Source of the DNA: Anaerolineae bacterium
GTDB taxonomy: Bacteria > Chloroflexota > Anaerolineae > Aggregatilineales > JAFGMM01
Assembly (NCBI GenBank): GCA_027494055.1
Contig: JAOSJO010000022.1
Location: 584,893 to 648,892, forward strand
DNA: 64,000 bases
Reading direction: 5' to 3'
Position 1 is the first letter of the stretch. The number at the start of each line of letters is the position of its first letter. Made by a program: the position numbers and the translations under genes. Below the pieces are notes generated by a model. That model worked only from the letters and a program-made list of their open reading frames with translations. It made no database searches and had not been told where the DNA came from. Of this stretch, positions 1 through 64,000 are shown in pieces.

Positions 1-275
1 TGTGCCAGCTCAGCTTCGGCCACCCGACGCCGCGCCACCATCGGCCCCAGCGCCGCGCGCCGCGCCACCCGCAGCGCCAGGTTGTCGTGCACGTCCGCCT
101 CGTACGCCTCCGGCTGCGCCGTCACCCGCCGCCAGAACGCCTCCAGCCAGCCGCGCACCGTGGCGCGCGTGCGCGTGACGCGCTTCTGCCCACGCAGGTT
201 GCGCAGCGCGTAGATAGGCGTGATCGCGTGCCGGTCACGAGCGCGACCGCGATCAGCCGCGAGGACGGTGACGAT

Positions 276-300
276 GGCGCGCACGATGACGTGCGCGCGC
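276..300. repeat. Left copy of a 25-bp direct repeat GGCGCGCACGATGACGTGCGCGCGC abutting the IS left end (putative target-site duplication)
   Basis: The identical 25-mer recurs at 1867-1891, just outside the other IS end. The 25-mer is itself a hairpin palindrome (GCGCGCAC / GTGCGCGC arms). Confidence 0.85.
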
Positions 301-1866
301 TGGACTTTGGCTATTTTGGCAAAAGGGATGACCTTCGGGCAAGCTTAAGGGTGCAAGACCGAAGCGAGCCAAAGGCCATCCCATGTCCAATATTCCACAA
401 AACATTGAACTGATCAAGAATCTGTTTGCCCTGTTGGAGGCGCACCGCGCAGTCTTCAGGCAAGAGCGGGTCTACCTGCGCGGGGTGGCGCTGGTCTTCG
501 CCGAGCTCTTCACGTTTTCGCGTCACACCATCACGCAACTGCTGATGGCGTTGGGTCTGACGGAGCAGGACTGGAGCGCGTGGTACCGGCTGTTCAGCCA
601 GGGCGCTTCAACGCGCAACAGGCCAGCGCGGTGTTGTTTGCGCAGACCCTGCAGCACGTGGCGCCGGATGCGGTGTATGTGGTGGGCGGCGATGCGACAC
701 AGACGCCGCGCAGCAGTCGCACGCTGGAAGGGGCGGGGTGGCTGCGGAACCCACGCACGCCGCCGTTCATGACCGGCATCCACGCGGCGCAGCGCTGGTT
801 CAACGGCAGTTGGCTGCTGCCCGCCGAGCAGGGCCACAGTCGCGCGCTGCCGCTGCGCTGGCTGCCCGCCTTCACCGCGAAGTCCCGGCCGGTGGCGCAC
901 CCGCCGGCCACAGAATGGGAGGCGGCGGTGCAGTTTCTGGGCTGGGTGCGGCAGGAGTTGACCCGTCACGGGCGGGCGCACCAGAGGGTGCTGATGGTGG
1001 GCGACGGCCACTACGACACGCTGGACTTGTGGCAGCGGCTGCCGGAGGGCGTGATCTTGCTGGCGCGCAGTGCCCGGAACCGCGTCCTGTACCATCTGCC
1101 CGGCGTCCAAAGCGGGCGCGGACGGCGGCGCAAATATGGCGCCCGCGCCTTATCCCCCCAGCAACTCTGGCAGCACCGCCAGGGCTGGCGCCCTCACCCT
1201 CATGGTGCGCGGCACAGCGCGCCACCTGCAGGTGAAGGTGCAAGGTCCGTTTCTGCGTCAGGGTGCACCGGAGCGCCCGCTCATGCTGATCGTGGTGCGC
1301 GGCAAGCGCAACGCGCGCACCCACCGCCCCTCCCCTTCCTGGTCAACGCCGTCCAGGATGAAAACGGCGCCTGGGGCCTGCCCTTGCCGCTGGCGACCTT
1401 GCTCTTCTGGGCCTGGCAGCGCTGGGAACTCGAAGTCTGCCACCGCGAACTCAAGGCCAACTTCGGTCTGGGCGACAAGCAGTGCTGGAACCCCATCGCC
1501 GCCGTCGCCTCGGTCCAGTGGAGCGCCTGGGTCTACGCGCTCTTGCTCCTGGCCGGCTACCGCACCTGGGGCTTGTCCACCGCGCCACCCGTGCCCACGC
1601 GCTGGTGGCGTGGCGCCAGCCGCTGGTCGCTCAACACCCTCTGGCGCGCTTTCCGCGCGACCGTGTGGGGCGACCACGATTTTCGCCCCCTTTGCGCCCT
1701 CACCACGGATGACTGGGGCGAAAAAGAGGCCCTGCTCCTGGCCTTACGCAACGCCGCCTTCGCTTCCGCCCGCGCTTAAGGCGTTTTGCCCCTTTCTCCG
1801 GCCTCTATCTCCAGCAAAGGCCGCTGTCTCCCCCTCATCGGCCTCTTCAAACTGCCAAAAGTCCAG
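301..1866 (+). mobile_element. IS4/IS701-like insertion sequence, about 1.57 kb
   Basis: Terminal inverted repeats: TGGACTTTGGC at 301-311 matches the reverse complement of 1854-1865 (TGGACTTTTGGC). A single DDE transposase lies inside, and 25-bp direct repeats flank the element. Confidence 0.8.
383..1779 (+). CDS. DDE transposase (IS4 superfamily) with three frame breaks near 600, 1190 and 1330
   Basis: Track ORFs 383-772, 580-1779 and part of 1070-2119 join into one protein (..WYRLFSQG|RFNAQQ.., ..QGW|ALTLMVRG.., ..ARTHR|PPLPFLVNAV..). Acidic-residue motifs VVGGDATQ and MVGDGHYD are present, as is an IS4-type W-x2-R-x3-E-x6-K signature (QRWELEVCHRELK). Confidence 0.8.
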
Positions 1867-1891
1867 GGCGCGCACGATGACGTGCGCGCGC
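1867..1891. repeat. Right copy of the 25-bp direct repeat flanking the IS
   Basis: Exact match to 276-300. Confidence 0.85.
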
Positions 1892-2119
1892 AGCGCGGCG
1901 CGCCGGGGGTTGCCCTCGGCGAAGGCGGCTGGCATTCGACATTACACAGCCAAACAGCTCTTCTATGGGGAAACCACGCAAATCACTTTCGAAGTGTTGG
2001 CGAAGGTGTGCGACGCCCTAGGGGCACAGGTGGGCGATCTCTTTGAGTTCGTACCTGCCGAACAAACCCCCAAAGCAACGGAGATACCGAGTAGGAAACC
2101 AACAGCCCCAGCAAGCTGA
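1877..2119 (+). CDS. Small XRE/Cro-C1-type helix-turn-helix protein (80 aa)
   Basis: The ATG at 1877 lies inside the right repeat copy. The sequence ..RRGLPSAKAAGIRHYTAKQLFYGETTQITFEVLAKVCDALGAQVGDLFEFVP follows the usual short HTH pattern (GI...I..L..G....I.L.TL.KLC.AL....GDLLEF). Confidence 0.45.
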   Translation: MTCARSAARRGLPSAKAAGIRHYTAKQLFYGETTQITFEVLAKVCDALGAQVGDLFEFVPAEQTPKATEIPSRKPTAPAS

Positions 2120-2335
2120 GGCTGTTGCACTGGCAAACTGACCCGTCCCCGTCCGGCAAGACCGAGCGGGTAGCTTCTCTGCCCGACCCATTCGGGTCGG
2201 TATTGCCGTTGTTGGTGCCTCTTGGAGGGCTTGCTCAGACGCCCTGCCCTTTGTCACGCGGGTTGCAGCGCTCATGTTTGAGCAGGTCCTCCAGGGCGCA
2301 TCAGCGACCCTATTGCACCTTAACAACTTGGCAGG

Positions 2336-2407
2336 CTGGGGGACGTGGATTTGAACCACGACTAACGGATCCAGAGTCCGCTGTTCTGCCGGTTAAACTA
2401 TCCCCCA
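2336..2407 (-). tRNA. tRNA-Gln (anticodon CUG), 72 nt, no encoded CCA
   Basis: Manual cloverleaf: 7-bp acceptor stem (TGGGGGA/TCCCCCA), a D arm with GG in the loop, anticodon stem GCGGA/TCCGT with loop CU-CUG-GA, T arm CGTGG-TTCAAAT-CCACG, and discriminator G. Confidence 0.9.
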
Positions 2408-2563
2408 ATCAGGCGAGCGGGATTTTACCGTAGCTGGCATCAGATGACAAGCGGATTGCGACAAGTCGCGCAATCTCCTCAATGCCCGTGCGCGACGCCC
2501 CTAAACGCCGCTTCTGCACTATAATACCCCTGCGCAGCACCGCAACGTTCACCGGGGAAGGCG

Positions 2564-3399
2564 ATGAGATTTAGCATCTGTTCGTTCAGCTTCCACCGGC
2601 TTCTGGCCGCCGGCAAGCAGGATATCTTCAAGTACATCACAGACTGTAAGGCGCTGGGCGCCGCTGAACTCGACCCTGGAACGCGCACCTCGCCGTCATC
2701 AAGGGCGAGGACGCGGTAATCCGCACCGGGCGCGATCCGGGGCACGCCCGCCTCTCGGCGCAGAGCGACGCCTTTGTGGCGCAGGTCAAGGCGGCGGCGG
2801 ATGACGCTGGCCTGCCCTTCGGCTGCATCGCGGTCGATGGCGCGCACATCTACGAGGACACGCCCGAAGCGCGCGTGATGAACCGCGCCATCGCCTACCG
2901 CTGGCTTGACGTCGCCGAGACGCTCGGCGCGCGGCAGGTGCGCATCGACGCGGGCGGCCCGGAGGCGATGCCCGACGACGTTTTCGACAACATCGTCGCG
3001 GGGTACAACGACCTGGTGGCGCGTGGCCGGGACAAGGGCGTGGAAATCGTGATGGAGAACCACTGGGGGCCGTCGCTGGTCCCGGAGAACGTGGTCAAGA
3101 TCATCGAGGCCGTGCACGGCCTGGGCCTGCTCTTCGATACCCACAACTGGGCGGATGGCATGCAGGAGAAGGGCTGGGCCATGTGCGCCCGGTACGCCAG
3201 GGCGACGCACATCAAGACGTTTACCTTGACGCGGACGGCAACGAGCCGTCGGTCGATATTCCGAAAGCCATGCGCTCTCCTGCGCGACGCCGGCTTCGAC
3301 GGCGTGTGGGGCATCGAGAGCGTCCCGCCGGAGGGCGCGGACGAATACGAAGGCGTCCGCAAGACAATCGCGCTCATGGAGCGCGTGCTGCACGCATAG
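2564..3399 (+). CDS. Sugar phosphate isomerase/epimerase (xylose-isomerase-like TIM barrel) with frame breaks near 2675, 3225 and 3275
   Basis: The ATG at 2564 gives MRFSICSFSFHRLLAAGKQDIFKYITDCKALGAAELDP. This continues after a 1-nt shift as WNAHL..VAQVKAAADDAGLPF.. (track ORF 2776-3399). An internal stretch reads as LDADGNEPSVDIPKAM only in the alternate frame (track ORF 3183-3446), which indicates two compensating indels. Confidence 0.7.
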
Positions 3400-3429
3400 C
3401 CACCATCACCAACAAGGAGAACAGCATCC

Positions 3430-4557
3430 ATGTCTACGCGATCTGACAATGGCGCGCGCGAGCCGGTACGGGTCGGCGTCATCGGCGTGGGGCAGATCGG
3501 CAAACAACACCTGGCGACCTACCAGACAATCGACGGCGCTGAGGTCGTCGCCATTGCCGACATCGACGAGCCGGAGGCGCGCCGCGTCACGGCGGCGTTT
3601 GGCGTCCCCAACGTCTACACCGACTTCAGGGCGCTGCTCCAGCGGGACGACATCCAGGCCGTGGACGTGTGCCTGCACAACAACCTGCACATGCCCGTCA
3701 CGGTCGAGGCGCTCCAGGCGGGCAAGGACGTGTTCTGCGAGAAGCCGATGGCCGGCGCGTACTGCGACGCGGAAAGGATGTACCGCACCGCCGAGGCGCT
3801 TGGCCGCCGCTTCAGCATCCAACTGAGCACGCTCTTTTCCAGTGAGACCAAGGCGGCCAGGGCGCTGATCGACGCCGGGCAGTTGGGCCGGCCCTATTTC
3901 GCGCGCTCGACCGGCTTCCGCCGCCGGGGCCGGCCCTACGTGGACGGCTACGGCGCGCCGGCGTTTGTGCAAAAGCACATCGCCGCCGGCGGCGCGATGT
4001 ACGACATGGCCGTCTACCACATCGCCAACATCCTCTACCTGCTCGACAACCCCGACGTGCTCACGATCACCGGGAAGCTCTACCAGGAGACCGAGATCGA
4101 TCCGGCGCGCAAGGCCGCGAGCGGCTACGACGTCGAGGAGCTGGGCATGGGGTTTGTGCGCATGGCCGGCAACATCTGCCTGGACATCATCGAGGCGTGG
4201 GCGATCCATCTGGGCGGTTTCGAAGGCTCGTATGTTGTGGGTACCGAAGGCGGCGTGCAGCTTCAGCCGTTTGGCTACTTCCGTAACGTTGGCGATCTGG
4301 ACCTGAACAGCGCCGCCGACCTCACCCGGTACGAATGGCGCATCCACAACGTGCGCGAGAACGGCGACGCATACGACAGCCCGCAGCACCACTGGATCGC
4401 GGCGCTGCAGGGGCGCGTGCCGCTGCTCCCCACCGCCGCGCTTGCGCTGAACACGATGTTGATCGCGGAGGGCATCGTCCTTTCGGACGCGCTCGGACGC
4501 GAAGTCACCGCCGGCGAGGTAAAGGAGCGGTCCTGCTCCACCTCGGTGACGCTGTAA
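3430..4557 (+). CDS. Gfo/Idh/MocA family NAD(P)-dependent oxidoreductase
   Basis: N-terminal Rossmann motif [15 protein letters not shown], the EKP motif (VFCEKPMAG), 375 aa, intact ORF. Confidence 0.85.
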
Positions 4558-4628
4558 GCGCGGCATGGCGCTGGACGCAGGAAGTGCTATGCTCGTAATA
4601 GCCTGACCACCACAAGGAGAAACACTTC

Positions 4629-5831
4629 ATGACGCACAAAGCATTCGAGCAGGGCGAGGGCATCCTCCGGCTCGCGCCAAATTGGGTGCCGCGCGATTTC
4701 TGCATCCCCGGCAGGCGGATCAAGCTGCACCCGGATGATTATTACGCGTATGGCACGCACCGGGGCGGCATCGACGAGCGCTGGTTTGCCTCGACGGTCA
4801 AGGCGGATAATGGCCCCCTGACCACGCCGGATGAGGGCCTGAGTTTTGTCGTTTACGGCGACGCCGGGCGTGAGGCGCGCGTGCGCCTCGCGGACCTGGT
4901 GGATGAGATGGGCGCGCAACTGCTGGGCGACCCGCTCTGGGACAGGTTCCACCGCTGGCCGATGTACTCCAAGTTCTTTGACAACCAGGGGCCGCTGCCG
5001 CACCACATCCACCACCGCGAAGAACACGCGGCGCTCGTGGGCCAGTTGCCCAAACCGGAGGCCTATTACTTCCCGCCGCAGCTCAACAACCACCCCGGCG
5101 ACTTTCCGCACCTGTTCCTGGGGCTGGAGGCCGACACCACAAAGGACCAGGTGCACCGCTGCCTGGCGATGTGGGAGAAGGCCGACAACCACATCCTCAA
5201 CCTCTCGAAAGCCTTCAGCCTGGAGTCGGGGACCGGGTGGTACGTGCCGGCGGGGATGCTCCACGCGCCGGGCAGCCTGTGCACCTACGAGCCGCAATGG
5301 GCCAGCGACGTGTTCGCCATGTTCCAGAACATCGTGAGCAACGTGTACATGGACCGGTCGCTCCTGGTGAAGAACGTGCCGGAGGACCGGCGCGACGACC
5401 TGGATTACCTGATCTCGCTGGTCGATTGGGAGGCCAACACCCGCCCCGACCTGAAGAACGTGCACGCCCGCCGGCCGGTGTCGGTCAGGCCGGTGGCCGA
5501 GATGGAGGCGGAGGGCTACATCGAGAAGTGGATCGTCTACGGCAACGAGTACATCGCCGCCAAAGAACTCACGGTGCTGCCGGGCCGCAGGGTGACGCTG
5601 CGCGACGCAGGGCCATACGGCACGATTGCGGTGCAGGGCCACGGCGCGATCGGCGTGTGGCCGGTCGAGACCCCCACGCTGATCCGCTTCGGCCAGTTGA
5701 CGTATGACGAGTTCTTCGTCTCCTATCCGGTGGCGCAGGCCGGCGTCACGATTCGGAACGACAGTGCGGTCGAGCCGCTCGTCATGCTCAAGCACTTCGG
5801 CCCCAACCCCGAAACGCCCGGCCTCAGCTAG
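4629..5831 (+). CDS. Cupin-type protein resembling class I mannose-6-phosphate isomerase (putative sugar isomerase)
   Basis: Intact 400-aa ORF. The motifs SKFFDNQGPLPHHIHH, EAYY and PAGMLHAPG parallel the PMI type I metal-binding motifs. It is co-oriented with the two preceding sugar-metabolism genes. Confidence 0.5.
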   Translation: MTHKAFEQGEGILRLAPNWVPRDFCIPGRRIKLHPDDYYAYGTHRGGIDERWFASTVKADNGPLTTPDEGLSFVVYGDAGREARVRLADLVDEMGAQLLGDPLWDRFHRWPMYSKFFDNQGPLPHHIHHREEHAALVGQLPKPEAYYFPPQLNNHPGDFPHLFLGLEADTTKDQVHRCLAMWEKADNHILNLSKAFSLESGTGWYVPAGMLHAPGSLCTYEPQWASDVFAMFQNIVSNVYMDRSLLVKNVPEDRRDDLDYLISLVDWEANTRPDLKNVHARRPVSVRPVAEMEAEGYIEKWIVYGNEYIAAKELTVLPGRRVTLRDAGPYGTIAVQGHGAIGVWPVETPTLIRFGQLTYDEFFVSYPVAQAGVTIRNDSAVEPLVMLKHFGPNPETPGLS

Positions 5832-5858
5832 CGCGCGGGGCAATCTCCTGCCGACGCG

Positions 5859-5890
5859 AGGGGCACGGCGCGCTGTGCCCCCCTTTTTTG
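5859..5890 (+). terminator. Rho-independent terminator after the cupin gene
   Basis: GGGGCAC..GTGCCCC hairpin followed by CCCCTTTTTTG. Confidence 0.75.
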
Positions 5891-5992
5891 TCTCGGGCCG
5901 GAATCTGCCCTGAACCATTCTTCGGCAAGCGCAGAGGTTGCGGTACACTTACTCAGGCGCGCGCTGCATCTCTCGCGCTCAAGAGGTACGCG

Positions 5993-8478
5993 ATGGCCGT
6001 TGAAACCGCCCACATCACGGGTCTCACTGAGGATGAAGCCGCCGCACGCCGCGCGCGGGGCCAGGGCAACGACGTACGCCTGGAGACGAGCCAGACCTAC
6101 CTCCAGATCGTGCGCCGCAACGCCTTCACCTTTATCAACACGGTGCTGTTCGGCATCGGCATCGTCCTCATCCTGATGGGCCAGCTTGGCGACGCGGTGG
6201 TCACGGCAGGGCTGGTGCTGCTCAACGTGATCGTGGGCGTGTTCCAGGAGGCGCGCGCCAAGCGCACGCTGGACCGCATCGCGCTGCTCACGCGGCCACA
6301 GGCCACCGTCATCCGCGACGGGGCGGAGAAGCGCGTCGATCCCGCTGAGGTCGTGCTCGGCGACGCGCTGGTCGTTGGCTCTGGCGACCAGATCGTGGTG
6401 GATGGCGTCATCGTTTCGGGGCGCGTGGACGTGGACGAGTCGCTGCTGACGGGCGAGTCGGACCTCATCCCCAAGCAGGTGGGCGACGAGGTGCTCTCCG
6501 GCAGCTTCGCCGTGACCGGGCGCGCGGTCTACGAGGCGACCAGGGTGGGCGCAAGCAGCTTCGCCAACCGGCTCACGGCCGGCGCGCGGCAGTTCCGCCA
6601 GATCAAGACGCCGCTCCAGTTGGACGTGGACCTCGTGATCCGCGCGCTCGTGTTCGTGGCGAGCCAGTTGGGGCTTCTGCTCGCCATCTCGTATGCCATC
6701 CAGAACACGCCGGTCGTGGAGACAGTGCGCGTCGCGGCGGTGATCGTGGCGCTGGTGCCGCAGGGGTTGTTCTTCATGGTCACGGTGACCTACGCGCTCG
6801 GCGCGGTGCGCATCGCCGGGAAGGGCGCGCTGGTGCAGCAATCCAACGCGGTCGAGTCGCTCAGCAATGTCAAGGTGCTCTGCACCGACAAGACCGGGAC
6901 GCTCACCACCAACCGCATCCGGCTTGAGTCGGTGACGCCGGTGGGGATCGACGAGGCGACGCTGCGCAACACGCTCGGCGCATACGTCGCCAGCATGTCC
7001 GATGTCAACCGCACCGCCGAGGCCATCGGCGCGGCGTGCCCTGGCGAACCGCGCCGGGTCGCCGACGAGGTGGCGTTTTCGTCGGCGCGCAAGTGGAGCG
7101 CGGTCGCGTTCGACGACGGCGACCTGCGCGGCGCCTACGTGCTCGGCGCGCCGGAGATGCTCTGGGACGCGCTGGAGGCCGACACGGCCCAGATCGACGC
7201 ACTCAGGGCGCAGGTGGGTGCATGGGCGGGCCAGGGGCTGCGCGTGCTGCTCTTCGCGCGCAACCCCTCGGTGACGCGCTTCACCGACGCCCGCCCGCAG
7301 CGGTCCGACCTGGACAGCGCGGCGGCGGGCGACTGGTCAGACGCGCCGCAGTTGCCCGCTGGCCTGGTCCCGCTGGGCGCGCTGGCGCTCAGCGACGAGC
7401 TGCGCAGCGACGCGCGCGCGACGCTCCAGGGCTTCGCCGAAGCGGGCGTGGGCATCAAGGTCATCTCCGGCGACAACCCGGACACGGTCGCGGCGCTGGC
7501 GCGGCAGGTGGGGCTGGGCGGCGACGACCTGCGCGTGGTGTCGGGGCTGGAACTGGCGGCGATGGACGACGCGGCGTTCGCGCAGGCCGCCGAGGAAGGG
7601 ACCATCTTCGGGCGCATCACGCCGCAGCAGAAAGAACGGCTGGTGCGCCTGCTGCGCGACCGGGGCTACTACGTGGCGATGATCGGCGACGGCGTGAACG
7701 ACATGCTGTCGCTCAAACAGGCGCAGCTTGGCATCGCCATGCAGAGCGGCAGCCAGGCCACCCGCAGCGTGGCCGACATCGTGCTCATCAACGACTCGTT
7801 CGCTGTGTTGCCGGGCGCGCTCCAGGAGGGCAGCGGATCGTCAACGGGATGCAGGACATCGTGCGGTTGTTCCTCGCGCGCACCTTCTCGGTGACGCTGC
7901 TCATCATCGGCGCGGCCATCATCGGCCTGCCCTTCCCGATCACGCCCAAGCACAACTCCCTTCTGGCGCTCTGGGGCGTGGGCATCCCCACCTTTGCGCT
8001 GGCGCTGTGGGCGCGCCCTGGCCGGCCGGCGCGGGGCCTGCTGCGCACGGTGGTGCACTTCGTCTTCCCGGCGGCGTTCACGATTGCGGCGTTTTCGCTG
8101 GGCGTTTACCTGTACTACCTGCTGCACACGAATGACGTCAACCTCGCGCGCACGGCGTTGACCACGACCGCCATCTTCTGCGGCCTGATGCTGATCGTCT
8201 TCGTGGAGCCGCCGACGCGGTTCTGGGTGGGCGGCGACAACCTGAGCGGCGACGCGCGCCCGGCGCTCATGGCGGGAGTGCTGTTGCTCGCCTACATGGC
8301 GCTTATGGGTATCGCGCCGCTGCGCGCGTTCTTCGAGCTGGCGCCGCTCTACGTGCCCGACTATGCGCTGATCGTCGCCGTCGTCGCGGTGTGGGCGCTG
8401 GCGGTACGCCTCATCTGGCGGCGCAACTGGTTCGAGCGGCTGCTTGACCTCGACGTGAGCTGGTCGGTGCGGACCTGA
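5993..8478 (+). CDS. Cation-transporting P-type ATPase (HAD-IC family) with a frame break near 7830
   Basis: The motifs TGES, DKTGTLT and MIGDGVNDMLSLKQA are present. Track ORF 5888-7894 joins the 7036-8478 frame at ..ALQEG|QRIVNGMQDIV.. followed by C-terminal TM helices. The likely start is the ATG at 5993 (MAVETAHITGL). Confidence 0.85.
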
Positions 8479-8492
8479 CGCCTGCGCCCCGC

Positions 8493-8927
8493 CTACAGCG
8501 GCGCGCCTTCCCCCGTGACGCGCGCCCATGCCCGCCGGTAGCGCTGGTAGCGTTCGAGGTCGTTCGCGGTCATTTCGCTGATCCGGCGCAGGTCCATGTT
8601 GTCTTCCAGGTCCGCCAGCTTGACCCGGCGCGCGAGCGGGTTCAGCATCACGCGCTCGATGTACGCCTCGTATGGCTCGCCCTCGTGCTTCGAAAGCGCG
8701 TCCACCGCGTCGAGCACGCGGCCCGGGTAGCCGGCGTGGCGCAGGTCCGAGAGCGTGTACGTCGAGTCTTCCACCACGTCGTGCAGGATGGCGGCCATGC
8801 GCGCCTCTTCGTCGTCCATGCGCATCATCACGCGCAGTGGGTGCAGCACGTAGGGCTGGCCGGCCCTGTCCTTCTGGCCCCGGTGGGCGTCGAGCGCCAG
8901 TTGAATCGCATCCTCCAGGCTTGGCAT
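8493..8927 (-). CDS. HD-domain hydrolase, RelA/SpoT-type (p)ppGpp hydrolase-like
   Basis: HRGQKDRAGQPYVLHPLRV...AAILHDVVEDS is the typical HD motif. The start was chosen at MPSLEDAIQL. Confidence 0.8.
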   Translation of the reverse strand: MPSLEDAIQLALDAHRGQKDRAGQPYVLHPLRVMMRMDDEEARMAAILHDVVEDSTYTLSDLRHAGYPGRVLDAVDALSKHEGEPYEAYIERVMLNPLARRVKLADLEDNMDLRRISEMTANDLERYQRYRRAWARVTGEGAPL

Positions 8928-9079
8928 CGGGCTGTCTCCTCGGCGAACAGGGATAGCAGTGCCGTGCAGATTACCCGCTTTGCCGGGACGCGGCAAATGG
9001 CGCATGTTCCGAGGTGGGGCTGGCGCGCTGTCAGCGCGCCCGGCAGAGAAGGATCCCGTTCATGGCAGAATTAATAGAT

Positions 9080-9108
9080 TTGACGAATTGGCAAGTACCG
9101 ATTTATAT
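9080..9108 (+). promoter_or_regulatory. Sigma70-like promoter upstream of spoVS
   Basis: TTGACG (9080-9085), a 17-nt spacer, then TTATAT/TATATT, in an AT-rich patch about 95 nt upstream of the start. Confidence 0.5.
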
Positions 9109-9203
9109 TGTAAAATGATGACTAAGGGGTTGTGGACACACTATTTTTCTAGCCGTACCTAGCAAAATTCGCGCGGGTGTCTCTTGCATTTTCGGGAGGC
9201 AGT

Positions 9204-9467
9204 ATGGTAGACGTTATCAAAGTTTCCGCGCGTTCCCGCTCTACCGCAGTCGCCGGTGCGATTGCTGGCGTGGTTCGCGAGCACAAGCGGGCGGAAGTCC
9301 AGGCGATTGGCGCCGGCGCAGTGAATCAGGCCGTGAAGGCAACCGCGATTGCCCGAGGCTACCTCCAGGAAGATGGCATAGACGTCATCTTCATCCCCTA
9401 CTTTACCGAAGTGGTGATCGACGGCCAGGAGCGCACCGCGTTGCGCTTTGTGGTCGAGCCACGGTAG
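9204..9467 (+). CDS. spoVS: Stage V sporulation protein S family protein
   Basis: MVDVIKVSARSRSTAVAGAIAGVVREHKRAEVQAIGAGAVNQAVKATAIARGYL..IDGQERTALRFVVEPR shows near full-length similarity to the SpoVS family pattern. Confidence 0.9.
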   Translation: MVDVIKVSARSRSTAVAGAIAGVVREHKRAEVQAIGAGAVNQAVKATAIARGYLQEDGIDVIFIPYFTEVVIDGQERTALRFVVEPR

Positions 9468-9576
9468 GAACGGTAAGATTTCCCGCCGAACCGCATACAG
9501 TACACTGACGCAGCGACACAAGCTGTGCTAATTCCCTTTGGGCGCGTTCTGACCGCAGCGCCGGGGTCTATCGTTT

Positions 9577-9605
9577 TTGACAAATCGTGTGGCTGCCCGT
9601 AGTAT
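9577..9605 (+). promoter_or_regulatory. Sigma70-like promoter upstream of trxA
   Basis: TTGACA (9577-9582), a 17-nt spacer, then TAGTAT (9600-9605). Confidence 0.5.
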
Positions 9606-9638
9606 AACCGGCAGACCGATGACAGGAGAAAAGGCGAC

Positions 9639-9959
9639 ATGGCAGAACCCGTTCACGTGACCAACTTTGAAGAAGAAGTGCTCGGCGCTGAGGGGCCAGT
9701 GCTGGTTGATTTCTGGGCCGAGTGGTGCGGCCCGTGCAAGATGATCGCGCCCATCGTGGCCGAGATTGCCCGCGCTTACGATGGCCGCCTTCTCGTCGGC
9801 AAGCTTGACGCCGACCAGTATCCTGAAGTGCTCAACAACTACAACATCCTCGGCATCCCCACCCTGATCCTCTTCAAGGACGGGGAGGAGGTCGAGCGTT
9901 GGACCGGCTTCATGCCCAAAGACCGCATCCTTGCCCGGCTGGAGCCACACCTCAGTTAG
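9639..9959 (+). CDS. trxA: Thioredoxin
   Basis: WAEWCGPCK active site, 106 aa. Confidence 0.92.
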   Translation: MAEPVHVTNFEEEVLGAEGPVLVDFWAEWCGPCKMIAPIVAEIARAYDGRLLVGKLDADQYPEVLNNYNILGIPTLILFKDGEEVERWTGFMPKDRILARLEPHLS

Positions 9960-10037
9960 CCGTTTCGTAGCGCCAACCGAACCAAAGCAGCCCGCCGTCG
10001 CGCGGGCTGCTTACATGCCCGCCAGAGAGGGAGAATC

Positions 10038-11141
10038 GTGAGCCAGGATAAACCAGACCAAAACGACCATATCCGCCTGTTCCTGCCCGGCCCGGTCGAG
10101 GTGCGGCCCGAAGTGCTGCGCGCCCAGGCCGGCTGGATGGTCGGCCACCGTTCGGCGGAGTTCAGGGCGCTCTTTGCGCGCCTCCAGCCCAAGCTGCGCG
10201 CGCTCTTCCAGACCCAGCACCGCGTCTATGTGAGCACATCCTCCGGCTCCGGGCTGTGGGAGGCGGCGTCGCGCTGCTGCGTGCGCCCAGGCCGCCCGGT
10301 CCTGCACCTGGTCAACGGCGCGTTCAGCGCGCGTTGGGCCGAGGTCAGCCAGGCCAACGGCAAGGAGGTGGACGTGATCGAGGCGGCGTGGGGCCGCGCC
10401 ATCACGCCGGAACAGGTCGAAGAGGCGCTCCGCGCGCGCGCCTACGACGCGGTCGCTGCGACGTACAACGAAACGAGCACCGGTGTGCTCAACCCGCTGG
10501 GCGCGATTGCGGCGGTCGTCCGCCAGCACCCGGACACGCTGCTGCTCGCGGACGTGGTGAGCGCGCTCGCCGGCGCGCCGCTCCCGACCGATGCGTGGGG
10601 CATCGACGTGTGCCTGGCTTCGTCGCAGAAGGCGGTGGCCCTCCCGCCGGGCGTGGCGTTCGCCGCCGTCTCGGACCGGGCGCTCGCGCGCGCGGCGGAG
10701 GTGCCGAACCGGGGCTACTATTTCGACTTCCTCGTCCTGGAGAAGTACCTGCAGCGCGACCAGACGCCTGCGACGCCGCCGATCTCGCTCCTGTTCGCCG
10801 CCGACGTGCAGCTTGACGCCATCCTCGCCGAGGGACTGGAGGCGCGCGTCGCCCGCCACCAGGCGATGGCGCAGAGCGTCCAGGCGTGGGCGTTGGGCGC
10901 GGGCTTTGGCCTCTTTGCTGAGGACGGCTACCGCTCGCCGACCGTGACGACGGTCGCCAACACGCGCGGCATCGACTTTGCCGCGCTCGACGCCTACCTG
11001 CGCACGCGCGGGATGGCGATATCCAACGGCTACGGGAAGCTCAAGGGCCAGACGTTCCGCATCGGCCACATGGGCGAGGTCACGCCCGCCGACGTGCAGA
11101 CCCTGCTGGACGCCATCGACGCCTTCCTGGCCGGAGGCTGA
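10038..11141 (+). CDS. Class V pyridoxal-phosphate aminotransferase (serine-glyoxylate / phosphoserine aminotransferase-like)
   Basis: The motifs FLPGPVEV..GHRS.EF and SSQKAVALPPG (PLP-lysine region), 367 aa, lying upstream of a phosphoglycerate-dehydrogenase-like gene. Confidence 0.8.
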   Translation: MSQDKPDQNDHIRLFLPGPVEVRPEVLRAQAGWMVGHRSAEFRALFARLQPKLRALFQTQHRVYVSTSSGSGLWEAASRCCVRPGRPVLHLVNGAFSARWAEVSQANGKEVDVIEAAWGRAITPEQVEEALRARAYDAVAATYNETSTGVLNPLGAIAAVVRQHPDTLLLADVVSALAGAPLPTDAWGIDVCLASSQKAVALPPGVAFAAVSDRALARAAEVPNRGYYFDFLVLEKYLQRDQTPATPPISLLFAADVQLDAILAEGLEARVARHQAMAQSVQAWALGAGFGLFAEDGYRSPTVTTVANTRGIDFAALDAYLRTRGMAISNGYGKLKGQTFRIGHMGEVTPADVQTLLDAIDAFLAGG

Positions 11142-11218
11142 GGCCCCCAGCGGGCGCGGCGTTCCGGTTCCCGTTGCGGCTGCTTGCGGAGGGCGTCTGC
11201 AAAGTCGGCGGGTAGTTT

Positions 11219-11245
11219 GTAGGGGCAAGGCAGCCTTGCCCCTAC
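11219..11245 (+). terminator. Perfect 12-bp-stem hairpin in the aminotransferase/dehydrogenase spacer
   Basis: GTAGGGGCAAGG-CAG-CCTTGCCCCTAC. No clear U-tract follows, so terminator function is uncertain. Confidence 0.35.
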
Positions 11246-11496
11246 TTGAGGTTTCGTTTGCCTGTCTGTTCCCAACCCCACAAGGGGAGGGGGGTGAGGG
11301 GGAGACAGCCGCGAGGACTCTGCTACATCCCTGCCTGCGGAGGCTTGTCATCCCGCCGACGTGGGGTAATATCACGCAGGCTGTGCCGCCGCCGCAGCGC
11401 CTGAAGGGCGCGGCGCGCTCCGGCGCCAGCCCAAACGTCAATGAGGAGTCGTGTGCGCAGCGATGGAGACAACACACCGCACCCAGACTGCAAGCC

Positions 11497-12471
11497 ATGA
11501 AGCCACGATCGTGCCCCCACATCCTGGTCGCCGATCCACTCCACCCGTCAGGGCTGGCCGTGCTCGCCGAGACCAGCGGCGTCACCTTCGCCGCGCCGGG
11601 CAAGATGGACCGCGCCACGGCGCTGGCCGCCATCCCGGACGCCGACGCGCTCATCATCCGCTCCGGGACGCCCGCCGACCGCGAGCTGATCGCGGCCGGC
11701 GCGCGGCTGCGCGTGATCTGCCGGGCGGGGGTTGGCGTGGACAACGTGGACGTCGGCTTTGCGACGGCGCGCGGCGTCGCCGTGATGAACACGCCCCACG
11801 GCAACGCGGTCGCCGCCGCCGAACTCACCTTTGGCCTTATGCTGGCGCTGGCGCGCCACATCCCGCAGGCGTCGGCCTCGGTGGGCGCGGGCCGGTGGGA
11901 CCGGCGCGCGTTCGTGGGCACAGAACTGCGCCACAAGACGCTGGGCATCATCGGATTGGGGCGGATCGGCAGCGCGGTGGCGCGCCGGGCGGCGGCCTTC
12001 GACATGCGCGTGATCGCCCACGACCCCAACCTCCGCGATGACGACACGCGCCGCGCGCTTGCCGAGTGCGTCACCCTGGATGAGCTGATCGCGCGGTCGG
12101 ATTACATCACGTTGCACGCCCCGCTCAAGGACGCGACGCGCGGCCTGATCAACGCCGCGCGCATCGCCGCGATGAAGGACGGCGTGCGCATCATCAACGC
12201 CGCACGCGGCGCGCTGGTGGACGAGGCCGCCCTCGCGGACGCCATCCGCAGCGGCAAGGTAGCGGGCGCGGCGGTGGATGTCTACAGCGCCGAGCCGCCG
12301 GCCGGCAACCCGCTCGTCGGCCTGCCGGGCGTGGTGCACACGCCGCACCTGGGCGCGAGCACGGTCGAGGCGCAGGAGGCCGTCGCTGTCGAAGCCGCGC
12401 AGCAGGTCGTTGACGCGCTGCTGCGCGGCGTGTACCGCAACGTGGTCAACCCGCAGGCGCTTTCGACATGA
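11497..12471 (+). CDS. serA: D-3-phosphoglycerate dehydrogenase-like 2-hydroxyacid dehydrogenase (short form, no ACT domain)
   Basis: NAD-binding motif GIIGLGRIGSAVARR, catalytic-region motifs NAARG and HTPHLGAST. The start is at ATG 11497 (MKPRSCPHILVADP). Confidence 0.8.
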   Translation: MKPRSCPHILVADPLHPSGLAVLAETSGVTFAAPGKMDRATALAAIPDADALIIRSGTPADRELIAAGARLRVICRAGVGVDNVDVGFATARGVAVMNTPHGNAVAAAELTFGLMLALARHIPQASASVGAGRWDRRAFVGTELRHKTLGIIGLGRIGSAVARRAAAFDMRVIAHDPNLRDDDTRRALAECVTLDELIARSDYITLHAPLKDATRGLINAARIAAMKDGVRIINAARGALVDEAALADAIRSGKVAGAAVDVYSAEPPAGNPLVGLPGVVHTPHLGASTVEAQEAVAVEAAQQVVDALLRGVYRNVVNPQALST

Positions 12472-13673
12472 GCGAGGCGACGCGCTGGGCGGCACGTGCG
12501 CTGGCGCACGTGCGTGCGCTGGTCGATGAGATTGGTCCGCGCCCATCGACCGGCAAGGCCGAGCGCGCCGCCGCCGAGTACGTCTACGAGGTGATGGGGG
12601 CGCGGGGCCTCGATTTGCGCCGCGTGCGCCACGAGCTTTTTCCCGGCCTGCCCTCCACGTATCGCCCGCTCCGCTGCAGCCTCATCGTCGCGCTGGCGTG
12701 CCTGTTCCTTTACCCGCAAGCCCTCCCGACCTCCGGCCACTTCGTGGCCGTCGCCAGCGCGGTCGTCGCCTACGGCGTCTACAGCCTTTTCACGCTCCGC
12801 GACTGGCCGCTCTACCGGCTGATGGGCAAGCGCACGAGCCAGAACACCATCGGCGAGATACCCCCGGCCGGCGAAGCCAGGGCGACGGTCGTGCTCGTGG
12901 CCCACGCCGACACGCATCGCGCCGCCCTGATTTACAGCTCAGACCGGTGGGTGTCCGTCTTTTCGCTCATCATCGGGGCGGCTTTCCTGTCGCTGGTCGC
13001 CAACCCGGTCCTCTTCGCGCTTGGCGCGATGACCGGCTCGCTGCTCCCGTATGCCCTGGCGCTGGTGGGCGGCGTGGTCCAGATCGCCGCGCTGGCCCTG
13101 GTGATCCAGGCCGACCGCGCCCCGTACAGCCCCGGCGCGAACGACGACGCCTCCGGCGTGGGGATGGCGCTCTCGATTGCGGAGCGCCTGAAGGAAGCGC
13201 CGTTGCAGCACACCACCGTGTGGATCGCCATCACCGGCTGCGAGGAAACCTGGGACGGCGGCGTGCGCGCGATGATCGACGCGCACCGCGAGACGCTCGC
13301 CGACGCGCTGTGGGTGGAGTTTGACGGCGTGGGGTGCGGCGCGCACACGGTCTGGCTCACGGGTGAGGGAATGCTGCGGTACGACCACGCGCACCCCGAC
13401 GCAATGGCCGCCGCCGAGGCCGCCGCAGCGCGCGTCCCCGACCTCGGCGCGGAGGGGAAGCCCGGCACGCTCGCCTACACGCAGATGGGGCCGGTGCACA
13501 AGGCCGGGATGCGCGGCGTGGGCGTCAACCAGAGGCCCGCGCCCGGCGCTGAGGGGATGGGCAACTGGCACCGCCTGTGCGACACGACGGAAAACCTCGA
13601 CCTCCAGGCGTTGGAGCACGCACACCGCTTCGGGTGGGCGCTGCTCCAGGTGTGGGACGAGCGCGCCGGGTGA
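12468..13673 (+). CDS. Membrane-associated M28-family metallopeptidase
   Basis: The motifs VVLVAHADTH, NDDASGVG and TGCEETWDGG, with internal TM segments. The start overlaps the serA stop (ATGA). Confidence 0.7.
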   Translation: MSEATRWAARALAHVRALVDEIGPRPSTGKAERAAAEYVYEVMGARGLDLRRVRHELFPGLPSTYRPLRCSLIVALACLFLYPQALPTSGHFVAVASAVVAYGVYSLFTLRDWPLYRLMGKRTSQNTIGEIPPAGEARATVVLVAHADTHRAALIYSSDRWVSVFSLIIGAAFLSLVANPVLFALGAMTGSLLPYALALVGGVVQIAALALVIQADRAPYSPGANDDASGVGMALSIAERLKEAPLQHTTVWIAITGCEETWDGGVRAMIDAHRETLADALWVEFDGVGCGAHTVWLTGEGMLRYDHAHPDAMAAAEAAAARVPDLGAEGKPGTLAYTQMGPVHKAGMRGVGVNQRPAPGAEGMGNWHRLCDTTENLDLQALEHAHRFGWALLQVWDERAG

Positions 13674-13710
13674 CGGCCGGCGGACGGGTCCGGTCCCGCC
13701 CTGCGCCGCC

Positions 13711-13739
13711 TTGAACCGCCTCGCGTAAATCCCTATAAT
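13711..13739 (+). promoter_or_regulatory. Near-consensus sigma70 promoter upstream of the aldo-keto reductase
   Basis: TTGAAC (13711-13716), a 17-nt spacer, then TATAAT (13734-13739). Confidence 0.55.
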
Positions 13740-13802
13740 GTGTCCACGCTGAGACGTACATCTTTTCGCGGGACGAAACAGCATGATGGAAGGAATGTAA
13801 CA

Positions 13803-14747
13803 ATGGAAATGCGGTCACTTGGCGCTACGGGCGTCGAACTCTCAGTGATTGGCCTCGGCGCGTGGGCGATGGGCGGCCCCTGGGAGTACGGCTGGGGGCC
13901 GACCGACGACGACGCCTCCATCGCGACCATCCACCGCGCGTTGGACCTGGGCATCAACTGGATCGACACCGCCGCTGCCTACGGGCTGGGGCACGCGGAA
14001 GACGTTATCCAGCGCGCGCTCAAAGGCCGCCACGAGCGCGTGTTCATTGCGACGAAGTGCGGCATGGTGTGGGACTACCAGGGCGTGGTGAACAACGACC
14101 TCCGCCCCAAGAGCATCCGCGCCGAAGTTGAGGCCAGCCTGCGGCGGCTGGGCGTCGATGTGATTGACCTCTACCAGATTCACTGGCCGGACCCGGAGGA
14201 GAAAGCGCCGCTTGAGGAGTCCTGGGGGACGATGGCCGACCTGGTCAAAGAGGGGAAAGTGCGCTTCATTGGCGCGTCCAACTTCGACGTGGAGGACATG
14301 GAGCGTTGCCGGCCGATTCACCCGCTGGCGTCGCTCCAGCCGCCCTACAACATGCTGCGGCGCGGCGTCGAAGACGCGATTCTGCCCTACTGCAAGCAAC
14401 ACAACATCGGCGTAATCCCGTACAGCCCGATGGCGTCGGGCCTGCTGACTGAAGGCTTTGACATCGAGCACACCGCGCCCGACGACTGGCGGCGGCGCGA
14501 CTTCGGCGAGGCGACGCTCCGGCGCGCCAGCGCCGTGGTCGCGAAGCTGCGCCCGCTCGCGGAGCGCCACAACGCAACGGTGGCGCAGGTCGCCGTCGCG
14601 TGGGTGCTGCGCCGCCCGGAGGTGTCGTCCGCCATCGTGGGCGCGCGCCGGGTGTGGCAGGTGGAGCAGAACGCCGGCGCGGCTGCGGTCAGGCTCACCG
14701 AGGCCGATCTTGGCGAGATCGAGGCCATCCTGTCCGACGCAACCTGA
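13803..14747 (+). CDS. Aldo/keto reductase
   Basis: MEMRSLGATGVELSVIGLGAWAMGG..INWIDTAAAYGLGHAE..YQIHWPD are typical AKR motifs. Confidence 0.9.
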   Translation: MEMRSLGATGVELSVIGLGAWAMGGPWEYGWGPTDDDASIATIHRALDLGINWIDTAAAYGLGHAEDVIQRALKGRHERVFIATKCGMVWDYQGVVNNDLRPKSIRAEVEASLRRLGVDVIDLYQIHWPDPEEKAPLEESWGTMADLVKEGKVRFIGASNFDVEDMERCRPIHPLASLQPPYNMLRRGVEDAILPYCKQHNIGVIPYSPMASGLLTEGFDIEHTAPDDWRRRDFGEATLRRASAVVAKLRPLAERHNATVAQVAVAWVLRRPEVSSAIVGARRVWQVEQNAGAAAVRLTEADLGEIEAILSDAT

Positions 14748-14902
14748 CGCCGGCCGCGCGTGAATTTCCTGCCTCAATCTTTTACGGAGGGTTAAGGGTA
14801 ATAGGGTACAATCTTATCTGGTTAGCCCGTGCTTGCCACAGACAATTGCGCGTTTTGCGGGCTGGCTGTTCGCCACCGCATTGAGGTTGAGAGGAGAATT
14901 TC

Positions 14903-16466
14903 ATGTCACACAACCAGAAGACGCACGATACGAAGCGCCGCCTGTCGCGCCGCGAGTTCCTCAAGGTCAGCGCCGCCGGCCTGGCGGCATCGTCGGTCGC
15001 TTCGATCCCGATGACGCTGACCCCCGCCCAGGCGGCGGCGGTGCGCGCGCGCCAGCAGGCGGGGGCGCTGCGTATCGCCTGGGGCGGCGCGCCGGCCACG
15101 CTCGACCCGCTGAGCGCGTCCGCCGACACCGAAATCGCGTTCCTGAACGCGGTCTACGACTACCTGATCGACACCAACGCGCAGAACGAGCTTGTCCCCC
15201 GCCTGGCGACGGGCTGGGAGGTCAGCGAGGACGGGCTGGAATACACGCTGCAGATCGCCGAGGGCGTCACGTTCCACGACGGCAGCGACCTCACGGTTGA
15301 CGACATCGTCTGGACCTTCGAGCGCCTCAAGAGCGGCGGCCCGACCGCCGACCTGTACGCGGGCGTGGAGGTCGAGGCTGGCGAGGGGAACAGCGTCGTC
15401 TTCAGGCTGAGCGGCACCAACCCGGACTTCCTCTTCGACCTCACCGACAACCACGCGGTCATCCTCAAGGCCGGGGCGGAGGGCATCGGCGAGACGTTCA
15501 ACGGGACCGGACCGTTTGTCCTCCAGGAGTACGCCACCGCCGACCGCGCGATCTTCACCGCCAATGCGGATTACTTCGGCGGCGCGCCCGGCGTCGAGAC
15601 GCTGGAATTCCAGTACTTTGGCGACAACACCGCCGCCATCAACGCGCTGCGCGGCGGCGTGGTCGATGTGGTGCTGCGCATGGATGAGGCCACCTTCCTC
15701 ACGCTGTCCGGCGAGGGTGACTTCGCGACCGTACAGGTCGCGACCAACGGCCACGACCTCGTGCGCCTGCGCGCCGACCGCGAGCCGGGCAGCGACGAGC
15801 GCGTGCGCCGCGCCTTCAAGCTGGCGACCGACCGCGCCGACATCTTCCAGACCCTGAAGTACGGCTTCGGCGCGGAGGGGGCGCGACACCCCCATCGGGC
15901 CGCTGTACGCCGCCTACTACACCGAGGAATACCCGCTGCCAGAGCGCGACCCCGAAGCGGCGCGGGCGCTGCTCGCGGAGGCGGGCTACCCCGACGGCCT
16001 GGAGATGACGCTCTACGTGCCCAACCTGCCCGACCGCGTCGCGCTCGCGCAGCGCCTGGCGGCGCAGTGGGAGGAGGCGGGCATCCGCATCGAGATCGAG
16101 CCGCAGGAAGAGGCGGTCTATTACGCGGACGACGGCTGGCTGGAGGTGGATCTGGGCATCACGCCGTGGGGTTCGCGCCCCGTCCCGCAGCTCTACCTGG
16201 AAGTGGCGTACAAGACCGGCGCGGTGTGGAACGAGGCGCACTTCAGCGACGCCGAGCTTGACGAGTGGATCGAAGTCGCGGGCAGCTCGCTGGACGAGGC
16301 AGAGCGGGTCGAGGCCTATCACGAAATCCAGCGCATCCTGATCGAGCGCGGCCCGGTCATCATCCCGTACTTCTTCGCGCAGTTCGGCGTCATGGCCGAC
16401 TACGTGGAGGGCGTAGAGGTGCACCCGTTCGCAGGGCGCACGAACTTCCACGGAGCAAGCGTGTAA
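14903..16466 (+). CDS. ABC transporter substrate-binding protein, family 5 (peptide/nickel type), Tat signal, frame break near 15878
   Basis: Twin-arginine leader KRRLSRREFLKVSAAGLAASS. The 14903 frame turns into Arg/Gly junk after ..KYGFGAEG, and the conserved continuation (GRDTPIGPLYAAYYTEEYPLPERDPEAARALLAEAGYPDGLEMTLYVPN..) lies in the frame of track ORF 16005-16466. Confidence 0.85.
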
Positions 16467-16506
16467 GGGCCTGCGCTTCACCCGCCGCCAACGCTGTCTG
16501 GTAACG

Positions 16507-16534
16507 GCAGGGGCACAGCACGCTGTGCCCCTGC
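16507..16534 (+). terminator. 13-bp-stem hairpin after the SBP gene
   Basis: GCAGGGGCACAGC-AC-GCTGTGCCCCTGC, the same GGGGCAC..GTGCCCC family as the hairpin at 5859. No strong U-tract. Confidence 0.4.
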
Positions 16535-16586
16535 TGCGGATTATGCCCGGCTGCGTTATAGTTCTGCCGTATCCCTGCGAGATGGC

Positions 16587-17533
16587 TTGATGGCCGATTC
16601 GAGAAACGCCCTGCGTGCAGCCCCCGCTCGGCCCGGACCGCGTCCGCCGCCCTCCGGCGCAACGCCGCCGCGTTTGGCGGCTTCCTGCGCGAGCTGTTCA
16701 GCCGGCCGCAGTCCGCCGTCGGGACCGCGCTCGTGCTCTTCTTCCTGCTCCTGGCGCTTTTCGGCCCGGCGCTTGCGCCCTACACCGAGAACAACCAGAG
16801 CAGCCCGCCGAGGGAAGCGCCAAGCACGGCGTACCCCTTCGGCACCGACTACCTGGGCCGCGACGTTTTCAGCCGCGTCATCCTCGGCGCGCGGAGCATC
16901 TTCCTCACGGCGGGCGTGGGCACGCTGATCGCGGTGGTGATCGGGACGTTCGTCGGCCTGTTCATCGGGTACCAGGGCGGCCTGCTCGACGAGGTTGTGG
17001 GCCGCTTCATCGACGCCTTCCTCGCGCTGCCGGCGCTGCTGGTCGCGCTGGTGATCCTGGGCATCATCAAGAACGTGGACTTCGCGCCGGGGAGCTGGCA
17101 GGCGGCGGTGGCCGACCAGAGCGTATTGATCGTGATTGCGCTGGTGTACGTGCCGATTGTGGCGCGCGTGGTGCGCAGCAGCACGCTGGACATCAAGACG
17201 CGCGAGTTCGTGCAGGCGGCGCAGATACGCGGCGAGGCGCGCCTGTACATCATCTTCCGCGAGATTTTCCCCTCGGTGGTGCCGGCGCTGGTCGTGGAGG
17301 CGTCGCTGCGCTTCTCGTATGCGATCTTCCTGGTGGCGTCGCTGGGGTTCCTGGGGGTGGGGGCCAGCCCGCCCACGCCAGACTGGGGCCTCATGGTGAG
17401 CGAGAACCGGGGCGGGCTGTACCAGCTTGCGCCCTGGGCGTTGAACTTCCCGGCGCTGGCGATTGCTGTGCTCGTCATCGGCGTCAACCTGATGTCCGAC
17501 GGCGTTAAGCGCGTGTTCCAGAAGAGCGGGTAA
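16587..17533 (+). CDS. ABC transporter permease (DppC/OppC-like); N-terminus uncertain with a probable frame break near 16650
   Basis: Track ORF 16733-17533 carries the conserved body (..YPFGTDYLGRDVFSRV..). The same frame stays open upstream (..LRRNAAAFGGFLRELFSRPQSAVGTALV..) without a start codon. An ATG at 16587/16590 lies in another frame. Confidence 0.75.
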
Positions 17534-17554
17534 GCGCGTTGGCGCGGGCGTGAA

Positions 17555-19642
17555 ATGAGCGAAACACCGGGCACCGTTCTCCATGTCGCCAACCTGGGCA
17601 TCAGCTACCGGGTCGGCAAGCAGTGGATTCGGGCCGTGCGCGAGTTCCAGATCGAGGTGAAGGCCGGCCAGATATACGGCGTGGTGGGCGAGTCTGGCTC
17701 CGGGAAGTCCACCGCCGCCACCGGCATCATGCGCTACCTGGCCGCCAACGGGCGCACCGAACCCGGCAGCGTGATCGAGCTCCTCGGCCAGGACCTGGCC
17801 GCCAGGTCCGCGCGCGCGATGCAAGACGTCTGGGGCCGGTGCATGAACATGGTGCCGCAGGACCCCGCCGCCGCGCTGAACCCGTCGATCCGTGTTGGCG
17901 AGCAGGTGGCGGAGATCGTGCGCCGCCACGAGAAGGTGGACCGGGACACCGCCCGCGCCCGCGTGGTGGCGATGCTGCGCCGCGTGCGGCTGGCCGACCC
18001 GGAAACCATCTTTGACCGCTTCCCACACCAGCTCAGCGGCGGGATGCAGCAGCGCGTGGTGATCGCGATGGCGCTGATTACGTCGCCGCAACTGCTCATC
18101 CTCGACGAGCCGACGACCGCGCTCGACGTGACGACCGAGGCCGTCATCCTCGACCTGGTGCGCGACCTCATCGCCGCCGAGGGCGCGGGCGCGGTGTACG
18201 TCACGCACAACCTGGGCGTGGTGGCGCAGCTCTGCGAGCGCGTGGTCGTGATGTACGCCGGCGAGATCATGGAGGACGCCGCCGCCGCAGACCTGTTCGC
18301 CCGGCCCCTGCACCCCTACACGGTGGGGCTGCTCAAGAGCGTGCCGCGCCTGGGGCAGACCAAGCGCGAGATGGCGCTGCAGACCATCCCCGGCCGCCCG
18401 CCCTCGTTGACCGAGCTGCCGGAGGGCTGCGTCTACGCGCCGCGCTGCCCGCTCGCCATCGAAATCTGCCAGACCAAGCCGCCGCTTGAGACGCCGGCGG
18501 CGGGCCGGTTGGTGCGCTGTCACCGCTGGCAGGAGATCGCCGCCGGCGCGGTGGAGGTCGCGTATGAGGACGGCGGCGGCGCAATTGCTTCGGCGGGCCT
18601 GGAGGCGCGCTCCCCCCTGCTGCACGCTGCCGAAATGACCAAGCACTTCGCCGTGAGCCGGTCGCTGATCGAAGTGTTGCAGGGCGTCACGCCGACGCCG
18701 GTGCGCGCGGTGGACGACGTAAGCCTGCACATCCAGAAGGGGCGGACCTACGGCCTCGTGGGCGAGAGCGGCAGCGGCAAGACCACGCTCGCGCGCATGA
18801 TTATCGGCCTGGAGAACCCCACCGACGGCAGCATCGACCTGTTGGGCGTGGACCTCGCGCCGACCGTGCGCACGCGCGGCAGGGAGATGCTCGCCAAACT
18901 GCAGATGGTCTTCCAGAACCCGCAGAACTCACTCAACCCTTACCTGACCGTCGGGCAGGCGATCCGCCGCCCGCTGATGACGCTCCGGGGCATGGCGCGC
19001 GCCGAGGCCGACCACGAGGTCGAGCGGCTGCTCACGGCGGTTAACCTGCGCCCGGAGTATGCAGCGCGCTACCCAGGCGAGCTGAGCGGCGGCGAGAAGC
19101 AGCGCGTCGCGATTGCGCGCGCCTTCGCCTCCGACCCGGCGCTCATCATCTGCGACGAGCCGGTGTCGGCGCTGGACGTGTCCGTGCAGGCGGCGGTGCT
19201 CAACCTGCTTGCGCGCCTGCAAGAGGAGCACGACACCGCCTACCTGTTCATCGCGCACGACCTGGCGGTGGTCGGTTACCTGGCGGACTACATCGCCGTG
19301 ATGTACCTGGGCGAGATCTTCGAGGTGGGCTACGGCAGCGACCTCTTCGCGCCGCCCTACCACCCCTACACCGAGGCGCTTGTCTCGGCCATCCCGGTGG
19401 CGGACCCGACGCACCAAAGCGAGCGCATCCGCCTGAGCGAGGACGTCCCCAGCCCGCGCAATCTGCCGACCGGGTGCCGCTTCCACACGCGCTGCCCGCG
19501 CAAGATCGGCGCGATCTGCGAGGACGAGGCGCCGCCCTGGCGCGACGACGGGGACGGCCACTACATCAGGTGCCACATCCCGCTGCCGGAACTCACCGCC
19601 CTGCAGAAGTCCCTGCTCCCCGACCACGAAAGGGACGCATAG
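17555..19642 (+). CDS. Fused double ATP-binding protein of the ABC importer (DppD-DppF fusion)
   Basis: Two Walker A motifs (GESGSGKST and GESGSGKTT), two LSGG signatures (LSGGMQQR and LSGGEKQR), 695 aa, intact. Confidence 0.9.
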   Translation: MSETPGTVLHVANLGISYRVGKQWIRAVREFQIEVKAGQIYGVVGESGSGKSTAATGIMRYLAANGRTEPGSVIELLGQDLAARSARAMQDVWGRCMNMVPQDPAAALNPSIRVGEQVAEIVRRHEKVDRDTARARVVAMLRRVRLADPETIFDRFPHQLSGGMQQRVVIAMALITSPQLLILDEPTTALDVTTEAVILDLVRDLIAAEGAGAVYVTHNLGVVAQLCERVVVMYAGEIMEDAAAADLFARPLHPYTVGLLKSVPRLGQTKREMALQTIPGRPPSLTELPEGCVYAPRCPLAIEICQTKPPLETPAAGRLVRCHRWQEIAAGAVEVAYEDGGGAIASAGLEARSPLLHAAEMTKHFAVSRSLIEVLQGVTPTPVRAVDDVSLHIQKGRTYGLVGESGSGKTTLARMIIGLENPTDGSIDLLGVDLAPTVRTRGREMLAKLQMVFQNPQNSLNPYLTVGQAIRRPLMTLRGMARAEADHEVERLLTAVNLRPEYAARYPGELSGGEKQRVAIARAFASDPALIICDEPVSALDVSVQAAVLNLLARLQEEHDTAYLFIAHDLAVVGYLADYIAVMYLGEIFEVGYGSDLFAPPYHPYTEALVSAIPVADPTHQSERIRLSEDVPSPRNLPTGCRFHTRCPRKIGAICEDEAPPWRDDGDGHYIRCHIPLPELTALQKSLLPDHERDA

Positions 19643-19644
19643 CC

Positions 19645-20592
19645 ATGTGGCGCTTCATCCTGCGGCGGCTTGGGTTCTTCGTCTTTACCCTGTTGCTCAC
19701 CTCGGTGCTGATCTTCGCCCTCACGCGCGTGCTGCCCGGCGACGTGGCGCGTGTGCTCCTGGGCCGCGAGGCCGGCGAGGCCGAGGTCGCCGCCCTGCGG
19801 GAAGAGCTGGGCCTCAACCAGCCGCTGCACGTGCAATACGTCGAATGGGTGCGCGACTTCGTCACCGGCAACTGGGGCCTGACGTTCTCGCGGCCCGCCC
19901 AGGACATCCTCCAACTGGTGGGCCAGCGCGCGCTGAACTCCGCGCGGCTTGCGGCCATCACCATGTTGATCGCGGTGCCGCTCTCGCTGCTCCTCGGCGT
20001 GATCGCCGGCCTGACGGAGAACCGCCTGCCGGACAACACGATCTCGGTGCTTACGCTCTCGGTGGTGAGCCTGCCGGAGTTTGTGACCGGCATCTTCCTC
20101 ATCAACATCCTCGCGCTGGAGCTGCGCCTGTTCCCTGCGAGTTCGGCGGTCTCGCCCAGCGCAACCTTCGAGGAGGCGCTGCCGAGCCTGTGGCTGCCGG
20201 CGCTCACCGCGACGTTGGTGCTGCTGGCCTACATCACGCGGCTGACGCGCGCCGGCGTGATCGAGGAACTGAAGCGCGACTACGTGCGCACCGCCACGCT
20301 CAAGGGGTTGCCCTACCGCGTGGTGATCGTCAAGCACGTGCTGCGCAACGCCCTCATCCCGACAATCACCGTCATCGCGACCAGCACCGGCTGGCTGATG
20401 AGCGGGCTGGTCGTGATCGAGTTCGTCTTCAGCTATCCGGGGCTGGGCCGGCTGCTCACCTTCGCCATCGACAAGCGCGACCTGCCCCTCATCCAGGCGA
20501 TTGTCATGGTCACCGTGATGGTGATCCTGGTGGCGAACTTCGTCGCCGACTTGCTCTACGCCATCCTCAACCCGCGCATCAGCTTCGATTGA
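19645..20592 (+). CDS. ABC transporter permease (DppB/OppB-like)
   Basis: MWRFILRRLGFFVFTLLLTSVLIFAL..YVRTATLKGL..; the ATG at 19645 is 2 nt after the ATPase stop. Confidence 0.9.
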   Translation: MWRFILRRLGFFVFTLLLTSVLIFALTRVLPGDVARVLLGREAGEAEVAALREELGLNQPLHVQYVEWVRDFVTGNWGLTFSRPAQDILQLVGQRALNSARLAAITMLIAVPLSLLLGVIAGLTENRLPDNTISVLTLSVVSLPEFVTGIFLINILALELRLFPASSAVSPSATFEEALPSLWLPALTATLVLLAYITRLTRAGVIEELKRDYVRTATLKGLPYRVVIVKHVLRNALIPTITVIATSTGWLMSGLVVIEFVFSYPGLGRLLTFAIDKRDLPLIQAIVMVTVMVILVANFVADLLYAILNPRISFD

Positions 20593-20845
20593 ACCTGGCG
20601 GCCCGCCCGTGCCGCATCCGCCGCGCGTAAGTAAGAAGGGCCGCGCGCGGCGCGTCTGTGTGGGTGAGCGCAGGGGCGCGCCGCACTGCACTCTGGTGGT
20701 GAGAAATCCGAAACGCCGCCGCGCGCGTAAGTATAAGTAACAGGGCCGGCGGGCGGGACGTGTGCGGTAAGGGCGATTGCCGCCGGGCCGGTTGCGCATA
20801 GAATACAGGTATCGTGACAGGAAGCATCGTAAAGGACCTGCGGCC

Positions 20846-21364
20846 ATGGAGACACAGAACGCACTTGCAAACCGACACCACGACATCGAACCGGGACCTG
20901 GTCAGGAGTCTGTGTGGGATTATCCGCGCCCGCCGCGCGTGGAGCCGACCGCGAAGCGGCTCCGCGTGATCTTCAACGGGCAGGTCATCGCCGACACGAC
21001 GCACGCGTATCGCGTGCTGGAGACCAGCCACCCACCGACGTACTACTTCCCGCCGGAGGACGTGCGCACGGAATACCTGGAGCGCACGGCGCGGCGCACC
21101 GTGTGCGAGTACAAGGGCGGGGCCTCGTATTGGACGGTCCGCGTGGGCGACCGGGCCGCCGAGAACGCGGTGTGGGCCTACCTCAACCCGACGGCGGCTT
21201 TCCAGGCGATTGCCGGATACTTTGCGTTCTATCCCCATCCCATGGACGCCTGCTACGTGGACGATGAGCAGGTCGTCGCGCAGCGCGGCGACTTCTACGG
21301 CGGGTGGATCACGTCCGACGTTGTCGGCCCGTTCAAGGGCGCGCCCGGCTCGCGCGGCTGGTGA
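20846..21364 (+). CDS. DUF427 domain protein
   Basis: ..RLRVIFNGQVIADTTHAYRVLETSHPPTYYFPPEDV..CEYKGGASYW.. matches the DUF427 family pattern. Confidence 0.75.
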   Translation: METQNALANRHHDIEPGPGQESVWDYPRPPRVEPTAKRLRVIFNGQVIADTTHAYRVLETSHPPTYYFPPEDVRTEYLERTARRTVCEYKGGASYWTVRVGDRAAENAVWAYLNPTAAFQAIAGYFAFYPHPMDACYVDDEQVVAQRGDFYGGWITSDVVGPFKGAPGSRGW

Positions 21365-21404
21365 GTCGTTTGTTTCTCTCCTGACCCCTCGGTTGAGACC
21401 CTGA

Positions 21405-21430
21405 GGACAAGGGGCTTAAGCCCCTTGTCC
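21405..21430. repeat. Perfect 26-nt palindrome with a GGGCTTAAGCCC core
   Basis: GGACAAGGGGCTT|AAGCCCCTTGTCC. A sister palindrome with the same core sits at 41876-41899. Confidence 0.8.
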
Positions 21431-21574
21431 AGCCTCTAGTGCTCTCTCATAAAGCTGTTTTGCTATCCTACTGACCCCCCATGCGTCCCGGTGGCGCGTG
21501 AGGGCTATTTGTTTCTAAACCACAGATAGCATGACAAAGTCCGGGAACAGAGAGGCGCGACCAGAGAGTCGTAA

Positions 21575-21640
21575 CACGAAAGCACGAAAGACACGATGTC
21601 ACGAAAAGGTTGGGCGCGTGTTTCGCGCCTTTCGTGTCTC
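21575..21640 (+). promoter_or_regulatory. Array of CACGAAAG direct repeats plus an inverted copy, upstream of the sensor kinase operon
   Basis: CACGAAAG at 21575 and 21583, degenerate CACGATG at 21592, CACGAAAAG at 21600, and the inverted CTTTCGTG at 21629. The last two enclose a GGCGCG/CGCGCC hairpin. Confidence 0.4.
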
Positions 21641-21688
21641 CAATCTGCGCTGCCCCGGATTGTCATGCAACGCCAGCCACAACCTCGC

Positions 21689-21717
21689 TTGAGCCAGAAC
21701 CCCCGCTGGCATATAAT
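21689..21717 (+). promoter_or_regulatory. Sigma70-like promoter upstream of the sensor kinase
   Basis: TTGAGC (21689-21694), a 17-nt spacer, then TATAAT (21712-21717). Confidence 0.5.
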
Positions 21718-21761
21718 AGACTTGCTCGTATACGCATGATGGGGATCACGGGGACGAGGCG

Positions 21762-24389
21762 GTGCCTGCGGATCTCATTCACCATGTCCTGGTCGTAGAC
21801 AGCGACCCAGAAGTGGCGGCGCTCGCCGTGTCCACGCTGACGGGCGCGGGCTACCAGGTCAAGACGGTCGTAAGCGGCCAGCGCGCGTTGGAGGCGCTGA
21901 GCGCGAACAACTTTCAGATCGTCCTGGCCGATATTGGCGTCCTGATGCCAGACGGCCAACCGCTGCTGCGCGCCATCCGCGAGCACGCGCGCCTTGCCGA
22001 TACGCCCGTTCTGGCCCTGATCGGCGCGCAGCCCATCGAGCGCCACCTCCTGACCGACGAACCCCGCGCCGACGACTACCTGAGCAAGCCCTTCCAGCCG
22101 CGCGAGTTGCTGCGCCGCGTCGCCAACACGCTCGACCTGCACCGCATCCGCCAATCCGTCGTCGCCGAGCGCGAGGTGCACCAGCGCCTCAGCCGCCAAC
22201 TGGTCGAACTCAACACGCTCTCGGCCATCGGCCAGTCACTCGCCTCCGAGCTGGACCTGGATAAGCTGCTCACCCGCGTTGCGGAGGCCGCCGCGAGCCT
22301 CACCCACGCCGAGGAGAGCCTGTTGCTGCTGTGGGACGAAGAGACGCGCGAACTCTACATGCGCGCGCAGAAGGGCGTGGACAGCCGGACCGCCGAGAGC
22401 TTCCGCATCAAGTCCGCCGACTCGCAGGCGTTCCGCGTGTTCGAAAGCGGCGCGCCGCTCCTGATCGACTCGCAGGCGGGCTGGCAGAAGATCAAGACCG
22501 AGTACCTGGTCAAGTCGATGCTCTACGTCCCGCTGTCCATCCAGGGGCAGAACATCGGCGTGCTCGGCGTCAACAACCGCATCTCCGACCGCAACTTCAC
22601 GACCCACGACATGGACCTGCTGATGGCGCTGGCCGGCCACGCGGCGATTGCCATCTACAACGCCCGCCTCTACCGCGAGAGCGAGGAGCGCCGCCGCGAA
22701 CTGGGCACGCTCATCGAGATCGGGCGCGCGGTCAGTTCCACGCTCGCCCTCGACCAGGTGCTGGAGACGATCACGGCCCAGGTGATGCGCATCTTCAACG
22801 CCGGCTGGTGCTTCATCTTCAACTGGGACAGCGGCGACGCGCTGCACGCGCTCGCTGAGAAGCGCCAGGCGGTCTGGCATCCTGATCTCGCCCCCGCCTG
22901 GACCCCACCGCGTTCCCGGCGTTGCAGGGGGACGCTGCGCCACGCGCGCTGGCACGCCGTGCGCGCCGACGACACGGAGGCCGACCCTGCTGACGTCGAG
23001 CGCGTGCGCGATCAGGGTGTGGCGTCCTGCCTGTACCTGCCGCTGCGCACCGGCAGCGGCGTGGTCGGCGTGGTGGAGTTTCGCTACCACGAGCGCGCCG
23101 GTGCGTTTCACGCCGACGCGGTGCACCGGCTCCAGAACCAGGCGCTTCCCATCGCCTTTCTCATTGCCGAGGGCAACTACACGCGCCGGGCTGACGAGTT
23201 GCTCCGGCTCACCGGCGAGTTGATGCGCGCCGCCGAGGCCGACTGGTGCAGCGTGCGCCGCTGGGACGAGGCGCTGGCGCATTTGGTCTACGTGTGCGCG
23301 CTGGGGAGCGCGGTCTGGCCCGATGCGCCGCCCCAGGCGCTCGACCTGCGCCAGGCCCCTGCGCTTGCCGAGGCTCTGACCGGACAGACGCCCATCAGCG
23401 CCACCGTCCGCGACGCCGCGCCCAACGTGGCGGCGGCTTCCCTCCTCAAGCACACGGGCGGCCAGGCGCTTCTCGGCGTCCCGTTGGTGATTAAGGGCCG
23501 CACCGCCGGGATGCTGCTCCTCATCGACACGCTGTACTCGCGGCAATTCAGCCGCCGCGAGGAGATGCTGGCGCGCGGCATCGCCGACCAGGCGGCGCTC
23601 GCCATCGAGAACGCGCGCCTGTTCCGCGAACTCGAACGCAGCATGGCCGACCTGCGCCAGGCGCAGAGCAGCCTGGTGATCGCCGCGCGGCTCTCCGCGA
23701 TGGGCGAACTCGCCGCCGCCGTCGCGCACCAGATCAACAACCCGCTCACCACTGTGCTCGGCGACGCCGAATTGCTGCTGCACGACCTGCCGCGAGACAA
23801 CCCCAGCTACGAGAGCGCCGCCGCCATCTACCGGGCGGGCCAGCGCGCGCACGAGGTGGTGCGCCGCCTGCTGGGCATGGCGCGGAACGAAAGCGACGAG
23901 GGCGCAAAACCCACCGACGTCAACGCCACGATCCGCAACGTGCTCGCCCTCGCCGAGCGCCACATCGCGCGCAGTGGGGTGGCGCTGCGCGTCACGCTGG
24001 CCGACTCGTTGCCGCCCGTGGACGCCGTCCCCAACCAGCTTGAGGATGTCTGGCTCAACCTGCTGCTCAACGCGCGCGACGCGGTCAGCGAGAACCAGGG
24101 CGAGATCGGCATCGAGTCGCGCCTGCTGGCGGGCGGCGGGAAGCAGGCCGTTGTAGTCGCCGTGTGGGACAACGGCGCTGGCGTCGCGCCCGAAGACCAA
24201 GAGCGCATCTTCGACCCGTTCTTCACCACCAAGGCGGCTGGCGAGGGTACGGGACTCGGGTTATACATCTGTCGCCAGGTTGTTGACCGGAGCCACGGCA
24301 AAATCCGCGTTGAGAGCGCGCCGGGGCAGGGCAGCCGGTTTACGGTTACGCTGCCCGTGAGCGCGCGTTGGGAATGGACGAGTCCATGA
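21762..24389 (+). CDS. Hybrid sensor histidine kinase (N-terminal receiver, multiple GAF domains, HisKA, HATPase_c); two compensating frame breaks near 22891 and 22929
   Basis: Receiver-like N-terminus (VLVVDSDPE..LADIGVLMPDG..SKPF), GAF-like repeats, H-box ELAAAVAHQINNPLT, N/G boxes (NLLLNARDA, GTGLGLYICR). The stretch HPDLAPAWTPPRSRRCRG reads better as ..RLDPTAFPALQG in the alternate frame. Confidence 0.85.
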   Translation: MPADLIHHVLVVDSDPEVAALAVSTLTGAGYQVKTVVSGQRALEALSANNFQIVLADIGVLMPDGQPLLRAIREHARLADTPVLALIGAQPIERHLLTDEPRADDYLSKPFQPRELLRRVANTLDLHRIRQSVVAEREVHQRLSRQLVELNTLSAIGQSLASELDLDKLLTRVAEAAASLTHAEESLLLLWDEETRELYMRAQKGVDSRTAESFRIKSADSQAFRVFESGAPLLIDSQAGWQKIKTEYLVKSMLYVPLSIQGQNIGVLGVNNRISDRNFTTHDMDLLMALAGHAAIAIYNARLYRESEERRRELGTLIEIGRAVSSTLALDQVLETITAQVMRIFNAGWCFIFNWDSGDALHALAEKRQAVWHPDLAPAWTPPRSRRCRGTLRHARWHAVRADDTEADPADVERVRDQGVASCLYLPLRTGSGVVGVVEFRYHERAGAFHADAVHRLQNQALPIAFLIAEGNYTRRADELLRLTGELMRAAEADWCSVRRWDEALAHLVYVCALGSAVWPDAPPQALDLRQAPALAEALTGQTPISATVRDAAPNVAAASLLKHTGGQALLGVPLVIKGRTAGMLLLIDTLYSRQFSRREEMLARGIADQAALAIENARLFRELERSMADLRQAQSSLVIAARLSAMGELAAAVAHQINNPLTTVLGDAELLLHDLPRDNPSYESAAAIYRAGQRAHEVVRRLLGMARNESDEGAKPTDVNATIRNVLALAERHIARSGVALRVTLADSLPPVDAVPNQLEDVWLNLLLNARDAVSENQGEIGIESRLLAGGGKQAVVVAVWDNGAGVAPEDQERIFDPFFTTKAAGEGTGLGLYICRQVVDRSHGKIRVESAPGQGSRFTVTLPVSARWEWTSP

Positions 24390-25083
24390 GCTACATTCTC
24401 GCCACCGATGACGATCTCGAAGTGCTGGGCACGCTGCTGCGCGCCCTGCACCGCCAGGGCTACGAGGTCGAGCAGGCGCACGATGGCCGCGAGTGCCTGG
24501 AAGCCATCGCCAGGCGCACGCCCGACCTGCTCATCCTCGATATCATGATGCCCGGCGTCGATGGGCTGACGGTGTGCCGCAAGCTGCGCGCCGACCCTCA
24601 GTACGCCGACATGCCCATCCTCTTTCTGACCGCGAAGGGCAGCACGGAGGAAGTCGTCGCCGGCCTCGACGTGGGCGGCGACGACTACGTCACCAAGCCC
24701 TTCGAACTGGCCGAACTCAACGCGCGCGTGCGCGCGCTGCTGCGCCGGAAGCAGCAGGACGAGGAGCCGGAGTACGAGCAGATCATCGAGGTTGGCCGGC
24801 TCAAGCTGGATTCGGGCACCTACCGCGTGACCATCGACGGCGACCGCGAGGTCCAGCTCACCGCCACCGAACACCGCCTGCTGCGCCACTTGATGGAAAA
24901 CGCCAACCAGGCCGTCTCGCCGCAGCGCCTGCTACAGGACGTGTGGGATTACCCGCCCGACACGGGCGACCCGGACCTGGTGCGCGCCCACGTGCGCAAC
25001 CTGCGCGCCAAGATCGAGGAGGCAGGCGACGGCCCTCCGTGATCCGCACCATCCACGGCGTGGGCTACATGGTCTTCAGTTGA
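24386..25083 (+). CDS. OmpR/PhoB-family response regulator with a frame break near 25034
   Basis: Receiver (ILATDDD..LLILDIMMPGVDG..TAKG..DDYVTKPF) plus a winged helix (LTATEHRLLRHL). The C-terminal VIRTIHGVGYMVFS lies in the frame of track ORF 24493-25083. The start overlaps the kinase stop (ATGA). Confidence 0.85.
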
Positions 25084-25188
25084 GAAGCCCCGCGCCCGTG
25101 CCCTGGGCGCGCGCGACGCGCTTCGCCTCGCCGCCTGTCTGAGCCGCCCTTCCCGTTGCCATCCCCGCCGCATCGGCCATATCCCTGC

Positions 25189-28100
25189 TCAGTCGTGCGC
25201 GACACGGTCTAGCTCGACGACGGTCGTTTCCCCGCGCCGCACCGTGACCGTCGCCACCTGTTCGCCTTCCTGCCAGATGTCATACACGCCGCTGCGGAGG
25301 CCGAAGGTCGCGTCGCCAAAGCCGAACTGCACCTCCCAGTCCGTGCTGCCCGCCGGGTAGATGCCGTACCGCACCCCGCCGGGGTTGTGCACCTCCAGCA
25401 AGCCGGTGTCCAGTTCCACCACTGTGGTTTGCCCGCGCTGGATCGTGACCGTGTCCGCCAACTCCCCCTGCTGCCAGATGTCGTATACGCCGCTGCGGAG
25501 GCCGAAGGTCGCGTCGCCAAAGCCGAACTGCACCTCCCAGTCCGTGCTGCCCGCCGGGTAGATGCCGTAGCGCACCCCGCCGGGGTTGCGCACCTCCAAA
25601 AGGCCTGTGTCCAGTTCCACCACTGTGGTTTGCCCGCGCTGGATCGTCACCGTGTCCACCAACGCGCGCTGCTGCCAGATGTCGTACACGCCGCTGCGGA
25701 GGCCGAAGGTCGCGTCGCCAAAGCCGAACTGCACCTCCCAGTCCGTGCTGCCCGCCGGGTAGATACCGTACCGCACCCCGCCGGGGTTATGCACCTCCAG
25801 CAAGCCGGTGCCCAATTCCACCACTGCCGTTTGCCCGCGCTGGATCGTGACCGTGTCCGCCAACTCCCCCTGCTGCCAGATGTCGTACACGCCGCTGCGG
25901 AGGCCGAAGGTTCCGTCGCCAAAGCCGAACTGCACCTCCCAGTCCGTGCTGCCCGCCGGGTAGATGCCGTAGCGCACCCCGCCGGGGTTATGCACCTCCA
26001 GCAGGCCGGTGTCCAGCTCCACCGTCTTGACCTGGTCGCGATAGATCGACACCGTCGCTGCCAGCTCGCGCTGCTGCCAGATATCGTAGGCGCCCGTCAC
26101 AAGGCCGAAGGTCGCGTCGCCAAAGCCGAACTGCACCTCCCAGTCCGTGCTGCCCGCCGGGTAGATGCCGTACCGCACCCCGCCGGGGTTGCGCACCTCC
26201 AGCAGCCCCGTATCGAGTTGGAGGGTGGTCTGCTGGCCCGCCTCGACCTCCGCCTCGCCCACCACCGCGCTCTGGCTCCAGACTTCGTACGCTCCGCTGT
26301 CCAGCTCGAAGCGCGCATCCCCAAAGCCGAGGTTGATCTCCGCATCGCTGCCAGGGACGTAGACGCCGTAACGCGCGCCGCCAGGGTTCAGGACGTAGAG
26401 CACGCCCTTGCCCGCCGCCGGTGGCGGGTCGGCGGGGCTGACATCGACGATGACGTAGCCGGTTTCGCCGCCCGTGTCGCTGGCGAGGGGGCCGGCCAGC
26501 CCCAGCGAGAAGGCGACGCCATCGACCACCGTTTGGGCCGGCGGCCACCACTTGCCACTGATCGCGCCCGCGCACGCATGTTGTCCGGGCAGGATCGCCA
26601 TGTCCGTCTGCGCCGCGCCGCCGCAGAAGCGTTCGTCGGTCCACACGGCGGAGTAGGGGTACAGGCCGGTCAGAATCGCGCTGTTCGACCCGGCGACCGC
26701 GTCGAAGTTCTGGAGGTGGCGCTCGCCGACGTTGTGCTCTTCAGGCGTGGGTACATACAGCCAATCGGCGCGGTCCTTGCTGTCGCACTTCTCGAAGACG
26801 ATGTCGCAAGGGGTCGGGAGCGCGCCAAGCTTGATCTTCTCTGTGTAGCCCTCGCACTGGCCCTTGCTGATGTACATCGCGTGTTTGGAGGACGACACGT
26901 AGATGACCGGGTGCGGGTGGTCCGCGTCGGGGCCGCCGGACCTGAGTTCAACCGCCTCAACCGGGTCATCGCTGCCGCCCGATGCAAACTGAAAGTCCAC
27001 AAGGTCGGCGCGCTCGTAAATCTCCCAGGCATCGAAATGCCGCTTCATCAGGATGGCGTCGATGCGCCAGTCGGCGTCCACGCCCGCAGCCGGGTCGTCG
27101 GCGGCCACGAAGATGCGCAGCGCCTCGCTGTCCCCGGCATGGGCGGCATACCACGCTGCCAGACCTGACATCTCAACGGTCTGGGCGAGGATATAGGACG
27201 CGCCGGGAATGAAGAGGCCCGTGGTTGCGAAAACCGCTGTGTCCACGACCACTTCGCAGGACAGTATGTTCTCGACGCCGTCGATGTCCAGGCGTTGCGG
27301 GCCTTCGTCGCGTGGATAGAGCATGACGATGGTAATCATTGCGCCCTGCGTACCGCTCTCCCGCACCACCGGCGCAACCTGATACACCGCCGCCACCTCG
27401 TCAGGGATGCTGACAGGCTCGTCCTCGTCGAAGATCAGCAGCGGCTTGAACCGGTTGACAAGATGCGTCTCAAGCGCGTCGGAGAGGCCATCGCAGTCGC
27501 TGTCTTCGATGCTGCTGGCGCAAGTGTGTTCGCCGTTGGCGACCACCAGCTCGATTTCGATCTCGTCACCGCCGCCAAAGCCCCGGTTCGCCAGGTTCTG
27601 TGTGAGGGTGCGCGATTCCTGGGGCGGCACCGCGACCGCGGCGATGTCCACCTCGTCTTCCAGGTCGCCGGTGTTGCAGCTCATGCCCTCAAGCAGCCTG
27701 GCGCGCCCGCCAGCGACAACCGTGACGTTGTCCGGCGCAAGCTGAACGGTCAGCGTGAGCTGCCCGACCACCTCTCCCCCCTCGCAGTGCTCAATCTCGA
27801 AGGTCGCCTCGCGGTTCTGCGGGGAGAGAATCACGTCCCTGTAGATGGGGTAGGTGCCCGTCTCATCCCACGTAATCTCGTCGTCCTTGATCCACATCGA
27901 GCCGGAAACCGTGACCGCGCGCATGAAGGAAGTCTCGCCGCCCGTCGCCGGCGGCAGGGCCTCGTTGGTGATGGTCAGGTTGATCTTGACCTCGTCGCCG
28001 CCGCCAAAGCCTTCGTTCTTCAGCGCGACCGCAAGCTCGATGCCGCTCCCTGGGCCGACGTTGAAAGCGGCGATGGCCGCGCTATCCTCCAGGTCGTCGG

Positions 28101-28485
28101 TGCCGCAGTCGGCGCCTTCATACAGCCGCGCGACGCCAGCGCCGGCAACGGTCTCGTTGTCCGGCTGGAGGTGGAACATCAGCGAAAGCTCTCCCACCAC
28201 CTCCCCGCCCTCACACGCTTCGAATTCGAAGGTGTACTGGGGGAAGGCGGGGCTGAGGATGAACTGCTTCTCCACCGGGAAGGTCTCGGTCTCGTCGAAG
28301 GTAAGCTCATCGTCTTTGATCCACATCGTGCCGGAAATGGTGACAAGGCGCATGGGGACGCCGTCGTCCTCCGCAAGGCCCTCCGCCACAGCGGCAGGCG
28401 GGGCCGGTACTGCAAGGCACAGCACAGCGCCGGTCACCAGAAACAGCGCGATCACGCGGCTCGACCATCCCGATCTGAAGAACAT
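25189..28485 (-). CDS. Large secreted multidomain protein: signal peptide, 2 copies of an unassigned ~155-aa domain, a Vps62-like domain, and 6 tandem 67-aa repeats
   Basis: Intact 1098-aa ORF with N-terminal hydrophobic leader (VIALFLVTGAVLCLAVPAPPAAVA). The duplicated domain appears as VTISGTMWIKDDELTFDETETFP..CEGGEVVGELSL.. and VTVSGSMWIKDDEITWDETGTYP..CEGGEVVGQLTL... The motifs RFKPLLIFDEDEP.., HAGDSEALRIFV and HPHPVIYVSSSKHAMY follow the Vps62/DUF946 pattern. The C-terminal repeats start LDTGLLEV(H/R)NPGGVRYGIYPAGSTDWEVQFGFGD.. Confidence 0.85.
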   Translation of the reverse strand: MFFRSGWSSRVIALFLVTGAVLCLAVPAPPAAVAEGLAEDDGVPMRLVTISGTMWIKDDELTFDETETFPVEKQFILSPAFPQYTFEFEACEGGEVVGELSLMFHLQPDNETVAGAGVARLYEGADCGTDDLEDSAAIAAFNVGPGSGIELAVALKNEGFGGGDEVKINLTITNEALPPATGGETSFMRAVTVSGSMWIKDDEITWDETGTYPIYRDVILSPQNREATFEIEHCEGGEVVGQLTLTVQLAPDNVTVVAGGRARLLEGMSCNTGDLEDEVDIAAVAVPPQESRTLTQNLANRGFGGGDEIEIELVVANGEHTCASSIEDSDCDGLSDALETHLVNRFKPLLIFDEDEPVSIPDEVAAVYQVAPVVRESGTQGAMITIVMLYPRDEGPQRLDIDGVENILSCEVVVDTAVFATTGLFIPGASYILAQTVEMSGLAAWYAAHAGDSEALRIFVAADDPAAGVDADWRIDAILMKRHFDAWEIYERADLVDFQFASGGSDDPVEAVELRSGGPDADHPHPVIYVSSSKHAMYISKGQCEGYTEKIKLGALPTPCDIVFEKCDSKDRADWLYVPTPEEHNVGERHLQNFDAVAGSNSAILTGLYPYSAVWTDERFCGGAAQTDMAILPGQHACAGAISGKWWPPAQTVVDGVAFSLGLAGPLASDTGGETGYVIVDVSPADPPPAAGKGVLYVLNPGGARYGVYVPGSDAEINLGFGDARFELDSGAYEVWSQSAVVGEAEVEAGQQTTLQLDTGLLEVRNPGGVRYGIYPAGSTDWEVQFGFGDATFGLVTGAYDIWQQRELAATVSIYRDQVKTVELDTGLLEVHNPGGVRYGIYPAGSTDWEVQFGFGDGTFGLRSGVYDIWQQGELADTVTIQRGQTAVVELGTGLLEVHNPGGVRYGIYPAGSTDWEVQFGFGDATFGLRSGVYDIWQQRALVDTVTIQRGQTTVVELDTGLLEVRNPGGVRYGIYPAGSTDWEVQFGFGDATFGLRSGVYDIWQQGELADTVTIQRGQTTVVELDTGLLEVHNPGGVRYGIYPAGSTDWEVQFGFGDATFGLRSGVYDIWQEGEQVATVTVRRGETTVVELDRVAHD
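25213..26418 (-). repeat. Tandem array of six 201-bp coding repeats (five near-identical, the sixth divergent)
   Basis: Unit boundaries at 25213, 25414, 25615, 25816, 26017 and 26218. Units 25213-26217 differ at only a few positions per unit when read side by side. Confidence 0.9.
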
Positions 28486-29092
28486 CAGAGACCTCCATCT
28501 GTCGAGGAAACTTTGAGGAAGCGAGGCGTTCCGCCTTTTCGACGGACCGGTGCGCTGACCTCAGTCACGGCGCAAGAGAGGCCAAAGTGCAGGCATCCTC
28601 AGTATAACAGCGCCGACGCGCCTGTTTCATGAAAGCCATGTGAAAAGCGGCACAAAACGCACCCAGCCGCAGGGACATTGCGCGCGGACGCACACTCGCC
28701 TAAAATAACTTTAAGAGAGGCAAGAGCCGCCCAGGAGCCTGGCAAGCGACGGACGGCATGGTTGCGGGCGCACGCATTTCACTGTCACCCCGCCAACGCG
28801 CCGATTTTCCGCCGGCAATGCGCCCGCCTGCTGGCCGAAGCGCCGCCGACAGCGAGGCGCGCCCGTGCCCTGTCGGCTTCTCGAAGCCATCCAGATAGCT
28901 CCCGATAGCGTCTCTGTTGTCACGGCGCGGGTGTGAGGCTGCCAGACGCGGCGCGACTCAATCGGCTGGCGGGGCGCGGGACGATGTGCGCACCGCATCA
29001 TGCGCCAGACTCCCCGCAGCGGGGGCAAACGCCGCCAGGCTGCGCCACGGTGGGGGTTGAACTTGTGTCTCAGCAACCTGAAGGGGGCGAAA

Positions 29093-31077
29093 ATGTACCA
29101 CCAGGCTATTCGCGCCAGAAACATCGCGCTGGTTGTGTTGCTCGTCGGGCTGGGGTTGCCGGCGCAGCCGTTCCAGGCGCAGGCTCAGGAGGGGGACCCC
29201 TGGTTGCCGGCGGCGCTGGATGTCATCACGCCTGAGAACGCCGGCGCATTGACTCAGCTCGCGCAGTGGGGCCTGGGGTCGTTGACCGGCGTGGCGCTGT
29301 CGCCCGACGGGAGGACGCTGGCCGCGGGCAGCTCCGTGGGGGTCTGGCTGTACGATACCGGCAATCTCGATGCGCCGCCGCGCCTCGTCCAGGGCCATAC
29401 CGGCGAGGTGAGCGGCGTGTTGTTCGGCCCTGTGGGCAACGTGTTGGCGTCGGCCAGTTGCAGCGAGCCGATCCGGCTGTGGGAGGCCGCAACAGGGAGC
29501 CAGCGCGCAACCCTTGCCGGCTCGGCCCTGTGCCCGGCGCTGTATGCCTTTACGCCGGACGGGGCGTTACTTGCCAGCGCGTCGAACCGGCATGTCGTCG
29601 AGCTGTGGGCGGTCGATGGCGCGGACCAGACCGAGCCGGCGGTCAGGATGGAAGGGCATGAGGCGACCGTCTACAGCGTGGCGTTCAGCGCCGACGGCAG
29701 GCTGATGGCCTCCGGGGCGGCGAATGAAATCCGCGTGTGGGATGCCGCCACCGGCGCGGAACTGGCGCAACTGACCGGCTTTGAAGGGCCGGCTAACGCT
29801 TTGGCCTTCGCGCCGGCGGGCAGAATTCTGGCGGCCGGCACCGGCTCGCCAGACAACGCCATCCGGCTGTGGGATGTGGCCGACCCCGCTGCGGCGTGCG
29901 AGATCGCGCTGCTGGCCCTGCCCTCGCGTGCCGCGGTGGGTCAGGTCGCGTTCAACGCCGACGGGACCCTGTTCGCGGCCAGCGGTGGGAATATGGTCCA
30001 GGTCTGGGAGTTCGCGACCGAGGGCGGCGCGGTCGATTACATGCCCTTCATCTTTTTCGAGGGGCACGCCGACGACATCGGGTCGTTGCGCTTCTTCCCC
30101 CAGCAGGACAGGCTGGTGACCTCCAGCGCGGATCAAACGATCCGCGTGTGGGATGTTCAGACCGGCGAACAGGTCGCAATGCTGGCCGGTTACATGGACT
30201 CGCCAGTCCTCGCCTACAGCCCGGACGGCAGCCTGATCGCGGTCGCCGGGGAGTACCGCGGCCTCAACGAGGCCGTGGTGCTGCTCGACGCGGCGACCGG
30301 GCAGGTCGTGCGCGTCATGGAAAGCGCTTTGAACGAAACCGACTGCATTGCCTTCAGCCCGGATGGCGCGCTGGTGGCCGCCGGCCAGGGGTGGCTGGGC
30401 CGGGGCGGGGTCAAGCTGTGGGATGTCCAGACCGGCGAGCTGCGCGCGCACTTTGCCGATGTTGTCCGCGCCGGCAGCCTGGCGTTCAGCCCGGATGGCG
30501 CGCTGCTGGCGGTCGCGCCCTTGTATGTGACGCCCAGCGAGTTCTACGTGCTCGACCTCCAGACCGGTGAACGGGTGATGACCCTGGGCAGCGACCTCTA
30601 TGAGGGTGATGTCACGAGCGTGGCCTTCAGCCCTGACGGCGCGACGCTCGTATCTACGAGCCTGGACCAGTCGGCGCACCTGTGGGATGTGGCGACCGGC
30701 GCGGTCATCGCCGCCCTGGAGGGCACGAAAGCGCGGTGATGAGCGCGCTGTACAGCCCGGACGGCTCACTGCTGGTGACGGGCGACTGGGGCAATGACGT
30801 GTGGGTCTGGAACCCGGCGACGGCGAAGCCGCGCCTGCGCCTGGATGTGGGTGCGGCGGTGCGCACGATGGCCTTCAGCCCTGGCGGGGAGTTGCTCGCG
30901 ATTGGCGGCAGATTCCGCATCGTTGAGGTGTGGAACCTGCGCGCCAGCACGCGCCTGGCGACGCTCCAGGACCCCTTGAGTGACATCAGAAGCGTGGCGT
31001 TCAGCCCCGACGGGCGCGTTCTCGCCGGGGCGGGTTCGGATGGTGTTGTCCGGTTATGGGGCGTTCCGTTAGACTGA
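29093..31077 (+). CDS. Secreted WD40/beta-propeller repeat protein with a frame break near 30720
   Basis: Leader MYHQAIRARNIALVVLLVGLGLPAQPFQAQA. Many repeats of the form ..FSPDG..LA.....IRLWD... Track ORF 29000-30739 continues in ORF 30682-31077 at ..ALEG|HESAVMSALYSPDG... Confidence 0.8.
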
Positions 31078-31137
31078 AGCAGTTGATGGTGTTCGTCAGC
31101 AGGATGATGACGAGTGATGAGTAGGGAGGTGTGTTCC

Positions 31138-32406
31138 ATGAGTAAGCGGACGTTTGTTGGCCTTTTGCTGGCCGTGCTCTTGCTGTCTGTCGCGGTGAGC
31201 CAGGCGCAGGAGCCGGGCGTCTTGATCGACCGGGCGCTGGCCGACCTCAGCGCGCGGCTTGGGCGGACGGTGGGGTTGAGCAACCTGCTTGAGTGGCGCT
31301 GGAACCAGCAGTTCTATCCCGACACGAGCCTGGGCTGCCCGGCGGAGGGCCAGGCGTACACGCAGGAACGGACGCTCGGCTTCCAGTTTCTGTTCACGAC
31401 CAGCGACGGCGTGACCTATGACTACCGCGCCAACGTCGACGGTTCCGTGCTCTTTCTCTGCGTCGAGGGCCGCCCCGCCGAGGGCACGGGCGCGCCGCCC
31501 GCCGCCGCCCCGACCGCCACACAGCCGCTGCCTGCGGGGACGGCGACCCCCTCACTGACCGCGACGCCCGGCACGGCGGCGCCCTGCGACCCCGTGCCCG
31601 GATCGGGCTACCTGCCGCCGCGCCTGGCGGTGGGCGCGGCGGGCCGCTCCATCGATGACGGCGTGCCCAGCAACGTGCGCAGCGAACCCTCGCGCAGCGC
31701 CAGCGTGGTCGTGCAGATTCCGGCGGGCGAGCGCTTCACCGTGCTGGAGGGGCCGGTGTGCAACGAGGGGCTGGTGTGGTGGCGCGTGATGTACGGGAAC
31801 TTCAGCGGCTGGACCGCCGAGGGCGAGGACGACACGTACTGGGTCGAGCCGCTGCCGGATGGGCGTGCGGCGATCACGCTGGCGACGATGGACCGGCTCA
31901 GCCAGCTTGCCGTGCTGAATCACGCCGCGCCGCTTTCGGGCAACGTGGCCTTCAGCCCGGACGGCGCGTTGCTCGCCGCCGGGACGGAAGAGGGCGTTGT
32001 GCAGCTCTGGGGCGCCGCCGCCGGCGTGCAGGCGTTCGAGCTGGCCGGCCACGAGGGCGCGATCACCGCGCTGGCGTTCAACGCCGGCGGCACGGTGCTC
32101 GCGTCGGCGGACGCGGACGGCGTCGTGCGCCTGTGGAACCCGGCGCTCGGCGTGGAGCAGTTCGCGCTGACCGGGCACGAGGGCGCAGTCACCGCGCTCG
32201 CGTTCAACCTCGACGGGAGCCTGCTGGCCTCCGGCGGCGAGGACGGCATTGTGCGGCTGTGGAACGTCGCTGAAGGACTGGCCGAGTCGTTGATTACAGC
32301 GCACACTGGCCCGATCGTCAGCCTTGCGTTCACCGCCGACGGCGCAATACTGGCCTCCTCCAGCGAAGACGGCACCGCGCGGCTCTGGGGCCTGCCAGCA
32401 GAGTAG
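31138..32406 (+). CDS. Secreted protein with an unassigned N-domain, Pro/Ala/Thr linker, SH3b-like domain and WD40 repeats
   Basis: Leader MSKRTFVGLLLAVLLLSVAVSQAQ. SH3b-like stretch SNVRSEPSRSASVVVQIPAGERFTVLEGPVCNEGLVWWRV. Four WD repeats (..GHEGAITALAFN..VRLWN..). Confidence 0.8.
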   Translation: MSKRTFVGLLLAVLLLSVAVSQAQEPGVLIDRALADLSARLGRTVGLSNLLEWRWNQQFYPDTSLGCPAEGQAYTQERTLGFQFLFTTSDGVTYDYRANVDGSVLFLCVEGRPAEGTGAPPAAAPTATQPLPAGTATPSLTATPGTAAPCDPVPGSGYLPPRLAVGAAGRSIDDGVPSNVRSEPSRSASVVVQIPAGERFTVLEGPVCNEGLVWWRVMYGNFSGWTAEGEDDTYWVEPLPDGRAAITLATMDRLSQLAVLNHAAPLSGNVAFSPDGALLAAGTEEGVVQLWGAAAGVQAFELAGHEGAITALAFNAGGTVLASADADGVVRLWNPALGVEQFALTGHEGAVTALAFNLDGSLLASGGEDGIVRLWNVAEGLAESLITAHTGPIVSLAFTADGAILASSSEDGTARLWGLPAE

Positions 32407-32441
32407 CAGGGCGACACCGCGAGCAGATGAGGACACGTGAG

Positions 32442-32470
32442 AGGGCGAACCCGGCGGTTCGCCCGTTTTG
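32442..32470 (+). terminator. Rho-independent terminator after the WD40 gene
   Basis: GGGCGAACC-CGGC-GGTTCGCCC followed by GTTTTGTCGTT. Confidence 0.75.
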
Positions 32471-32671
32471 TCGTTGCGCGGTTTGAAACGGTGGCGCAAA
32501 ATCTGATATAGTATCCCCGATTATGGGGATGCACAGGGCCGACCGCCCATCCCTTCTTCCGGGAACGTGAGTAGCAACAAGGACGGGTGCTAGGCAGAGT
32601 CTTATTATTCGTGTAATCCGTGTTATCGGTGGTTAAGAAACGAGCGAGACAGGCGTTCAGGGAAACGGCAC

Positions 32672-33484
32672 ATGAAACCTGACGTGACCCGGCAGGAGCC
32701 GGTGTCTTCGGAGCGATACGACGAGCGGTACTTCCTCACCGCGTGCGAGGGGTACGCCGAATTCACCGCCGAGGAGGGCCGGCAGCTCTCGCGGCGGCTC
32801 GCGGCGGCGTTCGCGCTGGCGGAGGTCACGCCGGGGATGCGCGTGCTCGACGTGGGCTGCGGGCGCGGCGAGATCGTGCGGCACTGCGCGCTGCTCGGCG
32901 CGGATGCCTACGGCGTAGATTACGCAGCGGTCGCGGTGCGGTTCTCCCGGCAGGTGGTCGCCAACCTGGGCGCGGGCGCGGGCCGGACCGGCGTGCTGCA
33001 AAGCGACGCCAAGCGCCTGCCCTTTGGCGGCGGGCAGTTCGACCGCGTGCTCATGTTCGACATCGTGGAGCACCTCCACCCCTGGGAATTGCACGAGGCG
33101 CTGCGCGAGGCGCACCGGCTGCTGAAGCCCGATGGCCGGCTCGTCGTGCACACCGCGCCCAACGTGTGGTACGACCGCTACGCCTACCCGCTGGTGCGCC
33201 GGCTGCGGCAGCTCCAGGGCCAGGGCGACCGCTACCCGACAAACCCGCGCGCGTTTCTCGTGCCAGAGAACACGCACGTGCACGTCAACGAGCAATCGAT
33301 CCTGAGCCTGCGGCGCGCGCTGCGCCGGGCGGGCTTCGCATCGCGCGTGTGGCTCGACTCGCCGCCACAGCGCTACACCGACGTTCACCCGTTGGAGGCG
33401 GCGGTGCGGCGCGCCGCGTTCCGGTGGCCGCCCTTCCGCTGGTTCTTCGAGCGCGAGCTGTTCGCGATAGGGCGCAAGCGCTAG
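32672..33484 (+). CDS. Class I SAM-dependent methyltransferase
   Basis: Motif I VLDVGCGRGE and post-I/II motifs (..DAKRLPFGGGQFDRVLMFDIVEHL..LLKPDGRLVV). Confidence 0.85.
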   Translation: MKPDVTRQEPVSSERYDERYFLTACEGYAEFTAEEGRQLSRRLAAAFALAEVTPGMRVLDVGCGRGEIVRHCALLGADAYGVDYAAVAVRFSRQVVANLGAGAGRTGVLQSDAKRLPFGGGQFDRVLMFDIVEHLHPWELHEALREAHRLLKPDGRLVVHTAPNVWYDRYAYPLVRRLRQLQGQGDRYPTNPRAFLVPENTHVHVNEQSILSLRRALRRAGFASRVWLDSPPQRYTDVHPLEAAVRRAAFRWPPFRWFFERELFAIGRKR

Positions 33485-33595
33485 CGCCGGGCGCGTTTTT
33501 GGGGCCGTTGTCCAATGGCGCTGGCCGCGTTTGTGCATAGAATCAGGTGTTGATCCAGACTTCGCCGGGTGAGATGGGCATTATCAGGGCAGCGC

Positions 33596-34649
33596 ATGCG
33601 TGACAAGCGGACAGTAGACGAACTCTCGATTGAGGAACTGGAGATCATCCTCGCCATCAAGAAGCGCGAGGCGCGCCAGGAGCGCCTGCGGCAGATGGCG
33701 CAGCGCGGGCGCGTGGTGGGTGCGTCGCCGGAGGACAACCGCCAGCCGGCCCCGGAGCCGCAGTTGCACGAGCTTGGCGTGGACATCCCCGCGCCAGAGC
33801 GCCCCCGGCACTTCGACACCACATTCGAGCCGCCCCAGTGGGAGGAGGACCTCGGCTCCCGGCCTGAAAAGCCGGAGAAGCGCAAAAAGGAGCCTGACCC
33901 CGTCCGCCCGCTCGCCGAGCGCGAGAAGGCGGCGCGGTGGCGGCGCTTCCGCGACAAGTTCCTGCTGGTGATCGAGGTCTGCGCGCTGGTCGGCTTCGTG
34001 GCGCTGCTCGGCCTGGTTGCGCTCAGCGTGCGCGACATCATGGAAACCACGCGCCAGGAGATGGCCGCCGCCGCCGCCGCCCTCCCCACGCCCACGGACG
34101 CGCCGGACATCGGCGTGCCCATCGTGCTCCCCGGCGGGCACACGCCCCCGACCTCGCCCGGCGGCGCGCGCTACAACCTCAACGAGATCCCCGAACACCT
34201 GCGGCCCGTGGTGCAGTCGCAGCTCGAAGCGCCCATTACGCGCCCGACGCCCGGCGCGGAGTCGCCGGTGCGCATCCGCATCCCGGACATCGGCGTTGAC
34301 CACCCGGTGGTGCTCGGCGATGACTGGGAGACGCTGAAAGCGCGGCGTGGGGCACCGGCTGGGTAGCGCAAACCCCGGCCAACGCGGTAATATGGTGATG
34401 TCCGCGCACAACGACATCTACGGCGAGATCTTCCGCTACCTGGACCAGTTGCAGCCCGGAGATGAGATCTTCGTCCAGACGGCCAGCGAAGAATTCCGGT
34501 ATGTGGTCAACGAGTGGCGCATCGTCGCGCCGACCGACGTGTGGGTGCTCGCGCCGACGCAAGGCCCCACGCTGACGCTGGTCTCCTGCTACCCGTACCT
34601 GATCGATACCGAGCGCATCGTCGTGTTCGCGGACCTGGCCGAGAGTTGA
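33596..34649 (+). CDS. Sortase-family transpeptidase with a long N-terminal region and one TM helix; frame break near 34340
   Basis: The TM segment is FLLVIEVCALVGFVALLGLVAL. The catalytic domain is split between track ORFs 33569-34366 and 34347-34649 (..VLGDDWETLK|(R)GVGHRLGSANPGQRGNMVMSAHNDIYGEIF..LTLVSCYPY..), with the conserved His (SAHND) and Cys (LVSC). Confidence 0.75.
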
Positions 34650-34677
34650 GCCACATCGCAGCCGAACAGGAAACGCC

Positions 34678-34968
34678 ATGAGCAAGAAGAAACGCAAGAG
34701 CCGGAGCAGCCAGCCGAACCTGCCCCAGGAGACCATCGACCGCGCTGAAGCGCGCGCGTCGCACAGGCCCGTCGAGAAGAAGCCCGCCCCCCCGCCGGCA
34801 GAGGAGGGCGAGAAACCCGCGACCCCGCAGGCGCAGCCGGCCGGGGCCAAACCGGCGGTCAACCTGGCGCAGGAATACCGGTATGTCGTGCAGGACCTGC
34901 AGCGCATTGGCGTGCTGGCCGCCGCCATGCTTGTCGTGCTGGCGCTGCTGAAGCTGCTGGCGGGCTAG
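34678..34968 (+). CDS. Hypothetical basic/Pro-rich protein with a C-terminal TM anchor
   Basis: 96-aa ORF with a Lys/Arg-rich N-terminus, a low-complexity middle and a hydrophobic tail (IGVLAAAMLVVLALLKLLAG). No family recognised. Confidence 0.45.
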   Translation: MSKKKRKSRSSQPNLPQETIDRAEARASHRPVEKKPAPPPAEEGEKPATPQAQPAGAKPAVNLAQEYRYVVQDLQRIGVLAAAMLVVLALLKLLAG

Positions 34969-35126
34969 CCCCGGCGCGCCGCAAGGCTCGCGTCGCCGCC
35001 ATAAGCCGACTGTGCCTGGGCGCTGAAGGTTTGTTCCTGGTTTGTTTACGATCCGCGCGCAAGGGACTATAATCGGGCCTGTACTCATGTGCGGATAATC
35101 CAGACAATGCGACCAGGCGGCGGACA

Positions 35127-35648
35127 TTGACTCAAGACGTGAAAAGTATGACGACCTGCCCCAAGTGTAAAACCCAAAACCCCGAAGGAATCCTCTTCTG
35201 CCAGAACTGCGGCTGGGCGCTGATGGATATGGCGCGGTACAAGGCGACCAGCACCCTGGAACTCCCCCAGGACGCGCCAACGGAGACGCGCACACGACCC
35301 CAGGGCACCTCTACGCTGCGGCCCGATGGCGCGGTGCGGATTCACATTGAGGGCGCGCAACCCATGACGCTGAACTTCGCCAGAGACCTCCTCTTCGGGC
35401 GGCCCGACCCGACCACCGGCCACAAGCCGGATGTCGATCTGACGCCCTTTGGCGGCCTGGAGAAAGGCGTCAGCCGCGCCCACGCCAAGCTGGCCCGCAC
35501 CGATAACGGCTTGCTGCTCAACGACCTCTCCAGCACCAACGGAACCTGGCTCAACGGCAAGCGCGTGGTGCCCGAAAGCCCGCTCAGGGTGCGCGACGGC
35601 GACGAGGTGCGCATGGGCCAGCTCGTCATGGAGATTTTCTTCAAGTGA
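35127..35648 (+). CDS. Zinc-ribbon plus FHA domain protein (paralog 1)
   Basis: CPKCKTQNPEGILFCQNCG, then an FHA core (..LLFGR...DVDL....GVSRAHAKL....LLLNDLSSTNGTWLNG..). An alternative ATG start is at 35148. Confidence 0.85.
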   Translation: MTQDVKSMTTCPKCKTQNPEGILFCQNCGWALMDMARYKATSTLELPQDAPTETRTRPQGTSTLRPDGAVRIHIEGAQPMTLNFARDLLFGRPDPTTGHKPDVDLTPFGGLEKGVSRAHAKLARTDNGLLLNDLSSTNGTWLNGKRVVPESPLRVRDGDEVRMGQLVMEIFFK

Positions 35649-35777
35649 GGCGTGCGCCCGCTGTCGCCTCGCCGCAGATGGACGCCTCTGAGCCGGGAGA
35701 CGCCTGGCATCGCCGGGCAGGAAGCGCTCTGACAGGTTTGTGAGGCTCTTGGCCGGGACAGGCGGGATCGAAGCGCA

Positions 35778-36284
35778 ATGGTAGACGCGACGCGGCGTTG
35801 TCCGGTCTGCGACCACGAAAATCCCCTGGACGAGTTCGTCTGCCGGCGCTGCGGCGCGCGCCTGGAACCCCCCTCCTTTGACACCTCCCTCCTGCCAGCC
35901 GAAGACGGCGCGGAGGGCGAGGCCCGCGCCAGCGACGGTACCGCGACATTCGGCCCATACCGCACCCTGCGCATCGAGATCGAAGGCAGCGCCCAGCCCG
36001 TCCACGCGCACCCACAGCCTGAGATTGTGCTCGGTCGGCGCGACCCCGGCGCCGACATCGACCCGGAGATCGACCTCACGCCCTTCGCCGGCTTCCGGAT
36101 GGGGGTCTCGCGCCGCCATGCTGCGATCCGCGCCAGCGGCGACCGTCTCAACCTGTGGGACCTGGGCAGCAGCAATGGCACCTTCCTCAACGGCCAGCGG
36201 CTCGCCCCAGACCGGCCCTACACCCTTCACGACGGCGACGAAGTGCGCCTGGGCCAGATGGTCCTGCGCATTTCCTTCGAGTGA
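35778..36284 (+). CDS. Zinc-ribbon plus FHA domain protein (paralog 2)
   Basis: CPVCDHENPLDEFVCRRCG, then an FHA core (IVLGRRD..IDLTPF..GVSRRHAAI..LWDLGSSNGTFLNG). Confidence 0.85.
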   Translation: MVDATRRCPVCDHENPLDEFVCRRCGARLEPPSFDTSLLPAEDGAEGEARASDGTATFGPYRTLRIEIEGSAQPVHAHPQPEIVLGRRDPGADIDPEIDLTPFAGFRMGVSRRHAAIRASGDRLNLWDLGSSNGTFLNGQRLAPDRPYTLHDGDEVRLGQMVLRISFE

Positions 36285-36474
36285 CTGGCAATCATTACAC
36301 GATTCCATCCAGATTAAAACCCTGCATAAATCTCCAAAAGCCGAAACTGGTATATGATAGATCGCGCAGTTATGAAAAATGTGAAGGCGCGCGAACCGGC
36401 CCGAATCGGCCCGAATCGGCTTGAGGCCGGGGTGCTGCCTACTCTGTCACGGGACACGATTAAGCGTGGAGAGC

Positions 36475-37020
36475 ATGAACGACACAAGGGCGTCGCGCCG
36501 TATGATCATTTGCGCCAATTGCCATAGCGAGAACCGGGAGGGCGAGTTCTTCTGCGCGGTGTGCGGGTGCGGCCTGATTAACGATCCGCGCACGCCCATC
36601 TACATGCGCAGGGAAGGCGTCGAAGTCAAGACCGACCGTCTGGCGTGGGGGACCTCGCACTTCGAGGAAGGCGACCAGCTCGTCATCTACGTCCGCGACG
36701 ATGCCACGCCCATCATCGTCGAACCGGGCACGCAGATGGTCGTCGGGCGCTCCGACGCATACAGCGGCGTCAGCCCCGACCTGGACCTCGCCGCCTACCG
36801 CGCGGTCGAGCGCGGCGTCTCGCGGTATCACGCCGCCATCCACCGCGTGGAACAGGCCCTCATGCTGGAGGACCTGAACAGCAGCAACGGCACGCGCGTC
36901 AACGGGCGGCGGGTGCCGCCCGGCCAGCCGTGGGTGCTCCACGACGGCGACGAGCTGCGCCTGGGCAACCTGATTATGCACCTGTACTTCACCGCCGTGC
37001 CGCGCTTGCAGCGCTCGTAG
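36475..37020 (+). CDS. Zinc-ribbon plus FHA domain protein (paralog 3)
   Basis: CANCHSENREGEFFCAVCG, then an FHA core (MVVGRSD..LDLAAY..GVSRYHAAI..LEDLNSSNGTRVNG). Confidence 0.85.
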   Translation: MNDTRASRRMIICANCHSENREGEFFCAVCGCGLINDPRTPIYMRREGVEVKTDRLAWGTSHFEEGDQLVIYVRDDATPIIVEPGTQMVVGRSDAYSGVSPDLDLAAYRAVERGVSRYHAAIHRVEQALMLEDLNSSNGTRVNGRRVPPGQPWVLHDGDELRLGNLIMHLYFTAVPRLQRS

Positions 37021-37163
37021 TACTTCTTACCTATCAGACTCGTGCGCGATTTCATGTAAGCTAAGGGCGCAATCAGTGCGCAGTTGCGGCGCTGTTTGCC
37101 CAACTCGTAGAAGCTCTTGGTTCGCATCGACGTTACAGGCGTGCCGCCGATCTGGTGGGACGC

Positions 37164-37193
37164 TTAAGTGTTTTGGGCCGATGCTGTTATAAT
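37164..37193 (+). promoter_or_regulatory. Candidate promoter upstream of flp
   Basis: TTAAGT (37164-37169), an 18-nt spacer, then TATAAT (37188-37193). Confidence 0.45.
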
Positions 37194-37241
37194 CAGCCGT
37201 AGCGGCGATATCGCGTCAGGTTTGCGGAAGGGGGTGATACC

Positions 37242-37400
37242 ATGCTGGAGGTCAGGTCGAAGCGAGACCGGGAGCGCGGCCAGGGTCTGGTGGAATATGC
37301 CCTGATCTTGATCTTCGTCGCTGTGGTGCTTATCGCACTGCTGACGATTCTCGGCCCCGGAATCTCCAACATCTACCAGGACATCCTGGAAACGCTATGA
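37242..37400 (+). CDS. flp: Flp/Fap-family type IVb pilin precursor (52 aa; below the ORF-track length cutoff)
   Basis: The translation is MLEVRSKRDRERGQGLVEYALILIFVAVVLIALLTILGPGISNIYQDILETL. It has the Flp processing motif G/QGLVEYAL and a hydrophobic helix. An RBS-like GGAAGGGGGTG lies 5-6 nt upstream. Confidence 0.75.
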   Translation: MLEVRSKRDRERGQGLVEYALILIFVAVVLIALLTILGPGISNIYQDILETL

Positions 37401-37446
37401 GCCTCATTGCAATTTGATCGCACGTGCACTTAACGACCAGGCCCGG

Positions 37447-37483
37447 CCTTCATGCCGGGCCTGGCTTCTTTCTCCACCAACAC
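37447..37483 (+). terminator. Rho-independent terminator after flp
   Basis: CCAGGCCCGGC-CTTCAT-GCCGGGCCTGG followed by CTTCTTTCT. Confidence 0.7.
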
Positions 37484-37616
37484 CGCGCCGCCGGTAACGG
37501 CAAGGGCGGGCCGCGAAGCCCTGCAAATCTCATAGGAAATCGGGCGGGATTACGGTGGCTAAGTAAAAATCCAAAGAAGAACAAGAGCCAAGCGGAGACA
37601 TTGGCAAGGACGACGA

Positions 37617-38013
37617 TTAATCATCGGTCGTCTCATCGCCTAAAATCAGACGTTTATGTCGCGGCGCTATAGTCTTTGCGGTCAAGACTGCTCGAAAGAT
37701 ATCCACCTTAACAATATCGGTGACGGGTTCTCTGGGATGATTGAGTTCAAATCGCTCAAATGGATACAAATCGATGCAATCTACGTATGAATCATGGGAC
37801 AAGCAAGTATGATCGGATGCGGGAATATCAACTTGACAGGCTAATAGATCGGGATCATTCTGTATCTTGGCCACAATTCTTGAGTTTATTAAGAAACCCA
37901 TGCAGCGCAGGCCATCTTCACAAACGATAACCACAAGTTTCCCTTTGGGATGTGGAATTGTGTGGGACAGTGTGGAACATAAAAATATGCCACAACTGAA
38001 TGCTCTGAGGCAT
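37617..38013 (-). CDS. Unassigned small protein downstream of the Panacea-like gene (candidate toxin; weak MazF/PemK-like pattern); probable frame break around 37940-37970
   Basis: Track ORF 37617-37934 stays open upstream (..TIPHPKGKLVVIVCEDG..) with no start codon. An ATG at 38013 (MPQSIQLWHIFMFHTVPH..) lies 11 nt after the upstream stop, in another frame. The 397-nt length fits a single indel. Low-GC codon usage. Confidence 0.4.
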
Positions 38014-38024
38014 AACGCTCAACT

Positions 38025-38569
38025 TCAATGGCGATTGTATATATAGTCCAACAACTCTTCGGGGTTGTTGAGTTCTTCCTTTATGATGTCTTCAACATTC
38101 ATGCGAATACTGCCTGCAGTGCCTCTTTCTTTAAACGCCTTCTCCCACGCCCGATCATGGCTGGCTTTCGTTCTGGCACCAAAAAGATCCTTAGGATTTC
38201 GTTTCCTTAGACGCTCATCTGCCCGCAAGGCTTCATCAAGACATTCTCGGTCTGCCTCACTTAACCAATCAAGATCGGCATCACGCGAAGGCTTGATGTT
38301 TGGCCCTTTCTCATTGACAAAACCATACTCGCCAGATTCCGGCGGTCTTTTCATCAAATCATAAACATGTGATGGGGCAGGGCCAAAATCAAAGCATAGT
38401 ATTCATCGCCACAGATAAAACGACCATAGCGCTCCAGACTTATTTTATCCGCGCTATAGAATACCTTGCTGATACTATGAAATGTCGGATCGGGAATACG
38501 GTTGGCGATATAAAGGATTGCCTCTATTGCCTTCTCCCGATCAAATTGAAATCTTATCTGTGTGCTCAT
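38025..38569 (-). CDS. Panacea/DUF4065 (SocA-like antitoxin) domain protein with a frame break near 38391
   Basis: N-terminus FDREKAIEAILYIANRIPDPTFHSISKVFYSADKISLERYGRFICGDEYYA, then after a 1-nt shift in a T-run FDFGPAPSHVYDLMKRPPESGEYGFV... Joins track ORFs 38354-38569 and 38025-38357. The 545-nt length fits one missing base. Confidence 0.6.
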
Positions 38570-38668
38570 GGCACTTCCTCAGCAGGATATAGAACGTTTG
38601 TCCTACTAAGTATATCACGTCAACCCTTGGCTTGTAAAGATTATACGATATGAATCACCAAACCGGAA

Positions 38669-38692
38669 ATCGCTCGTGGAGTTCCGAGCGAT
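38669..38692 (-). terminator. Hairpin downstream of nuoN (candidate nuo operon terminator)
   Basis: ATCGCTCG-8 nt-CGAGCGAT, followed on the minus strand by TTCCGGTTTGG. Confidence 0.45.
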
Positions 38693-38738
38693 ACAGTTCT
38701 AGCAGCTAAATAAGGATACACCCTGCCGGCGCGCGTGA

Positions 38739-40235
38739 TCAGCCGCCCAGCGCCACCAGCACCGCGCGCTGCGCCAGGTCAAGGAACAGCACCGGCGCCA
38801 CGCCGAGCACGAACGTGCCCACTGCCGCCAGGCCGACCGCCACACCCAGGAACGACCGCTGCGCCTGCGCCTCGCCGGGACCCTCGCGCAGGTACATGTT
38901 GACCACGATCCGCAGGTAGTAGAACGCGCTCACCACGCTGGTGATGACGCCGATCAGCGCCAGCCACACCATGCCGGCGTTGACGGCGGCCTGGAAGAGG
39001 AAGAACTTCCCCACCACGCCCGCCGTGGGCGGGATGCCCGTCAGGCTGAGCATGAACAGCGCCATCGCCAGGGCCAGGACGGGGCGCGTCTTGCTCAGGC
39101 CGTTGAAGTCGTCCAACTGCGGGTTGGTCGCGTCGTCCTTCTCGATGGCGACCGTGACGGCGAACGCGCCCAGGTTGGTGAAGGCATACGCCAGCAGGTA
39201 GAAGAGCGACGCGCTCACCGCGAAGTCACGCACGTCCGGCGAGCCAGCCGCCGCCGCCCCCATGAGGATGTAGCCGGCGTGCGCGATGCTGGAATAGCCC
39301 AGCATTCGCTTGACGTCGCGCTGCGCGATGGCGACCACGTTGCCCAGGATCATCGTCAGCGCCGCAATGAGGGCGATGGTGTCCTGCCACCCGGTCGCGT
39401 CGCCCGCGCCCGACACCGCCGGCAGCGCCACGATGAACACGCGCAGCAGCCCCGCGAAGCCGCCGAGCTTCGCGCCGACGCTCATGTAGCCCGTCACGGC
39501 GGTGGGCGCGCCCTGGTAGACGTCCGGCGTCCACATGTGGAAGGGCACCGCCGCCACCTTGAACCCCAGCCCGACCAGCATCAGCCCCGCGCCCGCGAGC
39601 AGCAGGCCCTGGTCGAGTATCAGCCCTGCGTTGACGCGGTGGAAGATCTCGCTCAGGTCGGTGCTCCCCGCCGCGCCGTAGACCAGCGCGACGCCGTACA
39701 CGAGAAACGCCGAGGAGAACGCGCCGAGCAAGAAGTACTTGAGCGCGCTTTCCTCCGAGGCCGCGTTCGGGCGGCGCAGACCAGACATGATGTAAAGCGG
39801 GATGGAGAGCAGCTCCAGCGCGACGAACAGCACCGCCAGGTCGCCCGACGCCCCCATGAGCATCGCGCCGCTGGTGGAGATCAGCAGCAGCGGGTAGTAC
39901 TCGCCCCGGTCGATGTGGGTGCGCTTCAGGTACTCATAGGCCATCAGCACGCCAAAAAACGCCGTCACCAGCGCGATCAGGTTCACGAACGCGGTGAAGT
40001 TGTCGGCGCGGTACATGCCGAGGAACGCCGACTGCCGGTCCGCCGGGAGGTCGAAGAGCGTGAGGTTGTAGAGGAACAACGCCACGATGCCGCCGAGCGA
40101 GAGCACGAGGTTCCAGTGCCGGCGGCGCTCCGGCAGGAACAGGCCCACCGCGAGCACGACGCACGCCCACAGTGCGAGGCCCATGGAGGGCAGCGTCACC
40201 GCGAGGTTCAGGTCTTGGAGCGTAGGAAGTTCCAT
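38739..40235 (-). CDS. nuoN: NADH-quinone oxidoreductase subunit N
   Basis: 498-aa polytopic antiporter-like subunit, last gene of the co-linear nuo operon. Confidence 0.9.
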   Translation of the reverse strand: MELPTLQDLNLAVTLPSMGLALWACVVLAVGLFLPERRRHWNLVLSLGGIVALFLYNLTLFDLPADRQSAFLGMYRADNFTAFVNLIALVTAFFGVLMAYEYLKRTHIDRGEYYPLLLISTSGAMLMGASGDLAVLFVALELLSIPLYIMSGLRRPNAASEESALKYFLLGAFSSAFLVYGVALVYGAAGSTDLSEIFHRVNAGLILDQGLLLAGAGLMLVGLGFKVAAVPFHMWTPDVYQGAPTAVTGYMSVGAKLGGFAGLLRVFIVALPAVSGAGDATGWQDTIALIAALTMILGNVVAIAQRDVKRMLGYSSIAHAGYILMGAAAAGSPDVRDFAVSASLFYLLAYAFTNLGAFAVTVAIEKDDATNPQLDDFNGLSKTRPVLALAMALFMLSLTGIPPTAGVVGKFFLFQAAVNAGMVWLALIGVITSVVSAFYYLRIVVNMYLREGPGEAQAQRSFLGVAVGLAAVGTFVLGVAPVLFLDLAQRAVLVALGG

Positions 40236-40256
40236 CGGTCGCTTGCCTGTGCTTTC

Positions 40257-41846
40257 TCAGTAGCCGGGGGCCAGGCCCACAGAGGCCGCCTCCCCCGCAG
40301 CCACCGGTGCGGGAGCCAGCTCCGGCGCCGCCGTGACGCTGCCGCCGGGTGCGGTGTAGGGCGTCACCAGGGCGTCTACCGAGCTGTCCATCATGCCGAA
40401 GAACGGCGTCGGGTACAGGCCGATCCAGAAGATCATGATGATGAGCGGGACCAGCACCGCCACTTCTTTCCAGTCCAGGCCGGGCAGGCGCTCGTTCTCT
40501 GGGTGGATGACCGGCCCCATGTAGACCTTGCCGAACATGTACAGCATGTAGACCGCCGCGAGGATCACGCCGACGGCGGCAAAGACCGTGAAGCCGACCG
40601 CCAGGAAGTTCGACCCCATCGAGCCGAGCAAGATGGTGAACTCGCCCACGAAGCCGTTAAGCCCCGGCAGGCCCATGCTGGAGAGCACGATGATCAGGCT
40701 CAGCGCGCCGAAGAGGGGCATCACCTTCCAGATGCCGCCGAAGTCGGCCATGAGCTTGGTGTGCCGTCGCTCGTAGAGCATCCCGACGAGCAAGAACAGC
40801 CCGCCCGTGCTCAGGCCGTGGTTGACCATCTGCATGATGCCGCCCTGGACGCCCTGCGCGTTGAGCGCGAAGATGCCGAGCATCACGAAGCCCAGGTGGC
40901 TCACGCTGGAATAGGCCACCAGCTTCTTCACGTCCTTCTGCGCGTAGCTCACCCACGCGCCGTAGAGGATGCCGATGACGGCGAGGGCGGCGACGACCGG
41001 CGCGAGGTCTATACTCGCCTGCGGGAAGAGCGGGAGGTTGAAGCGCACGAAGCCGTAGGTGCCGAGCTTGAGCAGCACGCCCGCCAGGATCACGCTGCCG
41101 GCGGTCGGCGCTTCGTAGTGCGCGTCGGGGAGCCAGGAATGGAACGGCCACAGCGGCACCTTGACGGCGAACGCGGCGAAGAACCCGATGAAGAGCAGCA
41201 CCTCCACGCCTTCGGGGAAGACGAGCGCCCCGGAGGCGAGCTTCTCCAGCAGGGTGGGCAGGTTGAAGGTATCGCCGTTCACGCCGAGCCAGAGGATCGC
41301 CAGCAGCATCAGGATGCTGCCCGCCATCGTGTAGAGGAAGAACTTGATCGCGGCGTACACCCGGTTCTCCGACCCCCAGATGCCGATGAGGAAGTACATC
41401 GGCACCAGCGTGAACTCCCAGAAGATGTAGAACAGGAACAGGTCCTGCGTCACGAAGACGCCGAGCATGGCGGTCTCGATCAGGAGCAACATACAGTAGT
41501 AGAGCTTCACGCGCTCCTTGATCGGGTCGAACGACGCCAGCACTGCCAGGGGCATGATGAACGTGGTGAGCAGGACGAGCAGCATACTGAGGCCGTCAAC
41601 CGCCACGTGGTAGGAGATGTTGAAGCCGGGAATCCAGTTGTAGTACGTCTCCAACTGGAGGCCGGGGTTGCTGGCGTCGAACGCGGCGACCATCCCCAGC
41701 GAGGCCAGGAAGGTGATGACCGCCGTGCCGAGCGTCACCCAGCGGATGATGTCCTCGCGCTCCCGGTTGATGAAGAGCACGACAATCAGCCCGGCGATGG
41801 GCAGAAAGGTGACGATGGTCGTGAGGGAAATTGGCGTGTTTTCCAT
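40257..41846 (-). CDS. nuoM: NADH-quinone oxidoreductase subunit M
   Basis: 529-aa antiporter-like subunit (..WLPDAHYEAPTAGSVILAGVLLKLG..). Confidence 0.9.
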   Translation of the reverse strand: MENTPISLTTIVTFLPIAGLIVVLFINREREDIIRWVTLGTAVITFLASLGMVAAFDASNPGLQLETYYNWIPGFNISYHVAVDGLSMLLVLLTTFIMPLAVLASFDPIKERVKLYYCMLLLIETAMLGVFVTQDLFLFYIFWEFTLVPMYFLIGIWGSENRVYAAIKFFLYTMAGSILMLLAILWLGVNGDTFNLPTLLEKLASGALVFPEGVEVLLFIGFFAAFAVKVPLWPFHSWLPDAHYEAPTAGSVILAGVLLKLGTYGFVRFNLPLFPQASIDLAPVVAALAVIGILYGAWVSYAQKDVKKLVAYSSVSHLGFVMLGIFALNAQGVQGGIMQMVNHGLSTGGLFLLVGMLYERRHTKLMADFGGIWKVMPLFGALSLIIVLSSMGLPGLNGFVGEFTILLGSMGSNFLAVGFTVFAAVGVILAAVYMLYMFGKVYMGPVIHPENERLPGLDWKEVAVLVPLIIMIFWIGLYPTPFFGMMDSSVDALVTPYTAPGGSVTAAPELAPAPVAAGEAASVGLAPGY

Positions 41847-41875
41847 GTGCCCCCTTATTCCTCCAAGAGACCTCA

Positions 41876-41899
41876 GACAGTGGGCTTAAGCCCACTGTC
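41876..41899. repeat. Perfect 24-nt palindrome with a GGGCTTAAGCCC core, in the nuoL-nuoM spacer
   Basis: GACAGTGGGCTT|AAGCCCACTGTC, the same core and a similar left flank (CCTCAGAC vs CCTGAGGAC) as the palindrome at 21405-21430. Confidence 0.8.
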
Positions 41900-41917
41900 C
41901 CAACCAATCAAAAGGGT

Positions 41918-44236
41918 TTACTGCCCGAACAACAGCGGCAGCAGCAGGATCAAGAGCACAGCAAGCACCCCAAGCATCACGCTCAGGGCGTAATTGCGCA
42001 CGTACCCGGTCTGGAGGTGGCGCGCCTGGCCGGCGAGCTGCTGCGTGACCCGCCCCACACCGTTGACAACCCTGTCGATAATGCCCAGGTCAAAGTCGCC
42101 GCCCAGGAAGGCCGCGATCCGGTTGAAGCCGCCGTACAGGCCCTGATCGAGGCCGTCGCGCAGGTAGCGCACGTCCAGGTGCGCCAGCAGCCCGCCGAGC
42201 GCGTTGAAGGGCCGGATCACGGCGTTGTGGTACGCCTCGTCCCACAGCCACTTGCGGTGCAGGAAGGTCCACAAGGGGCCAAGCGGGCGCTGAAGCCGGT
42301 CGAGGCCGTCGCTGGTCAGCGCGGGGCGCATGTAGTAAATCACAACCGCCAGCGCGACGGCGACGCCGGCAATCGCCAGCGCGACAAGCGCCAGCAGCAC
42401 GTTGAAATCCGCCGTGTGCGCGTGCGGCACGCTCTGCTCCAGCCACGTGCCGAAGGGATGCAACCCCGGCACATTAAGCAGCCCGCCGAGGGTGCTCAAC
42501 GCGGCCAGCACGATCAGCGGGTACGTCATGATCGGCGGGTTCTCCGAGGCATGGCCGGCGGCCTGGGTGCGCGGCGCGCCGAAGAAGATCATGAAGACCT
42601 GCCGGCCCATGTAGAACGCTGTGAACGCCGCCGCGCCGATGAGCAGGATCAGCACGAGCCAGCCGGTCGGGTCGCCGTACTCGGAGCCGCGCAGGAAGGC
42701 GTCGAGCAGAATCTCGTCCTTGGACCAGAAGCCCGCGAACGGGAAGATGCCCGCCAGCGCCAGCGCGCCGATGACGTACACCCAGAAGGTGACCGGCATC
42801 CGCCGCCGCAGGCCGCCCATATTGCGCATGTCCTGCGGGTCGAGCACGCCCTCGCGGTAGCCAAAGGTGCGCGCCTCGTGCGTGCCATGTTCGTGCGCGT
42901 GGTGCGCGCCATGCTCGACGCCGTGAATCACCGACCCGGCGGCCAGAAACAACAGCGCCTTGAAGAAGGCGTGCGTCACCAGGTGGAACATGCCCGCCAC
43001 GTAGCCGCCCAACCCCACCGCCGCCACCATGAAGCCAAGCTGGCTGATCGTGCTGTACGCCAGCACGCGCTTGATGTCCCACTGCGCGACGGCGATGGTG
43101 CCGGCCATGAACGCGGTTATCGCCCCAACGAGCGCGACAATATCAGGCGGCGACAGGCCGAACGGCAGGATGTTGACCCCGCGCGCCGCCTCGTAGAGCA
43201 CGTTGTTGCGCGTCACCAGGTACACGCCGGCGGTGACCATCGTCGCGGCATGGATGAGGGCGCTGACCGGCGTGGGGCCGGCCATCGCGTCTGGCAACCA
43301 GACAAAGAGCGGAATCTGCGCGCTCTTGCCGGTGACGCCCACCAGCATCAGCAGCGTCACGACCACGATGAGGGTACCGATTGGGACTTCCGCGCTGCCG
43401 AGCTTCACGTTGCACCCGGCGGCCATGAACGCCTCCGCCATCGGGAAGACGCCCTCGCCCGTAGGCTGGCAGACGCCCTCCGGCGTGACCGGTGCGACGG
43501 CCTCCCCGCCGGGCGCGCTCTCCGGCGCGGCCTCGTGCACCTCGCCCGCCGCGACTTCCTCATGGCCGGCGGCGTGCGCCGCGCCCTGGATCGGCCCGAA
43601 GTCGAGCGTGCCGAAGGTCCACCAGATGAGCAGGATCGCCAGGATGAAGCCGAAGTCGCCCACGCGGTTGACGATGAACGCCTTCTTGGCGGCGTTGGTG
43701 TTCTTGATGCCGCCGATGATGCCGGTCTCCGGGTCGGGCGCGTCGCGGTGCAGCCAGAAGCCGATGAGCAGGAACGAACACAGGCCCACCAACTCCCAGC
43801 CGACGAACAGCACCAGAAAGTTGTTGCCGGTGACGAGCAGGAGCATCGAGGCGAGGAAGAGGTTCATGTAGATGAAGAACCGCCCGAAGCGCGCGTCGCC
43901 GTGCATGTACCCGACCGCGTAGATGTGGATGAGCGTGCCCACGCCGGCCACGGCCAGCATCATGGTCACGCTGAGCGTATCCACGCGCATCGCCCAGGGG
44001 ATGTCCACGCCCACCGCTGGCAGCTTGATCCAATCGACGATGGGGACGATCTTCCCTTCGCTGCCGCCGGCCAGGCCCAGCCCAAGCGCCACCGCGACGA
44101 GGAAAGAAAGGCCCGCCGCGCCGCAGGCGATCCACGCGATGCCCTTCTCGCTCAGGTACCTGCCGATCCAGGCGTTGAGCAGCAGGCCGGCAATCGGGAT
44201 AAAGACGATCAGCGGGACGAGATCGAATACTTCCAT
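41918..44236 (-). CDS. nuoL: NADH-quinone oxidoreductase subunit L (enlarged, 772 aa)
   Basis: ..GKSAQIPLFVWLPDAMAGPTPVSALIHAATMV.., with extra Ala/Glu/Pro-rich and His-rich loop segments. Confidence 0.9.
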   Translation of the reverse strand: MEVFDLVPLIVFIPIAGLLLNAWIGRYLSEKGIAWIACGAAGLSFLVAVALGLGLAGGSEGKIVPIVDWIKLPAVGVDIPWAMRVDTLSVTMMLAVAGVGTLIHIYAVGYMHGDARFGRFFIYMNLFLASMLLLVTGNNFLVLFVGWELVGLCSFLLIGFWLHRDAPDPETGIIGGIKNTNAAKKAFIVNRVGDFGFILAILLIWWTFGTLDFGPIQGAAHAAGHEEVAAGEVHEAAPESAPGGEAVAPVTPEGVCQPTGEGVFPMAEAFMAAGCNVKLGSAEVPIGTLIVVVTLLMLVGVTGKSAQIPLFVWLPDAMAGPTPVSALIHAATMVTAGVYLVTRNNVLYEAARGVNILPFGLSPPDIVALVGAITAFMAGTIAVAQWDIKRVLAYSTISQLGFMVAAVGLGGYVAGMFHLVTHAFFKALLFLAAGSVIHGVEHGAHHAHEHGTHEARTFGYREGVLDPQDMRNMGGLRRRMPVTFWVYVIGALALAGIFPFAGFWSKDEILLDAFLRGSEYGDPTGWLVLILLIGAAAFTAFYMGRQVFMIFFGAPRTQAAGHASENPPIMTYPLIVLAALSTLGGLLNVPGLHPFGTWLEQSVPHAHTADFNVLLALVALAIAGVAVALAVVIYYMRPALTSDGLDRLQRPLGPLWTFLHRKWLWDEAYHNAVIRPFNALGGLLAHLDVRYLRDGLDQGLYGGFNRIAAFLGGDFDLGIIDRVVNGVGRVTQQLAGQARHLQTGYVRNYALSVMLGVLAVLLILLLPLLFGQ

Positions 44237-44258
44237 GCAGACTTCCCCCTCGGTACGC

Positions 44259-44582
44259 TCAATCCTTCAACCGGCTCAGCTCATCGATGTTGATGCTGCG
44301 GCGGGTGCGGAAGATCACGACGATCAGCGCCAGGCCCACGGCCACCTCCGCAGCGGCGACCGTCATCACGAAAAACACCAGGATTTGGCCGTCCATCTGG
44401 TTATAGAAGCGCGCGAAGGCGATGAGCGCCAGGTTCGCCGCGTTGAGCATCAACTCCACCGACATGAAGACCAGAATCGCGTTGCGGCGGATCAGCACGC
44501 CGAGCGCCCCCATCGCGAAGAGGATCGCGCTCAACACCACATACGCGCTGATGTTCAAGGGTGCGGGTTCCATAATCGACAC
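44259..44582 (-). CDS. nuoK: NADH-quinone oxidoreductase subunit K
   Basis: 107 aa, three TM helices, ..[22 protein letters not shown]... Confidence 0.9.
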
Positions 44583-44628
44583 TCCCCCTGCGTCACATTG
44601 CCCAGGCTCAGAGCCGCCGCGCGGTCAG

Positions 44629-45306
44629 TCACTCGCCTGCCGGCGCTGCGGGGGCCGGCGCGGCGGCCTCTTCCTCCGCCCCTTCGCCGTCCGCCCCTGG
44701 CGCTGACGCCGCCTCCGTCTCAATCGTCGTAATCATCTGCCGCAGCTCCCGGATGCGCCCCATCTGCGCGCGCTGGCTGCGCTTGGTGGGGATCACGTCG
44801 CGCGCAAGCACCACCGCGCCGATGGTCGCGGCCAGCAACAGGACGGCGACCATCTCAAACGGCAGCAGGTACCGGGTGTAGAGCACCGCGCCCACCTCGC
44901 CGGGGCCGCCGTGCGTGGTGGCCTGCACATCGTTGACCGGCTGGGGCGCGGGTATCTGGCCGGTCAGCACCGCCGCCGCCACGACCACGATGAACAGGAC
45001 CGCCAGCGCGAACGCCGCCGGCGTCTGAAAGCCCAATCGACGGTCTGTCAGGCCCAGGTCGATGCGCTCCGAGCCGAGCAGCATGATGACGAACAGGAAC
45101 AGCACCATGATCGCGCCGGCGTACACCGTGATCTGCACCATCGCCATGAACGGCGCGCTCAGCATCAGGTAGAACACGGCGACGCACGCCAGGTTCAGCA
45201 CGAGGAAGAGCGCCGAGTGTATGCCGCTCTTGCTGAACAGCATCCCCGCCGCCGCCGCCACCGCGACCGCGCCCACGATGATAAAGAGAAACGTCTCCAG
45301 CCCCAT
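44629..45306 (-). CDS. nuoJ: NADH-quinone oxidoreductase subunit J (with an acidic/Ala-rich C-terminal tail)
   Basis: Position in the operon and the TM pattern (..QITVYAGAIMVLFLFVIMLL..). Confidence 0.85.
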   Translation of the reverse strand: MGLETFLFIIVGAVAVAAAAGMLFSKSGIHSALFLVLNLACVAVFYLMLSAPFMAMVQITVYAGAIMVLFLFVIMLLGSERIDLGLTDRRLGFQTPAAFALAVLFIVVVAAAVLTGQIPAPQPVNDVQATTHGGPGEVGAVLYTRYLLPFEMVAVLLLAATIGAVVLARDVIPTKRSQRAQMGRIRELRQMITTIETEAASAPGADGEGAEEEAAAPAPAAPAGE

Positions 45307-45374
45307 ATGGACCCCTGCCTTATCTGTTTCGGCTCTCCCCTGCGGCCAACGTCGTCAGCCAGCGCCCGGCCGGC

Positions 45375-45876
45375 TCAGTCCGGGTCCTTCATGATCGGGA
45401 TGGCCCGGTCGAATTGCCCCGGCGCAACCTTTTGCGGTGTATCCGCGCCGTCCGGCGGCACCGGCTCCAGCAGCTTATCCTTGGTGTAGATCGCGTCGGC
45501 GCGCGACGTAAAGCGATAGCTCGTACATGTGGCCCATGGTAATGGCCTCGGTCGGGCAGGCGTCCTCACAGTACCCGCAGAAGATGCACCGCAGGTAGTT
45601 GATCTCGTAGGTCTTGGCGTAGCGCTCGCCAGGGCTGTAGCGCTCGTCGTCGGTGTTCACCTCCGCCTCGACCCAAATCGCCTCGACCGGGCACGCCGCC
45701 GCGCAGAGCGAGCAGCCGATGCACTTCTCCAGGCCGTTCTCGTAGCGGTGCAGCCAGTGCCGCCCCTTGAAGCGGGGCTGCACCGGTCGCCTGACCTCCG
45801 GATACTCGATGGTCACGGGCCTCTGTATCACGTGCTTGATGGTCGTCACCAAGCCGCGCACCATGTCGCCAATCAT
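45375..45876 (-). CDS. nuoI: NADH-quinone oxidoreductase subunit I with a frame break near 45520
   Basis: Two 4Fe-4S motifs (CIGCSLCAAACP and CIFCGYCEDACP). The C-terminus continues in track ORF 45375-45569 (..YRFTSRADAIYTKDKLLEP..). The 502-nt length fits one indel. Confidence 0.85.
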
Positions 45877-45921
45877 CTCTGCTTACCCCTCAAACTCGAC
45901 TTACGTCACCCTTCCGCCCGC

Positions 45922-47385
45922 TCAGGTCGCCAGTTGACGCCGGCGTCTGACCACGCTCGCAACAAACGCGATGAAAATGATGCCCACAATCGCCCCCGTG
46001 AGCAGGAACTGGATCACCCAGTACACATCCGGGTTGCCGCCGGCCTCGTCGCTGAGCACGAGCGCCGTCGCCGTCCACGCCGCCGCGAGCAGCGCCAGGG
46101 GGAGCATCACCTTCCAGCCGAACGACATCAGTTGGTCGTAGCGGAAGCGCGGGAAGGTCGCGCGGATCCACACCATCGTCAGGAGCGCGGCCACCACCTT
46201 GCCAAGGAGATAGCCGATCCCCAGCAGCGGCCCGAACACGAATTCCTGCCCGCCGCCGGCGGTCGGTTCGGGGTTGGTGGCGCTCACGCCGCTCACCCCC
46301 TCCACCATTGTGAGCGTGCCCGCCGGCACGTTGCCGAGCAGGCCGGGCGTGCGTGTGGTCGCGTCCACACCCACGATGGCCGTCGCGCCCGCCGGGATGC
46401 TGACGTCCTGCATGGTCTCGAAAATCACCCGGCGCTCCGGGTCATCGGTGGCGTTGTGGACGAGCGTCCCCCGCTGCACCAACACTGTCGCGCCCGTCGT
46501 GTTGGTCAGCGCCACCTGGCCCGTCGCGTAGTCCGAATCGACGAGGGGGCCGCCGAATCCGCCGAAGAACAGCGAGAAGGCGACCACGCTCACCACGGCC
46601 ATCTTGATGTACTCGGCCATGAAGAAGAGCGCGAACTTCATGCCGCTGTACTCGGTGTGGTAGCCGGCGGTCAGCTCCTGCTCGGCTTCAGGCAGGTCGA
46701 ACGGCGCGCGGTTCACCTCGGCGAGGAGCGCCACCAGCAAGATGAAGGCCGCGAGCGGGTTGTGGAGGATGAACCAGCCCAGGTCGAACTGCGCATCGAC
46801 GATCTTGCCAAAGCTCATCGTCCCCGCGATCATGATGGGTACCGCGACGCCCAGGCCCAGGCTCAACTCGTAGCTCACCATCTGCGCCGAGGCGCGGATG
46901 CCGCCCAACATGCTGTACTTGTTGGCGCTTGCCCACCCCGCCAGTGTGACGCCGTACACCGCGATGCTGGTGATCGCCAGCACGTAGAGCACGCCCACGT
47001 TGACATCGACCAGCGCGAAGGGAATAACATACCAGTTGCCCGCGATCCAGATCGGGATGCTGGGCGCAAGCGGCACGACGCCCAGCACCGGCAACGCGGG
47101 CATCACCGTGATGACCGGCGCAAGCCAGAACACCACCTTATCCGCCTGCGAGGGCGTGATGTCTTCCTTGAAGACGAGCTTGATGCCGTCGGCGATGGGC
47201 TGGAGCAACCCCGCCGGCCCGGCGCGGTTCGGCCCGACGCGCGCCTGGATGATGGCGATGAAGCGCCGCTCCAACCACGTGGTGTAGGCAAAGCCCCCCG
47301 TCAGCGAGGCGAAGAGCACCAGGCTCAAGACGACAACGCGAATCGTCTCACATGCGCCGGTGCACGCCAGGTAGGTCGTCTCCAT
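45922..47385 (-). CDS. nuoH: NADH-quinone oxidoreductase subunit H (487 aa, with a ~100-aa internal insertion)
   Basis: Canonical motifs ERRFIAIIQARVGPNR, NRAPFDLPEAEQELTAGYHTEYSG and WIRATFPRFRYDQLM. An additional soluble-looking segment lies between ..SLFFGGFGGP and FGPLLGIGYLLGK... Confidence 0.9.
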   Translation of the reverse strand: METTYLACTGACETIRVVVLSLVLFASLTGGFAYTTWLERRFIAIIQARVGPNRAGPAGLLQPIADGIKLVFKEDITPSQADKVVFWLAPVITVMPALPVLGVVPLAPSIPIWIAGNWYVIPFALVDVNVGVLYVLAITSIAVYGVTLAGWASANKYSMLGGIRASAQMVSYELSLGLGVAVPIMIAGTMSFGKIVDAQFDLGWFILHNPLAAFILLVALLAEVNRAPFDLPEAEQELTAGYHTEYSGMKFALFFMAEYIKMAVVSVVAFSLFFGGFGGPLVDSDYATGQVALTNTTGATVLVQRGTLVHNATDDPERRVIFETMQDVSIPAGATAIVGVDATTRTPGLLGNVPAGTLTMVEGVSGVSATNPEPTAGGGQEFVFGPLLGIGYLLGKVVAALLTMVWIRATFPRFRYDQLMSFGWKVMLPLALLAAAWTATALVLSDEAGGNPDVYWVIQFLLTGAIVGIIFIAFVASVVRRRRQLAT

Positions 47386-47407
47386 TCGCGTTATGCCTCC
47401 CGTCCGT

Positions 47408-49984
47408 TCACGCGCCTACAGCTTCCGCCACGGCCACCGTGCCCACGCTCGCCGCGTGCGGCAGCGGCCCGACGCCCAGGTTCAACGGCAGCAGCGCCAC
47501 GCCCTCCGGGACGCTCGCGCGCACGCGGGCGGCGACCTCGACCTCGGTCCCTGCTAGGCGCACGCGGACCCGCGCGCCCTCGCGCACGCTGAGGCGGGCC
47601 GCGTCACCCGCGTTGAGCGCGACGTAGGCCTGCGGCACGCGCCGGTGCACGAGCTGCGTCTTGTAGAACTCGGTCCCCTGGTCGTAGAGCAGGCGCACGG
47701 GCACGACGATCAACTCGCCCTTGCCCGGCTTCGGCGCTGCCGGGGCCTTCGGGACCCTGACGCGCGCCTGGTAGCTCGCCTGCTCGGCGGCGACGGCCCA
47801 TTGCCGACCCAGGCCGCCCGCGTTCTTGTACATCGTGCCGCCGTAGTACAGGTCCTCGCCGCCCACCATCGGGAACTGCGGCGCGACCTCGGCCAGCGTG
47901 GGGTAATCCATGCCCGCGTACCATGGCACGCGCTCCACAATCTGCGCCATCACCACGCCGGGGGTGGGCATCGCCCGGCCCTGGCCCAGCGCCGCGCCCA
48001 CCTGCTGGAATATCTGCCAGTCGGCGCGGCTCTCGCCCACGCGGTCGATGGCCTTGCAGAAGCGCTGCACGCGCCGCTCGCCGTTGGTGAACGTGCCGTC
48101 GCGCTCGGCGAAGCTCATGCGCGGCAGCACCACGTCCGCCAGTTCCGCCGTCGGCGTGAGGAACAGCGCCGTCGCCACGATGAAGCCCGCCTCTTGCAGC
48201 GCCGCCGCCGCGCGCGGGTCCTCGTCCGCCGGGTCGGCCCCGGCGATGATGAGCGCCTCGAAGCTGGCCGCGTTGTCGATGATGTGCGTCGCGTCCTCCG
48301 GCGTGAAGCCCATGTCGAGCGCGCCCTGCGTGTTCGCGCCGGGCCACACCGCGAGCAGGCCGTTGTTGGGCCGGCCCACGTGCCCGGTGGCGACCAGCAG
48401 GTTCGCGGCGGCCTGCATCAGCGCGCCGTGCGCCGCCATGCTCAGCCCCTCACCGCCGACGATCACCACTAGGTCGGTCGCGCCGGCGATGGCCTGCGCC
48501 GCCGCCGCGTCGACGGCGGGCGCGTTTTCGAGCGCAGCCCTGAGCTGGTCAAAGCCGTCGATGTCCGGCGCTGCGTCGCCCAGCGCCTGCCTGAGCAGGC
48601 CGTTGAGCGTCGCGACCTCGTCGCCGTAGTGGTAGCGGACCCGGTGCCGCGTGTAGCGGTCGAGCTTGGTCGCGCGCCCGTTGACCACCACGAGCGTCGC
48701 GCCCCGGTCCGCCGCGACCTTGACGCGGTGCCAGTAGATCGGCGCTTCCTCTTCCAGGTCAGAGGCGACGACCACGATGCACGCGCCCTTGCCCATGTCC
48801 GTGAAGTTGGTGCCCTGCGCCACGCCGACCTCGGCGATCAGGTCGCCGCCGGTCATGGTGGGCGGCCACACCCCCAGCCGCGCGCCGCGCTGCCCCTCGA
48901 CAAGCCGGCGCAGCGCCCACAGGTCCTCGTTGGAGAGGGTCGGCCCCGCCAGCGCGCCGACGGCCTTGCCCGCGCTCTTGAGCATACCGGCCACCAGTTC
49001 GAGCGCCTCACTCCACGTGGCCTCGACCAGCTTGCCGCCCTTGCGCACCAGCGGCGTCGTGATCCGGTCCGGCGCTGCCGTGAAGTGGTGGCCGAACCGG
49101 CCCTTGTCGCAGATCCAGATCTCGTTGACCTGCTCGTTCTGCCGGGGCATGACGCGCTTGATAATCACCCTGCCGCCGGCGTCGCGGTCCAGGCGCGTGT
49201 TGAGCGTGAGGTTACACCCCACCGGGCAGTGCGTGCAGATGCTCGCCGCGCTGTCCAGCTCCCATGGGCGCGCGCCAAAGCGGAAGTCGGCGGTGGTCAG
49301 CGCGCCGACCGGGCAGATGTCAGTCGTGTTGCCGGAGAACTTGCTGTCGAAGCCGGGTTCGCTGGTGGAGATAATCTGCAGGCGGCGGCCCCGCTCGTAG
49401 AACTGCAACACCGGGTCGTCGGTGATCTCCTCGACGTAGCGGATGCAGCGCGCGCACTGGATACAGCGCTCGCGGTCGAGGTAGATTTGCTCGCCCAGCG
49501 GGTAGCGCTTGGCGAGGTGTATCTTCTCGTCGTACAGGAAACGGCTCTTGCCGGGGCCGAAATCCATCGTCAGCTCTTGGAGCGGGCACTCGCCGCCCTT
49601 GTCACAGACCGGGCAGTCCAGCGGGTGGCTCGTCAGGATGAACTCGATGATGTCCTTGCGCCCGCGCCTCACCGCCTCGGTCGTGGTGCGGACGTGCATC
49701 CCTTCGCTGACGACCTGGGTGCAGGCCGTCTGCAGCGTGGGGAACCAGCGCACGAGCGGCTTGCCATCCTCGCCCAGCACCACTTCGCCGGTCGTGCGGT
49801 CGCGCTGCTCGAAGCCCAGTTCGATCAGGCACATGCGGCACATGCCCACCGGTTCCATCTTGGGATGGTAGCAGAACACGGGAATGTCAACCCCGTGCAG
49901 CTTGCAGGCATCGACCAGGTTCATCCCTTTGGGCGCTTCGATGGCCCTGTCGTCCAGGTAGATCGTTACGGTCTCGCTCATCAA
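47408..49984 (-). CDS. nuoG: NADH-quinone oxidoreductase subunit G (858 aa)
   Basis: N-terminal 2Fe-2S/4Fe-4S cysteine clusters (CRMC..; CPVCDKGGEC; CIQCARC; CPVGAL) plus a molybdopterin-oxidoreductase-like body. Confidence 0.9.
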   Translation of the reverse strand: MMSETVTIYLDDRAIEAPKGMNLVDACKLHGVDIPVFCYHPKMEPVGMCRMCLIELGFEQRDRTTGEVVLGEDGKPLVRWFPTLQTACTQVVSEGMHVRTTTEAVRRGRKDIIEFILTSHPLDCPVCDKGGECPLQELTMDFGPGKSRFLYDEKIHLAKRYPLGEQIYLDRERCIQCARCIRYVEEITDDPVLQFYERGRRLQIISTSEPGFDSKFSGNTTDICPVGALTTADFRFGARPWELDSAASICTHCPVGCNLTLNTRLDRDAGGRVIIKRVMPRQNEQVNEIWICDKGRFGHHFTAAPDRITTPLVRKGGKLVEATWSEALELVAGMLKSAGKAVGALAGPTLSNEDLWALRRLVEGQRGARLGVWPPTMTGGDLIAEVGVAQGTNFTDMGKGACIVVVASDLEEEAPIYWHRVKVAADRGATLVVVNGRATKLDRYTRHRVRYHYGDEVATLNGLLRQALGDAAPDIDGFDQLRAALENAPAVDAAAAQAIAGATDLVVIVGGEGLSMAAHGALMQAAANLLVATGHVGRPNNGLLAVWPGANTQGALDMGFTPEDATHIIDNAASFEALIIAGADPADEDPRAAAALQEAGFIVATALFLTPTAELADVVLPRMSFAERDGTFTNGERRVQRFCKAIDRVGESRADWQIFQQVGAALGQGRAMPTPGVVMAQIVERVPWYAGMDYPTLAEVAPQFPMVGGEDLYYGGTMYKNAGGLGRQWAVAAEQASYQARVRVPKAPAAPKPGKGELIVVPVRLLYDQGTEFYKTQLVHRRVPQAYVALNAGDAARLSVREGARVRVRLAGTEVEVAARVRASVPEGVALLPLNLGVGPLPHAASVGTVAVAEAVGA

Positions 49985-50023
49985 TGCCTCGGTTCGATTC
50001 CCGACACTTTGCTGTATCCGCGC

Positions 50024-51358
50024 TCAGTCGCCGGCAGCGACCGGCGCCTCGATGGGCGCTTGCGTCTCCAGTTCGGCGGTCGATTCGGGCACACCCGACA
50101 CGCGCCGCGCGTAATCGTCGCGGAAGTGCGCGATGGTCGCCGCCGCCGGGTTGAGCGCGAACTCGCCCAGCGCGCACAGGCACTTCCCCTTGATCTGCGC
50201 CGCGACCTCGTCAAGCAGGTCGATGTCGCCCTCGGTCGCCTCGCCGCGATGGATGCGGCTGAGGACGCGCTCCATCCAGAACGTGCCCTCGCGGCACGGC
50301 GTGCACTTGCCGCAGCTCTCGTGCTTGAAGAACCGGACCATCTTCAGCGCAGCCCACACCATGTCGGTGTCCTCGTCGAGGACGATCACCGACGCTGACC
50401 CCAGCGACGAGCCGACCTTCTGCACGTCCTCGTAGGTCAGCGGCGTGTCGAGCACCTCCGCGCTGCCGGGCAGGATCGGCGCGCTTGCGCCGGCGGTGAG
50501 CACGCCCTTGAGTCCCTTGTCGTCGAGGATGCCGCCGGCGTGCTCGTAGATCAACTCCCGGAAGGTCGTCCCCAGCGGCAGCTCGTAGTTGCCGGGCCGG
50601 TTCACGTGCCCGCTGACGCAGAACACCTTCACGCCGGGGCTTTGCTCCGTCCCGAACTGCCGGTAGGCGTCCGCGCCGTTGACCATGATCCAGGGCACGT
50701 TCGTCAGCGTCTCCACGTTGTTGACGACGGTCGGCTCATAGTAGAGGCCGCCACCCTTCTGCGCCGGGAAGGGTGGCCGCACGCGCGGCTGCCCCAGCAG
50801 GCCCTGCAGCGAGTTCAGCAGCGCCGACTCCTCGCCGCAGATGTACGCGCCCGCGCCCAGGTGCGTGTAGACCTCGCAGCTCCACCCGCTGCCGAGGATG
50901 TTCTCGCCGATGAAGCCGGCGGCGCGCGCCTCCTCGATGCGCGCGTCGAGCGCGTGCGTCAGGTCCCAGAACTCGCCCCGGCAGTAGATGTAGACCGCCC
51001 TGGCGCGGATCGCATACGCGCAGATCAGCGCACCCTCGATCAACTGGTGCGGGTTGCCCTCCATGATTTGGCGGTCCTTGAAGGTGCCCGGCTCGCTCTC
51101 GTCGGCGTTGACGGCGACGTAAGTGGTCTCCGCGTCCTTCGGGATGAAGCTCCACTTCACGCCGGTGGGGAAGCCCGCGCCGCCGCGCCCGCGCAGCCCC
51201 GACGCCTTGACCACCTCGATCACCTCGTCGGGCGTGAGGGTCACGGCTTTTTTGAGGCCCTCGTAGCCGCCGTTTTCCACGTAAACGTCGAACTTCCAGA
51301 TGTCTGGTATATCCAGGTCCCGTAGAATGATATGCGCCACGTCTCGACCTGCCTTCAT
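50024..51358 (-). CDS. nuoF: NADH-quinone oxidoreductase subunit F
   Basis: The motifs GLRGRGGAGFPTGVKW, ADESEPGTFKDR and ESCGKCTPCREG. The start is taken at ATG 51358 (MKAGRDV); the track ORF begins at a TTG at 51385. Confidence 0.9.
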   Translation of the reverse strand: MKAGRDVAHIILRDLDIPDIWKFDVYVENGGYEGLKKAVTLTPDEVIEVVKASGLRGRGGAGFPTGVKWSFIPKDAETTYVAVNADESEPGTFKDRQIMEGNPHQLIEGALICAYAIRARAVYIYCRGEFWDLTHALDARIEEARAAGFIGENILGSGWSCEVYTHLGAGAYICGEESALLNSLQGLLGQPRVRPPFPAQKGGGLYYEPTVVNNVETLTNVPWIMVNGADAYRQFGTEQSPGVKVFCVSGHVNRPGNYELPLGTTFRELIYEHAGGILDDKGLKGVLTAGASAPILPGSAEVLDTPLTYEDVQKVGSSLGSASVIVLDEDTDMVWAALKMVRFFKHESCGKCTPCREGTFWMERVLSRIHRGEATEGDIDLLDEVAAQIKGKCLCALGEFALNPAAATIAHFRDDYARRVSGVPESTAELETQAPIEAPVAAGD

Positions 51359-51385
51359 CTTCGGATGGGGCGCGCCGCGCCCCAA

Positions 51386-51826
51386 CTAGACGTCCTGACT
51401 GTCGCGCTTCGACAGATAGTAAATGTCCCGGTGCAGCACATACCCCTCGCGCTGCAACAGCCTCAGGCTTGCCTCGTTCCAATCTTCGACCAGCGCGGCC
51501 ACGAGCCTGATGCCCTGCGCGTGCAACACGCGCTCCGCCTCTTCGATCAGCCGCGCCGCGTGCCCCTGGCGGCGGTGTGCGGGATCGACCGCGAGCCGGT
51601 TGATCCAGCCCTTGCGCGCGTCGTGCGTGGCGACCACCACGCCGATCAGCCGGCCGTCCTGCTCCAGGCCGATGACGGTCTGCACGCCAGACGCCATCTG
51701 CCCCGCGAACGCCGCGCGCGCGTCGCGGCCCTGGGGCCGGATGTGCAGGCCCGCGCGCTGCCACAGGTCCATGATGGCGTCGTAATCGTCAGCACTCAGG
51801 CGGCGGACGGCCACCGCGCTCTTCAC
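51386..51826 (-). CDS. GNAT-family N-acetyltransferase embedded between nuoE and nuoF
   Basis: Acetyl-CoA motif A LAVDPAHRRQGHAARLIEEAE and a 146-aa GNAT-like layout. The GTG start at 51826 is 14 nt after the nuoE stop, and the stop abuts the nuoF upstream region. Confidence 0.75.
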   Translation of the reverse strand: MKSAVAVRRLSADDYDAIMDLWQRAGLHIRPQGRDARAAFAGQMASGVQTVIGLEQDGRLIGVVVATHDARKGWINRLAVDPAHRRQGHAARLIEEAERVLHAQGIRLVAALVEDWNEASLRLLQREGYVLHRDIYYLSKRDSQDV

Positions 51827-51840
51827 GCGCGCCCCCGGAG

Positions 51841-52404
51841 TCACGCCTCTGGCTCCGCCTTGCTCTTGCCGCCCTGCTTGCGCCCGGCGTGCGCGTGCTC
51901 TGCCGCGCGCCACCGGTACGCTGGCGTGTACGACTTGCCAGCGCGCAGGTCGTCGATGATGGCCTTCGCCTTGTCGATGTCCAGCCCCTCGCAGTAGCTG
52001 AAGTTGATCTGCATCACCGGGGCCTTGTCGCAGGCGGCCAGGCACATCACCTGCTCAATCGAAAACAGCCCGTCAGGCGTGACCTCGCCCTCTTCGACGC
52101 CGAGGTAGTCCTTCAGCGCCTCAAAGAACTGCTCCGCGCCGCGCAACGCGCACGGCAGGTCGGTGCACACCTGGATGAGGTACTTGCCCTTCGGCTTCTC
52201 GTAGTACATCGTGTAGAAGCCCACGAGCGAGCGCACCTGCGTGACGGACATCTCGCAGATTTCGGCGACCTCAGCCATCGCCTCCGGCGTGATGTGGCCG
52301 TACTCCTGCTGCGCAAGGTACAGCATCGGCATCACCGCCGAGCGCCTGTCCGGGTATTTGCCGAGCGTCTTCTCGATCTGGTCTTTGTACTTCTCGATGA
52401 GCAC
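51841..52404 (-). CDS. nuoE: NADH-quinone oxidoreductase subunit E
   Basis: 2Fe-2S thioredoxin-like motifs (..IQVCTDLPC.. and ..CLAACDKAP..). Confidence 0.9.
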   Translation of the reverse strand: MLIEKYKDQIEKTLGKYPDRRSAVMPMLYLAQQEYGHITPEAMAEVAEICEMSVTQVRSLVGFYTMYYEKPKGKYLIQVCTDLPCALRGAEQFFEALKDYLGVEEGEVTPDGLFSIEQVMCLAACDKAPVMQINFSYCEGLDIDKAKAIIDDLRAGKSYTPAYRWRAAEHAHAGRKQGGKSKAEPEA

Positions 52405-52441
52405 GGGTTCTCCCTGTTCGTCGCGTGTGCGCTGCGCCGGT

Positions 52442-53698
52442 CTACCGGTCCACGTCGCCGAGCACGATGTCGATGCCGCCCATGATGGCGATCACGTCCG
52501 CGATGAGCCAGCCCGGCGTCATGTGGCGCAGCGCGCTGATGTGCATGAACGTCGGCTGGCGGAAGTGCACGCGGTGCGGCTTCGGGCCGCCGTCGCTGCT
52601 CAGGTAACAGCCCATCATCCCGCGCGCCGACTCAATCGGCACGAACACCTCGCCCTTCGGCGGGCGGATGCCCTCGGTCCAGTACTTGAAGTGATGGATG
52701 AGCGACTCCATGCTCACGCCCAGCTCCGAGCGCGGCGGCGGCGTGAACTTGCGGTTGTCGGACAGCACCGGCCCGCCGGGGAGCCGGTTCAGGGCCTGCT
52801 CGATGATGCGCAGGCTCTCCCACGTCTCCTGAAAGCGGCACCAATAGCGGTCGTACACATCGCCGGCCTCGCCGAGCGGGATGTCGAAGCGGTACTGGTC
52901 GTAGCCGGAATAGGGCATCGCCTTGCGCACGTCGAAGTTCACGCCCGAACCGCGCAGGCTGGGGCCGGTCAGCCCCCAGGAGATCGCCTCCTCGGCGCTG
53001 ATGGGCGCGAGGCCTTTGGTGCGCTCCACCCAGATCGGGTTGTTCCGCAGCAGGCGCTCGTAGTCGCGCAGCTTCTCCGGCATGATGTCCAGGAACTCGC
53101 GCACGGCGGGCACGAAGTCTTCGGGCACGTCGCGCCACAGCCCGCCCGGCCTGAAGTATGTCCCCATCATGCGCTGGCCGGAAACCATCTCGTACATCTC
53201 GGTGATGCGCTCGCGCTCGCGGAAGGTGTAGAGGAACACGCTCATCGCGCCCATGTCCAGCGAGAAGGTGCCCAGCCAGACCAGGTGGCTGGCGATGCGC
53301 CACAGCTCCAGCAGGATCACGCGGATCGCCTGCGCGCGCGGCGGCACTTCGAGGCCGCAGAGCTTCTCGGTCGCCAACACGAAGGCCAGGTTGTTCGCCG
53401 GCGGGTTGAGGTAGTCCATGCGGTCGGTCATCGTGATCGCCTGGACGTAGGTCTTGTCCTCCATGTTCTTCTCGATGCCGGTATGGAGGTAGCCGACCTC
53501 CGGGTTGCAGGTGACGATTTCCTCACCGTCGAGTTCGAGCAGCAGGCGCAGCACGCCGTGCGTCGAGGGGTGCTGCGGCCCCATGTTCAGGAGCATAGTT
53601 TCGCCGGTGAGCGCGCGCGGCGAAACGACGCCCCTGAGCCGTTCAAGGTCGCCCTGGTAATCGGAGAATGGTTCCGTGCTGACAGCAGTGGTAGCCAT
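52442..53698 (-). CDS. nuoD: NADH-quinone oxidoreductase subunit D
   Basis: LNMGPQHPSTHGVLRL..; 418 aa, intact. Confidence 0.92.
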   Translation of the reverse strand: MATTAVSTEPFSDYQGDLERLRGVVSPRALTGETMLLNMGPQHPSTHGVLRLLLELDGEEIVTCNPEVGYLHTGIEKNMEDKTYVQAITMTDRMDYLNPPANNLAFVLATEKLCGLEVPPRAQAIRVILLELWRIASHLVWLGTFSLDMGAMSVFLYTFRERERITEMYEMVSGQRMMGTYFRPGGLWRDVPEDFVPAVREFLDIMPEKLRDYERLLRNNPIWVERTKGLAPISAEEAISWGLTGPSLRGSGVNFDVRKAMPYSGYDQYRFDIPLGEAGDVYDRYWCRFQETWESLRIIEQALNRLPGGPVLSDNRKFTPPPRSELGVSMESLIHHFKYWTEGIRPPKGEVFVPIESARGMMGCYLSSDGGPKPHRVHFRQPTFMHISALRHMTPGWLIADVIAIMGGIDIVLGDVDR

Positions 53699-53712
53699 GA
53701 GACATTCCCTCG

Positions 53713-54229
53713 CTACTTCCTGGCGTAGGGCTTGTTGGCGTCGATTTTCTGCCAGTTAAAGGAAAACTGGACCTCTTCCTTCCCCAATGGGTAGTCCTTG
53801 CGCAGCGGGTGCCCATCCCAGTCCTCCGGCATGAGCAGACGCCGCTTGTCGGGGGTGGCCCTCGAAGTCGATGCCGAGCATGTCCTGTATCTCGCGCTCC
53901 GGCCAGTTGACCAGCGGCCACTCCCCGATCAGGCTGGGGATGACGGCGTCGTCTTCGGGCGCGTAGACTTTGAGGCGGATGATGCGGTTGTGCAGCATCG
54001 AATACAGGTGATAGCACACCGCGAAGCGCGGCGCGTCGGGGTAGTAGTCCACGCCGGTGATGTCGGCGATGAAGTTGTAATCCAGCCCCGGCGTGTCGCG
54101 CAGGAGCGCGCACGCCTCGCAGATGATGGCGCGGTCGATAACGACCATCGTCTCGCCGAACGCTTCGATCACGTCATAGACCGCGTCGGGAAATCGCGCC
54201 TTGAGCGCCGCGACAGTTTCTTGTGACAT
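53713..54229 (-). CDS. nuoC: NADH-quinone oxidoreductase subunit C with a frame break near 53853
   Basis: Track ORF 53756-54229 degenerates after ..GIDFEGHP. Removing one C from the C5 run restores [45 protein letters not shown]-stop. Confidence 0.85.
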
Positions 54230-54310
54230 GTTGCCGTTTACCTGTAGATATTCAACCAGGGGCGGGCTTTCGCGCCGCCCCTACGGATCGCCAGTTCTCC
54301 GGTGGGGGGA

Positions 54311-54782
<472 letters not shown>

Positions 54783-54792
<10 letters not shown>

Positions 54793-55139
54793 ACCATCGC
54801 TCCCTTTTTCCACTCATAGATGAACGCTATGAGCAGGATAACGATAAAGACGGCCATGCCCACCAGCGCGACCGCGCCCAGGTCGCGGAAGACCACCGCC
54901 CACGGCAGGATGAAGATCACTTCAATGTCGAAAATGATGAACAACACGGCGACCAGGTAAAACTTCACCGGGATGCGCCGCTGCGCCGGGCCGATGGGCG
55001 TCATGCCGCTTTCGTAAGGCGTGAGCTTGCGGCGGTTGGGTCTGAAGGGGCCGAAAATGCGGGAGAAAAACAGGATGACTACACTGAGCGCCACTGAGAT
55101 GACCAACAGCACCACAATTGGGAGATAGATTTCGATCAC
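54783..55139 (-). CDS. nuoA: NADH-quinone oxidoreductase subunit A
   Basis: 118 aa, three TM helices, ..YESGMTPIG..FDIEVIFILPWA... Confidence 0.9.
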
Positions 55140-55307
55140 GGCAGCCGCCCTCCCGACAGGATTGTTACGCTCGGCACAAGGTCATCATACAAGAGAGTAA
55201 CATATCCACCCGCAAGCGGCAAAAACCTGACCAGATTCACCTACTTAGACGACATTCCCGGCGGGGCGCGAAAAAGCTTGGCAAAACACCCGGCTTAGTG
55301 CATAGTA

Positions 55308-56033
55308 ATGATACGTCTCCGCCATGACATTCTGGAGAACGTTTCAGGGATGGACGCAGATAAGGCGACCGTCGCGCAACTGCGTGCGGCGCGCAACGTC
55401 AACGGGCTTCTTGCCACCCTGGGCGATGAGGACCCCGAAACGCGCGCGCAGGCGGCCTTTGCGCTCGGCGTGATCGGCGACCCGCGCGCCATCCCGGCGC
55501 TGGAACACGCGCTCCTCATGGAGGACGACGCGGACACCCACGCGCACATCCACGCCGCGCTGACGCACCTCCGCGAGCACGCGCGCAAGCTCGAACAGCT
55601 CACCGACGCCACCCTCAACCAGTTGATCGACCGGCTCCTCGACGACGACGTGGACGCCGCCGTCGCGGCGGCGCACGCGCTGGGCCAGTCGCAGGACAAG
55701 GCCGCCGTCGTGCCGCTGTTTATCCTGTTCCGCAACGCCAGGGCCGACCACCGGCTGCGCCTTGCCGCCGCCGAGGCGCTCACCGCGCTTGAGAGCGCGC
55801 CCGCCATCGTCACGCTGCTGGGCGCGCTGCGCAGTCCCGATTGGGAGGTGCGCCGCAACGCCGCCGCCATGCTCGGCATGGTCAAGGCAGACTGGGCCGT
55901 CATCCCGCTCGCCGCCGCGCTTGACGACCCGGTGGAGATGGTGCGCCGCACCGCCGAGGCCGCCCTGGAACGCATCGACACGCCCGAAGCGCTCGCCGAG
56001 CTGAAGGCGCACCGCGAGGCGTTCAGGGGATAG
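55308..56033 (+). CDS. HEAT-repeat (PBS-lyase-type) protein
   Basis: Repeated ..D.D..VR..AA.ALG.IGDPRAIPAL.. units. An alternative start is at 55350. Confidence 0.75.
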   Translation: MIRLRHDILENVSGMDADKATVAQLRAARNVNGLLATLGDEDPETRAQAAFALGVIGDPRAIPALEHALLMEDDADTHAHIHAALTHLREHARKLEQLTDATLNQLIDRLLDDDVDAAVAAAHALGQSQDKAAVVPLFILFRNARADHRLRLAAAEALTALESAPAIVTLLGALRSPDWEVRRNAAAMLGMVKADWAVIPLAAALDDPVEMVRRTAEAALERIDTPEALAELKAHREAFRG

Positions 56034-56709
56034 GCGCGAGCCACACCGCCATTGCCGCCGCGTCGGCCTCAAGGTGATAGCGCACGCCGGGCGGGATCGC
56101 GAGCAGATCGCCCCGGCGCAGCGGCATGGCCTGGTTCGCCTCGGTGAGCAGAAGCGCGACGCCGCGCAGGATCAGCAGCGGCGTGCCGCTCTCTGGCGCG
56201 GTCTGGTTGGGGCCGACGCCCGCGCACCGCATCACCCACAGCCCCCAGCCAGCGAAGCGCGTCGCCTGCACCGGCTGGTAGGGCGCGTCGAGGCCCGAAT
56301 ACAGCGCGCCCAGGTTGACTTTCTCAAGCGGCGGGTCCTTCTCAATGGCGAACAGGCGCCACTGGCCGTTCTTGCGCAGCGCGTCGCCCGCCGGCCGGAG
56401 CAGCACCACCGTCGCCGGGAAGAAGGCGCTCGAATAGTGGGCGGTGCCCTTGGGCACGATCATCAGCTCCTCGGTCCGCAGCGTCAGGTCGCCGCGCTCA
56501 GTGCCGAGCACGATGCTCCCGTCGTACACCAGGAAGAGTTCGTCCTCGTGCAGGTGCCGGTGCATCGCCATGGTGCCCTCGCAGATGTACAGGTCCACGG
56601 CGAGGTCCGCAAACGCGCCCATGCGATAGGTGACCCACGGCGTGTCCAGGGCTTTCGCCAGGTCTTCGACGTTCTGCTTCTGGAGCGCGTCGCCGGCGCT
56701 GGCGCTCAT
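56023..56709 (-). CDS. Bicupin-like protein
   Basis: This is the last 228 codons of the 669-aa track ORF ([41 protein letters not shown]..). The ATG overlaps the upstream SPFH stop (ATGA). Confidence 0.65.
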   Translation of the reverse strand: MSASAGDALQKQNVEDLAKALDTPWVTYRMGAFADLAVDLYICEGTMAMHRHLHEDELFLVYDGSIVLGTERGDLTLRTEELMIVPKGTAHYSSAFFPATVVLLRPAGDALRKNGQWRLFAIEKDPPLEKVNLGALYSGLDAPYQPVQATRFAGWGLWVMRCAGVGPNQTAPESGTPLLILRGVALLLTEANQAMPLRRGDLLAIPPGVRYHLEADAAAMAVWLAPIP

Positions 56710-57515
56710 CAACCCTCCGGCGCGCCGGCGTCGTCCGATGGCGGCTGCATCCGCTTGATCGCTTCCACGAAGGGCGCCATCATGTCGATGGGCAGGGGGA
56801 AGACGATGGTCGAGTTCTTTTCGACGGCGATCTCGGTGAGCGTCTGCAGGTAGCGCAGTTGCAGCGCCGACGGCTCCCGCGCGATCAACGTCGCCGCCTG
56901 CTGCAACTTCTCTGCGGCCTGCAACTCGCCTTCGGCGTGGATGATCTTGGCGCGCTTCTCGCGCTCCGCCTCGGCCTGCCGCGCCATCGCGCGCTGCATC
57001 TGCGGCGGGAGTTCCACGTCCTTGATCTCCACGATGCTCACCTTCACGCCCCACGGCTCGGTCTGCTCGTCGATGATGCGCTGGAGGTCCTCGTTGACGC
57101 GCTCGCGGTGCGCGAGCAGCTCGTCGAGTTCCACCTGGCCGATCACGCTGCGCAGGCTGGTCTGCGCGATCTGGAAGGTCGCATTGATGTAGTCGTTCAC
57201 CTGGACCACCGCGTGCAGCGGGTTGACGACGCGGAAGTAGGCCACCGCGTTGACGCCGATGGTCACGTTGTCGTTGGTGATGCAATCCTGGCGCGGGATG
57301 TCGAGCGTGACCACGCGCAGATCGACCTTGACCATCTGGTCGATGCCGAACGGCAGGATGAAGAACCACCCCGGCCCCTTGGTGCCGCCCTTGATGAGCC
57401 GCCCAAGCCGGAAGATCACCGCGCGCTCGTATTCCTTGATGATGCGGAATGCCGAGATCGCGACGACCAGCACCAGCAGCAGTGTGAAGGCCACGAGAAA
57501 GGCCAACGGTTCCAT
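56709..57515 (-). CDS. SPFH/band-7 (stomatin-like) membrane protein
   Basis: An N-terminal TM helix, then ..[15 protein letters not shown].. and an Ala/Glu-rich coiled region ([19 protein letters not shown]). Confidence 0.9.
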
Positions 57516-57753
57516 GCGCTTCTCCTCTACAGTTTAGCGGCGAGAACGTCCGCACACTTCCTATTATAGATGAGGTCACGGTAGCTGGCAGTACGGGCGG
57601 GCAGGTTCGCGCGCCCGTTTTGTTGCCGGGGGCGCACGCGAATATAATGAACCTACCGCGCGACCTCAGCGCTTCATCCACTTCCCCGCCGCCGAACGCC
57701 CCCCCAACCGCGAGGCCCGAACGGCGCTGAGCGCCCTGCAAGGAGGGTTTGCC

Positions 57754-58203
57754 ATGCCTTACGTGGAACAGGAAATCGTGATCGACGCGCCGCCCGAAGT
57801 GGTGTTCGACATGATCGCCAACCGCCCGGAGCAGATGCCGGCATGGTGGCCGCCCATCGAGGCGCAGGAGCGCGTCACGCCGCCGCCGACCCGGGTCGGC
57901 TCGCGCTCCAGCTACGTCTACAAGATGATGGGCGTCGGCATCAGGGGCGAGCACGAGGTGAAGGAAATGACGCCCAACGCGCACCTCAAGGTCACGACCA
58001 TCAGCGGGATCGACAGCACGTTCGACTTCCACTTCGAGCCGGCGGGCGAAGGCTCAACCCGGCTGGTGGTGCGCGTGGATTACACGCTGCCCGGCTCCTT
58101 CCTCGGCCAGATGCTCAACCGGCTGGTGATCGAGAAGAAGAACGAGGAAGACCTCATCACGGGGCTGCAGAACCTCAAGGCCATGTTGGAGTCCGGGCAG
58201 TAG
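57754..58203 (+). CDS. SRPBCC-superfamily (polyketide cyclase/dehydrase-like) protein
   Basis: 149 aa; ..QEIVIDAPPEVVFDMIAN....WWP.. is a typical SRPBCC N-terminus. Confidence 0.75.
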   Translation: MPYVEQEIVIDAPPEVVFDMIANRPEQMPAWWPPIEAQERVTPPPTRVGSRSSYVYKMMGVGIRGEHEVKEMTPNAHLKVTTISGIDSTFDFHFEPAGEGSTRLVVRVDYTLPGSFLGQMLNRLVIEKKNEEDLITGLQNLKAMLESGQ

Positions 58204-58329
58204 CGGCCCGCCGCCGGGCATCCCCGCGCTCATGGCGGTGCTGACGCTCTCGGCGCTGCCGCTGATTATCGTCCATATCCTGGCGCAAGAGCGCGTCATC
58301 GAAGGGATGGTGGCCGGCGCGCTCACGCG
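58202..58329 (+). pseudogene. Remnant: last ~35 codons of a carbohydrate ABC permease (MalG/UgpE-like)
   Basis: The open frame GIPALMAVLTLSALPLIIVHILAQERVIEGMVAGAL matches the usual permease C-terminus. It begins directly at the SRPBCC stop codon, with no upstream body. Confidence 0.55.
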
Positions 58330-58452
58330 ATTGAGGTCATGGTCGGCAATTCGTCGCGCGACATACACTGCACCGGGTCGTTCGAGATCACCGGTGCGGT
58401 CACGGACATCAGCGCCGACAAGGCGTTCTTCAGCAAGGTGGAAGTGCGCTAG
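58330..58452 (+). pseudogene. Remnant: last 40 codons of a glycoside hydrolase family 3-like gene
   Basis: IEVMVGNSSRDIHCTGSFEITG.. ends in a stop. The (V)GxSSRDI..G.F pattern is typical of GH3 beta-glucosidase C-termini. There is no upstream body. Confidence 0.5.
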
Positions 58453-58492
58453 ACGCGCGCGGCGGGCCTGACGGCCGGCGCAGGCAAAGCAT

Positions 58493-58522
58493 AAGGGGGT
58501 CGGCGTGCATGCCGACCCCCTT
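58493..58522. terminator. 12-bp-stem hairpin between the gene remnants and the tRNA fragment
   Basis: AAGGGGGTCGGC-GTGCAT-GCCGACCCCCTT. Confidence 0.45.
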
Positions 58523-58551
58523 CGTATTCCGACAACGGGACAAATAAAAAG

Positions 58552-58605
58552 AGCGGGCGACGGGATTCGAACCCGTGACCTTCTCCTTGGCAAGGAGACG
58601 TGCCC
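58552..58605 (-). pseudogene. 3-prime fragment of tRNA-Gly(GCC): anticodon arm, variable loop, T arm and 3-prime acceptor strand only
   Basis: The reverse complement reads GGGCACG-TCTCC-TTGCCAA-GGAGA-AGGT-CACGG(G)TTCGAATCCCGT-CGCCCGC-T. The upstream 20 nt has a degenerate D-arm look (GGCTCATTTGTGGGC), but no 5-prime strand can pair with CGCCCGC. It is followed by CTTTTTATTTG. Confidence 0.75.
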
Positions 58606-58694
58606 ACAAATGAGCCTGATTAACCGCCACCCCTGGCGTTGCTGAAAGTCCGTACCGCCACCCATAGGGGGTGACGTTCGGAACTCCTGTTCTG

Positions 58695-58753
58695 ACAGCA
58701 ACCGTACAGCAACGTGCCAGGGTGTTAAGGTGCTGACACCACTCTACAGCAAC
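58695..58753 (+). repeat. Three direct copies of ACAGCAAC near the island end
   Basis: Copies at 58695-58702, 58706-58713 and 58746-58753; the last two are TACAGCAAC. Confidence 0.6.
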
Positions 58754-58930
58754 CTTTGCCCACGCTATATGGTACGGAGGTACTCGCGTAAGGAGCTAAT
58801 TCAACCTTAACCCATCCTCAAGCCCCGAAACAGCGAAAGTGGGGTACTTTGTCGCCATGAGTGCCACGTGCCGTCGTAGCTTGACCAGGGGTTGAGCGCG
58901 ACGGGGCGCACGGGCAATGTCCCGGCAGGA

Positions 58931-58965
58931 CCGGTCAGCCAACAGGTTGACCGGTTTTTGTTTTT
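58931..58965 (+). terminator. Rho-independent terminator upstream of the first island gene
   Basis: CCGGTCA-10 nt-TGACCGG followed by TTTTTGTTTTT. Confidence 0.65.
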
Positions 58966-59028
58966 AGCTGGAAAAGCCAAGCGCCCGTTTGGGCGGGCGC
59001 TGGCAAGTGGACTTCTCAGGAGATTGGC

Positions 59029-59486
59029 ATGTGCAACTATGACACCAAACCCGACGAATTGCAACCCCCGGCCTGTTCGACCACATCCGCGACCTTGACG
59101 GCTTTCTCGCAACCCTGCACACACATAGCGTGCGCAGCATCATTCTCACGTCGGATAGCCCGGCGGCGCGCAACCTAGAAACGATCTGCGAAGACGCTGG
59201 CATCGATGCGAAAGTCCACATTGGGAGTGTAGCCGGCCTGTCGAACGCCGCCCGCGAAGCGCTTTTGCAACGCAGCGAAGCGACGCTTGCGCGTGTGTTG
59301 GATGCTCTTCTATACGTGGGCTTTTCTGAGCCTTTTGAGCTACGGGCGGCGTTGGCATCCCTTGAGCAACTCAACATCACAATCAGTGAATACACTCTGC
59401 GAGCCGCCTTGCGGCGAGCGCAAGGATTGGGCCTCCCAATCCTTGCTGGGGACAAGGGAGAATTATGTTGCGAATTTTCACGGTGA
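59029..59486 (+). CDS. Island hypothetical protein with a probable frame break in the C5 run at 59065-59069
   Basis: AGGAG lies 8 nt before the ATG at 59029 (MCNYDTKPDELQP). The protein-like frame ..GLFDHIRDLDGFLATLHTHSVRSIILTSDSPAARNLE.. (track ORF 59130-59486) has no start of its own upstream of the GTG at 59130. Confidence 0.4.
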
Positions 59487-59521
59487 AAAAGAAACCGTGA
59501 AATTCTGCAACCCAATTCGGC

Positions 59522-60265
59522 GTGGTCCGAAGGCGAAGCGCTACAAAGGTGCCCACGCCTGAGGAGATTTGCCGCATTCTCGGCATTGAGCCTGACCGCT
59601 CTGACCCCTTGCCCCAAGAAGCGTTCACCAGCAATCGTGCATACCGCGCGCACGTTCACCGTGCCTTTGTCCGCGCCAATCCGGGTGAACACCCCCTGCG
59701 CGACCTCGCGGTGCGCGTTGGGGTTGATCGACGCACGATCATCAATTACGAGAAGCACGTCGTCACAGACGTATACAGGAAACCGCGTTGCAAGCGCCGA
59801 CCATTGCGTCGCGTGGCCGATTTGCCTGACCTGTTCGTGCGCAAGGGCAAGAAATGCGGCAAACCGCAAGCGCGCGGCTATTGGCTCGAAGCTGGCGGGA
59901 AGCGGTACGCACCCACGCGGGGCAACGCCGCCATGCTCCTGGGTGAGGGGTTCGCTGTCGATTTATGCCGGCAGACGGCTTCGTTTCGATATGTTGACGC
60001 TTCCGCCAGCAGAACGTCGAAGGCGGTTACGCCAGCGGAACAAGGGGCAAGGGCAATGAGCAGAGCGCAGCAATTCCTATTGCCAACGATGAAAGCAAAC
60101 GATCCGCCAGCAGAACCGGAAGCGCCCGCCGACGCCGAATCCGTTCCGCTCAGTTCCCTTGACCCCAAAACGCCACACCTACGTGAAGCGCAAGAGCCTT
60201 TGCCAATGAGTAGAGAGGGTGTTACCATAGCACGCAACGAACGATATTATCTTCACGGTTACTAA
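59522..60265 (+). CDS. Island protein with a helix-turn-helix-like segment; the N-terminus may extend upstream through a frame break
   Basis: ..VPTPEEICRILGIE.. and ..PLRDLAVRVGVDRRTIINYEKH.. resemble HTH motifs. The frame of track ORF 59287-59562 ends ..RRGPKAKRYK just before it. Confidence 0.45.
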   Translation: MVRRRSATKVPTPEEICRILGIEPDRSDPLPQEAFTSNRAYRAHVHRAFVRANPGEHPLRDLAVRVGVDRRTIINYEKHVVTDVYRKPRCKRRPLRRVADLPDLFVRKGKKCGKPQARGYWLEAGGKRYAPTRGNAAMLLGEGFAVDLCRQTASFRYVDASASRTSKAVTPAEQGARAMSRAQQFLLPTMKANDPPAEPEAPADAESVPLSSLDPKTPHLREAQEPLPMSREGVTIARNERYYLHGY

Positions 60266-60368
60266 ACTTATGCTAGCGGTGATGTAGAAAGCGTGGGGGC
60301 GTTTCGGCGTAACGCAAAGTGAGAGAACCCGCCTTGTGCGGGGGCAAACGAAAAAGGGAAGGTGTGAT

Positions 60369-61196
60369 ATGGCGTACAAAACAGAGCAATTGACGAATCA
60401 GATCGACGGTGCAATCGACGGGTTCCTGAGCGAACGGCAAACGATCCTTGACGACGTGCGGTACTCACAGGAATACAAGTTGGAGAAAATCGCCGAACTC
60501 GAACCAACTGTAAGGGAGCGCGTGATTGCCGACGCGCAAAGGCTTTGGGGCGCGCCGGTTCCGAATGACGCCAATGGCCTGACTTGGCGCTTGGACGGCG
60601 GCGTTGTGTGGCAGGAAAGCGAACGCCTGAAAGACGCGCTTCTGCTGGCGGAACAGAAGGCAGAAGAGCCGGACATTCCGCCCAGCGTCGCGTTGCATAA
60701 CCAAGCCCGTGCAGCGGCGATTACCGCCCGCAACACCAGCAACCCCGACGAATTCATGAAAGCGTATGAGGGTGCGCCGCCGTTGACGCGCAACGCCTTG
60801 CAAGACTATTTCGTGATGCCCGGCGTGGCGCGGCTTGATGACAAGTTGGATTGGTTTTCGGTTTATCGCCGGCTCGAACGTGACCGCCAAGCGCGTTTGA
60901 CCACACCGGAAGTGCAGGCGGCGCAACGCGCTATGGACGAATTCGCTACCCTCTTGACCCCGGCATTTGCCGCGCTCGAACGGGTGAACCGCCAGTTTGG
61001 GCGCTCTAGCGATGTGCCCAAGCGCATTCTGCGCAACGTCGAAGTACACCGGGAAGTCAACGCCGAACGTCTGGAAGAGCGTGTTTGGTATACAAAGAAG
61101 GTTACAGACGTGGGCGGCTTCGAAACAGGCGCGCAAAAGTCTAGACGCGAAGCCCGAATGCAACTACAGCCAGAAGACGGGATGCGGTTTGGCTAG
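60369..61196 (+). CDS. Island hypothetical protein (275 aa)
   Basis: An intact ORF starting MAYKTEQLTNQIDG... It is helical and charged in composition, and no family was recognised. Confidence 0.5.
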   Translation: MAYKTEQLTNQIDGAIDGFLSERQTILDDVRYSQEYKLEKIAELEPTVRERVIADAQRLWGAPVPNDANGLTWRLDGGVVWQESERLKDALLLAEQKAEEPDIPPSVALHNQARAAAITARNTSNPDEFMKAYEGAPPLTRNALQDYFVMPGVARLDDKLDWFSVYRRLERDRQARLTTPEVQAAQRAMDEFATLLTPAFAALERVNRQFGRSSDVPKRILRNVEVHREVNAERLEERVWYTKKVTDVGGFETGAQKSRREARMQLQPEDGMRFG

Positions 61197-61198
61197 CT

Positions 61199-61354
61199 AT
61201 GCGCAGGACGTGTGAACATTGCGGTGAGGAATTCCACGCCCCAACGTCACGGGCGGTTTATTGCTCAGGACGTTGCCGGGTAGCAGCATTCCGCCAGCGC
61301 AAGCGGGCACAGGAGGGGGAAGGCGTCGCTCTTGACCCTTCCCCCTCCCCTTGA
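61199..61354 (+). CDS. Small zinc-ribbon protein (51 aa; below the ORF-track cutoff)
   Basis: MRRTCEHCGEEFHAPTSRAVYCSGRCRVAAFRQRKRAQEG.. carries the CxxC...YCSxxCRxxAxRxR pattern common in phage and mobile-element small proteins. It starts 2 nt after the preceding stop. Confidence 0.5.
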   Translation: MRRTCEHCGEEFHAPTSRAVYCSGRCRVAAFRQRKRAQEGEGVALDPSPSP

Positions 61355-61695
61355 CCCAAGCGTTGCGCCGGATGCAAACCCCTTGCGCATACCGCCGGGT
61401 GAAAGCGTGTTCACCCCCGTCACCCAACATGAGCGCAGGCTGCTCAGTCGCACCGTCCTGTCAATCGATCCCCCACGCCGTCAGGAACGCCCCCAGACGC
61501 GCCTAGGCCGGCGTAGGCCGGCGCAAATGAGCAAAGCCATATCAGAACACCTTGCATTCGTCACAATCGATCCTACGCGCAACGCGCCATGCGGTACGCA
61601 CAGCAATGATCGTTGGAACGGCTTGACAACACCCCAAAGTGTGCTAAAATAGGTTATGATATTGCAGGTTAACGTTACCAAAGCAAGGCAAAGCC

Positions 61696-62613
61696 ATGAG
61701 CAACAAAGCGATAGTCAGCACGCTACCGGAACCCATACGGCAGGCACGGCAAGCGACCCTAGACAGCCTGTCAAGCGCCAACAGCAAGCGGGCGTATGCG
61801 CGTGACATCGACGCCTATTTTTCTTGGGCGCAAGCGCGCGGTTTGCCCCCGTTCAATTTGGCAACCCTCGAAAGCTACAAAGCTGACCTTCTGAAAAATT
61901 CCAAGTCGGCACACACGGTAAATCGATATTTGGTTTCCATTCGGGCGCTGCTGAAAAAGTTTGGTCAGCTTTTTCCTGAGGCGCGTGAGCAAGCTGAAAT
62001 CGCCAGCGAAGTCAGCAACGTCAAGCAATTTGGGCAGGCTGTGGGCACGCGGCTTTCTTTGCAGGAAGCACAGGCGATTGTGGACGCCCCCGCAAAAGAC
62101 ACGCTTGCCGGCTTGCGTGACCGGGCGTTGCTCGCCGTGCTGTTTGGCTGCCTTTTGCGCCGGCAGGAGATTGTCGATCTGCACTGGTCGCAACTCAGGC
62201 AGGTTGACGGTCACTGGTGCTTTGTGGACATCCGGGGCAAGGGCAACCGGGTACGCACGGTCAAGGTAGAAGCGTGGGTGTATCGCCGCTTGATGGAATA
62301 CGCCGAAAGCGCCGCGCTGGACACGAACGGAGAGGGGTGTGTATTCGTGCGTTTGGGCAAGGGTGATAGGGTGATTGGCGAGCAGATCACAACCCAAGCC
62401 GTCTACAGGGCGCTTAAGCGCTATGCCCCTGACATCTCGCCACACGACGCCCGGCGCACCGGGGCGCACCTTGCACGCAAACACGGCGCACCCCTTGAAC
62501 AAATTCAGCATACGCTTGGGCACGCCAGTATCGTCACCACAGAACGCTATACCGCCATGCCGATTGACCTTGACAACAGCGCAACCGGGTACATTGGCCT
62601 GAGCGGGCGCTGA
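61696..62613 (+). CDS. Tyrosine recombinase/integrase (XerC/XerD-like)
   Basis: N-terminal SAM-like domain. Catalytic residues occur in order: ..LLRRQEI.., ..GKGNRVRTV.., HDARRTGAH, LGHASIVTTERY. Confidence 0.9.
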   Translation: MSNKAIVSTLPEPIRQARQATLDSLSSANSKRAYARDIDAYFSWAQARGLPPFNLATLESYKADLLKNSKSAHTVNRYLVSIRALLKKFGQLFPEAREQAEIASEVSNVKQFGQAVGTRLSLQEAQAIVDAPAKDTLAGLRDRALLAVLFGCLLRRQEIVDLHWSQLRQVDGHWCFVDIRGKGNRVRTVKVEAWVYRRLMEYAESAALDTNGEGCVFVRLGKGDRVIGEQITTQAVYRALKRYAPDISPHDARRTGAHLARKHGAPLEQIQHTLGHASIVTTERYTAMPIDLDNSATGYIGLSGR

Positions 62614-62731
62614 TGCAGGTGTCTTGGACGTGGCAGGCGACACCCATGGGGGGGTTCCGTGTAGGGTTGCGCCGCGCCGCGCGTTTGACTGACCGCCATT
62701 CGTGTGGAACATTGCACGTTGGTAGAAAACT

Positions 62732-63034
62732 ATGCCGGGAGGCAGAAAAATCAGGGATGGAGCAATGAGTGAGCGAAGAATTTGGGTTGATCCGGTAGAC
62801 GGGAGCATCGTTTACGTGGCGCTGGGTGGGCGCGGGGTCTGGAAGACTACCGACGCCGGCCTTTCGTGGGAACAGATTTACAAACCGGCTCCCGGCGAGA
62901 ATGTGCTTCGCGTATGGGGACACCCTAACAACTCGAAGTATCTCATCATCGCTGACGCGCACGCCGGGACGAGCATCCTGAAGGCGAGCGACGACGGCGG
63001 CGAGACGTGGGTTGACAAGCGCGGCGACCTTTAG
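62732..63034 (+). pseudogene. Fragment of a BNR/Asp-box repeat (Ycf48/sialidase-like beta-propeller) protein
   Basis: Asp-box motifs TTDAGLSW and SDDGGETW occur within only ~90 codons. There is no signal peptide or full propeller. Confidence 0.4.
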
Positions 63035-63149
63035 CGGGACATCGCGCCCGCTTGATCCTCTGAAACATTCCGTGCAAGATATTCGGTAGAAAACACACAT
63101 TCGATGTATACTGGACAAAGCGCCCTACCTGCCACAGCAGGAGCGGCTT

Positions 63150-63852
63150 ATGAGACGGCTGTTGCTGATTGTGCTATCGGTGCTTGTTCCTACTGCCTGC
63201 AACCCACAAAGTGAAGCGCCTGTTTTGGACATCAACGAAATCGCGACACAGACCGCCGCCGCATTGCCCACAGCCCTACAGCCGCCAACCGATACACCCC
63301 TTCTGCCGGCAGAAACGCCGACTGAGGCTTTCACACCTACGCACACTAGCATACCAACACTTGCGCCCACACAACCCGCAATTGTCACAGCCAACGTTGA
63401 TACCACGTTGCGCACTGGTCCAGGTGAGAACTATCCGGCAACTGCCAACATGCCAAAGGGCAAATCCTTTGAGGCGAAGGGGCGGAACGATGGGGGTGAC
63501 TGGATTTACTTGGGCAACGGTATATGGGTTTCTTCGTGGGATGTCTCTTTAGCAGGCGACTTGTACACACTGCCAATTGAGATACCGCCGCCGTCGCCTA
63601 CGCCCGCGCCGCCTACATCGACCCCTTACCCTACCCGACTGCCGGCAACACGTACCCCGTTGCCCACCGCCGCCGCCGCCCATTGCTGTACCAACGTTGC
63701 CGCCGCCGCCCGCAGGTGGCCTATGCCAACACAACAGGTGCGATGAGATGACCAGTTGCGAAGAGGCATATGCATGTCTCAACGCCGGCAACCGCGATCT
63801 GGACAGGGACGGTGACGGTGTTCCATGTGAAAGCATCTGTCCCGGCGGTTAG
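63150..63852 (+). CDS. Lipoprotein with an SH3b-like domain, a Pro/Thr linker and a C-terminal Excalibur Ca-binding domain; frame break near 63665
   Basis: Lipobox LVPTAC. SH3b-like stretch NVDTTLRTGPGENYPATANMPKGKSFEAKGRNDGGDWIYL. The Excalibur motif CEEAYACLNAGNRDLDRDGDGVPCE lies in the frame of track ORF 63577-63852. Confidence 0.65.
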
Positions 63853-63884
63853 GCGCGCAGTCGAGTACCGGCTTGGTTTGTGGT

Positions 63885-64000
63885 TTAGTACCCGCTTTGC
63901 ACCAACACCCTATCAATCGCTTTCGCTGCAATGCTGTCTTGTCCCTTAAGGGCATGGGCATAGACCCTCATGGTAATGCCGGGATTGGCGTGACCCAAAC
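63885..64000 (-). CDS. Tyrosine recombinase/integrase, C-terminal end (partial; continues beyond the window)
   Basis: The reverse-strand translation is LGHANPGITMRVYAHALKGQDSIAAKAIDRVLVQSGY-stop. This contains the conserved LGH....T...Y motif with the catalytic Tyr. Confidence 0.7.
   Translation of the reverse strand, partial: LGHANPGITMRVYAHALKGQDSIAAKAIDRVLVQSGY

Follow-up and report, generated by a model that had tools for sequence, protein, structure and literature searches.

A Panacea antitoxin-type gene and a predicted MazF-fold toxin of PanT cluster T5 in a low-GC islet of an Anaerolineae genome

The low-GC islet lying next to the nuo operon in the window (the whole 64,000-nt stretch of Anaerolineae DNA analysed here) is probably a PanA-PanT module of cluster T5, i.e., two genes on one transcript in which a MazF-like RNase would be held by a Panacea protein, mobile and, in this copy, frameshifted. 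To judge from sequence comparison, the pair belongs to the PanT cluster T5, and the pairing had already been catalogued in 2020-2022. The preliminary description of this DNA had regarded the partner of the Panacea gene as a plausible new toxin, a view that has to be abandoned: the family of the partner, which numbers at least 812 representatives (clusters at 50% identity) and carries no database annotation, has a predicted MazF fold and is catalogued as a predicted PanT.

The islet and its two genes

Across 300-nt windows (37500-38700), the GC content of the islet is 0.42-0.49, compared with 0.65-0.75 on both sides, so the sharp drop in composition initially described for the DNA that separates the flp terminator from the nuoN stop is real. 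So is the pair of minus-strand genes in the same orientation with 11 nt between them, as their coordinates show (Table 1). The boundaries are the same in the metagenomic copies L001 and L002. The border on the backbone side is the G+C-rich terminator of the flp pilin gene (37242-37400), which is convergent with panT, and this terminator is the sole strong hairpin that the terminator scan detected 3' of panT. A tRNA and Rfam scan of the islet and its surroundings returned no tRNA and, as sole Rfam match, a sub-threshold chance match on the flp terminator. A 15-nt imperfect direct repeat (37474-37488 / 38753-38767) was considered as a target duplication and rejected, because one of its copies lies inside nuoN and GC-rich 15-mers may match by chance. 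An empty site was also sought by looking in metagenome contigs for the exact 21-nt nuoN 3' end; the three matches proved unrelated in blastn comparisons and, therefore, an insertion polymorphism could not be demonstrated.

Table 1. Features of the islet and its border (positions in the window)
Feature	Position	Strand	Details
Low-GC islet	37560..38720	.	Lies between nuoN (stop codon) and the flp terminator
flp terminator	37437..37464	+	Terminator scan: hairpin with 11-bp stem (10 G-C pairs), then T-rich tail (+ strand)
panT, predicted T5-type toxin, MazF/PemK-like fold	37617..38013	-	ATG 38013, TAA 37619-37617; 11-nt spacer after panA
panA, standalone Panacea/DUF4065 antitoxin-type gene	38025..38569	-	ATG 38569, TGA 38027-38025; PF13274
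Shine-Dalgarno-like motif GAGGA	38576..38580	-	6 nt before the panA ATG; read from sequence
Promoter-like site, candidate	38609..38638	-	TTTACA, 18 nt, TG-TATACT; 10/12 matches; ~40 nt upstream of the panA ATG; consensus scan

After repair of a 1-nt deletion, the product of panA is 181 aa long (unrepaired, the gene reads as ORFs of 71 and 110 aa), and an intact 181-aa panA is present in L001. The repaired protein passes the PF13274 SocA_Panacea model (E 2e-9 for residues 35-116; 38.6 bits, the gathering score being 25.7) and contains the N-terminal motif from which the upstream gene had first been called Panacea-like, an assignment that is thereby upheld. It also matches phrog_1281 (E 6e-11), and PF13274 is present in all 49 of the homologs that were aligned (the full-length-covering ones, out of 51 matches). 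PanA is thus, on these profile matches, an antitoxin-type protein. Its AlphaFold2 (AF2) model (pLDDT 96.8) is one compact and confident fold across all 181 aa, with no DNA-binding or neutralising domain at its N-terminus, and a Foldseek search with it against a copy of the PDB gave no match with E < 0.8. The promoter-like site upstream of panA is only a candidate, because the number of such sites equals the count expected from shuffles.

Fold and conserved residues of the predicted toxin

Once its two 1-nt deletions are repaired, panT encodes a protein of 132 aa, 94% identical to the intact homolog P0001. The observation that this small ORF matches no nameable family stands as far as models are concerned, given that the repaired protein has no match in Pfam, NCBIfam, PADLOC or PHROGs and that neither it nor P0001 matches PF02452 (PemK_toxin) at E values up to 1, but the protein can nonetheless be assigned through its predicted fold, a weak profile similarity and a T5 homolog. 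The AF2 model (pLDDT 89.6, pTM 0.83) is a CcdB/MazF SH3-like barrel with a C-terminal helix, for which the top 50 Foldseek matches in the PDB are all members of the MazF family (MazF, EndoA/YdcE and MoxT) and none is CcdB (best E 1.5e-7, TM 0.57-0.76, probability 1.00); in the viral library BFVD, the top matches are PemK-like proteins and endoribonucleases. This supports the loose resemblance to MazF/PemK noted at the outset. At the level of sequence the signal is much fainter: PF02452 matches are found, below threshold, in 10 of the 141 family members aligned (best E 0.001), and a narrow profile of the family reached only a spurious TPR/kinesin-light-chain match among PDB sequences, whereas for the broader 141-sequence profile 11 of the 12 matches, all of them weak, were MazF, EndoA or PemK. 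The hhalign comparisons with MazF are low-confidence alignments (E 7e-4, probability 6.6-26%). Taking the predicted model as a guide, panT encodes a disguised MazF/PemK barrel, its sequence having diverged too far to reach the PemK threshold of Pfam.

The near-invariant residues of the family are K24, K26, N44/S45, D75-S76 and C80 (conservation is 98% for K26, N44 and Cys80, and 89% for Cys16), and the window protein keeps every conserved one. At the Arg of an 'RP' motif found in its close relatives it has an Ile. Judged by secondary-structure register and by weak alignments, the near-invariant residues coincide with Arg25/29, Thr48/52 and Ser73 of MazF, which are catalytic or bind RNA. K26 would thus correspond to R29 and N44/S45 to T52 (strand register plus a low-confidence hhalign alignment), and the 141-sequence profile aligns D75-S76 with D72-S73 of B. 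subtilis MazF. The canonical catalytic Arg and Thr of MazF are, in this same low-confidence alignment, not conserved as such, and the conserved C16 and C80 have no MazF counterpart. These positions suggest a groove that has been conserved with a chemistry that has been altered relative to MazF.

Distribution of the pair and its catalogued relatives

In all the complete pairs examined (18 loci with unrelated flanks: L001, L006, L007, L009, L011-L017, L019-L022, L024, L028 and L031), panA lies directly upstream of the toxin gene and in the same orientation, the adjacent ORFs being matched by both local HMMs (PanA and toxin). The pair spans Chloroflexota, Cyanobacteria, Gammaproteobacteria, Bacteroidota and a phage, in about 18 different contexts, which establishes the conserved gene-pair synteny that the preliminary description proposed to look for. 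In keeping with the definition of Kurata 2022 (gap of at most 100 nt, conservation in at least 2 species, location outside a longer operon), this is a conserved two-gene locus with a gap of 11 nt and variable flanks. The partner is a Panacea-domain protein in every locus, and not a MazE/PemI-type antitoxin (AbrB or RHH). In 17 of the 18 loci, the pair is poorer in GC than the DNA that flanks it. Because of this, of the low GC of the islet itself and of the recurrence of the same pair in many unrelated contexts, the islet looks horizontally acquired, as had been surmised, and the panA-panT module is horizontally mobile. No relative was found by tblastn among PLSDB plasmids. There are, in addition, three loci (L003-L005) in which the toxin is intact and panA has been destroyed by an IS, which speaks for the idea that the toxin may be tolerated, or silent, where its neighbour is missing.

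The assignment to T5 follows from a family member, P0183, which is WP_042154710.1 from Planktothrix agardhii, entered in Dataset S1 of Kurata et al. 2022 (PMC8832971) as a PanT of cluster T5 with PanA WP_042154712.1, in the order A|T and with a gap of 11 nt. P0001 is 38% identical to it (BLASTP, E 1e-26; profile E 1.6e-39). Cluster T1, which holds cyanobacterial and Chloroflexi entries, was considered as well and rejected, as the accession of the family member stands under T5. The window pair shares with T5 a PanA lacking an N-terminal domain, an antitoxin gene placed first with a gap of few nt (11 nt in Planktothrix and in the window alike), and a toxin of ~120-155 aa that matches neither Pfam nor CDD and in which MazF is seen by profile or fold; according to Kurata et al. 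2022 (PMC8832971), HHpred links the T5 representative to EndoA/MazF with 99.5% and to CcdB with ~98%. It differs in a 7-residue insertion in PanA (LRKRNPKD), in the Ile, not Arg, ahead of the P-x-P-K-x-K motif of the toxin, in being frameshifted three times, and in its host, an Anaerolineae metagenome-assembled genome (MAG); among the Dataset S1 entries searched there is no T5 pair from Chloroflexi, the two Chloroflexi rows belonging to clusters T1 and T2 (PMC8832971). The sole T5 pair assayed is that of Chryseobacterium bovis (WP_076782182.1 / WP_076782181.1; Dataset S1, PMC8832971), whose PanT proved toxic to E. coli in the same study; the pair was not validated as a toxin-antitoxin (TA) system, because its PanA is itself toxic when overexpressed.

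Other known systems resemble the pair to different degrees. The genes phiOS31_p23/p24 of Serratia phage vB_SspS_OS31, encoding a DUF4065 protein and one with a MazF-like HHpred match and named a putative novel TA in 2020 (PMC7556043), belong to the same two-gene family (local HMMs: PanA E 9e-51, toxin E 5e-36; tblastn, 34.6% identity) and are likewise adjacent and co-oriented, but they are phage-borne, between Q and methyltransferase plus lysis genes, their toxin is longer (164 aa), and their stop and start codons overlap in place of the 11-nt gap. The MazF-like RNase toxins of clusters T6 (Pseudomonas moraviensis, WP_083201923.1) and T25 (Bifidobacterium ruminantium, WP_026646888.1) have been validated by experiment; they block protein synthesis specifically and are neutralised by PanA. 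These clusters share with the window pair a Panacea antitoxin without N-terminal domain, the antitoxin-first order and the MazF-fold toxin, although they are sequence clusters separate from T5 and, while T6 has no CDD match (as is the case for the window toxin), CDD recognises T25 as PemK, which it does not do for the window toxin. With the type II systems MazEF and PemIK (Kid-Kis), there are in common the predicted toxin fold (the Foldseek TM values given above) with its C-terminal helix and D-S motif, and a two-gene operon with the antitoxin first. Unlike them, the window pair has a globular Panacea antitoxin in place of an AbrB/RHH DNA-binding domain with a disordered acidic tail, and a toxin that is below the PF02452 threshold, that apparently carries Lys and Asn/Ser for the catalytic Arg/Thr, and that has conserved cysteines.

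Proposed activity and state of the window copy

In the reading that we consider probable, panA and panT would be transcribed from a promoter upstream of panA and would be translationally coupled across the 11-nt gap. PanT would act in a MazF-like manner, cleaving RNA at specific sequences and thereby halting translation, while the globular PanA would bind it directly and keep it inactive, following a type II logic; the toxin would be freed when PanA disappears, is degraded or receives a trigger, for instance upon loss of the element or phage infection. Both the RNase function and the direct neutralisation are proposed here by analogy, from the predicted fold and from other PanT clusters, whose tested PanA-PanT pairs form complexes.

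Whether the window copy could still do this is a separate matter. Called against two intact metagenomic copies that are about 99% identical (L001 and L002), it lacks a C in panA (38391/38390) and an A and a G in panT (37983/37982 and 37966/37965, respectively), three 1-nt deletions in all, so the preliminary count of one indel per gene was right for panA and too low for panT. Frameshifts in backbone genes, which had been thought to be many, do exist but are few, with ~3 probable split genes in roughly 58 kb (those of a sortase, a WD40 protein and an SBP_bac_5 protein); the 16-kb nuo operon next to the islet shows no evident one. Compared with this, three frameshifts in 0.95 kb are therefore an excess in the islet, and they make the window copy either a recently inactivated relic or a mis-assembled one. 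That the module is a dead relic is a serious possibility, somewhat short of an even chance. The deletions would then be real in both genes and, as the loss of the toxin would have relaxed the selection on the antitoxin, nothing functional would be encoded here. Apart from the excess itself, this is favoured by the decay of the pair elsewhere (an interrupted toxin in L018, a truncated PanA with a toxin remnant in L029/L030, and the IS-disrupted panA of L003-L005) and by the deposited MAG, in which only a 109-aa fragment is annotated, so that the frameshift is present in the public assembly. However, the 757-kb contig of the MAG would suggest a long-read assembly, a kind in which 1-nt deletions are the typical error; all three differences are deletions; the genes are otherwise ~99% identical to the intact copies, with all the conserved residues kept; and frameshifts also occur in backbone genes.

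As regards function, an anti-phage role as an abortive-infection system, in which Panacea would sense a phage cue and release or activate a MazF-like effector, distinct from a classical addiction module, is possible but on balance unlikely as the primary one. Panacea has been proposed in the NetFlax study to act as a sensor, and that study links TA modules to defence systems; in the temperate Serratia phage OS31, the pair is a moron lying between Q and the lysis genes; and in L006, L007, L028 and L031 it adjoins integrase, Fic, methyltransferase and other TA genes. PADLOC models, however, match neither protein, T5 has no reported defence phenotype, and the neighbours in the window are housekeeping genes (nuo and flp). 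This role overlaps with the preferred TA reading and does not exclude it. The unusual residues could also mean that T5-type toxins form a functionally distinct MazF-fold branch, in which Asn-Ser, a pair of conserved cysteines and an invariant Lys-x-Lys would stand in for the canonical Arg/Thr, acting on a new substrate or by a new chemistry, inhibited in a new mode by a globular Panacea (in MazF, a disordered peptide threads the RNA groove) and possibly triggered by phages, which we regard as improbable. Still less credence is given to a CcdB/MazF fold employed for something other than RNA cleavage, for instance a Cys-dependent chemistry or the poisoning of gyrase in the manner of CcdB: the ~98% HHpred link of the T5 representative to CcdB and the apparent replacement of the MazF Arg/Thr by highly conserved residues would agree with it, whereas the absence of CcdB from the top 50 PDB matches, the weak sequence matches to MazF and EndoA, in which the DS motif is aligned, and the inhibition of translation by the MazF-like PanTs tested would not. 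Finally, PanA might neutralise the toxin indirectly, as a protease adaptor delivering it to ClpXP, like in the type VI system SocAB of Caulobacter. The Pfam family does owe its name to SocA, the founding Panacea protein and a protease adaptor (as cited in PMC7556043), but Kurata et al. found stable PanA-PanT complexes and classed the PanAT pairs that they tested as type II, and the window toxin is unrelated to SocB, a toxin of the sliding clamp that ClpXP degrades by way of SocA and that is PanT cluster T10 (Kurata 2022), all of which makes this option very improbable.

What had been a possible new toxin is now classified as the cryptic MazF-fold partner of a Panacea antitoxin in cluster T5, and the range of PanT T5 is extended to Anaerolineae and Dehalococcoidia, beyond which the locus of the window genome adds little. 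A dedicated profile HMM for the panT family is justified, because the models of Pfam, NCBIfam and PADLOC miss it. The TA status of PanT T5 is unvalidated, the sole PanA tested being itself toxic and intact orphan toxins occurring beside IS-destroyed panA genes. As T5 has never been validated as a TA and its active-site residues are unlike those of MazF, the intact L001 pair would be a reasonable choice for biochemistry.

The islet and its surroundings

The stretch from 37.5 to 38.7 kb is an islet of low GC (0.42-0.49), bordered on each side by a backbone of 0.65-0.75. It contains two co-oriented minus-strand genes, panA and panT, separated by 11 nt; the drop in composition, the two genes and their spacing are as the preliminary description had read them from the sequence. 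As read, panA consists of two ORFs (71 and 110 aa) and panT is dispersed over three frames. The islet is flanked by an imperfect direct repeat of 15 nt, CCACCA[A/G]CACCGCGC, one copy of which falls within the nuoN 3' end; insertion may have left it behind, or GC-rich sequences may match here by chance. Immediately 5' of the flp pilin gene there are three tandem paralogs, each encoding an N-terminal zinc ribbon and a C-terminal FHA domain. Lower GC (0.57-0.61) is also found at the far end of the window, in a stretch that starts after a partial tRNA-like match (29.5 bits, right at the Rfam threshold), includes a tyrosine integrase (Phage_integrase, E 2e-23) and is probably an integrated element cut off by the window end.

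Coordinates of features in the window and of decayed copies in other contigs
Feature	Location	Strand	Remark
SBP_bac_5 protein	14891-16463	+	split ~15.9 kb; ORFs cover profile 1-242 and, in next frame, 246-356
WD40-repeat protein	28937-31074	+	split ~30.7 kb, continues in other frame
Sortase	33554-34646	+	probably split ~34.3 kb; domain ORF begins at profile position 23
Zinc ribbon-FHA paralogs	35127-37017	+	
flp pilin gene	37242-37400	+	its terminator bounds islet
flp hairpin terminator	37437-37464		islet border
15-nt repeat	37474-37488; 38753-38767		
panT	ATG 38013 to TAA 37619-37617	-	
Missing G	between 37966 and 37965		in panT
Missing A	between 37983 and 37982		in panT
panA	ATG 38569 to TGA 38027-38025	-	GAGGA ahead of ATG
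LRKRNPKD insertion	38170-38200		PanA residues ~119-126
Missing C	between 38391 and 38390		in panA
Candidate promoter of pair	38638-38609	-	
nuoN stop codon	38739		other islet border
Second low-GC stretch	58558-64000		
tRNA-like match	58558-58608	-	
Tyrosine integrase	61696-62610	+	
L018, interrupted toxin	2986-3394		two frames
L029, remnant pair	2453-3078		
L030, remnant pair	1915-2540		
L003, intact toxin with IS-replaced panA	1-465		
L004, intact toxin with IS-replaced panA	1-465		
L005, intact toxin with IS-replaced panA	1-1155		
L013, compared with L003-L005	808-1715		

A Panacea protein and a partner with a MazF fold

The upstream gene encodes a Panacea protein, as proposed: once repaired, the 181-aa PanA matches PF13274 (SocA_Panacea) with 38.6 bits against a gathering score of 25.7, and also phrog_1281. 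PF13274 is found in all 49 PanA homologs aligned over their full length (51 matches in all), several of which bear names such as "uncharacterized phage-associated protein" or "Panacea domain-containing protein". The AlphaFold2 model (50-sequence alignment; pLDDT 96.8, pTM 0.91) is a single compact alpha/beta fold across all 181 residues, with neither an extra N-terminal domain nor a disordered tail, and Foldseek found no solved structure resembling it. The window PanA and its twin in contig L001 share a 7-residue basic insertion, LRKRNPKD, missing from all 49 aligned homologs.

Pfam, NCBIfam, PADLOC and PHROGs all lack a model that matches PanT. The downstream ORF is nonetheless not the non-conserved noise that would have refuted the preliminary description: a word-indexed search yielded 21 clusters of homologs (44-94% identity), and searching 1.84 billion representatives with a profile yielded at least 812 proteins at E<=1e-3, with 284 at E<=1e-10. 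Its fold was modelled on the intact homolog P0001, which shares 94% identity with the window protein; in the model a small beta-barrel leads into helices at the C-terminus (AlphaFold2; pLDDT 89.6, pTM 0.83). The loose MazF/PemK resemblance noticed earlier proved real, since the best 50 Foldseek matches in the PDB are all of the MazF family (MazF, EndoA/YdcE and MoxT, among them M. tuberculosis MazF-mt3 and the S. aureus and B. subtilis MazF), with a best E of 1.5e-7 at probability 1.00, TM 0.57-0.76 and 11-19% sequence identity; a viral structure library returned PemK-like proteins and endoribonucleases. This kinship is faintly visible by sequence with a 141-sequence profile, for which 11 of 12 PDB matches are MazF, EndoA or PemK (E 0.06-0.6) and which aligns D75-S76 of the family with D72-S73 of B. 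subtilis MazF; hhalign of the PanT profile against the latter gave E 7e-4, and PF02452 weakly matches 10 of the 141 members.

Conservation is highest at K26, N44 and C80 (98% each), L72 and S76 (96%), K24 (94%), P21 (91%) and C16 (89%). Mapping by model strand register and by a global hhalign with four MazF/Kid sequences, itself of low confidence, is suggestive of K26 occupying the position of the catalytic Arg of MazF (E. coli R29), N44/S45 that of the catalytic Thr (T52) and S76 that of B. subtilis MazF S73. The family cysteines C16, C60 (74%) and C80, in P0001 numbering, have no counterparts in canonical MazF. With altered active-site residues and conserved cysteines, these toxins may not be RNases at all.

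Conserved pairing, mobility and decay

Synteny is strict: in complete pairs found from toxin homologs, a co-oriented Panacea gene of 165-215 aa always lies immediately upstream, and local HMMs of both families match neighbouring ORFs in each of 18 separate complete pairs, bearing out the pairing in other genomes; in the whole 64-kb window they match nothing outside the islet pair. Hosts include Anaerolineales, Dehalococcoidia, Spirulina, Planktothrix, Thiomargarita and Thiotrichaceae, Flavobacteriaceae and a temperate Serratia phage. The neighbourhoods are mutually unrelated, comprising integrase, Fic and RepO genes; IS240 and HigB; a sigma-54 activator; PadR and DegV; IS1595; hemL in Thiomargarita; and a carotenoid gene and rimM in Planktothrix. 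Together with the low islet GC and a pair GC below that of the flanks in 17 of 18 loci, these contexts uphold the horizontal acquisition suggested earlier, and the module is mobile.

Its decay is recurrent. When the search began from PanA homologs, the toxin lay downstream in L028 and L031, two of the three loci sampled, the third (L029/L030) having a truncated PanA (profile 4-137) followed by a 43-aa C-terminal toxin remnant alone. The toxin is interrupted in a Dehalococcoidales MAG (L018), and in three samples (L003-L005) the end of an IS with an rve-type transposase gene replaces panA except its last ~27 nt, leaving the intact toxin homolog P0005 orphaned from a neighbouring antitoxin.

As to the window copy, the nuoN-islet-flp arrangement recurs at ~99% nucleotide identity in two independent metagenomic contigs: L001 (SRR24152391), with both genes uninterrupted (181 and 132 aa), and L002 (SRR23375768), where the 132-aa gene is intact and panA is represented by its last 129 codons, because the contig ends inside it. 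Alignment with them shows exactly three 1-nt deletions in the window, so the earlier count of one indel per gene, right for panA, has to be corrected to one plus two; these aside, all conserved residues of both proteins are retained. The deletions may be genuine decay, as in the other copies. Split backbone genes do exist, but they are not the many previously supposed: there are ~3 per 58 kb and none evident in the adjoining 16-kb nuo operon, and three frameshifts in 0.95 kb therefore represent a clear excess in the islet. They may instead be assembly errors, single-base deletions being common in long-read assemblies, of which this MAG is inferred to be one; the apparently split SBP_bac_5, WD40 and sortase genes (the part of the last upstream of its domain ORF sitting in another frame) would fit an assembly prone to errors. 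Of panA, a C-terminal fragment of 109 aa is publicly recorded as "hypothetical protein M5R40_16325 [Anaerolineae bacterium]", from a MAG contig of 757 kb.

A PanA-PanT (T5) module

Kurata et al. 2022 (PMC8832971) defined PanA, the Panacea antitoxins, and sorted the predicted partner toxins, PanT, into 88 clusters. Their Dataset S1 places the Planktothrix agardhii toxin homolog WP_042154710.1 (P0183; 38% identical to P0001, E 1e-26) in PanT cluster T5. Its partner there is PanA WP_042154712.1, listed as lacking an N-terminal domain; the order is A|T and the gap 11. This layout was confirmed in the genome itself, and both the 11-nt gap and the antitoxin-first order are those of the window pair. 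For the T5 representative, HHpred gave 99.5% to EndoA/MazF and ~98% to CcdB (PMC8832971). The islet is thus a PanA-PanT (T5) module: the earlier reading of a horizontally acquired, Panacea toxin-antitoxin-like pair with a MazF-like partner stands, and that of a new, unrecognised toxin falls, the family being already catalogued. By sequence searches and local HMMs, the pair p23/p24 of Serratia phage OS31 belongs to the same family; independently, its authors had described it in 2020 as a putative novel TA, on the strength of DUF4065 and a MazF-like HHpred match (PMC7556043).

In the sole T5 pair tested, from Chryseobacterium bovis (annotated "MazF"), the toxin was toxic, and neutralisation was not demonstrated because its PanA was toxic as well. 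Two other clusters of cryptic or overt MazF-like PanTs, T6 from P. moraviensis and T25 from B. ruminantium, were validated as TA pairs whose toxins block protein synthesis specifically; complexes form in the PanA-PanT pairs that were tested (PMC8832971). According to the NetFlax follow-up (PMC10440598), standalone Panacea neutralises directly, and a sensor role was proposed for the domain. In the islet, panA and panT would be co-transcribed from the candidate promoter and may be translationally coupled, PanT would act as an RNase, and the globular Panacea protein would neutralise it directly. The islet pair belongs to a known, catalogued kind that is itself experimentally under-validated, and the module may serve in addiction or phage defence.
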